From assembly GCA_904063045.1 (NCBI GenBank), contig CAJFCJ010000093.1:18629-63122 (forward strand): DNA of 44,494 nucleotides, read 5' to 3'. A program made the translations under genes and the position numbers. Source of the DNA: Dimorphilus gyrociliatus (taxonomy: Eukaryota; Animalia; Annelida). This document shows, piece after piece, positions 1-44,494 of this stretch. The notes below the pieces were generated by a model. The model ran no database searches and was not told where the DNA came from. It saw only the letters and a list, made by a program, of their open reading frames with translations. Numbering within the stretch: position 1 is the stretch's first letter; each line of letters starts with the position of its first letter.

Positions 1-541
1 CCTCTAAGTTTTATTTAAGACATAATTTTTAAAATAAGCAGTATAATTGCTTTTGCTTTTTGTAAGTAATTCAAATATGAAAAAGAGAACACAGTTTTTT
101 AATGAACATTTCAGGTTTCACTTATTCAAAATGATAGATTAAATTATTCCTTTGAAATAAACTTTTTATTAACAATTTAGACAGTGAAAATGTAGCTGAT
201 TTTATGCCATCAAACAAAATTTCAAGACAAAAGGGCCAGGAAGGTTAGGGTTGAGCAGTGTATTTTGTGATGTTTTTTGTTAGGCAAACACTTATAGATG
301 AAAAAGAAAAAAGATAAAAGTTTCATTTCGAAAAATTATTAAGAGGAGTCAAATTTCATTGTATAAATGCATGAATAAGAAGAAAAATACAGTTTTAAAT
401 ATAAATGTGATAGATTAATTATGTATTTATTATGATGTCTTCATTTTTTTAATCAAAAATTTTATCATTCTCTTTCTGTAAGTAATCATTAATTTTTTTC
501 AATATGTGATTTTTGTATTAAAGATACCAAAGATCAGCATT

Positions 542-1439
542 TTAACGTTTTGACAGTATAATTGTAAATGTGATATCTGGATAGGTTTCCTCACAACATG
601 CATATTGTTTCACATTACGTCTACCAGTATTTTTAATAATTCTATATTTTCCATAGTATTCACTAAAGTCAATATTTTTCATATCATTATAAAAGTTTAC
701 ATCTATCTGATTTCCGTGATAAGTCCATGAAGCATATTTGAAATTGCAATGATATTCTCCTCTTTTCTTATCCAGTGGACATCTTACCTTTGAAAAATAG
801 ATGGAATGTAGATGATAAAAGACATTATAACCTCTTCTAACATACCGTTATTAGTTTTGGAGAAATGTACAAAATGTTTCCATTGTGTTTGACAATTGCA
901 AGAACATCGGCAAGATTAATATCTTTACGTGCCCTAGTAAAACATAAACAACAATATATGAGAATTTTTTGATTATAGGATAATGATCTATTACTGATTG
1001 TATAGAATAATATCAGGACTCCAAATCATATTGATTGGTACATGTAGAGATGTAACTTTGTAATCTTCAACAGACCAACGTAATCTAAAGTCCTCCCAGG
1101 ACTATAATTTTCATAAATATTACTGATATTTTGACCTAATTTCTTATTTACAAATTAATATTTTACCATTCTTTGCCAAACATTAAAAGTTATAAGTTCA
1201 CCATCAACTTCAGTGACATCAGTTAAACTTAATCCTAAAGAAACATTACCATTTTGAAAAGAGGAAACATAGCGTTTTCCAAATAAATCATTAATTAATC
1301 TGGTATTATCTTCATATTTCCTAGAAAACAAATTTGCAATGCAGGAAAAGATAAAAGAAGAAAAAAGAAGAGAAACTTACACTGTATAGGATAATTGTAG
1401 AAGCATGGAAATAAAAATTGATAAGAGTAGTACTCTCAT
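542..1439 (-). CDS. Secreted acetylcholine-binding-protein (AChBP)-like protein: soluble nAChR-type ligand-binding domain, 217 aa, 5 exons
   Basis: Exons 1439-1381, 1320-1167, 1101-995, 933-846 and 787-542; GT-AG introns of 60, 65, 61 and 58 bp; frame continuous (654 nt). Protein: MRVLLLSIFISMLLQLSYTVKYEDNTRLINDLFGKRYVSSFQNGNVSLGLSLTDVTEVDGELITFNVWQRMSWEDFRLRWSVEDYKVTSLHVPINMIWSPDIILYNQARKDINLADVLAIVKHNGNILYISPKLITVRCPLDKKRGEYHCNFKYASWTYHGNQIDVNFYNDMKNIDFSEYYGKYRIIKNTGRRNVKQYACCEETYPDITFTIILSKR*. It has a signal peptide, the WxPDI motif, loop B SWTY and loop C YxCCxxxY, and stops where TM1 would begin. Confidence 0.88.
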
Positions 1440-2469
1440 TCTGAAAATATTGTCTCTTCCAAATTATTAGTAAAAGATGAAAATTCAGTTTATATGCTTG
1501 AATGTGAAACAAGAATAAATGTGATGATTGGATAATTAATCATTGACAAACTAGTGAATGAACTATTAACTATTAATATAACTATTTATAGCTATTTGAT
1601 TAACAATTATGAATAAAACTCGAATTATGTAGACTGTAGAGTAGTAAGTGAATAACTTTAATAATCATTACTAATCACTCATTTATTCCATTAACAATAA
1701 TTATTCTTGTATACCTATTTTATTGATAAATAAAATTCTGGTAAGCCCACACATTTCATAAAATTCCTTAGCTAAAATACAGATTTAGACAACTTATCAG
1801 ATGCCGAATTAAGAGAATTTCAAGATGTTAAACATGTCAACAGTGCAAAAATTCACTTCTACAAGTTAACACATGCTTTAATACATCTCTGCAATCATGT
1901 TATCAGTTATAAAGAGTGCATTTCTAGTCATCCAAACCAAAGAATATCCATTATGTAGGGGATTTATTCCAGAATATGTGCTTATCAAAACATATGTAGA
2001 CGAATTTAGATTTACAGTTTTTAGAAATCATAAAATACAGACTAAGATTTATTTTAAAGGAAAAATTTGTGATAAAAAATATTTATTATCTATAAAACAA
2101 ACAACAGAATTCTATTCTCTTTTTTTTCATCTTTGAAAAGAAGGAATTTCTAGATGTTGAAAGAATTCTAAATTGCTAAAATTCAAAGAAATCATGAATA
2201 AGATTTTTTCAAGTTAGTTCCATACAATAACATAAATTATTGATTTTTTTTAATAATAAAATTAATTTTCTAATCATTACATTTATTCAAGTTTGACATT
2301 CAATTATATTACATTCCATACCAAAAAAATTTCAAATTTTGTGTTTTTTTTTGCAAGAAATCTTTGCAAAATTTTATTAATTTTTTAATAAACACTGTAA
2401 ATTTTGATAAGAAAAAGAAATTGTCAAAAAAGCAAAATATACTTTTAAATTAATGAAAACTGGCATTGT

Positions 2470-2635
2470 TTTGTCTTTAATTTCTACCAAAAATTACATT
2501 TTTTAAGACTATTTGGGAATAAACTTTAAAGGTTCTATTTGTGTGAGTACTTTGGCAAATTGGTCAATGATTGCAAAAGATGAATACTATTTTAAAGAAG
2601 CAAAACTTTCTACAATTACAATACAGTAAAGTACA
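2470..2635 (+). repeat. Unclassified dispersed repeat family A, copy 1
   Basis: Shares ...aaactttaaaggttctattt...tactttggcaaattggt.aatgatt...ctacaattacaataca..aaagtaca with 4298-4462 and with reverse copies at ~17208-17270, 29988-30040, 31154-31171 and 43738-43846. Confidence 0.8.
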
Positions 2636-2794
2636 GTCTGACAGCTGAACATATGCAGGTACATTCACACATTCTAAGCAAATTGCACAAATTTTTCTTT
2701 ATTAAAAATATATTGTTTGGACGCCATTTTGAAATTTTGATTGGTTATTTATAATCTAAAGTAGTAATTCCTAGCTTAGGCTATCATTGACCCA

Positions 2795-2888
2795 CTTATT
2801 TTTCTTTTCAATTGAAGGCTTAAGAGGGCGGAGGGGTTTTTATAAATGTAATCGCCCTCTTAAGCCTTTAATTGAAAAGAAAAATAGG
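2795..2888. repeat. Near-perfect hairpin, ~37-bp stem and ~20-nt loop
   Basis: 2797-2830 pairs with 2853-2886 with a single G.T (position sum 5683); two further G.T pairs extend the stem to 2795-2831/2852-2888. Confidence 0.9.
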
Positions 2889-3240
2889 AATAGCTGGTTT
2901 TTCCACAGGGTTCACACTGCATTATGCAAAAGTAAGTCAAAGATAAAACATTCAAAAAATTATTTAGGGCTAAGTTAAGATCAGGATAAAATACTCAAAG
3001 AGAGAGAGAAACAGTTCAATATGTAAATGTCTTATTTTAATTATGGGAAATCTTTGGAAAATTTACCTCGAATTAATGTAAATTATTATGGAATAATAAT
3101 AATGCTGTGGCTCGTAGTTTTTGTAATTCATTGTATTTCTTGAATACAAGCTCCCTATTGTCTTTACTCCACGTCATATTTAAAAAAGTATAATGAAAAT
3201 AAAGTAATATAATTGAAATTAACAATTAATTGAATAAGAT

Positions 3241-3330
3241 AACTTAGAAAAAAAATGTTTTTTTGCAACATCTATTTAAATGCCAAACTGGATGTCAAGT
3301 GACTGTTCCAATAATTATGGAGTGTGGCCA
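3241..3330 (-). mobile_element. Tc1-like 5' subterminal relic
   Basis: 3271-3300 matches 41735-41764 at 29/30; the latter lies upstream of the Tc1 transposase start at 41626. It is followed by a Tc1-TIR-like ctgttccaataattatggag. Confidence 0.5.
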
Positions 3331-4297
3331 AATAAAGAAAAAATTGATGAAAATGACCAAAAATATTTTGCTTATAATATTCATAAATATTATCATTTTG
3401 TCAATTTTTTTTCAATATTACGTAAATATAACCTTTTTTTTATAGAAATTTAGACCAAAAAAAATAATTTACAAGGATAAAACAATTTTAACTATTAATT
3501 AAAAGTTGGCCAGAACTCTGATTGAAAATGTACACATACATTCGTCAGCTATATTCTACAATAGAGAAGTAGTATTGAACCAGTATTGTACTATGAGATA
3601 GCACTGATAAAGATAAGCAGTAGTGACCTAGTTTCGCATAGGGCAGTGCATACACATTATGCAGTAATAAAACCTATTGAATTATATAAAGAATATTTGC
3701 TATTTGCAACCTAGCATTAATATTACAATTTATTAATCCATAAATTTATGATTTCGAACTAAAACTAGTTCAATTAATTATCAATTATGCTTAAATTCTA
3801 AGGTTAGATTATATTCACTATTCAACAGTATTGTATACACAATACTGTTCTTTTTAACATGCATTAATCAGATATACTTCCTCTGCATATGCTGATGCTA
3901 AATTTACTAACTCAATCAATTGAATATCATTATTAAGGTAGAATATAAAAACGGTCAAATATACAATCTACATGTTTTCTTGATTGTTGGACTTGTCCTA
4001 CTAAAATTGTTACATCTTATGCAACTCTCCAACCTTCGAAATTCAACTATTATTTAGAAGAGGAAAACAATAAAAACATGACCATATTTAGAACTTTTCT
4101 TTGTCTTCAAATGTTACTTTTGTTTTTGTGAACATTGAAATATGTGAACTATCAACCCTTAAAAGAGTATATAAACCCTACGAAATTAACAGTTGATAGT
4201 TCAGTTTTCTAACCGTCAGCTAGTTGTTTAAACTAGCTTGTTTAGAACTAGAAGCTCATTTTACTCAATACATATTCTTTGGACGAAATACTGGTGT

Positions 4298-4462
4298 TTT
4301 GTTAATCAATTTCTACCGAAATTGCCTTTGTTAGACTATTTGTGGACGAACTTTAAAGGTTCTATTTGGACCAGTACTTTGGCAAGTTGGTAAATGATTG
4401 GAAAGGACGATTACAGTTGTGACGAACCAGAAATTCCTACAATTACAATACAACAAAGTACA
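4298..4462 (+). repeat. Dispersed repeat family A, copy 2
   Basis: Aligns with 2470-2635 and ends at the shared CAACAAAGTACA terminus, immediately before the MULE TIR. Confidence 0.8.
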
Positions 4463-6665
4463 GAAAATGGCCAAAAACCTAGTTTTATATAGATACTAAT
4501 AAAAATAAATGTTAAAAAAAAAACTTAGATGCTACTTATTGTTTTATTTAATGATGTAGATATTTTTAGTATTTAATTATATTATTTTTAACTGCTCAAA
4601 ACCTTCACATAATTAAATGTTTGTGAGTGATAATGTCACAACTAAAATAATATACCAGTTTTCTTTTGTAAAATGTATATTTCACTGAAACTATTTCTGT
4701 TTGAAACCATTAGGTAACATTATATAAATTTGATAATTTAAACATGTATAATGGCCATATTAGAGGGTTATTTATTTTATATTTAAAAAGAACTAATTTT
4801 GTTCTTGTCATCATTTTTTTTCAGAAAATTTTTGATTGCATTTCCACAGAAAGTTCTACTTTATATCAGACCACTTTCAAAATGCCTCCTTCTTGCTATT
4901 CTTGCCAAAGAAAAGTATATAAAAAATATGAATGCATATGCAGTCTATGCAAGAAAATATTTCACTTGAAATGTTTAAGAGGTAAGACTTGATTAGTTTT
5001 TTTAAACTTTTAAAAGTTGTGTTTTAGATGGTTTTTGCTCAATGTGCACAACAATCAACAAACATCAATTAAAAGTTGTTTTGAACAAACATGATGACAT
5101 CTCCATTCTTTTTCAACAACCAGAAGTTGAAAAAAACACTGCAATGGAGGTGGACAACCAAGCTTGCGCTTCTGATAAAATAATGGGAGAAGAGAGTATG
5201 ACAGAAAATGTTGTTACTGCATTTCAATTGGAAGAAGAAATACAAACTAGTCATTGTGAAATCCTAAATTCTGTTCTGGAGAATGAAAATATGATGGAAG
5301 TTGATCATGAAGAGGAATGTATGACAACTGATATAGTACAAGAAGATGTTAATAATGGATTTAATGCTCAAAATCATATAGAAAGCTCTTTTGAAGACAT
5401 AATGGATTAAGCAAATTTAGATGATGATGGAGCATTTAAAATTTTCAAGAATGGAAGCCAAAAAGGATAACCATTAATGATTCACAATGGCTTTTCATAT
5501 ACAATAAAAGGACATGGAGAGCACTTCAGAATATGGAGATGTAGTGTCCTGTGGTTTTTAGATGGAACTTTCAAAGTTGTAAATCCTCCCTTCAAACAGC
5601 TGTTTTCCATTCACTCATTCCTGAAAAAAGATGGTGTGCTTAAACAAGTTCCTCTTCTTTTTGCAATGACAACATCAAAAAAGAAAGTCTGTTATTCTCT
5701 TTTATTTAAGTTATACTTTAAATACTATTTTGAAAAAAGTCTACAAATATTTCTTCAAGCTGTAAAAGAATTGATTCCTGACAAATCACCAAAGAAAATA
5801 TTGGTAGATTCTGAAAGAGCAGTTTGGAAGAATTTACAAAAGCATTATCCAGATGCCGAAGTAAAAGGCTGTCTCTTTCACTGGACTCAAGTACATAATT
5901 TTTTTGTGTTTAATATTTTCTTAAAAAACTAATTTTCTTTTGGATTTTGTAGGAATTGGGTTATTCTGCTAAATATAAAAGCCATGTGGACAATGGACTG
6001 AAATGAAAAAGCTATTGGCAGTACCATTCTTACCTGCTGATGTTATTCCAAATGAATTTCATAAAATAAAACAACATTTGAAAGCAATCCAGAAATTGGA
6101 GGATCTTGTTAACTATATTGAGGCTACTTGGATTGAAGATAGTCTGTGGACACCATCATCTTGGTCAGCATATGAATCTCCTATCAGAACAAATAATGAT
6201 GTTGAGGGATTCCACAATAGATTGAATATAAATATGGGCAACTCCAAATCTTTTTACAATCTGATAGATGAGCTGAAAAGAGAGGCTGATCTCATTCCAA
6301 TATATCAACAGCTGCTTTCTGAAAAGAAATTGAAGAGATTACAGAAAAAAATCTATTTAAATGTCCAAAAAGAAATATTTGATACTTGGGAGAAATTTAA
6401 AAATGGTGAAATAACAGCAGCTCAGATTTTGGAAAATTGTTCAAAAATATATTTGTCACATTAGATATGCTACAGTTCTTAGTTCAAGTTGTTACTTTTA
6501 GTAGTTTCTCTTTTTTATATTTGTTTTAATGTTGTTTCATTTTCATTAAATATATATCTTCAAACTATTCTTATCATTTAGAATAATCAATATTATTATT
6601 TATTTATAATTATAATTTTTTATATAAAACTAGGTCTTTGGCCATTTTCAATCCTGGCCGTTTTC
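4463..6665 (+). mobile_element. Mutator-like (MULE, Phantom-type) DNA transposon #1, defective
   Basis: TIR gaaaatggccaaaaacctagttttatata (4463-4491) versus tatataaaactaggtctttggccattttc (6621-6649), with an extra subrepeat to ~6665; internal MULE transposase. No clear TSD. Confidence 0.8.
4882..6464 (+). pseudogene. PHD-FLYWCH-MULE transposase pseudogene with introns
   Basis: Spliced N-terminus MPPSCYSCQ...CSLCKKIFHLKCLR|DGFCSMC (C4HC3; intron 4982-5027). FLYWCH start GFSYTIK...WRCS is fused directly to WFLDGTFK (internal deletion); then [15 protein letters not shown] and RTNNDVEGFHNRLN. In-frame stop at 5410. Confidence 0.85.
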
Positions 6666-7507
6666 TATCATATTCTTAAAAGTTGGCCTATCAAAATTTA
6701 TGGTGTCCACTTTTTTATGAAGTCTACTTTATATATATATATGCAAGCACTCATATAAAATCCTTACAAATGAATGAAGTTAATTTAGAATTAATTTTAA
6801 AACTACATTTTTATCAATCATATCTAAGTTCCTCTCAGAGTTTCATAAAAAATATTCCATACGTCAATTCTGTTTTGCAATATAATTTCTTTTGGCCATT
6901 GTTCGATTGGTTCAAATTGTGGTAGATTTAAGTCACAAAGATAAATGACAAATACTTTTTTTGGGCTACAAAAAAGGGAAAGAGAAATGCATGAATGGTT
7001 ATAATTAGAAATCCCACATACTTATGTATATCTCATATTATCTGGATCATCACTCATGAATAACCCTTTGTAAGTGAATGAGTTAGGGTAAAAGCACTGA
7101 TTTGTGGACGTTTTCTGTTGCATCCATTGCAAACATACATGTTAGCAAATATTTATAACCCTGAAAACATTTGTTTTATGATTTACACCTTCTTCAGCAT
7201 AGGCAAAAAGTCCTCAGCCACCTCAAAAAATTTTGACTTAAATATTTAGATATATTGAATAACTACTTTGAATTGATAATAATAATTTTTAATATGTAGA
7301 AATTAATATCCTGCAGGAGAAATTATCAAAAAATTACTTTTCTTTTAAAAAATCCTGTTTTAGTAATTACACTTTGAAAAAAGGGGTTAGTTAAACATAT
7401 TCAGTTGGAATATTGTCGAATTCTTGCTGTGTTACCCTCCATAGATCATCTACATTTGTGCACATATGTTTACCAACCCTTCCTTTTATGTATGACCATA
7501 AATTTTT

Positions 7508-10264
7508 GGGAGCAGGTGAAACCGTACCTGGGTTAAACCATACCCACTAGAGGGTTAAACCATACCCACTAGAGGGTTAAACCGTACCCAGGTGAAACCG
7601 TACCCAGCTTAAACTGTACCCATAAAGGGGTTAAACCGTACCCATTTTTTATTTAATATACTGTATATGTTTATTAAACTTGTGATAATGAAATCTATGT
7701 TATACTGATACAATGTATATAGGCAAATATATAAACATACATTTATCTAAAAACTTAAAAGAATTAAAAATGAAAAGAAATAGAGAATATGAAATGAAGG
7801 TAAAATCTATGGAGCATATATATGAGATGTTTGTAGCAATAATTCATCTGCTAATATTATTCCTAATTTGTATTCATCCCAAATGTCAAATATTTTTTTT
7901 TCTCTCTCCACATACCTTTTTCTCTGATATCTATATATTTGTTTATCAGACATCACCTTTTCATAGATAATCATCAAATCTCCCTCTTTTTTCAGTTCAT
8001 CCACTAATATGTAGAACGAGCCTTTTGATTGCATTTGACTATTCATCCTGTTGTGCCAACCCTCCAGACTATTATTTGTTCTAATTGATAGACCAAACAC
8101 TGACCAATTTTCAGGTTTCCACATAGAATTACATATCCATGTATTTTCAAAATACAACAGTAGGTCAGAAAATTTCTGTTGTTCCAAAAGTTCAGACTTG
8201 AGTCTGCCAAATGTTGAAATGATGATATCAGATGGCAGAAATGGTAATGCTATGATTTTCCTTAGATCTCTCCATTCTTCTCCTTTCTCCATATATTATT
8301 TGGAATATCCAAGAGACTGAGAATAACAAATTAATTATGAAATAAGATATTGATTTAAATATTAGATCTACCTGTATTTTCCTATAAATTGCTTGGGTGA
8401 AATGAAAAACACATCCATGTATTGTTGTATTTGGAAACACTTTTGTTATTGTCTTCCATAGTGCCATCTCAAAGTCTAAAGTGACTTTTTCAGGCTCTCA
8501 CATGTTAATCATTTTCTTAATAGTCTACAGAAAATTATTTAACATTTAACAAACTGAAAATATAATTGGTTATTACACTTACTTTAAATGCTAATTTATA
8601 AGCTCTCTTGTGTTTTGATGTCATGAAAATGAAGGCAAGGGGCACATGTTTCATGTTCCCATTCTTTTTCACATAACATTGGATTGTCAGTAATTGGTAA
8701 AATGGTTCTTTTACAATTTTAAATGTTCCATCAACAAACCAATGATCTGATTTACTCAACAATTCAAACTGATAGTCTGTGCCAAGTATAAGAATTGTTT
8801 CATTGTTTTCACAGATATCTTTCTTTAGAAAGTTGTCTGGTATGAAATCCATATTTAATTCAAAATCATAATCTTTTGGTTCCATTGACCTCTTCTTTTG
8901 CCTGGTTGAATTCGTCATCCTTTTTAAATATTGCAGGTTTGGTAGAAAATCAGTATTTTCCTGGTTATTAAGAAGAACTATTTCAGCCAGCTTTCTTCCA
9001 CTTGTAGCAAAATCTTTTTGGCATAAGTTTTTCAGTTCCCTTTTTATTTCAACATCAACTTTTCGATACTTTTTTCCTTCATGATTATGCTGTTGACTTC
9101 CTTTAACAAAGATACTGCCTTGTTGATGAATTCTTGCTGGATATCTTTTTTTATTAGTTCTTACACTACATACCCATATGCTACTTTTTGAATTTTTTGT
9201 TTTCAGAGTGAAATAAAACTCATTATTAATTAGTAAATCTTTACCAATCTGACTTCCCCCTTTTACTACATAAAATTCATCCATCCTTCCAGTCACATTA
9301 CTCTCTTCTAGATCTTGATCTTCATTTCTACAAATAAGGGCAGGCTGTTCAGTGTCTTGATTTTGACTTCTTTCATTAATGTGACTTTCTTCTATATGCT
9401 GATGTTCATTTGCACTATTAATGACACTCTCATCCATATCTATGTGTTGATCTATCTGCATAATTTCCCTGTTAATAATATCATTATCATCATCTTTCAA
9501 TCTTTTAACCTGCAGAAGAAACTGCTTCTTTTCACAGTCCAGACAAACTGATACCTTTGAATCTAGAAGACAAAAGTTAAGTAGTTACAAATTAAGATGT
9601 GCATTTAAATATCATACTCAGTAAACATTTTTCATGGATTTTTTCATTCCATAGCACACAAAGTTTCCATTTCTGTCTCCCATATATAATAAGTTTGCAA
9701 TTTTTACATTTCATTTTTAATCTGGATCTGTTATACATAAAACATTAGTTTTGTGTAATAAAAATTTCATAAAGCAGTTAAGGGAAATCAATATTTAAAA
9801 ATATTTAAACCTATTACTTAATGCCATATAATAATACACAAGATGATAGACAATTATTATTTCACTATTTACTTTAATAAACTTTTTTTCAAAGTTATGA
9901 AAAAGGGCTATTATCATCAATAATAATTCGTTTACCTTTGTTTTATTTTGGATAGATTCCCAAAATAATATTTAACTGAGAATTCTGTAAAATCAATATC
10001 AGAAATAAATCAAAATGGCTGACTTAAAATGAGTACCAATATTAAAAACTGGTATTCTAAGTAACAGAATATTATGGAATTAATTTAATAATTTACACAC
10101 ACATATATATATATATATATACAGTATATATAATATTATTCAAAATAATACATTTGTTAATATATGTTAATTATTTTAAAGTTGGTATGGTTTAACCCCT
10201 TTATGGGTATGGTTTAACCCTCTAGTGGGTATGGTTTAACCCAGGTACGGTTTCACCCCTATTC
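7508..10264 (-). mobile_element. Mutator-like (Phantom, foldback-type TIR) transposon #2, full length with both TIRs and TSD
   Basis: TIRs are tandem arrays of GGT(G/T)AAACC(G/A)TACC at 7508-7644 and inverted at ~10183-10264. Flanks aaattttt (7500-7507) and aaattttc (10265-10272) form an 8-bp TSD with one mismatch. Confidence 0.88.
7807..9714 (-). pseudogene. PHD-FLYWCH-MULE transposase pseudogene (spliced, nonsense mutations)
   Basis: MKCKNC...CVLWNEKIHEKCLL|NSKVSVCLDC (intron 9563-9617), FLYWCH (FYFTLKTK...WVCS...HNH), WFVDGTFK, DFEMALW, GCVFHFTQA, RTNNSLEGWHNRMN. Premature TGA and TAA codons in the spliced frame, and one PHD Cys changed to Trp. Confidence 0.85.
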
Positions 10265-11929
10265 AAATTTTCAATAGGATTTAGGTCAGGACTTGCAAGT
10301 GCCTTATGTTCTTTTCATTTAGATACCTTAAGGTACTCCTAGATGTATGGCATGGAGCACCATCCTGCATGAATACATGGTCCCTATCATAATTCTCTAG
10401 AAAAGATTTATCAAGAATTTCTTGATATTTCTCCAAGTTTGAATTATTTTTAAATAAATGTATACCTCTGCTGCCATGACTTTTTATAAAACCCCATATA
10501 TTTAGGGAACCATTTGCCTCTTTAAAAGTTTTTATTGCATATTTTGCCTTATATCTATTAGCTGGATGCCTTCTGACAAACTGTCAGTGTTTTGGATATA
10601 AATCTATTCTTGTCTCATCCGAAAACACAATTGATTTGATTTGATCTGTGCTCCAACAGAGGAGTCTAACCCTTTGAAACAAATATGTACATTCCACTGA
10701 ATTTTCTTATGTAAAATTATTCTCTCCAAATTGTTTTCTCTTTAAATTCACAAGTTGAAGAAACATATTCAACATCTTGTGATTGTTTTGGAAGAATTAT
10801 TGGTTTTTCATTAAACTCAATATGATAATAAAGTCCAAAGCCTTGGTAGGATATTGATGAACAAGATTTATCATAAAGTTGAAATACCATTTCATTACCT
10901 CAAATAACCTAGTGGAAGAAAGACATTTTTTCATTTTCTTTCAATTTCACATATGATACATCACAGGAAAAGTCTGTATACAAATCATATAACTAATTAA
11001 AGATTATAAAAATAGATGTACAGTATTGATCATCCATGCACCCATGTAGTTTTTTTGTAAAAGTTACATTTTTGTTGACTTTGTTGTTGGTATGTTGGCC
11101 AATTACCTATAAGAAAAAGGTGATAAATCTTTGAGAATAATTTTCTATTACAGACATAAAAAGATTTTATTTTTACATTTTGAAAATTTATCTTTTATGA
11201 ACAAAATAGCATGTTTTTACATTCTTAATATTTGATATTATACCACAAATCATGCTTGCTCGCATATGATTTTTTAGGTAGGGCAATAAGCTTTTGATAA
11301 TGTTTAGCTCAGGGCTGTTGGCATGAGCGCAAAACTGTAAATGTTTTTTTCCTTATTTTTGTATGACTCCTCTTAAAATATTTTTGCAATCTCAACTTGC
11401 GATACCTTTTCAAGGAATTTTTTATCACTAGCCTTCTTACAGCTATACCAATAGTCTGCATTTTTGATGCAAATGGCCCAATGCAGCACTAAATGTACTC
11501 CCTTTGGGTAGTTGGCCAATTTGGTGGCCTGTTGTAAAAAGTTAATAATTTCCTGCTTTAGTCTGTAATACTAATCATTTTTATGATTGGCAGTTGAACA
11601 TAGATAAGCTATGTTCATCTAGCTTTCCATCAAATATATCTAACAATCATCACAGTCAACAAAAGTTTTAAAAAAATCCATAATGTAAACTTTTCTGAAT
11701 AGTAGAAGATATGACATTGCTTTCTTTCATTTATTTTCAATGAACAATGCAGAAATTTATTTTTTATAAATATAACTTGCTGTTTTGTATTAATTAATTA
11801 AATTTGAAAAAAATACTCCTTTTTTATTTATAAAGGAAAATAATTTTCCAAATATAATTATCTGCTGTTTGAGAACCCCTTCTGATATTAGCCACTTAAT
11901 GTGCATGTTATGTTCAAAATGATAGTCAG

Positions 11930-12215
11930 TCTGCCTTACAACTTTCTACTTTGAGTTTTTGTAAAGTGTTTGATGACAATTTGAGTCCTTGAAAAAATCA
12001 TTTTAAATCCATTTTTGATATTTTCTCCATTCCATGATAAATCTAAATCGACAAATCCTGAACATTTCTTCAGATTCACCTAAGAGTGCAGCTTGATCTT
12101 TGACAAAGCCTTGAGTCCTTCACAAATTATTTTAAATCCAATATCCATATTTTGATTCCATGGCAAATCTAACATTTTCAAAAATTACTTTAAATCCATT
12201 ATTTATCAGACTCTC
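11930..12215 (-). pseudogene. Leucine-rich-repeat (ribonuclease-inhibitor/NLR-type) gene relic
   Basis: Translates LDLPWNQNMDIGFKIICEGLK*...DLDLSWNGENIKNGFKMIF/QGLKLSSNTLQKLKVESC with stops and frameshifts; same repeat unit as 41882-42150. Confidence 0.65.
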
Positions 12216-13020
12216 TGATGAATGTATGTGTACAGTCTTGAAAGTCAAAACTTGAAAAGGAGAGAGAAAGATTGAAAGTTTTGGGAAAAGATGACGAAAA
12301 GGCAAATAAAAATTACTGTGTAACAAAAAAAAATTCTAGTTATGAAAGAGAAAGAGTTAATGTGTATAAAGGATAAATATCAATTGCAGTTCACTTAATT
12401 GAAACGGACAAACTCAAGAAGCACTAAAGACTATTCATTGTACTCTATCACTAGTAGATCAAGTAATGTAATCTCCTTCAAGAAATGTGATTTGAATATA
12501 GAAGATTGAGGAAGGATTGGAAATTTATTGAGAAACTACTCAAATATAAGCTGTGATTGATGAGTTTGTCTAAGGTTAAATATAAACTAGACCACCAACT
12601 ATAAAGTGATGATTGGATATTGGAGACAAACCTACAAGTATAAATCCACACTGTTTCATTCCATCTATCTTACCTTAAACTGGAAAGATCAACTGGAAAC
12701 AACCCTACCAGGACAAGCCTTCTGCTCCTTCAGCATTGGATACTAGTTTGGTGACTTGGAAATCTGCTATTACAAACTATCTACTCTGCTATTCAACTTT
12801 TCTATTGTGACGATCTTAAGTATTATATTTGAAATAAACCTTTTAAATTAAACATTTTGTTTAAAAGTCCGAGTAGAACCAGTACTGTTGTAATTTGCAA
12901 ACACATAAATTGGCCATCAAGAACAGTATAAAATGTATATCATTAGTTTGATAGGTAATACAGGAATGGGATATGGTTTAGAGATATTGTTTCAAGGACT
13001 TGCACAATCATTAAATATTA

Positions 13021-13640
13021 GGATCACCCTGAAAGTTTTAACCATTTGTGTCTTACAGCTAAAAAAAAAACTTACATAATATGTATAGTCATAAATATTA
13101 ACTAATGTCTTCGGTATGTCTATATAACTTCGAATTCCCCATTATTGTCAATGCATGTTTGCCACCTGGCGGGAAGCAAATCAATTCCTTGGGCGAAGTA
13201 TAAGGGCGATTTGGACCTGAAAAATGCCCTTACTGCATTTTTTAATTCCTCATCATTCTCATATATTTCACCACAAAGATGGTCCTTTAACTTCCAGAAC
13301 AAATAATAGTCTGATGGCGCCAGGTCTGGGCTGTAGGCTGGATGAGGCAAGACTACCCATCCAGTTGTTCTAAGATATTGAGTAGTTTGTAAGCTTGTAT
13401 GAGATCTGGCATTATCTTGTAATAAAATCACCTCTTTACCTGGCCTAATTCAATTGATTCTTTGCTTTAATCTCTTTAAAATGCTGATGTAAATCTCTGA
13501 ATTTATTCTGACTTGTGAATTTAAAAATTCTAGGTGAATAAGCCCTTCCCTGTCCCAAAACACACATGCCATCAATTTATCTGCAGACTTACCTGTCTTA
13601 ACCTTTTTTGGTGGTGAAGACATTAAGACAGATAATTTGT
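13021..13640 (-). mobile_element. Mariner (DD34D) element, 3' half with TIR
   Basis: SPPKKVKTGKSADKLMACVFWD and QDNARSH...HPAYSPDLAPSDYYLF (34 aa between D and D). TA-preceded terminus ggatcaccctgaaagtttt at 13021 is shared with 32245. Confidence 0.88.
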
Positions 13641-14229
13641 GGAATGTTGGTAAATACTTAAAGCAACTTTCCATGACAAGAAAAAAAAGACATCTGAATG
13701 AAAGAGGTAAATATTTTCTTTTATTTCTTTTAAGCGAATTTTTCAGAAAATTCATCATTCTGTTTTTTATTGTTGCGCTTTAATTATTAATTAACTACAT
13801 AGAGATTGACAAAAAAATGAATAGCTAAAACTTAAGTGGTAAATACCTATAATCACTTATAGAATAGTAAAATAATAGTCATTCATTCAACTTGCACAAC
13901 ATTGCTCAAAACTAGGTCAACACTGTTTATATACACGTCATATCCTAAACAAAACTACTTAAATCTAAAAACTTGGATAGCTCATGTGTCTCTTCCCTAA
14001 AATTGTTTACAAAACATGAATTTATATAAACTCAACATTAAGAAAAAGTTATGCCTTACTTACTACAAGAGGAATATAGAAGAAAAACTTAAAACTCAAG
14101 CAACCTATAAAGGATTGACAACAAAACTAGTATCACTTGGAAAATTAAATAATAAGGAGAAAAACATATTACAAAATCAGTGTCATGGAGAAAAAAGAGA
14201 TCTTTAGAAAATTCATCAATTTTACAGAG

Positions 14230-14690
14230 AACACTGATACAATTGATACAGAATTATAGGAAACAGAATTTAAATGTGAAAATTTCTATGAAATATTTTA
14301 CAAAGGATTTAAAAAGATTATAATACAAGGAGAACTTGAAATGGGAAAAAGTGTAAATGTTAAATCTTCTTACAAATGGGCAAATAACCTATGAAAAGTT
14401 GATTCTCAGAAATTATGCATTTACGTCACTTCGAACAAGTTAAAAAAGATACAAGCATCTATCAAGAGATCATTGACTAAAATTTTGAAAATATTCCTCC
14501 AAAGACTAAAAATATAGCAGAAACAATTTTTGTTGAAAAGAGAAATGATGTGAAAAGCTTATGATTAAAATAGAGACACATATCTACTAATTTTGAAGAC
14601 CTTTTTAATATGGTGACTTCAATATACTGACATGTCATTGATCTACACTCTGTAAACAGTATTAGATATGATTACATGTGTTTTCAACAA
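14230..14690 (+). pseudogene. NACHT/STAND NTPase (NLR-like) N-terminal relic
   Basis: FYEIFYKGFKKIIIQGELEMGKSVNVKSSYKWANNL (Walker A at 14314-14352, followed by the typical ..WA), with multiple stops; Walker B not found. Confidence 0.6.
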
Positions 14691-14761
14691 ATCATTATTT
14701 CTTATAATATTCATGAATTTTTATTTATAATTCTCTGTTTGTTAAATTTTTTTTCAAATAT

Positions 14762-16934
14762 TTAAATTATTTCACATAATGAAATCATATTTATATCTTT
14801 TGAATTGATAAAAATATATATTGGAAAATAATCTTCCAATTGGATGGCGTGATTCATAATTGGACATTGAAATGTATAAATTTGAAATAAATTATTATTA
14901 ATGATACTTTTTAATGGGCACATCTGAAAAAACTCAGATTTTCCACCATTTTGTTTAATAGGATGAAGAAAATTAATTGTTGCATTTCCAACAGTTTTCT
15001 TATTTTTTTTAATGATAATTTTTAAAAAAAAATTTTCATTTACAATTCCATTATTTAAAAAGCTTAGATTAATAACAGTTGTTGTTTTTTTAAATTTATT
15101 ACAAGTGTTTAAAAATTTATCAATGACACTGTAGTTTTTTTGGCAATTTTCCAAATTTGATGTAGTTATCTTCTTTCCATCTAAAGTAAGAAAAATCAGA
15201 AAAAAGTTTAAAAATTATATTTCTCAAACCTAAATCCAAAATTTGAAAATGATTGACAACATCATTTCCATTATTTTTTAGCATGATTTGAGTGAAATTA
15301 TTTAGTATATTATCGGCTTTTACAATAGCCAAAGTATTTCTTCCATAGACATTTCCAGAACCAAAATATATTTTGCCATTCAAAATTTCCAACCAAAATT
15401 CATTCCATTTTTCACATGCAATCAATGATTTTGGCAATTTGAACTTGTTTATAGACAAGCTTTCACTCCGAAATGCAATTACTAGATTTTCCACATTATT
15501 GCCCATATCAATCTGCATTGAGAATTGTATTGATGACTCATTTTTAAAACTGATGATAAGTGATGAACAATTATTCAAGTTTTGGTGTTTTTGACCTTTA
15601 ACTTTAAATGTTATTGCTCTAAAATTATTTTGATATTTTCTTGGAATGTAATAGATGACATAATCTTCTGCTTGAATTGAATACATTTGGCTAAAATTTT
15701 CTAGAAAAAAAATAAATGAAAAACAAAAAAACTTATTGAATATTTTTTTTACTTTTAGCAAAAACTTGAATAGTAGCAAGTCCAAGATTATTTCCAATAT
15801 GATAATCTTTTATAGTTAATGTAAATCCACTTTCAATAGTCGGATAATTAGCATAATTGAAATAATGTCGAAATCCATTATTAGGTAAAGTTATATTTTC
15901 AGTATATTGTGAAGACCATTGTATTTCCAGTATTTTTAAATAATTATCTTTTCTGTAGAATTTAAGAAAAAGAGAAACAGAGTTAAAAGAAATAACATGT
16001 AATATAGGCTGCAATTTTTTTGTAAAATTTTTATTACACATTTGCCAAACAAATTTTTTCTGGTTCTGTTGTTCTTGTGAATGTAACACTTATATATTGG
16101 CCAACACAGTTAATGATAGATGGACAATCAGCTTTCCAATATGTATTAAATGTCCAATCTAATGCATTTTTACATTCGTTCAGTGGAATTGATGATGAAC
16201 TAGAACAAGTTGCTCCCATTTCCTGTTGAGCAATATTTTCATAATCTTCATATTCCAATGAGTCCTGATCTATTTTTTTGTACAATTTAGTTTATACATT
16301 TTTCAATAAAGAAAAATATAGAAAATAACAAACCATTGTTGTAAGCAAGAGCAGAAATATAACCAATTCCTATATTCGGTATTACACTCCTAGACTCTGC
16401 AAGACTAAGACGGATACTGGATGATTTTGAACCAAAATCTTCATCCAATAAAAGGCAAGTTTGTATATCATTTAATAAATATGTTTTATTTTGATTGTCC
16501 ATTCGAATAGTAAGTTTATTTATTCTGTTGGTTGCCTTAATAATTCTCTGATATACGCAAATCTCTACAATATCATATTGTTTTTGGAAAGTAATATTAA
16601 TCCATTGTAAATGACATGGGTCAGGATCACATTTAGCAACCCAATCATTTATATTCACCCAGAAAGGATCCATTATATTTTCGCGATGGAAATTAAGTAA
16701 TACATTGCTTGCATGATCATTTGAAGATGTACAAGTTGCATTATTCATTTTGCCAGCAACGTTAATTAGCTTTCCATCTATTCAAAAGGAAATAGCAAAA
16801 TTTCAACAATACAAATAAAATAAAATAAACACAGAAAACAAACTTGCAAACTTTTCTCCAGATGTAAATATTCTATTTGAAAAGAAAATTTCCAAAATGA
16901 CAATAGAAAATATCATTGTTAGTTTAAACATCAT
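14762..16934 (-). CDS. Secreted multidomain protein, ~618 aa, 6 exons: signal peptide, two discoidin/F5-8C-like domains, FAMeT (Methyltransf_FA)-like domain, unknown C-terminal domain
   Basis: Exons 16934-16844, 16777-16334, 16269-16038, 15952-15753, 15700-15230 and 15180-14762 total 1857 nt in frame, joining five ORFs of the track; introns 66, 64, 85, 52 and 49 bp. Motifs: LINVAGKMNNATCTSS...LQWINITF, ATCSSSS...NALDWTFNTYW...YISVTF and CEKWNEFWLEILNGKIYFGSG. Confidence 0.75.
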
Positions 16935-17304
16935 GTTGACAAATTGTCTGCCAGAGAAGGGATAGTGCATGGAATATATAAACAAGTAAAGAAGAAAAAT
17001 CATTGAGAATTAATCTTGTAAATTGATATATTGTTGCTCTTTTTTGATATTTTTTTTAATACTCAAAAGATTAATCAGAAAGCCAGTTGTTTTCCATTAG
17101 AACACAATGTATTTTATGAAAAGAAAAGAAAGAGTTCAATGATTCATTTCTCATTTTTACAAATGTAAAAATCTACTTGGCTAATAAATTTTGTATTTAT
17201 CCTGTATCAATCATTTACCAATTTGCCAAAGTGCTGGTTCAAATAGATCCTCAAGTTTCTCCACAAAATACTAATCTTTAGCATGAATTCACTTATACCA
17301 ATGT

Positions 17305-17500
17305 AAGCCCTGGTTCAAAAGTTATTGGGACTTTAGTTGTGTCATGGTATGGATGACAGTATAAAGCAGAGAGTAATTATTCAATTTCTTGTATCACAAC
17401 AAGTTATTGCAATCAATATTCATAAGCAATTGAAAGCTGTTTTTGCTAGTACAACAATTAGTGAAGATTCAGTAAGAAAGTGGGTTAGATAATTTTATTA
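17305..17500 (+). mobile_element. Mariner 5' relic (HTH N-terminus)
   Basis: MDDSIKQRVIIQFLVSQQVIAINIHKQLKAVF...SEDSVRKWVR*; homologous to ~27005-27090. Confidence 0.7.
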
Positions 17501-17724
17501 GAAATACAAGCCATTCAGTTGTTGAAGGTTTGATTGAAAGTCTTGGATTGAAAAAGATGGATTCCCTACCAACTTTGAATTAAGTAACAAAAAATATATT
17601 ACTTTTCCCTTCAATAAACTTTCAATTGATTCTGTCTAGCCATTACAAATTTATTTTGGTGTAAGCAAACACAAGTCATGTCCACATGTTCCATTCATTG
17701 AAATATCATTACATTTTTGGTGCA

Positions 17725-17904
17725 TGAGAAGATCTCTCCAAAGAAAATTTATATATGGTTAAAGAGCTATTTTGGGGATGAAATTATTGAGTGAATGTTC
17801 TATAAGAAGGTGGGTATCTGACTTAAAAAAGGAAAGAAAAATTTATCTGTCTGTAGTATTCTCTTTACAAATTCAACAAAGACAGAAAATGATAAATTTT
17901 TTAT
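17725..17904 (+). mobile_element. Second mariner-like HTH relic
   Basis: KISPKKIYIWLKSYFGDE...SECSIRRWVSDLKKG, with a frameshift. Confidence 0.5.
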
Positions 17905-17924
17905 TTGTTCAGTTTTGGAATATA

Positions 17925-19574
17925 CAGTACGGGTAACCTATTTTTGAACGCCCAGCTATTTTCTATAATAGTTAAAATATTTTTTCTATAACATTAATTT
18001 TACAATCGAATAATTAGACATGGCAATTATCTCTTTGTACACAACAGATTCAACTAGTTAAATTTTTAAATTTCACTGTTTAAATAACAAAAAAAATTTT
18101 ATTCTGAAAATGTCACAAAAAGTGGCCGATATCCTATTTTTGAACTTTATGAATTCTGATAAAAATGTTGTTAGAAAAGGTAAGAAATATGTTTATTTTT
18201 ACATTTTATTAACGTATAGATTATATTACTTCAAATAATCACTTTTTCTTTTTCTTTAATATCTTATATTATATCCTTTATTTTTCCGACATAATCTGGC
18301 TCTTTTATGGAAGCTTTTGTATAAATTTGCAATATACCAATTTGGTATGTTATTAAATTCCTCTTCTACTGCCCTCCACAAATCATCTTTTGTCTGCAAA
18401 ACATGGGTTTGCAACCTATTTTTTAAGTAAGCCCACAAATTTTCAATAATGTTCAATTCTGGGCTTCTGGATGGCCAGTCTTGTAAAACTGTTATATTGT
18501 TTCTCTCAAGAAATGTCCTTGTAGATGCCGATTTATGACATTTGGCACCATCCTGCATAAGCACATTGTCTGGCTCAAACATTGGAAATAGCTTCTCCTC
18601 AAGTATTTCTTGGTATAAATTGCTGTCCATATACCCATTATATAACTTTATAGCTCTTGTCCCATCAGCTTTTATACACCCCCATATTGATATTGATGAA
18701 TTTGCTGTTCGAACAGCTTTTTTGGTGTATTTTGGATCATACCGTTTATGACTCCCCCTATGGACCCAAATTCTCCTTTTTGGATACAATTCAATCCGAC
18801 TTTCATCGGAAAGTATAATTTTGTTTACATCTTCTTGACTCTTATTTAACATAGACAAACAAAAAGATTTTCTATTTCTTGCATGGCAAGGTTTTAGCGC
18901 TGGCTTACTTGTTGCAACATAGCCTTTAAGGTCGTTTTTTTTTGCAAAATCTTTTTGCATGTCGATAGAGAAATTTTGGAACCTAATCCTGAATGTTCAA
19001 GCACATTCCTTGCCATTAGAAATGGATTTCTCTTTGAAATTTGGCAAATTTTTCTCTCTTCCCTTTCTGTTAAAATCTTTGGGGTACATAGTTTCGATAG
19101 ATTGTTAATAGTTCCATGTTTCTCAAATTTTTTTGTTATGTAGTGGACAGATCCCTTTGAAATTTTTAATTGTTTTGCAATTTCGTTCATTGACATCTTC
19201 TCCTTCCTCTTTTCCAACACTAATTTTCTCATGTCCAAGCTTATTTTTGGCATTTTTAACTTTTTTAAAATTGTTATTCTACTTTCATTCTTGACATAAA
19301 TTGTCATGTGGGAAAGCAAAAAATTTTGGTCATTTTCGTAAATTTTTAATTATTGTTCAAAAATAGGATATCGGGTACTTTTCACGATTTTTTCATAATA
19401 AAAATTTTTTGTTATTTAAACAGTAAAATACAAAGATTTAATTAATTGAATATGTTGATTACAAAGTCACAATTGCCATGTCTAATTGTTGGATTGTAAA
19501 ATTAATGTTAAAGAAAAAATATTTTAACTAATATAGAAAAAAGCTGGGCGTTCAAAAATAGGTTACCCGTACTG
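17925..19574 (-). mobile_element. Full-length Tc1-family transposon (1650 bp) with ~220-bp IR/DR-type TIRs and TA TSD
   Basis: TA|CAGTACGGGTAACC at 17923-17938 and GGTTACCCGTACTG|TA at 19561-19576. TIRs span 17925-18145 and 19355-19574, each with two copies of cctatttttgaac (outer 17937-17949, inner 18133-18145). Confidence 0.93.
18256..19253 (-). pseudogene. Tc1 transposase (DD35E spacing) with a single frameshift in an A9 run
   Basis: HTH ORF MPKISLDMRK... plus catalytic ORF with LSDESR, MQDGAKCH and SPELNIIENLW (35 aa between D and E). The two frames join if the A9 run at ~18935-18943 were A10. Confidence 0.85.
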
Positions 19575-19955
19575 TATTTGAAGAAAGATAATTGAGTTTA
19601 GATGAACTATTGGATAAACTTGTTTATTTAAATATGTTTTCAAATTTCCTATTTTTTGCTCTGCAAAATTTGAGTTGAAAAAACATTACTAAATTTAGGC
19701 CTACTATATCTTTGTAATAACTTTATATTATATTTTTGTGATGTAACTAATGGAAATGACAGTAAAAAATTTTTATTGAAGATATTTATAATGCGCATTT
19801 ATTATTCAGAGTTTCCATGTTTGATATTTTTATTATATAGATAAAAAATAACTAAATGCTGATATTGTTTTTCAAAGCTCTATTTGAACAATAGATATAC
19901 AGTATTATATAGTCAAAAGAATACTATTTTGGAAAAAATACAAATATATTCTGTT

Positions 19956-20306
19956 ATGAATGATAGAGGACCACCACCTTCATATAGTGAAGCATGCAAT
20001 TCTATGAATTGTGCTCCCCCTCCTACTGCTTATACTGTTCCTATGCCTGCTGCTAATCAGGATGCTGCTCCAGCTGAAGTTGTACATCTTCCTCATTCTA
20101 ATCAACAGAATAAAGAGACATGCAAACTAAAAAAGATACATAGAAAAATATTAAGTGGTATTCTTGGAGGACTTATTATAGCTTCAATTGTAATTATATT
20201 CTTAGTCAAATATGTATTTACAAGTAAGATATCATTTCTCTTTTTTCTAATATAATAAACAATACAATATTTGTATATTCAAATCTTTTTTGTTCTAGGT
20301 AAATAG
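19956..20306 (+). CDS. Small single-pass membrane protein with N-terminal PPxY motif (~91 aa), copy 1
   Basis: MNDRGPPPSYSEAC...KILSGILGGLIIASIVIIFLVKYVFT|SK*; intron 20224-20298 (GTAAGA...CTAG). Confidence 0.65.
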
Positions 20307-22993
20307 AAGTTTATTTGGAAAAGAAGATAACTAGAGAAAAACAAAAGCAAAAAATATTACAGCTAGAGATAGATTATACTCATTTATATAAATAATTTGA
20401 TTTTTTTTTGTATTTGTACTTTGAAAAATCAAATAAAAATTGTATTTTTAGATTCTAAGAGAATATTTTGTATAAATTATTTACAAATAGTGATATACTA
20501 ATATTTAAAAGCTTAAATAATGGCATATTTTTAGAGAGATATTTATTACATAGATAGACCCATTATACAGTTATCACATTAGAAAATGGCCAGTAAAAAT
20601 CAACCATATCTCTCTCTATCAGTGCCAACCAGTACACAACAGTAAAAATTTAAATATTTGACAATGATAACTGGAGTTACAATGCAATTGGCGAAAAAAC
20701 AAGATTGGAATTGATGTACTCAGTATTGGCAAAACTCTGGACTTTCATTAATACACTGGTGTTATTTAGAACTGAATCCATTCTTAATGTTAGTATTTTG
20801 TGCACATAAGAGGACCAAACGGTACAAAGATAAATGCAAGCTAAACCTACAACCTGACAAACCTAGTCCTATACCTGGACCAAAGGTCCATATATAACTT
20901 CAAGTTGTGTCAATCACCTTTTTGTCATAGAATTTACCTTCAAAATACACACTGGACAAAGCAAAGTTGATTAGAAAACCATTGCATTGTGTAGAGATTA
21001 CTTTGCGTCCTATTGTATAAAATACAATCCTGGACAAAAATATCCATATAGGGAAAAAAGAAAATGTATATAGTTAAGAGAATTATGTGGCGCAAAGGTT
21101 ATTAATTGACTTGAATATCCCTTGGTCTTTACTGAAATAGATTTATGAGAATAAATAAAAAGTTATCCAACATTCTGAGAAACAATATTTCTTTGTAAAA
21201 GTAATTTCAACAGATTTGGGGAAATTTTGAAACTGTACAGATGATTTTGCAGCAATTTACAATGGCTCTGACACGTCTACAGCATTTGTGAAAAATTGAT
21301 GTGGTAATACTGGAAATTTGGATCAACTAGTATTTTCTTTTACTTTTATACTTATTTTAACAAATTTGGTTTGATTAGCAAAACAATAGAAAATTTTTTA
21401 TACAAACATCTACAACGCCACCTGTTGGACTCTCTGAAAACTAAAACTACTGAAAAAGGATTAGAACATGCAATGACACATATTTCTAATTGATATTACA
21501 CTTATATTACTTGATAATTTCGTTTCAATTTTATTTTGTAATCCTTTGTTTCTCTGACACCGTTCTGTTGCATTCATTCCCTTTTATACCCTGCTTGAGT
21601 GTTCATTGTGTCATGTAGTAAAAGTAGAAATTTTACACTCCAGTGGGAATAAACAGAAAACAGACCCAAGTAGGACATTTAAAGGCAGCAGTTTGGGTTG
21701 AGAAATACTTGGGAGGAAAAAAGCATTTAATGATTTGTTGTTATTTCTAATAACCAGATATATAACTTAATCAGTCAACTTCCCATTTGATTTTAGATAA
21801 TTAAATCCTTCACCTTTCTCCCTTGTCTAGCATTTGATCAAATAGAAAGAGAAAGTAAAAATTAACAGTAGAAAATCCAACCAGTTGTGTTGTTAATAAT
21901 GTTTAATTAATTTAAGTTTAATATCGAAGTAGATAGTTCATAATAGCAGGTTGCCAAATTAGCAAACAAATAGAATCCAACAATAGAGTGTAGAAGGCTA
22001 ATCTCATCTGAGATTGTTTTCCAGGTGGTCTTCCCACAATAATTAGATTGAGAAAGATCAGTGAGTGTTTGAATACTTTAAGGTTTGCCTCTAATATCCA
22101 ATCATCACTTTACAATTGACAAATTGTCACATTTATCTTTAGGAATTATTTGGGTTCAACAATCATGGTGCAATGTAAACCACATTAACATTACATTGGT
22201 CTTATTCTCCTTTGCGCAGCAAACAAAAAAAAACAACATTGCTATTGTTAAGCATTCATATTAAATAGTATTGAGTTTTGACCAGCATTCTTTCCGTTGA
22301 TTTTGGTTTTTCGATGAGAACAAAACTTTTCTCCCAACTGTAGTCGTCAGTACTTGTTAGTAAAAATTACACCAGATTGTCACTGATTATTTGAAGACAC
22401 GGTATTGTTTTCTTTCTTTCTTTTCAGCCGATTCCGAATTGTTACTCCTACATCTAATTCCTTTAGAATCTTTCGTCCTGTCATCGTTTCCGTGTTTCTT
22501 TTCAGTTTCTTTATACACCTTTTTTATCCTGCCTATATCTACCTATCATAATTGACATTGTCCATATTTTTTAATTGGTGACCTTATAAAAAAAATGACA
22601 TTGATGAAAACTAGGTCAGAATTTAGTCAATCAGACATATAGGGTTAGGGACTTTTGGATATTTCCCAGAAGCGTAGAAACCTTATGAAACATTCCTGCT
22701 TTATTGTTATACGTTCTGAACTTTCTATAATAAAAAAAAAATATCAAACAAGTGTACTTGAAAGAGGGAATTTCTATTTTGATATTCTATAAGATGATTC
22801 ATTTCCTCCAAATGTCATTTGAATAAATTAGAATATATTAGAAAGGGGGAAATTTTTCAGTAATGATTTAGATATACTGTATATATATATAAATTCTTTA
22901 ACTTTAAAAATTAGTGCTAATTTTATCTCTTCATTCCAATCCAGTTCAAAATCTTTATTTTTTTCAACTATAAAATCTTAATTTTGGATTAAT

Positions 22994-23560
22994 ATGAATA
23001 ATATCAATACTGATCAAATGGATTTATCACAAAAGTTTCCATCAAAAGGCAAATTGCAATGTGAACAGTCGAAAATTAATGAAGAAATTGTTTTCTCTGA
23101 TCAAAGTGAGAATAGAGTCGAATGGATTTCTCCTCCACCATATACTGCTTCTGTTCCCAACGTTAATGACGCAGTTGTTTTCTATCAACCACAAAGAGCA
23201 GTTGTAGTTCAACAACCTTATGTTCCCGATAATTTGGTAAGAAAAAACAAATATTTCCAAATTTTTATTTTGTAATGATATCTTTTTAAAAAAATCTTTC
23301 TCTTCTCTTTGTTGTTACAGATTTGGAGTATAATTTCTCTATTTTTCTGTTTGCTTACTGGATTAGTGGCATTAAGTCTAAGCATGGCAAGCAGAAGAGC
23401 AAAAGAAGAAGGAAATTATCAGGAAGCAAAAGCAAGAGCTTCTTCTGCAAAATCCCTTGCCATTGTTTCAATTATTATTGGAATATTGATTGGTGCTCTT
23501 AGCGGAATTATAATATATGTAACAAGGACATCAAATAAAAATACTAGAGAAACTTATTAA
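22994..23560 (+). CDS. CD225/dispanin (IFITM/PRRT-like) membrane protein, 160 aa, 2 exons, copy 1
   Basis: Exons 22994-23236 and 23321-23560 (phase-0 intron, 84 bp): ...SPPPYTAS...VPDNL|IWSIISLFFCLLTGLVALSLSMASRRAKEEGNYQEAKARASSAKSLAIVSIIIG..., the canonical CD225 pattern. Confidence 0.88.
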
Positions 23561-24309
23561 AAAAACATGTTTTTACAGTTTTTTATTATAATTTTTTAAG
23601 GATTTTCAGACTCATTTTTGAGCTAAACATAATCTAGTTTTCTTACTAGACTGCCAAGATTATGTTTGTGTATGTAAATATTTGAATGTCATGTTTTTAA
23701 GTAATGTAGACAAAACATTCTCTTAGAATCCATTAGATCAAAAAGTTTTAATTGATTTTTAAAAATAAAAATACAAAAAAAAATCAAATTATTTATTTAA
23801 AAGAGTAAAATCTATAGGAAAAAAGAAAAATGATCTATTTTATGAAAATACATATTTGACTGAAAATCTCTAATGTTTTTGATAAAATGGAAAGAGAAAG
23901 TAAACATTGTCATTCACCTTAGTCTTCGTATTAGCTTTAACTTACTTTTTGGTATGAAAGAGAAAATTTTTTAACATTTTATTAATCCCTGAAAACAGAA
24001 ATAGAAAAACATTACAATTCTCAATGATTTCGAAAATGGAAAAGCTCAGAAAACAGAACAAAACAGAACCTTATAATTACCACAGTAGTTCAAACATTAG
24101 AAGCTGATTGGGATTGTTTGCTAAGAAGTATGTTAAAGGACAATTTCAAATATAAAAATTTGAAAGAATGTAGACTTGTTTCTTATGGATAAAAGTTGGT
24201 GGTAAACTATTTTTTTTGGATTTCAAATTTTTATAGGCCTCTTTAAATATTTAGGAATGTGGTTATGTGGTTTTATCATAATCTTAACTCAACCCTGAAC
24301 CATTGTTTC

Positions 24310-25867
24310 ATAGGAATATATATATATTGCTTGTGTAAAATGGAATACACATCCATGAATTTGTGATTCTGGGTATATTTTGGATACAGCTCTCCACAGA
24401 CCCATCTCAAAATCAATTGTTATCTTCTCAGGCTGTGACATGCCAGTCAGGTTTCTGACACTCTGAAGAATGAAACATTCATCTGAAAGTAGTTAAAGAA
24501 TGAATTTCTCAAAATGATACCTTAAATGCTTTTTTATAACTCTTTCTTTTCTTTGATGTCATAAAAATAATCTTTTCCCACTGGAACTTGTGTCAGTTTT
24601 ACAAATATCTTTCAAATCTTTTCTGATTCTGATGTCACTGGTTAGGTGGTTATTTTTACCATGAATATGTTCTAAACTTCCCTTGATGAATGTTTTTCCT
24701 TGCTGGCGAATTCTTGCAGGGCATCTTTGTTTTTTGGTCCTCTTACTGCACACCCAAATGATACTTTTTGAAGTTTTAGCTTTTACAGTGAATGAAAATC
24801 CATCATTTATCAGAATATCTTTTCCCATTTGACTTCCACCTTTAACTATTTGAAAGTTGTCATGGATAAGTTCCTGCAAGTGTTCAATGTTTCCATTGTT
24901 CAATATTCCATTGTCATTCACATTTGCATCCATCACACCTTCATTTGCATCTACAACCACATCTTCATTTAAATTTTCATCCATTTCATTTCCATTCATC
25001 TGACAGTTATCAAAATTGCCACCATCACAAAACTCTGGCTCATTTGAAACTTGGTGACTTTCTCCATCTTCATTTTGAAGATTAGTTGAATTTTGTAATT
25101 TTCCATCAACATCACCAGTTTCTACAATTTGATCTTCTGGTCTCTTCATCTGAAGAAGGAATCTGTTTTTTTCACAATCCAGACAAACTGACACCTTAGA
25201 ATCTGATTGAAATAGCTGAATATTTATAAATGCCATATTGAATATAGAATCATACTTATGACACATTTTTGATGAATAATTTCATTGCAGAGCACACAAG
25301 ACATTTTCTTCTGTCTTTCATATACAAAAAGCTTACAATTCTTACATTTGACTGTCATGTTTTATGAATAATTCTCTATGCCAGACTGAAAATATTAAAT
25401 GTAATTAGTGAATAAATAAAAAATAATATTATTGAACACATCTAGAAAACAAGAATAATATTTTGATTTGAAATGAGTATTGGAAAGGTATACTTACAAT
25501 TATTCAAAATGGCTGAAAAATATTTTTCAAATAAATTGGATTTTTTCACAAAATTAAAAAACATGTATTGAAAATATGAATAAAACATTAATCTAGATTA
25601 CAATGCACATGAAATTACCTCTGTTACATCTAAAATGATAATCTTTGCCCAAATATAATTATCAAAAAAGGCTTGAGTTTCAAATTAAATTCTTTCCAAA
25701 GTGAAAGTTAACTTCAGTTTCTTCATTTTTAAAATGGCTGTCAGTTTATATTTCAACAGTGTTTCTATTTTTGTAGCTTCCATTATTATAATTCTAAATA
25801 ATAACATTAAAAAAATGTAATATTTTTATGGGTACGGTTTCACCCAGGTACGGTTTCACCCGCTACC
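24310..25867 (-). mobile_element. MULE #3 (same TIR family as #2), internally deleted and 3'-truncated, left-arm copy
   Basis: TIR units ggtacggtttcacc at 25830-25867; intact spliced PHD MTVKCKNC...CVLCNEIIHQKCVI|NSKVSVCLDC; FLYWCH; then DFEMGLW...GCVFHFTQA; the DGTFK region is missing. Confidence 0.85.
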
Positions 25868-25989
25868 ATTTCATAGCTCTTAGTTCTAAGTCACCTTTCT
25901 AAAAAATTAGCTGTTTTAATAATTATCCTAATCCATTCTCAATCCATAATCTTACCACACAAAGTTTGAAGTTTGGAGGATAAGTCAAA

Positions 25990-26165
25990 AATTGACTACC
26001 CAAAATTATAGCTGTTTTACTGTGGGACACATTCTTCCTGTCATTGAAGGGATATCACTCAACATGGGCAGGAATTATGTCTTCCAACAAGACAATGCAG
26101 GCTGCCACACAGCAAGAGCTACTAGGAGGGCCTTTAGAATGATTGGTATAGATCCAATTGATTGG
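25990..26165 (+). mobile_element. Tc1 transposase fragment (mirror at 33844-34019)
   Basis: MGRNYVFQQDNAGCHTARATRRAFRMIGIDPIDW; same family as 40626-41000. Confidence 0.8.
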
Positions 26166-26370
26166 CATCTGATGTATATGCTCCATAGATTTTACCTACA
26201 TTTCATATTCTCTTTTTCTTTTCATTTTATTTTTATTTTTTTTAATTTTTCAGATAAATGTATGTTTATATATTTGACTATATACATTATATCAATATAA
26301 CATAGATTTCATTTTCACAAGTTTAATAAACATATACTGTTTATGAAATTAACAATGGGTGCAGTTTATT
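26165..26370 (+). mobile_element. Detached 3' end of a MULE #2-family element (mirror at 33639-33844)
   Basis: Reverse-complement homology to ~7640-7830 (e.g. ctccatagattttacct, catagatttcattttcacaagtttaataaacatatac). Confidence 0.75.
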
Positions 26371-26460
26371 GGAAAAGGTTAGGTACAGCCAAGGGCTGGG
26401 TTAAGGTTAGGGTAAAAGCACTTATTTTCGGACAAGTGGACAAATTAACTAGAAAATGTA

Positions 26461-26840
26461 CCACAATTTCGTTCATCATCTGAATGAGTACAATGAACAA
26501 TTCCATAACAAACTAATTCAATTGATATACAATAATTCTGTTTTTTACACAGATATTCTCAAGTTTGGCATTTCTTGACTGTACAATCATTTAAATTGGA
26601 GAATGGATAATGAACTGTACTCGAAATATGACCCATTGAATAATACCCTAGTTTACAAGGTATTGTTTTAAATAACACTCTTTTTTCAGCAATTGGACAT
26701 CCCATTTCATTCAAATACTTGTATATATTAAAACAAGCTGCAAATTCTTCATCAGCTTCACTTTCACAATTTAATTGAAAATTGCAAACCAAATGATTAG
26801 GTATGCATTTATTATCGCAGATGAGTTGAAATGTAGCGAA
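26461..26840 (-). pseudogene. LDL-receptor class A (LDLa) repeat exon, GRL101/LGR-like ectodomain relic, left copy
   Basis: FQLICDNKCIPNHLVCNFQLNCESEADEEFAAC ... CQT*EYLCKKQNYCISIELVCYGIVHCTHSDDERNC|GT: two LDLa motifs separated by an in-frame TGA. Confidence 0.7.
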
Positions 26841-26994
26841 AAAAGTGTGGGATTAAACCAGTACCTATCCTAAGGTATAGTAAGCCTGTCAGAGATCAGT
26901 CTGGTGGCAATCTAACCAGCCACTTTTCCCCTCTCACTTGATAAAGGAGGAATTCCTCCGAAATATTGTGAGTTTTAATCTGGTTATTGAGACT

Positions 26995-27296
26995 TCAGTG
27001 GTGCCACAGTATAAAGCAGAGAGTAATTATTCAATTTCTTGCATCGCAACAAGTTATTGCAATTGATATTTATAGGCAACTGAAAGCTTTTTTTGGGAAC
27101 ATGGGCATTCTATCATGAACCATTGACTAAAAGAGCTTCTTTAAAGTATCATACAAAGTTTTCTCCACCACCAAAAAAGGTTAAGACAGGTAAGTCTGCA
27201 GACAAAACTGATGGCACGTGTATTTTGGGACAGGGAAGGGTTTATTCAACTAGAATTTTTAAATTTGCAAGTCAGAATGAATTCAAAGATTTACAT
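26995..27296 (+). mobile_element. Mariner relic truncated at the inner arm junction
   Basis: SIKQRVIIQFL...FYHEPLTKRASLKYHTKFSPPPKKVKTGKSADK; homology to the right copy stops at 27296. Confidence 0.85.
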
Positions 27297-27410
27297 TTCT
27301 TAAGAGATTAACCTGCCGTCATTCAGAATAGTTATTCTTCAATGTGGAACGCAACCTTCCAAGGGTATCACTCAGGGAGAAAGTGAGAGTGCTACTCTAG
27401 GGCGTTAAAA

Positions 27411-27439
27411 CCCTAACCCCAAGACCTAACCCTAACCCT
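27411..27439. repeat. Short degenerate (CCCTAA)n telomere-like run
   Basis: ccctaa ccccaa gacctaa ccctaa ccct, about 115 bp inside the spacer. Confidence 0.55.
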
Positions 27440-28022
27440 TTTACGAATTGGTTTCTGTAAATTGATAATTCCAAATCTATACCTGTCATAAATTTTTGAA
27501 AGTATTAGTCATTTTAAAAATGAAAGTCATCAATATTTCAGCTTCAAATCCCTAGTTACACTTTATCATCTGCAAATAACTAATCATTTAAGAATAATAA
27601 TCCGATTAAATTCTAGTGCAAGTAGACAAAAAGTTGAAATTATAACCAAGTTCTGAAATATTTACCAAGGTCTCATAAAAAATTCATCTTTTTCTGTCTT
27701 TGTTGAATTTGTAAAGAGAATACTAGAGAAAGACAAAAACAAGCCATATACAATACAGCTAGAAAATTCCTATTGTGCATCAAAAAAAAACCCAATAGCT
27801 GACTGTCTTTGTTAATATAAAATGGACATTATTTATCATGACTATAGTCACGTGATACACAATTGATCTATATTAATGAAAAAAAATAAACATATTATCA
27901 TACTATAAATAACTGAATAGATATACATTTTGTTTTAAGAATATAAGAAGGGATTTATTTATTGTGGGTAATATGTGGCTGAGGTTGGAAAATTAGTGAT
28001 TTACCACCAATTTATATAATTT

Positions 28023-29548
28023 TTACATTATATTTGTTATTTGATAATAGCATATTGACATATTGTCTTCAGTTCTTCCAAAGCCTTTAATATAAACAGC
28101 TTGACAATAATCTTTTCCACAATTACAAGAATATGTGCAAGATTGACTATCTTCTACATCAATCAATTCACAGCTATAGTACTGCCCAAGAAATCCTGGT
28201 TCAATTTGTAAATCTTTTGGGATGTAAGCTATTATTCCAGAGTTTGATAAACCTTGCTTGACATCAACACAATTTTGTAAATTTTCCCCTTTTATTAGTA
28301 TTTTGAAATTTTTCATTTTGGAATCAACAGTTGGCCAAGGAATTCTTAAATTAAAAGTTTCATTAGCATATACATTGATGCAAGTTGGGGCATTTTTGTC
28401 ATCCATTATCTTCTTCAACTTGTCATTTTGTGTACTTTTTATATCATCAAAGATTGGTCCATTAGTACAGGAATGAATGATAAGAGACTGACGATTACTT
28501 GCAGAATTGTAATCACAACTGTCTGACATAGAATTAATTATATTGCATTGCTGTTCTCTATAATCAGGGGTATAATTAATCATATCACAATTTGATTGGT
28601 GACTGCAAAGATTTTTACAATCTTTTATACTTTTGACTGTGTATTGTCCAATTGGTCCACATTTGACTTGAAAACAGGTTTGAGATTTCTGAGCAAGTCT
28701 GTGATAAGTCACTTTATCCATAAGATTTTCTTGATCAATTTCTCTGCAAAAATCTAATGATAAAATGCATACAGTTGACGAAAGATTGTACTGGAAACAA
28801 CTGCAATTTAAAATTGATAAACATTCTCTTGAACATTCTTTCAATTCAACTGCACTGAGTACCAACACTTTTGAAGGTAAATCAGTCAGTCTAGTAACTT
28901 TTATAAACCCAGGTATAAAAGTATTGTCATAGTAACATTTGCCATTAACAAAGCAACAACCGTACGCTTCACAATTCTGCTGAGTAGTCATAGAAGATCC
29001 ACATAAAGTTTCTGTAACATTTTCACATTGTCCTACATTGAGTACAGGATCTGTTTAAAAAAATATCATCATTTCAAGTTTTGTTACAAGTTGCAGGTAG
29101 CCTTACCACAAACTCCATTTTTTCGTCCAACATAATTATATCCATTCTTTGGAGAAAATCTCCTGGGTTTTGAATGGCGGTCATGTTTATTCAAATGACA
29201 AATTGAAGAATTTTGAAAGTATTCAATTGACCTGAAAAAGATTTTTTTCCATGATATCTAAATTTTTGATCAAATATTTCAAATGTTAAATTGCTGACTT
29301 GCAATTTGAATATTCAATACATTTCAATTTACATTCTTCCAGTGATAGAGTTCCTACATATATGTTATTGTTGTCAATTTTAAAATTGTAAAACGTTTCA
29401 GTGAAGCAAACTGTATTTGAAAGAGAAAATTTAGAGTGAAACTGATTGGTTAATTGGCTAAAAATTTACTATTTGATCTTGACAATACATTTTCCAATTC
29501 ATTTTCCATCAGAAAGATGAATAGACAATGATATTGCAAACTAAACAT
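28023..29548 (-). CDS. Secreted Cys-rich protein, ~447 aa, 4 exons: PAN/apple, trefoil(P-type)-like, two PAN/apple, unknown C-terminal domain
   Basis: Exons 29548-29470, 29410-29299, 29231-29107 and 29050-28023 total 1344 nt in frame; introns 59, 67 and 56 bp. Motifs: SLEECKLKCIEYSNCKSIEY...ICHLN; CGSSMTTQQNCEAYGCCFVNGKCYY; ECSRECLSILNCSCFQY; DCKNLCSHQSNCDMINY. Confidence 0.78.
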
Positions 29549-30457
29549 TTGGTGTGAATGCAACAGCTCTGAAATTCTCTAGCCAACTGCATGATTTTTT
29601 CCCTATAATTTGATTAAATAGACTTGGATGTAGGCCTTCTAGAATATTGAATTGAATAGTAAGAATTCTTTTATTTCATCATCTTTCTAATTGAGATTTT
29701 GTAGAAAAAATTAAAAGTCTAATTAAAATATTCATATTTTATAAGACCATTTTATTGAAAATGGAAGCATATAGAGTTTTTATGTGCAGACAATTTGGTA
29801 AAATTAACAAGTCTTTTAAGAATTTGTCAAGCAATTACTACTTTGGAGATGACCATTAGACTTGTCCTATTAAAATTGTTGCATCTTATACAACTCAAAA
29901 CAAAAATGCATAGAGTAACATTCTACTCTTTTGGGGTACTTACAAAGAAAATTTTGCAGAAGAAAAAATATTTTTGGTAATATTTATTGTACTTTGTTGT
30001 ATTGTAATTGTAGAAATTTCTGCTTCTTCTGAACAGTATTCCCATTAAGGCATTCATTCCCTTCTATCATTTTTTGACAGATTGTCTACCTTTTAATTTT
30101 TTAATTTCCTTTTTAACAATTCTATGGTACATGTCATTTTTAAATGTAGAAAGAAAAATTCCTTTACACCACTTGACCAAGTCTGCAATAGAATTATCAA
30201 CTTATTTAACAACTATGAAGATATTTTAGAGAAAGTTTATTCATATTGACAAATGGATCGTTTTTAATGCAAAACTATAAATAACTTTTACCATATATGG
30301 TAGTTAGTTATTAATTTTATATGATTTTTCAAATCTAATTGGAAATTATCTAATTTTTTAATTTATTAATTCAAATTTCAGCCAATGAAACAGTTAGAGG
30401 TTAAATGAAATCAATAGTTTTTTAAATAGTTGATATTAAACTATAGTTTTTTAACAG

Positions 30458-30765
30458 AGCATTTGTATTCTGAGTATGATAACTTTCAGTCAAATTTAAC
30501 CAAAAATCTTTTATGGTTAGAATCAAAAAATGAAATAGCAGTAGAGATAGAGACTTGCAAGAAAGTTTGTGATATTTTATCAAGCTGTGTGTTAGTTTTT
30601 ACAATTGAAAATATTTTTCTTTGATAATTTTTTTCACATTTTCAATTATATTCAGTGGATTTGATTTCAAGAAAGACAAATCGGGATGTTGGCTAAAATC
30701 CAATGCTATTAACAGTGTTCTAACATTTACACCTGAAAATTCGACAGCCTTCTATGGCAAAGATA
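30458..30765 (+). CDS. Partial PAN/apple-domain gene or gene fragment (two exons seen)
   Basis: ETCKKVCDILSSCV|GFDFKKDKSGCWLKSN, joined by intron 30591-30655; start and stop exons not resolved. Confidence 0.55.
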
Positions 30766-31789
30766 GTGAGTTTCTACTAAATTTTAATTTTATATTTTTA
30801 AAATTTATATTTCTTTCATTTAAAGAATCTTGATTTTTTTTAATAGGATAGGCTACAGAATAATCCTTCATGATCCTACACATATTATCTGTTAAATGGT
30901 TTTTTTAGCAGTAGGTATTTAGTTAGGTGGTATTTTTTGAAAACACTTATATTTGATTTTAAACTTTTATATATCTAATTCATATCTATATATATGCTTG
31001 TACTGTTTAACATCAATATTATCTTTTGATGAATTATTGGTGTTAAATATGAAAATTTTCTCTTTCAGAGAAAGGTCAATATCCATTCAACAGGAGTTCA
31101 TTGTCATTATGGATTTATAGATAGCATTTAAAAATTAATTTCTAAAGATTGCATGTACTTTGTTGTATTGTGATCATAGGAGTACATGAAATTGAGTACA
31201 TGAAAGTACTGTTCTACTGAGAACCTCAGTTAGAAAACTAATCTAACAAATTAGGTCAGATAAATTTAGGCAGTCAACTACTTTTGTAAAATGCAACAAT
31301 TAGTTTGTCAAATGTATTAAAACTACCGAGAGAAAATCAAAATTGCAATACAATATATACTTCTGATTATTTAGTATACTGCAATTTTGATAGTGACAGC
31401 TGCAAAGTGAAAAATAACTGCTGAACTGACAAACACTAAATATTTCTCAGGTAAAAAGCATTTACATTTTTGAACATTGTTTCTGTTGACCCTGTCTCAG
31501 TTTAATATTGTTTAATAATCAAACCCTTTCAAATAGCGTTACTTACTTGTGTCAAATGTTTTGCTAGTTGCTGGGTTAAATACGATAAATTTATTGCAGT
31601 AATCTCTCAAATCAATGTCACTCTTTGTAGATTTTCAACGAAAACAGCATTCATTAGCTTTATTATTTCCTAAATATAGAACATTGACCAATGTTGGAAT
31701 ATTGCAGTTAATGAACAATAAATGATACATTCATACAATATATTGACACCATAAAGAGACTAAGAAAGAGATTACATAGAATCAGACCT

Positions 31790-32072
31790 GAAAAACAAGT
31801 AACTTTACAGCATGATAATGCAAGACCATATACAAGTCTCCTAACAACAGACTTTATAAGAGACCCAGGGTGGTCATTATGCCCTCACAGACTATTATCT
31901 TTTTAGGAGATTGAAGGACCATATGAGAGGGGTCCATTATGATAATTTGGAAGAATTGAAAAAAACCATCAAAGATTTTCTAAGGAGAAAGCCATTCTCC
32001 TTTTATCAAAATGGTATCAACCAACTTGCAAGCAAATGGCAAGCTTGCATAGAGAAAGGAGGGGAATATTAG
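31790..32072 (+). mobile_element. Mariner catalytic/C-terminal relic
   Basis: LQHDNARPYTS...DYYLFRRLKDHMRG...FYQNGINQLASKWQACIEKGGEY*. Confidence 0.8.
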
Positions 32073-32244
32073 AAAATATAATTGTTAATTAGAGTAGACT
32101 ATAGACTATAACATAAACAAAAATTAATAAAATTTCACAAAGATTTCTTACAAATTTTGATACTGTATATTTAGTGGGTGACAAAAATATCCCTTTTTTT
32201 CAATTTTGAGAAATATAATTATTTTTTCTTAAAATAGAATTTTA

Positions 32245-33014
32245 GGGTCACCCTGAAAGTTTTACCCATTTTTGTCTTACAGCTAAACAAAACTTACATA
32301 ATATGTTTAGTCATAAATATTAACTAATGTCTTAGGTATGTCTATATAGCTTCGAATTCCCCATTATTGTCAATGCATGTTTGCCACCTAGCAGGAAGCA
32401 TATCAATCCCTTTGGCAAAGTATAAGGGGCGGTTTGGATCTGAAAAATGCCTTTATTGCATTTTGTAATTTCTCATCATTCTCATACTGTATATATTATG
32501 CCCTGAAGATGGTCCTTAATTTCCAGAAAAGATAATGTCTGATGACGCCAGGTCTGGGCTGTAGGCTGGATGAAGCAAGACTACCCATTGTTGATCTAAG
32601 ATATTGAGTAGTTTGTAAACTTGTATGAGATCTGGCATTATCTTGTAATAAAATCACCTCTTTACCAGGCCTGATTCTATTTATTCTTTGTTTTGATCTC
32701 TTTAAAATGCTGATGTAAATCTTTGAATTCATTCTGACTTGCAAATTTAAAAATTCTAGTTGAATAAACCCTTCCCTGTCCCAAAATACACGTGCCATCA
32801 GTTTTGTCTGCAGACTTACCTGTCTTAACCTTTTTTGGTGGTGGAGAAAACTTTGTATGATACTTTAAAGAAGCTCTTTTAGTCAATGGTTCATGATAGA
32901 ATGCCCATGTTCCCAAAAAAAGCTTTCAGTTGCCTATAAATATCAATTGCAATAACTTGTTGCGATGCAAGAAATTGAATAATTACTCTCTGCTTTATAC
33001 TGTGGCACCACTGA
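32245..33014 (-). mobile_element. Mariner relic with 3' TIR, spanning the inner end of the right arm
   Basis: TA|gggtcaccctgaaagtttt at 32243; high similarity to 13021-13640; continuous across 32713. Confidence 0.85.
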
Positions 33015-33168
33015 AGTCTCAATAACCAGATTAAAACTCACAATATTTCGGAGGAATTCCTCCTTTATCAAGTGAGAGGGGAAAAGTGGCTGGTTAGATT
33101 GCCACCAGACTGATCTCTGACAGGCTTACTATACCTTAGGATAGGTACTGGTTTAATCCCACACTTTT

Positions 33169-33548
33169 TTCGCTACATTTCAACTCATCTGCGATAATAA
33201 ATGCATACCTAATCATTTGGTTTGCAATTTTCAATTAAATTGTGAAAGTGAAGCTGATGAAGAATTTGCAGCTTGTTTTAATATATACAAGTATTTGAAT
33301 GAAATGGGATGTCCAATTGCTGAAAAAAGAGTGTTATTTAAAACAATACCTTGTAAACTAGGGTATTATTCAATGGGTCATATTTCGAGTACAGTTCATT
33401 ATCCATTCTCCAATTTAAATGATTGTACAGTCAAGAAATGCCAAACTTGAGAATATCTGTGTAAAAAACAGAATTATTGTATATCAATTGAATTAGTTTG
33501 TTATGGAATTGTTCATTGTACTCATTCAGATGATGAACGAAATTGTGG
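33169..33548 (+). pseudogene. LDLa repeat exon relic, right copy
   Basis: Mirror copy carrying the same TGA. Confidence 0.7.
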
Positions 33549-34141
33549 TACATTTTCTAGTTAATTTGTCCACTTGTCCGAAAATAAGTGCTTTTACCCT
33601 AACCTTAACCCAGCCCTTGGCTGTACCTAACCTTTTCCAATAAACTGCACCCATTGTTAATTTCATAAACAGTATATGTTTATTAAACTTGTGAAAATGA
33701 AATCTATGTTATATTGATATAATGTATATAGTCAAATATATAAACATACATTTATCTGAAAAATTAAAAAAAATAAAAATAAAATGAAAAGAAAAAGAGA
33801 ATATGAAATGTAGGTAAAATCTATGGAGCATATACATCAGATGCCAATCAATTGGATCTATACCAATCATTCTAAAGGCCCTCCTAGTAGCTCTTGCTGT
33901 GTGGCAGCCTGCATTGTCTTGTTGGAAGACATAATTCCTGCCCATGTTGAGTGATATCCCTTCAATGACAGGAAGAATGTGTCCCACAGTAAAACAGCTA
34001 TAATTTTGGGTAGTCAATTTTTGACTTATCCTCCAAACTTCAAACTTTGTGTGGTAAGATTATGGATTGAGAATGGATTAGGATAATTATTAAAACAGCT
34101 AATTTTTTAGAAAGGTGACTTAGAACTAAGAGCTATGAAAT

Positions 34142-35699
34142 GGTAGCGGGTGAAACCGTACCTGGGTGAAACCGTACCCATAAAAATATTACATTTTTTT
34201 AATGTTATTATTTAGAATTATAATAATGGAAGCTACAAAAATAGAAACACTGTTGAAATATAAACTGACAGCCATTTTAAAAATGAAGAAACTGAAGTTA
34301 ACTTTCACTTTGGAAAGAATTTAATTTGAAACTCAAGCCTTTTTTGATAATTATATTTGGGCAAAGATTATCATTTTAGATGTAACAGAGGTAATTTCAT
34401 GTGCATTGTAATCTAGATTAATGTTTTATTCATATTTTCAATACATGTTTTTTAATTTTGTGAAAAAATCCAATTTATTTGAAAAATATTTTTCAGCCAT
34501 TTTGAATAATTGTAAGTATACCTTTCCAATACTCATTTCAAATCAAAATATTATTCTTGTTTTCTAGATGTGTTCAATAATATTATTTTTTATTTATTCA
34601 CTAATTACATTTAATATTTTCAGTCTGGCATAGAGAATTATTCATAAAACATGACAGTCAAATGTAAGAATTGTAAGCTTTTTGTATATGAAAGACAGAA
34701 GAAAATGTCTTGTGTGCTCTGCAATGAAATTATTCATCAAAAATGTGTCATAAGTATGATTCTATATTCAATATGGCATTTATAAATATTCAGCTATTTC
34801 AATCAGATTCTAAGGTGTCAGTTTGTCTGGATTGTGAAAAAAACAGATTCCTTCTTCAGATGAAGAGACCAGAAGATCAAATTGTAGAAACTGGTGATGT
34901 TGATGGAAAATTACAAAATTCAACTAATCTTCAAAATGAAGATGGAGAAAGTCACCAAGTTTCAAATGAGCCAGAGTTTTGTGATGGTGGCAATTTTGAT
35001 AACTGTCAGATGAATGGAAATGAAATGGATGAAAATTTAAATGAAGATGTGGTTGTAGATGCAAATGAAGGTGTGATGGATGCAAATGTGAATGACAATG
35101 GAATATTGAACAATGGAAACATTGAACACTTGCAGGAACTTATCCATGACAACTTTCAAATAGTTAAAGGTGGAAGTCAAATGGGAAAAGATATTCTGAT
35201 AAATGATGGATTTTCATTCACTGTAAAAGCTAAAACTTCAAAAAGTATCATTTGGGTGTGCAGTAAGAGGACCAAAAAACAAAGATGCCCTGCAAGAATT
35301 CGCCAGCAAGGAAAAACATTCATCAAGGGAAGTTTAGAACATATTCATGGTAAAAATAACCACCTAACCAGTGACATCAGAATCAGAAAAGATTTGAAAG
35401 ATATTTGTAAAACTGACACAAGTTCCAGTGGGAAAAGATTATTTTTATGACATCAAAGAAAAGAAAGAGTTATAAAAAAGCATTTAAGGTATCATTTTGA
35501 GAAATTCATTCTTTAACTACTTTCAGATGAATGTTTCATTCTTCAGAGTGTCAGAAACCTGACTGGCATGTCACAGCCTGAGAAGATAACAATTGATTTT
35601 GAGATGGGTCTGTGGAGAGCTGTATCCAAAATATACCCAGAATCACAAATTCATGGATGTGTATTCCATTTTACACAAGCAATATATATATATTCCTAT
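34142..35699 (+). mobile_element. MULE #3, right-arm copy
   Basis: Mirror of 24310-25867; ATG at 34651. Confidence 0.85.
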
Positions 35700-36448
35700 G
35701 AAACAATGGTTCAGGGTTGAGTTAAGATTATGATAAAACCACATAACCACATTCCTAAATATTTAAAGAGGCCTATAAAAATTTGAAATCCAAAAAAAAT
35801 AGTTTACCACCAACTTTTATCCATAAGAAACAAGTCTACATTCTTTCAAATTTTTATATTTGAAATTGTCCTTTAACATACTTCTTAGCAAACAATCCCA
35901 ATCAGCTTCTAATGTTTGAACTACTGTGGTAATTATAAGGTTCTGTTTTGTTCTGTTTTCTGAGCTTTTCCATTTTCGAAATCATTGAGAATTGTAATGT
36001 TTTTCTATTTCTGTTTTCAGGGATTAATAAAATGTTAAAAAATTTTCTCTTTCATACCAAAAAGTAAGTTAAAGCTAATACGAAGACTAAGGTGAATGAC
36101 AATGTTTACTTTCTCTTTCCATTTTATCAAAAACATTAGAGATTTTCAGTCAAATATGTATTTTCATAAAATAGATCATTTTTCTTTTTTCCTATAGATT
36201 TTACTCTTTTAAATAAATAATTTGATTTTTTTTTGTATTTTTATTTTTAAAAATCAATTAAAACTTTTTGATCTAATGGATTCTAAGAGAATGTTTTGTC
36301 TACATTACTTAAAAACATGACATTCAAATATTTACATACACAAACATAATCTTGGCAGTCTAGTAAGAAAACTAGATTATGTTTAGCTCAAAAATGAGTC
36401 TGAAAATCCTTAAAAAATTATAATAAAAAACTGTAAAAACATGTTTTT

Positions 36449-37015
36449 TTAATAAGTTTCTCTAGTATTTTTATTTGATGTCCTTGTTACATATATTATA
36501 ATTCCGCTAAGAGCACCAATCAATATTCCAATAATAATTGAAACAATGGCAAGGGATTTTGCAGAAGAAGCTCTTGCTTTTGCTTCCTGATAATTTCCTT
36601 CTTCTTTTGCTCTTCTGCTTGCCATGCTTAGACTTAATGCCACTAATCCAGTAAGCAAACAGAAAAATAGAGAAATTATACTCCAAATCTGTAACAACAA
36701 AGAGAAGAGAAAGATTTTTTTAAAAAGATATCATTACAAAATAAAAATTTGGAAATATTTGTTTTTTCTTACCAAATTATCGGGAACATAAGGTTGTTGA
36801 ACTACAACTGCTCTTTGTGGTTGATAGAAAACAACTGCGTCATTAACGTTGGGAACAGAAGCAGTATATGGTGGAGGAGAAATCCATTCGACTCTATTCT
36901 CACTTTGATCAGAGAAAACAATTTCTTCATTAATTTTCGACTGTTCACATTGCAATTTGCCTTTTGATGGAAACTTTTGTGATAAATCCATTTGATCAGT
37001 ATTGATATTATTCAT
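36449..37015 (-). CDS. CD225/dispanin membrane protein, copy 2
   Basis: Mirror of 22994-23560; identical ORF translations. Confidence 0.88.
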
Positions 37016-39702
37016 ATTAATCCAAAATTAAGATTTTATAGTTGAAAAAAATAAAGATTTTGAACTGGATTGGAATGAAGAGATAAAATTAGCACTAATT
37101 TTTAAAGTTAAAGAATTTATATATATATACAGTATATCTAAATCATTACTGAAAAATTTCCCCCTTTCTAATATATTCTAATTTATTCAAATGACATTTG
37201 GAGGAAATGAATCATCTTATAGAATATCAAAATAGAAATTCCCTCTTTCAAGTACACTTGTTTGATATTTTTTTTTTATTATAGAAAGTTCAGAACGTAT
37301 AACAATAAAGCAGGAATGTTTCATAAGGTTTCTACGCTTCTGGGAAATATCCAAAAGTCCCTAACCCTATATGTCTGATTGACTAAATTCTGACCTAGTT
37401 TTCATCAATGTCATTTTTTTTATAAGGTCACCAATTAAAAAATATGGACAATGTCAATTATGATAGGTAGATATAGGCAGGATAAAAAAGGTGTATAAAG
37501 AAACTGAAAAGAAACACGGAAACGATGACAGGACGAAAGATTCTAAAGGAATTAGATGTAGGAGTAACAATTCGGAATCGGCTGAAAAGAAAGAAAGAAA
37601 ACAATACCGTGTCTTCAAATAATCAGTGACAATCTGGTGTAATTTTTACTAACAAGTACTGACGACTACAGTTGGGAGAAAAGTTTTGTTCTCATCGAAA
37701 AACCAAAATCAACGGAAAGAATGCTGGTCAAAACTCAATACTATTTAATATGAATGCTTAACAATAGCAATGTTGTTTTTTTTTGTTTGCTGCGCAAAGG
37801 AGAATAAGACCAATGTAATGTTAATGTGGTTTACATTGCACCATGATTGTTGAACCCAAATAATTCCTAAAGATAAATGTGACAATTTGTCAATTGTAAA
37901 GTGATGATTGGATATTAGAGGCAAACCTTAAAGTATTCAAACACTCACTGATCTTTCTCAATCTAATTATTGTGGGAAGACCACCTGGAAAACAATCTCA
38001 GATGAGATTAGCCTTCTACACTCTATTGTTGGATTCTATTTGTTTGCTAATTTGGCAACCTGCTATTATGAACTATCTACTTCGATATTAAACTTAAATT
38101 AATTAAACATTATTAACAACACAACTGGTTGGATTTTCTACTGTTAATTTTTACTTTCTCTTTCTATTTGATCAAATGCTAGACAAGGGAGAAAGGTGAA
38201 GGATTTAATTATCTAAAATCAAATGGGAAGTTGACTGATTAAGTTATATATCTGGTTATTAGAAATAACAACAAATCATTAAATGCTTTTTTCCTCCCAA
38301 GTATTTCTCAACCCAAACTGCTGCCTTTAAATGTCCTACTTGGGTCTGTTTTCTGTTTATTCCCACTGGAGTGTAAAATTTCTACTTTTACTACATGACA
38401 CAATGAACACTCAAGCAGGGTATAAAAGGGAATGAATGCAACAGAACGGTGTCAGAGAAACAAAGGATTACAAAATAAAATTGAAACGAAATTATCAAGT
38501 AATATAAGTGTAATATCAATTAGAAATATGTGTCATTGCATGTTCTAATCCTTTTTCAGTAGTTTTAGTTTTCAGAGAGTCCAACAGGTGGCGTTGTAGA
38601 TGTTTGTATAAAAAATTTTCTATTGTTTTGCTAATCAAACCAAATTTGTTAAAATAAGTATAAAAGTAAAAGAAAATACTAGTTGATCCAAATTTCCAGT
38701 ATTACCACATCAATTTTTCACAAATGCTGTAGACGTGTCAGAGCCATTGTAAATTGCTGCAAAATCATCTGTACAGTTTCAAAATTTCCCCAAATCTGTT
38801 GAAATTACTTTTACAAAGAAATATTGTTTCTCAGAATGTTGGATAACTTTTTATTTATTCTCATAAATCTATTTCAGTAAAGACCAAGGGATATTCAAGT
38901 CAATTAATAACCTTTGCGCCACATAATTCTCTTAACTATATACATTTTCTTTTTTCCCTATATGGATATTTTTGTCCAGGATTGTATTTTATACAATAGG
39001 ACGCAAAGTAATCTCTACACAATGCAATGGTTTTCTAATCAACTTTGCTTTGTCCAGTGTGTATTTTGAAGGTAAATTCTATGACAAAAAGGTGATTGAC
39101 ACAACTTGAAGTTATATATGGACCTTTGGTCCAGGTATAGGACTAGGTTTGTCAGGTTGTAGGTTTAGCTTGCATTTATCTTTGTACCGTTTGGTCCTCT
39201 TATGTGCACAAAATACTAACATTAAGAATGGATTCAGTTCTAAATAACACCAGTGTATTAATGAAAGTCCAGAGTTTTGCCAATACTGAGTACATCAATT
39301 CCAATCTTGTTTTTTCGCCAATTGCATTGTAACTCCAGTTATCATTGTCAAATATTTAAATTTTTACTGTTGTGTACTGGTTGGCACTGATAGAGAGAGA
39401 TATGGTTGATTTTTACTGGCCATTTTCTAATGTGATAACTGTATAATGGGTCTATCTATGTAATAAATATCTCTCTAAAAATATGCCATTATTTAAGCTT
39501 TTAAATATTAGTATATCACTATTTGTAAATAATTTATACAAAATATTCTCTTAGAATCTAAAAATACAATTTTTATTTGATTTTTCAAAGTACAAATACA
39601 AAAAAAAATCAAATTATTTATATAAATGAGTATAATCTATCTCTAGCTGTAATATTTTTTGCTTTTGTTTTTCTCTAGTTATCTTCTTTTCCAAATAAAC
39701 TT

Positions 39703-40053
39703 CTATTTACCTAGAACAAAAAAGATTTGAATATACAAATATTGTATTGTTTATTATATTAGAAAAAAGAGAAATGATATCTTACTTGTAAATACATATT
39801 TGACTAAGAATATAATTACAATTGAAGCTATAATAAGTCCTCCAAGAATACCACTTAATATTTTTCTATGTATCTTTTTTAGTTTGCATGTCTCTTTATT
39901 CTGTTGATTAGAATGAGGAAGATGTACAACTTCAGCTGGAGCAGCATCCTGATTAGCAGCAGGCATAGGAACAGTATAAGCAGTAGGAGGAGGAGCACAA
40001 TTCATAGAATTGCATGCTTCACTATATGAAGGTGGTGGTCCTCTATCATTCAT
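39703..40053 (-). CDS. Small PPxY single-pass membrane protein, copy 2
   Basis: Mirror copy; differs by a synonymous Pro codon (CCC vs CCT). Confidence 0.65.
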
Positions 40054-40415
40054 AACAGAATATATTTGTATTTTTTCCAAAATAGTATTCTTTTGACTAT
40101 ATAATACTGTATATCTATTGTTCAAATAGAGCTTTGAAAAACAATATCAGCATTTAGTTATTTTTTATCTATATAATAAAAATATCAAACATGGAAACTC
40201 TGAATAATAAATGCGCATTATAAATATCTTCAATAAAAATTTTTTACTGTCATTTCCATTAGTTACATCACAAAAATATAATATAAAGTTATTACAAAGA
40301 TATAGTAGGCCTAAATTTAGTAATGTTTTTCAACTCAAATTTAGATAAAAACATATAAAGAGGACGAATATGTTATTCTACTTTCACAATTGGTTTTGCT
40401 AGAAAATGGTATAAA

Positions 40416-41837
40416 TATAAAGTAAATGACACGTATATTGGATCACCTCAAATTTTGATAGGCAAAATAGTTTAAGTTCGAATTTTATATAAATTTCTTT
40501 CAAAAAGCATTTAGGTAAGTTTTTACATATTTTTTTTATGAAAATTACTATTGTTTTATGATATTTTTCTTATTTGGCCAAATGACATGACTATTGGATT
40601 ACAATCTTTTTAGTTAATTTTTTGTCTATTTTTGAATGTGCTGACCCTCTCTTTCAATACATTTGCTTATCCTATGACCCATTCCATCATACAAATTTGG
40701 AAGGAACTCCAGATTCTTCTTTATAAGCTCATAGCAGCACTTCTTAATTTTTTCCCACAATTCACCCTCTGACTTGCATTGTGGCCCATTGTAGACCATT
40801 GTTTTTGTTAGGTGCCACATATTCTCGATTGGGCTCAGGTCAGGGCTCTTTGCGGGGCAATCAATGGTCTTGATTTCATTCTTCTTAAAGGCCCTTTCTG
40901 TTGCTCTTGCTGTATGACAGCCAACATTATCATGCTGGAAGATGTACTTCCTGCCCATTTTTGATCCAATCTCTTCTATAACAGAAACAACATCTTCCAC
41001 AATGAAGGAGCTATAAATTTCTGCATTTAATCATTTCTTTATCCTCCATACTTCGAATATGCCATCAGAGGTTATTAACCCCACACAAATACTCCTCCTC
41101 TCTCCATATTTTTCATCACCCTAAAGTCCTTTTCAGCATTGTTAGTCCATGTTCTAAAGTCATCAGGTCCACTTAGCAAGAATCTGGCCTCATCAGTAAA
41201 AATTACTCTAGACCAGTCCAGATTTTTGCTAATCATTTTGAGACAATATTCTTTTCTCCATTTACAGTCTTTAGAGGTAAGATCTGTTCTTTGCCTGATT
41301 CTTTTATATTTGAAATTTTGCCTTTTAGCTCCCTCTGAATGATTCTAAGGCTGACATCTACTTCTAATTCTTTCAAAACCATGGCTGCTGTCACCCTTTC
41401 CTTATCATCTTTCAGCTTTTCTTGATGATCCTTTTCATCTTGGCTATCTCTCTGTCCAAAGCTTCTTTAAACTTTTAACCCTATTGTCTTGCTCTGGCTC
41501 TTTATAGTTTATGATGTTTCTTATTGATGTTGGTGCCATTCCTAAAACTGTTGCTGTTGCTGTTAATTTCCCTATTTCTCTATATTTTCTGATTACAAGA
41601 TCCCTACTATCTTTGCTCCACACCATTATTAAAGAAAATACAAAAAAAAATTATACACTGTAATTGACAAAGTCTATAACTAAGAAACTTAACTAAAAAA
41701 AGCAAATAAGTTGGAGAAAAATTTGTTTGAGATGTCTATTTAAATGCCAAACGGGATGTCAAGTAAATTATACCATAAATTACAAATTGGCCTATCAAAA
41801 TTCGAGGTGTTCCTATATACGTGTCATTCACTTTATA
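40416..41837 (-). mobile_element. Decayed Tc1 (DD34E) transposon with ~48-bp inverted termini
   Basis: IRs at 40416-40463 and 41790-41837; ORF remnants MVWSKDSRDLVIRKY... and HDNVGCH...SPDLSPIENMW (34 aa between D and E). Confidence 0.85.
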
Positions 41838-41881
41838 AATATGCAACTCAAGATAAATTTATTAAAGAGGATTTTACACCA

Positions 41882-42150
41882 TCACTCATAATTCGTTTCC
41901 CATTTGTTTGTATTGAGAAATAAATTAATGTTTTCTGTTGATGAGAACCATTTAAATATTTCTCCTGGAAATTTAGCTTGCTCATTATTAAAGTCACAAG
42001 ATTTAAGCCTTATCTGCTTTAAAGTGTTTGAAGAAGACTTGAATTCATCACATATCATGTTAAATCCATTTTCTTTACTTTTGTTGTTGGACAGATCAAT
42101 CCTTTCTAATGAGGAGAAATGTTTAAATGTTATGTGGATACAACAAAAAA
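41882..42150 (-). pseudogene. RI/NLR-type leucine-rich-repeat fragment
   Basis: SSLERIDLSNNKSKENGFNMICDEFKSSSNTLKQIRLKSCDFNNEQAKFPGEIFKWFSSTENINL. Confidence 0.65.
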
Positions 42151-42284
42151 TGTCATATATTGGAAAAAGATTTTTGCAAAATGCATCGCCTTTTTCTTTT
42201 ATAAATATATAAGAATATCTCATCATCACCTAAAAAATACTGAAAATGGCTAAGGCAGTAGAAAAACTGATGTGTTCAGATGCG

Positions 42285-42470
42285 AGCATAGGTGGTCATT
42301 GTGCCCTCGCCCACCATAGAGTACTGATTTGTCCCCCTCTGACTATTATTTCTTTGGGAGATTGAAAGGCAATATCAGAGGTGAACACTATGAAAAACTT
42401 TTATTAGAATGGCATCAATCTAATACTAAGCAAATGGCAGGCTTGCATAGAGGAAGGAGGGGTCTATTAG
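42285..42470 (+). mobile_element. Mariner C-terminal relic
   Basis: STDLSPSDYYFFGRLKG...KWQACIEEGG; same family as 31790-32072. Confidence 0.75.
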
Positions 42471-42679
42471 AAAAAAACAGATGATGTAGTTGTTTATGTG
42501 GCCCAGGGAAATCGAGGCTACTTTTTGGCGTCTTCTTCTTGTCTCTCTTCCTCTTCCAGGGTGTCAATTCCCAGAGTAGAATTGACAGCAGCAATAAGTC
42601 CAACGAAATTCATTAAATTGTAAAATCATCTTGCCAGATGTCTATCAAAGTTTTAGCAGGCAAGCAAATTTATCCTCAA

Positions 42680-42925
42680 AAAGGCCTTTAAAGAGAACAG
42701 CATCGAGCCCATTGATTGGCCAGCAAGGAGCTCCGACCTAAGCCCAATTGAGAATATATAGCACCTAACAATAACAATGGTCTACAATGGCCCACAGTTC
42801 AAGTCAGAGGATGAACTGTGGGATAAAATTAAGAAGTGTTGCTCTGAGGTTATCAAGAAGAATCCACATTTGCTGCCAAGTTTGTATGATGGAAAGGGCC
42901 ATAGAATAAGCAACTGCATGGGTGA
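42680..42925 (+). mobile_element. Tc1 C-terminal relic, inverted relative to 40626-41000
   Basis: AFKENSIEPIDWPARSSDLSPIENI*HLT..MVYNGPQFKSEDELWDKIKKCC. Confidence 0.8.
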
Positions 42926-43214
42926 GAAAAAATACAAAAAAAAGAATTAATATAAAAGACTCTGTTTTCCATTAATCATGGTGAGTGGTCAAATAAGAAA
43001 AGACATCATAAAACATAGAAATAATGACATAATTCTATTTAGACTTTAGATATAATAGAACTTTAGAAAGACTTTTATTTCGTCGATTTAGCTTTCAGCA
43101 CTTTAAAAAGAATTCTATTTCATAAGAAATAGACTCTTGTACCGATGGTGGCTACTATTCATAAATATATTATTCATTTTCATTTTTCTTCATTTCTTTT
43201 GGAGTGCAACAGAT

Positions 43215-43737
43215 TCAAATTTAAGGTTCAAAAAGGCCAATGTAAGACTGTGTTGCAATAAAATATGTACTTAAAAGTATTTTGCATGACTGAATCACAC
43301 TTTCACCATTCATTTGTTTTAAGGTAAACAGTTTCTCTTGATACTCTATAGGATCAAGATCAAATTCGTCATGAAGCGCTTTCCATATTTATTCTACAGT
43401 AGGCTCTTCATCAAGAGCTAACACCAAGTCTCCTGCAGGACTCGTTAAATAATCTAAAAGATTTGCTTTCACAGCATCTTCACAAACCTCACCATAAGCA
43501 TGACATGCCTTATTAAAGTCTTCCTTGAATTTTGAACACTTTTTGCTTCTATCATACAACTTGAGGATAGTTCTTTGAGGGTGGTCCCAAGCAGCCCTTA
43601 ATGTTTGAATTACTGTTATGATATCAACATTCGGGTTATGTGCTGGGTGAGGTGATCCATTTCCAAAATCTGGTGGAACTGTGATTCTATTTCTATCCAT
43701 TTCACTCACCAATCTATCATAATCTTCAATTAATCTT
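43215..43737 (-). pseudogene. LTR-retrotransposon Gag-like relic
   Basis: KFKEDFNKACHAYG...KANLLDYLTSPAGDLVLAL...VE*IWKALHDEF...EKLFTLKQMNGESV: retrotransposon-gag-like LxQxxxESV motif read through one TAA. Confidence 0.6.
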
Positions 43738-43846
43738 TGTACTTTGTTGTATTGTAATTGTAGGAATTTCTGCTTCTTCAGAACAGTATTTGTCCCTTTC
43801 AATCATTTATCAAATTACCAAAGTACTCACACAAATAGAACCTTTC
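43738..43846 (-). repeat. Dispersed repeat family A copy, abutting the Gag relic
   Basis: Begins tgtactttgttgtattgtaattgtaggaatttc; supplies the first ~20 aa of the 43389-43802 ORF. Confidence 0.8.
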
Positions 43847-44259
43847 CAGTTCATCAACATTGAATAAGATGTAATAACTTTGACATCCATCCTTTCCCAT
43901 TTTCTTTGTCCCGTTGTTAATTCCCAAGTAGCCACCATCTGTTATGGTAAAGGAATCTATTTCCTACGAAATAAAAGTCTTTCTAAAGTTCCACCATTAT
44001 AATGTCATTCAACGTGTCACGTAATTGATATCATGTTGTATATGAACAGTCAGACTCATGTGAAATCGTGACGAATGGGTGGCAATTAGTAATTAGATTT
44101 TCCCCTAAATCATCATCTTGAATATTTCTCTATATAAGTCAGTGTAAGTCAGTGTAAAGTGAAAATATTACGTTTTTTTTAACACATGTCAAAGAAGTAA
44201 GTTCTGTCTTTTTGAGTTTTTTGTCTTTTTGAATTTTGAAGTCAACTTCTTCATTTCAG

Positions 44260-44494
44260 AAATACAAATGATTCAGCTGTTTCATCAAATGAACAAGCAA
44301 CCGCTTTTTATGAAGTTGTGAGTATTTTGGAATGCAAAATTTGCTGTAGTAATTTAGCTAATACTTTACTTTTACCTTGTTGTCATGTGATAACTTGTAA
44401 ACAATGTATATTGAATCTTTCAAAACCTGAGTGCCCCTCTTGCAGAGGTGTGATTAGAGGATATGTGATTCTCAAAACAGATTTGGATAACTAA
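44260..44494 (+). CDS. Terminal exon of a RING-HC (C3HC4, IAP/Mahogunin-type) E3 ligase gene, partial
   Basis: After ttcAG (44258-44259): ...ECKICCSNLANTLLLPCCHVITCKQCILNLSKPECPSCRGVIRGYVILKTDLDN*; stop at 44492-44494. Upstream exons unresolved. Confidence 0.75.

What the first reader, a model, noticed from the sequence alone, without database searches (positions are those of the whole stretch)
542..1439. Hidden intact AChBP-like gene: a soluble nicotinic ligand-binding domain with an unusually short Cys-loop
Seen: five small exons, none recovered in the coding frame by the ORF track, splice in frame to a 217-aa protein. It has a signal peptide and residues matching all five aromatic-box positions of alpha-type nAChRs (loop D W68, loop A Y105, loop B W157, loop C Y198 and Y205) plus the vicinal C200-C201, and it stops right after the last beta strand, with no TM1-4. 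Known: this is the architecture of molluscan and annelid AChBPs (secreted pentamers that bind ACh and nicotinic toxins); nAChRs have a C-x13-C Cys-loop and Lymnaea AChBP has C-x12-C. Here it is C-x10-C (CPLDKKRGEYHC). Inference: a divergent secreted ACh or neurotoxin sink, possibly an independent truncation of an alpha subunit.
Basis: partly seen in the sequence, partly recalled or inferred. Interest (0 to 1): 0.85.

Follow-up and report, generated by a model that had tools for sequence, protein, structure and literature searches.

The report
Annelid acetylcholine-binding-protein-like gene, already annotated
This is a real, spliced gene of the tiny marine worm Dimorphilus gyrociliatus that encodes a secreted, channel-less copy of the nicotinic receptor's ligand-binding domain (an AChBP-type protein); it is already in the public annotation and belongs to a family of at least eight such genes, so it is a new member of a known kind, not a hidden novelty.

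Summary
On the minus strand, five exons (1439-1381, 1320-1167, 1101-995, 933-846, 787-542) join through four GT-AG introns of 58-65 nt into a 217-aa protein. It has W68, Y105, W157, Y198, C200-C201, Y205 and a C139-x10-C150 Cys-loop. The genome is Dimorphilus gyrociliatus (annelid). The protein is identical to the public prediction DgyrCDS14871, so it is not hidden. Pfam finds a full-length Neur_chan_LBD and no membrane domain. An AlphaFold model (pLDDT 94.8) superposes on Aplysia AChBP (TM 0.87-0.89). One public run holds a contig spliced exactly across intron 3, and another contig colinear through the TAA. At least seven other intact LBD-only paralogs all stop at the same place. The short Cys-loop is not unusual. 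All 24 rows with a membrane domain have C-x13-C with an FPFD-type motif. LBD-only relatives have hydrophilic loops of 8-18 residues, or no cysteines. In trees the worm genes sit in one clade (85-89% bootstrap) with other LBD-only proteins, including mollusc AChBP relatives. A separate origin is disfavoured but not rejected (AU p 0.07). Pentamer formation and ligand are untested. Verdict: new member of a known kind, moderate-to-low interest.

The parts
1489..1494 (-). TATAAA box 50-55 nt upstream of the ATG, conserved in the 92%-identical paralogs
   Evidence: Read. Conserved in the alignment. Function inferred, not tested.
1381..1439 (-). Exon 1: ATG and hydrophobic N-terminus MRVLLLSIFISMLLQLSYT-V (probable signal peptide). 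Ends in phase 2.
   Evidence: Same model in the public annotation. Signal peptide inferred from sequence only.
1321..1380 (-). Intron 1, 60 nt, GT..AG
1167..1320 (-). Exon 2: N-terminal helix, N45-V-S glycosylation sequon, beta1-beta2, loop D W68
   Evidence: Contigs of run X1 end exactly at 1167 and carry 3 further letters that do not lie on the stretch.
1102..1166 (-). Intron 2, 65 nt, GT..AG
995..1101 (-). Exon 3: SWEDFRLRW ... IWSPDIILYNQ (loop A, Y105)
   Evidence: This exon alone hits Pfam PF02931 at 1.8e-9. It is joined to exon 4 in a spliced contig.
934..994 (-). Intron 3, 61 nt, GT..AG. Its removal is seen directly in a public run.
   Evidence: joint 932->994 skips 61 nt, ends CT..AC on + (GT..AG on -), depth 170.
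846..933 (-). Exon 4: beta5-beta6 (loop E region)
788..845 (-). Intron 4, 58 nt, GT..AG
542..787 (-). Exon 5: Cys-loop C139-x10-C150, loop B W157, loop C Y198-C200-C201-Y205, last strand TFTIILSKR, stop TAA 544-542
   Evidence: Pfam PF02931 4.5e-10 on this exon alone. A contig covering 32-610 is colinear through the stop.
426..431 (-). AATAAA polyadenylation signal 111-116 nt after the stop, conserved in paralogs
   Evidence: Read and the alignment. Inferred.

Best explanation
Window 542-1439 (minus strand) is an intact, transcribed five-exon gene of the annelid Dimorphilus gyrociliatus, publicly predicted as DgyrCDS14871. It encodes a 217-aa secreted protein made only of the extracellular ligand-binding domain of a nicotinic-type pentameric channel, which is the AChBP type.

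Most likely mechanism:
- The N-terminal signal peptide sends it into the secretory pathway.
- The beta-sandwich domains assemble into a soluble homopentamer.
- Each subunit interface forms an aromatic cage: W157, Y105, Y198 and Y205 plus the C200-C201 disulfide on the principal face, and W68 on the complementary face. The cage binds a cationic amine such as acetylcholine, choline or a nicotinic toxin.
- With no channel, the protein can only buffer or sequester the ligand.

The short, charged Cys-loop (CPLDKKRGEYHC) follows from losing the channel. The loop no longer has to dock on the M2-M3 linker, so the hydrophobic FPFD motif and the fixed 13-residue length are gone.

The gene is one of at least 8 intact LBD-only paralogs, plus several fragments, produced by duplication inside this worm's lineage. 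Most lie on small transposon-rich contigs.

Shown: gene model, domain content, fold, conserved residues, one splice junction, the paralog family, and the stop position.
Inferred: secretion, pentamer, ligand, physiological role.

My odds: LBD-only soluble protein about 0.85-0.9; functional pentamer binding a cholinergic-type ligand about 0.6.
For: - Gene model: 5 exons in frame with 4 GT-AG introns.
- Annotation: identical to public protein P0152 = DgyrCDS14871 on a 63,122-bp contig, which is this contig.
- Domain content: PF02931 at 119 bits over profile positions 3-213 of 216, no PF02932.
- No membrane domain nearby: a whole-genome six-frame search with PF02932 gives no hit on C93 or on any paralog contig (C66, C194, C49, C78, C145, C58, C117, C9).
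- Stop position: all eight paralogs stop 1-6 codons after the last strand, where receptors of the same genome run on into ...IRRKTLFY... and TM1 in the same exon.
- Cys-loop: all 24 rows with a membrane domain have C-x13-C with an FPFD-type motif. LBD-only proteins have x8-x18 without it.
- Solved relatives by sequence: human alpha4, alpha2, alpha7 and alpha9 extracellular domains at 1e-32 to 1e-28, and Aplysia AChBP at 1e-26 to 1e-23. The aromatic-box residues align.
- Fold: AlphaFold2 pLDDT 94.8, pTM 0.85. Foldseek finds Aplysia AChBP at TM 0.87/0.89 and rmsd 1.6 A.
- Expression: one run holds a contig spliced exactly over intron 3. It covers exons 2-4 but not the upstream DNA. Another contig is colinear across the TAA.
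- Constraint: dN/dS is 0.51 against the 87-88%-identical paralog P0151, with ORF and splice sites kept in both.
- Phylogeny: six worm paralogs form a starred clade (98/91-95). All LBD-only proteins, including Haliotis and Elysia AChBP relatives and a Capitella one, form a single clade at 85-89% bootstrap.
Against: - No binding, secretion or assembly data exist.
- Only one splice junction of four is seen directly. It comes from contigs of a single run whose library type is not on record. Exon 1 and most of exon 5 (611-787) are not covered there.
- About 4 kb immediately downstream (C93:~14650-18628) is withheld and could not be inspected for further exons.
- dN/dS of 0.51 is only moderate constraint.
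- By sequence score the protein is closer to vertebrate alpha subunits than to mollusc AChBPs.
- The soluble clade is not strongly supported, and fast-evolving rows may attract each other.
Confidence: 0.8

Rival explanations
1. It is the 5' part of an ordinary nicotinic receptor subunit gene. Its transmembrane exons would lie further downstream, in the 4 kb that could not be read, and be reached by a splice that removes the TAA.
For: C93:~14650-18628, which begins about 540 bp after the stop, reads N and was not inspected. Only contigs, not reads, were available, and contigs drop rare isoforms.
Against: - The stop is at the same place in eight paralogs on eight different contigs. None has a PF02932 hit nearby.
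- Receptors of this genome encode the end of the LBD and TM1 in one exon.
- The Cys-loop lacks the FPFD-type motif and the 13-residue length found in all 24 rows with a membrane domain.
- No consensus donor lies just before the TAA.
- A contig runs colinear from exon 5 through the TAA for 510 nt.
- The evidence-based public annotation ends the protein at the same residue.
Confidence: 0.03
2. It is a young duplicate drifting towards pseudogene status. It is still open and weakly transcribed, but makes no functional product.
For: - It lies on a small, transposon-rich unplaced contig.
- The family contains several broken copies: C155 with stops, plus C198, C279, C40 and C69.
- dN/dS against its closest paralog is 0.51, not strongly constrained.
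Against: - The ORF, all eight splice sites, the TATA box and the poly(A) signal are intact and shared with the paralog.
- All ligand-contact aromatics and both disulfides are kept.
- Nonsynonymous change is about half the synonymous rate.
- Contig depths of about 100-170 on exons 2-4 in the one run that holds it.
Confidence: 0.07
3. It is a soluble LBD-only protein whose job is not acetylcholine buffering. It could bind another small molecule or ion, as the mollusc ACCBPs regulate calcium carbonate, or act as a chemosensory or perireceptor carrier or a scavenger of environmental toxins.
For: - The biological role of AChBPs is unsettled even in molluscs, and an AChBP variant (ACCBP) acts in shell growth (PMC3423370).
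- The family has expanded and diverged fast in this worm (52% identity or less between most paralogs), a pattern more typical of environment-facing proteins.
- Lophotrochozoan nAChR-like proteins with non-cholinergic ligands are known (PMC10338036).
Against: The complete alpha-type aromatic box and the vicinal cysteines are exactly those that bind quaternary amines. No alternative ligand is indicated by any result here.
Confidence: 0.25

Closest known systems
Molluscan acetylcholine-binding proteins (Lymnaea, Aplysia, Bulinus, Biomphalaria AChBP; Haliotis/Pinctada ACCBP)
   Same: - A secreted-type protein of about 210-230 aa consisting only of the Neur_chan_LBD fold.
- The stop falls where TM1 would begin.
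- It has the aromatic box, the vicinal Cys pair and a hydrophilic Cys-loop without FPFD.
- The predicted fold superposes on Aplysia AChBP at TM 0.87-0.89 and rmsd 1.6 A.
- It groups in one clade with Haliotis and Elysia AChBP relatives.
   Different: - Only 26-28% identity to Aplysia AChBP in the structural alignments.
- The Cys-loop has 10 residues instead of 12.
- It comes from an annelid and belongs to a lineage-specific family of at least 8 genes.
- Pentamer formation and ligand binding are untested.
Capitella teleta AChBP (PDB 4AFG/4AFH/4B5D; McCormack et al. 2010, cited in PMC4569296 and PMC3423370)
   Same: An annelid soluble LBD-only protein. This shows that the kind already exists in annelids. 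Exon 5 matches it at 8e-9.
   Different: It is not an ortholog by any evidence here. The Capitella LBD-only protein that entered the tree (P0171) is a different paralog, lacks the Cys-loop cysteines, and does not pair specifically with the Dimorphilus genes.
Alpha-type nicotinic receptor subunits (human alpha4/alpha2/alpha7/alpha9; Dimorphilus receptors on C2, C6, C19)
   Same: These are the best sequence matches among solved structures (1e-32 to 1e-28). All loop A-D aromatics and the loop C Cys pair are shared. Its intron positions look shared with receptor genes of the same genome, judging from where the exon-by-exon matches split. That is an inference coordinates, not an alignment of gene structures.
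   Different: It has no TM1-TM4. The Cys-loop is 3 residues shorter and lacks the FPFD-type motif present in all 24 rows with a membrane domain. It falls outside all receptor clades in both trees.

Membership tests
AChBP (soluble acetylcholine-binding protein) family | Full-length Neur_chan_LBD (PF02931) beta-sandwich with N-terminal helix | tested here: met
   PF02931 at 2e-34 over profile positions 3-213 of 216. AF2 model pLDDT 94.8, with an N-terminal helix followed by a beta-sandwich (11 strand elements listed by DSSP). Foldseek TM 0.87-0.89 to Aplysia AChBP.
AChBP (soluble acetylcholine-binding protein) family | No transmembrane domain: the protein ends right after the last beta strand | tested here: met
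   TAA after ...TFTIILSKR. No PF02932 in the protein or on the contig. The same stop position in 8 paralogs. A contig is colinear through the stop. Caveat: 4 kb downstream is withheld.
AChBP (soluble acetylcholine-binding protein) family | Cleavable signal peptide and secretion | tested here: inconclusive
   The N-terminus MRVLLLSIFISMLLQLSYTV has the n-h-c layout of a signal peptide. No signal-peptide predictor or experiment was available.
AChBP (soluble acetylcholine-binding protein) family | Aromatic box (loop A Tyr, loop B Trp, two loop C Tyr, loop D Trp) and vicinal Cys pair in loop C | tested here: met
   Y105, W157, Y198, Y205, W68 and C200-C201 are present. The loop A, B and C residues match the corresponding residues of human alpha4 in the printed alignment, and W68 aligns with its loop D Trp. 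W157, Y198, C200, C201 and Y205 are invariant, and Y105 nearly so, among 11 LBD-only proteins.
AChBP (soluble acetylcholine-binding protein) family | Cys-loop disulfide kept, but the loop is hydrophilic, of variable length, and lacks the FPFD motif | tested here: met
   CPLDKKRGEYHC (x10). LBD-only relatives range x8-x18. All 24 rows with a membrane domain are x13 with an FPFD-type motif.
AChBP (soluble acetylcholine-binding protein) family | Homopentameric assembly | tested here: inconclusive
   The complex prediction gave no verdict. Assembly is inferred from homology only.
AChBP (soluble acetylcholine-binding protein) family | Binds acetylcholine and nicotinic ligands or toxins | not testable with these tools
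   Needs recombinant protein and binding assays.
AChBP (soluble acetylcholine-binding protein) family | Common descent with bona fide AChBPs rather than with a receptor subunit | tested here: inconclusive
   It falls in one clade with Haliotis and Elysia AChBP relatives and other LBD-only proteins, at 85/91 and 89/92 support. Holding the worm genes with the receptors costs 27.3 lnL, AU p 0.07, which is not rejected. Lymnaea, Aplysia and Capitella AChBP sequences themselves could not be put in the tree.
Nicotinic acetylcholine receptor subunit (pLGIC) | Neur_chan_memb domain (TM1-TM4) following the LBD | tested here: not met
Nicotinic acetylcholine receptor subunit (pLGIC) | 13-residue Cys-loop with the FPFD motif that couples to the M2-M3 linker | tested here: not met
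   x10, no FPFD.

The most novel reading that the evidence does not exclude
Dimorphilus, a miniature worm with a compacted genome that has lost many gene families, has nevertheless expanded LBD-only nicotinic-type proteins to eight or more fast-diverging secreted paralogs. These sit in transposon-rich, rapidly turning-over DNA. On this reading the family is not a synaptic acetylcholine buffer. It would be an environment-facing set of soluble 'decoy receptors' or carrier proteins, each tuned to a different cationic small molecule (dietary or microbial nicotinic toxins, or chemical cues). The shortened charged Cys-loop might then serve as a new surface for higher-order assembly.
Probability: 0.2. 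Interest if true: 0.55.

Novelty: new member of a known kind. Interest (0 to 1): 0.33.

Why it matters
AChBPs are the standard structural stand-ins for nicotinic receptors. According to the papers held here, they had been described in molluscs, one annelid (Capitella) and spiders (PMC4569296, PMC3423370).

This locus adds a second annelid, and not a single gene but a lineage-specific family of at least 8 LBD-only genes. No paper in the searched library names them as AChBPs.

The comparison made here also gives a clean rule. Every channel-bearing subunit keeps C-x13-C with an FPFD-type motif. Every true LBD-only protein has lost both features. That rule is useful for telling real soluble proteins from truncated gene predictions.

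The family offers naturally varied, probably soluble scaffolds with short Cys-loops for structural or ligand-screening work. It is an incremental finding, not a surprising one.

Tried and rejected
- Complex prediction with two copies of residues 21-217 returned 'no answer' (score 0.01). It is not used as evidence either way.
- The look-up of sequencing runs found only one run, of unrecorded library type and kept as contigs. Starts, ends, strand and expression level therefore could not be read. Exon 1 and positions 611-787 were not covered.
- Inspecting the DNA downstream for membrane exons failed for C93:~14650-18628, which reads N. The paralog loci and the whole-genome PF02932 search were used instead.
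- Lymnaea, Aplysia and Capitella AChBP sequences could not be put in the tree. Haliotis P0276 and Elysia P0287 served as proxies, because their best solved relatives are Aplysia and Lymnaea AChBP. Capitella P0171 turned out not to be the crystallised Ct-AChBP.
- PMC4780051 (McCormack 2010) is not held.
- The search of earlier findings gave nothing by place or by words.
- The bacterial promoter and terminator scan is irrelevant for a eukaryote and is ignored.
- A retrocopy origin was considered and rejected, because the gene keeps four introns.
- Contamination was considered and rejected. Base composition, intron size, 92%-identical paralogs on other contigs and a paralog on the 2.7-Mb contig C9 all fit the host genome.

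Full report
**1. The observation**

The region was read on both strands and the model rebuilt in a script. On the minus strand the exons are 1439-1381, 1320-1167, 1101-995, 933-846 and 787-542. They join through four GT..AG introns of 60, 65, 61 and 58 nt into 654 nt, giving 217 codons plus TAA.

The Cys-loop is C139-PLDKKRGEYH-C150, i.e. C-x10-C. The protein ends ...TFTIILSKR*.

Scanned alone, exon 3 and exon 5 each pass Pfam's Neur_chan_LBD threshold. The whole protein gives 119 bits over profile positions 3-213 of 216, with no Neur_chan_memb. The only inexact detail is that parts of exons 1, 2 and 5 do appear in frame in an ORF list cut at 20 aa.

**2. Where it comes from, and whether it was hidden**

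The window is contig C93:18629-63122 of a 77.9-Mb, 349-contig assembly. Protein searches name the organism: Dimorphilus gyrociliatus, a meiobenthic annelid.

P0152, on a 63,122-bp contig and named DgyrCDS14871 by NCBI and UniRef, is residue for residue the protein I spliced. The genome paper built its annotation from transcript evidence plus ab initio models (PMC7854359). The gene is therefore annotated but unnamed and uncharacterised. It is not hidden.

**3. Is it expressed, and does the message end at the TAA?**

Only one public run holds the stretch. It dates from 2017, its library type is not on record, and it is kept as contigs. Laid on window 1-2600 (2,600 letters, within the operators' limit), it shows the following:
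- A 197-nt contig joins 1100-994 to 932-843. It skips exactly the 61 nt of intron 3, with GT..AG ends on the minus strand, at depth 170.
- Contigs stop exactly at the exon 2 donor (1167) and carry 3 further letters that do not lie on the stretch.
- Depth is zero over 1306-2262, which holds intron 1, exon 1 and the upstream DNA. A DNA library would cover this, so the run behaves like RNA.
- A 579-nt contig is colinear with the genome from inside exon 5 (610) through the TAA to position 32.

So the gene is transcribed and spliced, and the form seen carries the stop codon.

Limits: the other three junctions are not seen directly, positions 611-787 and exon 1 are not covered, and contigs cannot show ends or rare isoforms.

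A TATAAA at 1494-1489 and an AATAAA at 431-426 are both conserved in the paralogs. They fit a compact transcription unit, but this is an inference.

**4. Could channel exons lie downstream?**

Within the window, the 541 nt after the stop contain nothing like TM1. The next 4 kb or so (C93:~14650-18628) is withheld and reads N. That is a real gap in the evidence. Four indirect arguments close most of it:
- A six-frame search of the whole genome with PF02932 finds 143 matches. None is on C93 or on any contig carrying a paralog.
- Every paralog stops at the same place: TIIMSKS*, TLKILKD*, FSFKMK*, LRFFKQRKNV*, INLKRRT*, IQLRRKV* and, for P0009, VTIAKN*.
- Receptors of this same genome run straight on in one exon...ITIRRKTLFYTVNLI....
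- The Cys-loop has lost what a channel needs (section 6).

**5. A gene family**

DNA and protein searches of the genome found these family members:
- Two nearly identical copies at 92% DNA identity on C66 and C194. These encode P0151 = DgyrCDS14710, 218 aa.
- P0003 = DgyrCDS14572 on C49.
- P0009 = DgyrCDS7794 on the 2.7-Mb contig C9.
- Intact genes on C78, C145, C58 and C117.
- Broken or partial copies on C155 (in-frame stops), C198, C279, C40, C69 and C229.

I modelled the C78, C145, C58 and C117 genes with a small script. The same script reproduces the annotated P0003 and P0151 exactly.

Between the window gene and P0151, dS is 0.12, dN is 0.061 and dN/dS is 0.51. All splice sites and the stop are kept. 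This indicates moderate purifying selection, not decay.

The window itself is transposon-rich, with MULE/FLYWCH and DDE_3 ORFs.

**6. The 'unusually short' Cys-loop**

In one alignment of 57 proteins, all 24 rows with a membrane domain have C-x13-C with an FPFD-type motif. These come from cnidarian to vertebrate and include the four Dimorphilus receptor ORFs and the annotated Dimorphilus receptor P0230.

LBD-only proteins have hydrophilic loops of 8 to 18 residues, or no cysteines at all (Capitella P0171). The worm paralogs have x8, x9, x10 and x12. The few 'LBD-only' database entries that keep x13 with the FPFD-type motif fall among the receptors in the tree. They are evidently truncated predictions.

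C-x10-C is therefore real but ordinary for this kind of protein. It is best read as relaxation after loss of the channel. Established knowledge of pLGIC gating holds that the Cys-loop FPFD docks on the M2-M3 linker.

**7. Fold and binding site**

AlphaFold2 with a 44-sequence alignment gives pLDDT 94.8 and pTM 0.85: an N-terminal helix followed by a beta-sandwich. Foldseek's best matches are the human alpha9 extracellular domain, alpha4beta2, alpha7-AChBP chimeras and many Aplysia AChBP chains (TM 0.87/0.89, rmsd 1.6 A, 26-28% identity).

By sequence, the best solved relatives are human alpha4, alpha2, alpha7 and alpha9 (1e-32 to 1e-28), followed by Aplysia AChBP (1e-26 to 1e-23). The loop A-D aromatics and the loop C Cys pair align. 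Among 11 LBD-only proteins W157, Y198, C200, C201 and Y205 are invariant, and Y105, C139 and C150 nearly so.

Pentamer formation was not established. The complex job gave no verdict and is listed only under Tried and rejected.

**8. Relationships**

Two maximum-likelihood trees were built (IQ-TREE, LG+C20 PMSF, 57 rows each).
- The window gene, P0151, P0003, the C78 and C145 genes and P0009 form a starred clade (98/91 and 98/95).
- All LBD-only proteins form one clade apart from every channel-bearing subunit, at 89/92 and 85/91 support. This clade holds the eight worm genes, Capitella P0171, a spider and a scallop protein, many marine metagenome and transcriptome proteins and, in the second tree, Haliotis P0276 and Elysia P0287.
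- The best solved relatives of P0276 and P0287 are Aplysia and Lymnaea AChBP.
- No Dimorphilus receptor is sister to the worm's soluble genes.

Forcing the worm's soluble genes to sit with the receptors, away from the other soluble proteins, costs 27.3 log-likelihood units. The AU test gives p 0.07, which is not a rejection.

A shared origin with other spiralian AChBP-type proteins, followed by duplication in this lineage, is therefore the favoured reading. Long-branch attraction among fast-evolving soluble proteins remains a caveat.

**9. Comparison with what is known, and novelty**

According to the papers held here, AChBPs are soluble homopentameric homologues of the nAChR ligand-binding domain. 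They are described in gastropods, in the annelid Capitella teleta and in spiders. Their physiological role is debated, and the ACCBP variants act in shell formation (PMC3423370; PMC4569296).

A 2023 study pulled Dimorphilus sequences into a 649-sequence nAChR tree without discussing soluble forms (PMC10338036). My searches found no paper naming AChBPs in Dimorphilus.

The locus meets the sequence-level defining features of the AChBP kind: LBD only, aromatic box, vicinal Cys, hydrophilic Cys-loop. Secretion, pentamer formation and binding are untested. It is a new member of a known kind. Two modest additions are a lineage-specific family of at least 8 genes in a compacted genome, and a clean Cys-loop rule separating soluble from channel-bearing proteins.

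**10. Verdict**

- Observation: confirmed.
- Interpretation: partly supported. The architecture is right. 'Hidden', 'unusual' and 'independent truncation' are not supported.
- Best explanation: an expressed gene for a secreted AChBP-type protein that most likely forms a soluble pentamer and sequesters a cholinergic-type ligand. Confidence is about 0.8 for the soluble LBD-only protein and about 0.6 for the binding function.
- Interest: 0.33.

Noticed in passing
window 5477-5932(+), 8535-9500(-), 18256-18960(-), 24559-25266(-), 34743-35450(+), 28023-28991(-): The contig is transposon-rich. It carries MULE transposase and FLYWCH zinc-finger ORFs; two of the 235-aa ORFs have identical scores on opposite strands. 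It also carries a DDE_3 (Tc1/mariner-type) transposase ORF and a 322-aa ORF with a PAN domain.
   Followed up: partly
window 2452-2635: A stretch of about 180 bp recurs at 81-86% identity in more than 30 places on many contigs of the genome. It looks like a short dispersed repeat such as a SINE or MITE.
   Followed up: no
G000:C93:~14650-18628 (just below window position 1): About 4 kb immediately downstream of the gene reads N (withheld). It could not be checked for further exons.
   Followed up: no
L004 (G000:C93:1-3234, + strand): Long open frames with a reverse-transcriptase-like YLDD motif suggest a retrotransposon at the start of the contig. Not checked against Pfam.
   Followed up: no
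L017 (G000:C9:2197800-2202200), positions 567-770 and 3057-3953: The paralog P0009 (DgyrCDS7794) lies on a 2.7-Mb contig. A second LBD-like last exon (…EYECCTEVYPNM…) lies about 2.3 kb away on the same strand, possibly a tandem neighbour.
   Followed up: partly
L002 (C194:36470-40494) and L003 (C66:101423-105447): These two copies of the P0151 gene differ at only 7 aligned columns of 1,680, flanks included. They are either haplotigs of one locus or a very recent segmental duplication.
   Followed up: partly
protein P0001 (Bursaphelenchus xylophilus, 7,691 aa): The top hit of the representative search is a giant nematode protein with 30 separate LBD-like stretches. It is either a fused prediction over a tandem array or a true multi-LBD protein.
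   Followed up: no
proteins P0005, P0006, P0019, P0023, P0040, P0047, P0164-P0167, P0182, P0196, P0209, P0217, P0275-P0280, P0288: Many unnamed LBD-only proteins of 205-290 aa from marine metagenomes and transcriptomes fall in the same clade. They have Cys-loops of 8-18 residues or none. This suggests AChBP-type proteins are far more widespread than the literature held here states.
   Followed up: partly

Follow-up and report, generated by a model that had tools for sequence, protein, structure and literature searches.

A gene-bearing palindrome with 7.6-kb arms and a single-copy spacer in the genome of the annelid Dimorphilus gyrociliatus, and its probable origin by recent inverted duplication

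Architecture and gene content of the palindrome

The window, that is, the whole stretch of DNA analysed here, is 44.5 kb long and forms the terminal part of the transposon-rich contig C93 (63,122 bp) in the published D. gyrociliatus assembly. It holds a large palindrome, composed of two nearly identical inverted arms around a single-copy spacer, whose right arm ends only 4,152 bp from the end of the contig. A base-by-base check of the window found no N gaps, and Rfam, tRNA and tandem-repeat scans of it returned nothing relevant. The arms and spacer, the two differences between the arms, and the genes and transposons in and around them are as follows.

17922..19577, minus strand: Tc1-type transposon of the left flank, its inverted ends 224 bp long (repeat finder, BLAST, Pfam DDE_3)
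19666..27296, no strand: left arm, 7,631 bp (repeat finder, mirror test, gapped alignment, BLAST); its inner end is the new breakpoint
19678..19683, plus strand: the sole indel between the arms, a run of A6 against T5 at 40326-40330
19766..21829, plus strand: arm gene A, whose exon 1 encodes PPxY motifs and a membrane helix (exons 19766-20443, 21038-21115, 21389-21504 and 21773-21829)
20018, plus strand: the sole substitution between the arms, C against the complement of T at 39991 (CCC and CCT, both Pro, in the frame of the 19884-20255 ORF)
22994..23560, plus strand: CD225/dispanin-family gene of two exons, 22994-23275 and 23309-23560 (Pfam CD225, E=4e-17; ORFs)
24289..25876, minus strand: remnant of a MULE-type transposon, with a FLYWCH finger and the tail of a MULE domain (Pfam; matches elsewhere in the genome are 96-99% identical)
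26448..26852, minus strand: two LDL-receptor class A-like modules with an in-frame TGA (26559-26561) between them, identical in both arms
27297..32712, no strand: single-copy spacer, 5,416 bp, with a full-length match only to itself in the genome
28023..28991, minus strand: spacer gene, a 322-codon open frame whose cysteine-rich product has a PAN/Apple domain (ORF list, Pfam)
32713..40342, no strand: right arm, 7,630 bp (same methods as the left arm), continuous with the spacer and the probable source copy
36449-37015, minus strand: mirror copy of the CD225/dispanin-family gene, in the right arm
38180-40243, minus strand: mirror copy of gene A, in the right arm
40411..41843, no strand: transposon copy in the right flank, 68 bp past the right arm and bounded by short inverted ends (alignment; Pfam DDE_3 at 40626-41000)

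The repeat finder placed the arms at 19679-27296 and 32713-40330, with 100% complementarity and 5,416 nt between them, which confirms the spacer length given in the preliminary description of this locus. The mirror test, at coordinate sum 60009, found a single mismatch across 19679-27296, at 20018. Gapped alignment and BLAST pushed the arms outwards to 19666 and 40342, yielding 7,631 columns at 99.974% identity with one 1-bp indel. The mirror symmetry about this coordinate sum, reported earlier to have no net indel between 19884 and 27296, is therefore borne out by both the mirror test and the gapped alignment. The full-arm alignment, previously recommended as a check, further establishes that the synonymous SNP (20018/39991) and the 1-bp homopolymer difference found by spot checks are the only differences over the entire arm.

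The complete arm is present in exactly two copies in the 77.9-Mb assembly and is thus not a dispersed element, and chance is impossible as the cause of the palindrome. A pair of mobile elements was considered and rejected, since there are only two full-length copies and no element ends; the inner end of the right arm falls within a mariner fragment that simply runs on. The matches of the spacer elsewhere in the genome consist of a paralogous gene family and mariner pieces. The left and right outer flanks have in common only short transposon pieces according to BLAST (the right flank being just 4.15 kb long), in agreement with their earlier description as unique, and the idea that they are alleles of each other was discarded on this comparison.

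The exons of gene A were set by means of an intron-less paralogue at C43:86046-86981, in which the four pieces are adjacent, at 81-93% identity. The in-frame TGA between the LDL-receptor class A-like modules is present in both arms; the earlier statement that inactivating lesions common to the arms predate the duplication is correct, if trivial. In a word-index protein search, the sole match of the spacer-gene protein was the D. gyrociliatus paralogue DgyrCDS14500 (35% identity), and Logan or other read-derived records were not found; DNA paralogues lie on C50 and C70. The spacer gene had been called intact, which is plausible in view of its long PAN-domain frame and the annotated 35% paralogue, and a possible upstream exon keeps this provisional. 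If real, the palindrome doubles two genes, one of the CD225 family and one for a PPxY membrane protein. No function is implied for the palindrome itself.

Junctions and polarity

Four features lie at the borders of the arms and determine how these borders are read.

19576..19665, plus strand: 90 bp from a repeat family of 600 bp or more, truncated at 19665, where a blunt join to the left arm follows
27162..27296, plus strand: 135 bp of the mariner fragment of the right inner border, kept by the left arm and cut at the junction (BLAST, junction inspection)
27297..27440, plus strand: R140, the 3' end of a young repeat family, truncated on its 5' side, which directly abuts the new inner junction and ends in degenerate CCCTAA repeats
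32238..32847, minus strand: mariner transposase fragment over the border between spacer and right arm, 32712/32713 (89.6% identity over 616 bp to the copy at 13014-13620 in the window; Pfam Transposase_1)

Because the mariner fragment is unbroken at 32712/32713 and cut at 27296/27297, the latter is a new breakpoint, and the spacer together with the right arm represents the older arrangement. With its inner end at the new breakpoint, the left arm would be the derived copy, whether by fold-back or by insertion of a copy. Both junctions of the left arm, 27296/27297 and 19665/19666, are blunt joins with 0 shared bases, and each stands next to a truncated repeat. A 3-base microhomology (CAT) at the inner junction, suggested by a BLAST match reaching 27294, was rejected: the family has CAG at this place, which leaves 0 bp.

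The relatives of R140, found on C227, C80/C53, C121 and C114, are 98.5-100% identical to it, so that this very young family sets an upper limit to the age of the event that made the new junction. The other copies run further left and have variable left ends and a common right end, and the missing left part of R140 is not located at the start of the right flank. About eight copies were detected, and three of them, two on C53 and the one on C93, are adjacent to palindrome arms. The family of the 90-bp fragment in the left flank has more than 20 copies of 80-88% identity, and all nine copies examined (9/9) continue with other sequence beyond the cut point. As a candidate empty site, the stretch following R140 (27434-27853) was compared with nine copies of the left-flank repeat, and the local alignments were no better than those of shuffles. 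The spacer beyond R140 is thus not a continuation of the left-flank repeat and the empty site is not reconstructable, which weighs against the explanation favoured below.

A second palindrome, on C53 in the same assembly, is of the same build, with 6.0-kb arms and a 7.0-kb spacer, and its arms differ by 13 substitutions and 10 indels. One of them is matched at 99.98% identity by an independent contig, C80. Two distinct molecules thus exist there, and such palindromes are of different ages, which counts in favour of a real structure on C93.

Origin of the palindrome

The earlier proposal of a very recent inverted segmental duplication fits the complete alignment, in which the arms differ by one substitution in 7.6 kb and by no arm-specific insertion. 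The palindrome is probably real, the product of a very recent local inverted duplication through break repair, and most like the fold-back type with a single-copy spacer. The ancestral order would have been spacer, right arm and right flank, within a transposon-rich island. Where the present spacer begins on the left, a double-strand break may have occurred and been repaired by fold-back or template-switch synthesis, which copied, in reverse direction, 7.6 kb of the same molecule from a distance of 5.4 kb. This copy would then have been attached at its end, without homology, to another broken end, the present left flank, which would make 19665/19666 the new outer junction. The 144-bp retroelement-like R140 piece would either have been the site of the break or have been picked up as filler in the repair. 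Inverted microhomology at the inner junction is 0 bp, which weighs against a fold-back, as 2-8 bp are present at most human junctions of this kind.

An assembly artefact, in which each haplotype has one copy of the arm and the palindrome arose by haplotype mis-joining or from chimeric PacBio reads, is rather unlikely. PacBio RSII continuous long reads were assembled with PBcR; HaploMerger2 served for merging and SSPACE-LongRead for scaffolding, and this pipeline counts in favour of an artefact. The assembly exceeds the measured genome size of D. gyrociliatus by 4-7 Mb (PMC7854359); this excess, the small size of the contig (63 kb) and the position of the arm 4.15 kb from its end weigh against a real duplication. 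The arm divergence on C53 (0.2% substitutions) is also close to the reported heterozygosity of 0.16%. Nevertheless, an artefact requires that two false joins arose independently and lie precisely at the limits of an inverted copy whose source is 5.4 kb distant; neither join falls within a shared repeat. An overlap assembler can produce such joins only from reads in which they occur, and random ligation would not select a fragment at a distance of 5.4 kb, which favours a real duplication; the assembly methods included no whole-genome amplification step, and N gaps are absent. Reads with missed adapters yield palindromes without a spacer, whereas here a 5.4-kb spacer and unrelated, unique outer flanks are present, the latter not allelic to each other. 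Moreover, a history with one copy per haplotype needs an inverted transposition of the cut-and-paste kind, which is less simple than a duplication. The anatomy of the junctions, as read from the assembled sequence, argues against the usual artefacts.

An inversion with staggered breaks would be equally real with a different history, and although it is a close alternative to a fold-back, we regard it as rather improbable. One breakpoint would consist of two single-strand nicks separated by 7.6 kb, and the other of a break at the opposite limit of the present spacer; after fill-in and rejoining, the spacer would be inverted and flanked on both sides by a copy of the sequence between the nicks. 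The polarity would be the opposite at the outer borders, the border of left flank and left arm being old and that of right arm and right flank new. This model predicts the layout observed (an arm, an inverted middle and an inverted arm, of whose two inner borders one is continuous and one is new) and is compatible with blunt end-joining, and inverted duplications of non-repetitive flanks accompany 17/29 Drosophila inversions (PMC1885836). The truncated repeat in the left flank is old (80-88% identity), so its truncation could predate the event. On the other side, the model requires 7.6 kb to be unwound between the nicks, and the remainder of a cut R140 would be expected in reverse orientation where the right flank begins, and it is absent there. 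The latter point is not decisive, as R140 may have been 5'-truncated originally.

The least probable reading, and a very unlikely one, is that the palindrome is far older than the arm divergence of 0.013% suggests and has been homogenised by arm-to-arm gene conversion. It would account for 99.97% identity over 7.6 kb, and both differences do lie in the outermost 353 bp, where conversion tracts reach least (post hoc P about 0.002). However, the arms have no specific indels although transposons of the region match their relatives at 96-100% identity and hence were recently active, the nearly undiverged repeat at the junction means that a young age explains everything, and the differences between the C53 arms are evenly spread, which indicates no strong homogenisation there. 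The preliminary description had offered a recent duplication or one kept alike by conversion; its first part fits well and its second is not needed.

Significance and comparison with known systems

Taken alone, the palindrome on C93 is an ordinary structural variant of an already known kind. If real, it is a clean and nearly undiverged case of the birth of an inverted segmental duplication in an annelid, with both junctions legible to the single base and the direction of copying inferable from a transposon cut at one border only. Such a palindrome could mediate inversion of its spacer. The suggestion that the spacer flips and that read-through yields long dsRNA found no support here, the paired genes ending about 13 kb apart.

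It is conceivable, if doubtful, that large palindromes with multi-kb spacers genuinely recur in the transposon islands of this compact genome, formed whenever breaks in young retroelements with telomere-like repeats, such as R140, undergo fold-back repair without homology. Were this true, an animal with a shrinking genome would have both a break-prone element and an unusually active pathway of inverted duplication. The wider value of the locus hinges on whether the palindromes of the assembly are biological, and the answer also matters for the quality of a reference used in studies of genome compaction.

Large palindromes of mammalian sex chromosomes, the subject of Skaletsky et al. 2003 and Rozen et al. 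2003, are said to be kept by arm-to-arm gene conversion. Like them, C93 has gene-bearing arms more than 99.9% identical (here 99.974%) around a unique spacer. However, the C93 arms are 10 to 1,000 times shorter and a recent origin is sufficient; great age, conservation in relatives and germline-specific genes are features of the sex-chromosome palindromes for which C93 offers no counterpart evidence. Young duplicates in C. elegans, according to Katju and Lynch 2003, are reportedly a few kb long, often inverted, near their source and with borders that ignore gene limits. The C93 duplication is likewise recent, local, of a few kb and independent of gene limits, although it belongs to another phylum and has larger arms and a larger spacer, crowded with transposon remnants.

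As in the staggered-break duplications of Drosophila (PMC1885836), gene-bearing, non-repetitive sequence is found inverted at both ends of a middle segment, the junctions are of the end-joining type, and inverted transposons play no part. In contrast with those inversions, in which the middle segment measures hundreds of kb, that of C93 is 5.4 kb long, and inversion of the spacer is here only hypothetical.

Human fold-back inverted duplications have spacers of 766-70,466 bp (median 3,428 bp) and inserted sequence at 5/21 junctions (PMC3907307). They differ from C93 in having arms of megabases rather than 7.6 kb and in being seen de novo (constitutional and tumour cases), whereas the C93 palindrome is fixed in the assembly; in addition, no terminal deletion or new telomere is visible here. 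The 5.4-kb single-copy spacer of C93 is nonetheless within the known size range (PMC3907307), one spacer border is original and the other new, and the outer end would be joined to another broken end, as in the human events. Fold-back junctions may also carry an insert, for which the 144-bp R140 piece on C93, either an insertion or pre-existing sequence, is a possible counterpart.

The inverted arms and their contents

The palindrome with near-identical 7.6-kb arms proposed in the preliminary description was fully confirmed. A repeat finder placed the arms at 19679-27296 and 32713-40330, with 5,416 nt between them, and comparison of mirrored positions (coordinate sum 60009) gave one mismatch only, at 20018. 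Once a single 1-bp difference within an A run is allowed, gapped alignment carries the arms out to 19666 and 40342, with 99.974% identity over 7,631 columns; the two differences seen in the preliminary spot checks, a synonymous substitution at 20018 (CCC versus CCT, proline in both) and a 1-bp homopolymer difference, are thereby borne out. The entire arm has exactly two copies in the D. gyrociliatus assembly (77.9 Mb, 349 contigs, about 29% G+C), all remaining matches being transposon pieces or diverged paralogues, and the spacer taken whole is unique in the genome. Both arm differences fall in the 353 bp farthest from the spacer (post hoc P of about 0.002). This clustering could reflect error-prone synthesis near the junction, weaker conversion at the arm edges, or a polishing effect, short reads being uniquely placeable only near the borders, and we put no weight on it. 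The features of the region are as follows.

17922-19577, left flank: Tc1 element
19766-20443, 21038-21115, 21389-21504 and 21773-21829 (+), left arm, mirrored in the right: exons of a spliced gene present in each arm
22994-23560, one per arm: two-exon gene of the CD225/dispanin family (Pfam E=4e-17)
Arm: FLYWCH/MULE transposon remnant, with relatives elsewhere 96-99% identical
Arm: Tc1 fragment
Arm: two LDLa-like modules with a TGA between them
Arm: mariner fragment, its first 135 bp
Spacer: 322-codon open frame with a PAN domain
From about 40411, right flank: another DDE_3 element

The flanks on both sides consist of transposon debris. Exon 1 of the spliced arm gene encodes PPxY motifs and a membrane helix. 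Its exon limits follow from an intron-less paralogue (C43:86046-86981), in which four separate arm pieces are contiguous; the paralogue, 81-93% identical to pieces of 19766-21829, suggests a processed retrocopy. The sole match of the spacer gene in a protein search was DgyrCDS14500 of D. gyrociliatus. DNA paralogues of this gene (28020-29853) were found on C50 (83%) and on C70, C46, C231, C98 and C136 (70-72%); it belongs to a family that is small and species-specific. The match to C50 extends some 860 bp beyond the upstream end of the 322-codon frame, and the gene may therefore have an additional upstream exon.

Two mariner-derived pieces in opposite orientation, 31911-32072 (+) and 32238-32916 (-), lie less than 200 bp apart inside the spacer, whose own transposon history is thus nested or rearranged. 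Tandem units of 16-22 bp, of the type GGGTTAAACC(A/G)TACCCA, occur at 7530-7622, 10180-10242, 25831-25861 and 34148-34178, mutually inverted, and are probably the ends of a single transposon family.

Junctions and the integrity of the assembly

At the right inner border, the mariner fragment 32238-32847 matches another copy in the window (13014-13620) over 616 bp, and therefore passes uninterrupted over 32712|32713. The left arm retains just 135 bp of this fragment, up to 27296. Spacer and right arm thus keep their original connection, and a new breakpoint lies at 27296|27297. The spacer begins there with a 144-bp repeat piece, R140 (27297-27440). The left outer border is formed by a 90-bp fragment (19576-19665) of a repeat family with a length of 600 bp or more, and in nine of the nine family copies examined, different sequence follows the point matching 19665. 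At the right outer border, 68 bp of unique sequence precede the transposon. The partners share 0 bases of microhomology at either left-arm junction (27296|27297 and 19665|19666).

For the published assembly, pooled adult females were sequenced on the PacBio RSII without an amplification step, and the reads went through PBcR assembly, Quiver and Pilon polishing, HaploMerger2 reduction and SSPACE-LongRead scaffolding (PMC7854359). An artefact of this process is conceivable, since the contig is small (63,122 bp), only 4.15 kb separate the palindrome from the contig end, which the window (C93:18629-63122) reaches, and the assembly, at about 78 Mb against size estimates of 70.9-73.8 Mb (PMC7854359), is somewhat oversized. 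However, both joins connect unrelated sequences and neither lies inside a shared repeat; such joins are beyond the invention of an overlap assembler and must be in the reads. Random ligation would not produce chimeric joins at both ends of an inverted fragment from 5.4 kb away, reads with a missed adapter make spacerless palindromes, no N gaps are present, and one copy per haplotype would require inverted cut-and-paste transposition, a less simple history than duplication. Junction anatomy, as read from the sequence, thus argues against the usual artefacts, and we regard an assembly origin as unlikely.

The junction repeat and a second palindrome

R140 is a very young repeat: its copies on C227, C80/C53, C121 and C114 match it at 98.5-100% identity and are located as follows.

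C227:11683-11817
C80:3217-3353
C53:88818-88921 and 107921-108060
C121:33703-33838 and 34198-34313
C114:22668-22771

The other copies run on leftward with common sequence and their left ends vary; the right end is common to the copies and terminates in degenerate CCCTAA telomere-like repeats. This is the pattern that the 3' end of a 5'-truncated retroelement would show. A tandem satellite of 1.9 kb or more (C121:31831-33701), with a period of about 150 bp, directly adjoins one copy. Three of the approximately eight copies detected border palindrome arms.

The second palindrome, which comes within 1.4 kb of the C53 contig end, has 6.0-kb arms (88920-94884 and 101905-107869) around a 7.0-kb spacer, with R140-family copies at both outer borders, the left copy being cut by the arm border. 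Its arms are 99.58% identical, with 13 substitutions and 10 indels evenly distributed. The final part of C53 overlaps the first 4.57 kb of C80 (C80:1-4573) at 99.98%, and the two contigs stand unmerged in the assembly. C80 reproduces the right arm at 99.98% and is 99.5% identical to the left, so two distinct molecules exist at this locus. The arms may be of allelic origin, their substitution divergence (0.2%) being near the reported heterozygosity of 0.16% (supplement, PMC7854359).

Origin of the C93 palindrome

A very recent inverted segmental duplication, one of two origins offered by the preliminary description, is the best-supported reading: the arms carry no private insertions despite recently active transposons in the region, and the junction adjoins an almost undiverged repeat. 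The same two points speak against the other origin, long-term arm-to-arm gene conversion, which is not needed. A staggered-break inversion (PMC1885836) also yields the same final layout and differs only as to whether the spacer has been turned and which of the outer borders is the new one; the absence of the R140 remainder from the start of the right flank is mild counter-evidence. Flipping of the spacer and dsRNA from the palindrome are speculative, since the paired genes converge, with ends about 13 kb apart.

For the recent duplication, the layout fits fold-back or template-switch repair. A minus strand whose 3' end lies at the spacer's left edge would fold back on itself and prime 5.4 kb upstream, at 32713; copying outward from 32713 to 40342 would give exactly the left arm, and the end of the new copy would then be joined bluntly to the left flank. 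R140 may be an insertion at the junction or simply the sequence that broke. In sequenced human fold-back inverted duplications, microhomology of 2-8 bp was found at 13 of 21 junctions, in contrast to 0 bp in C93, and five of 21 contain inserted sequence; the single-copy spacers of these duplications have a median length of 3,428 bp and range from 766 to 70,466 bp (PMC3907307).
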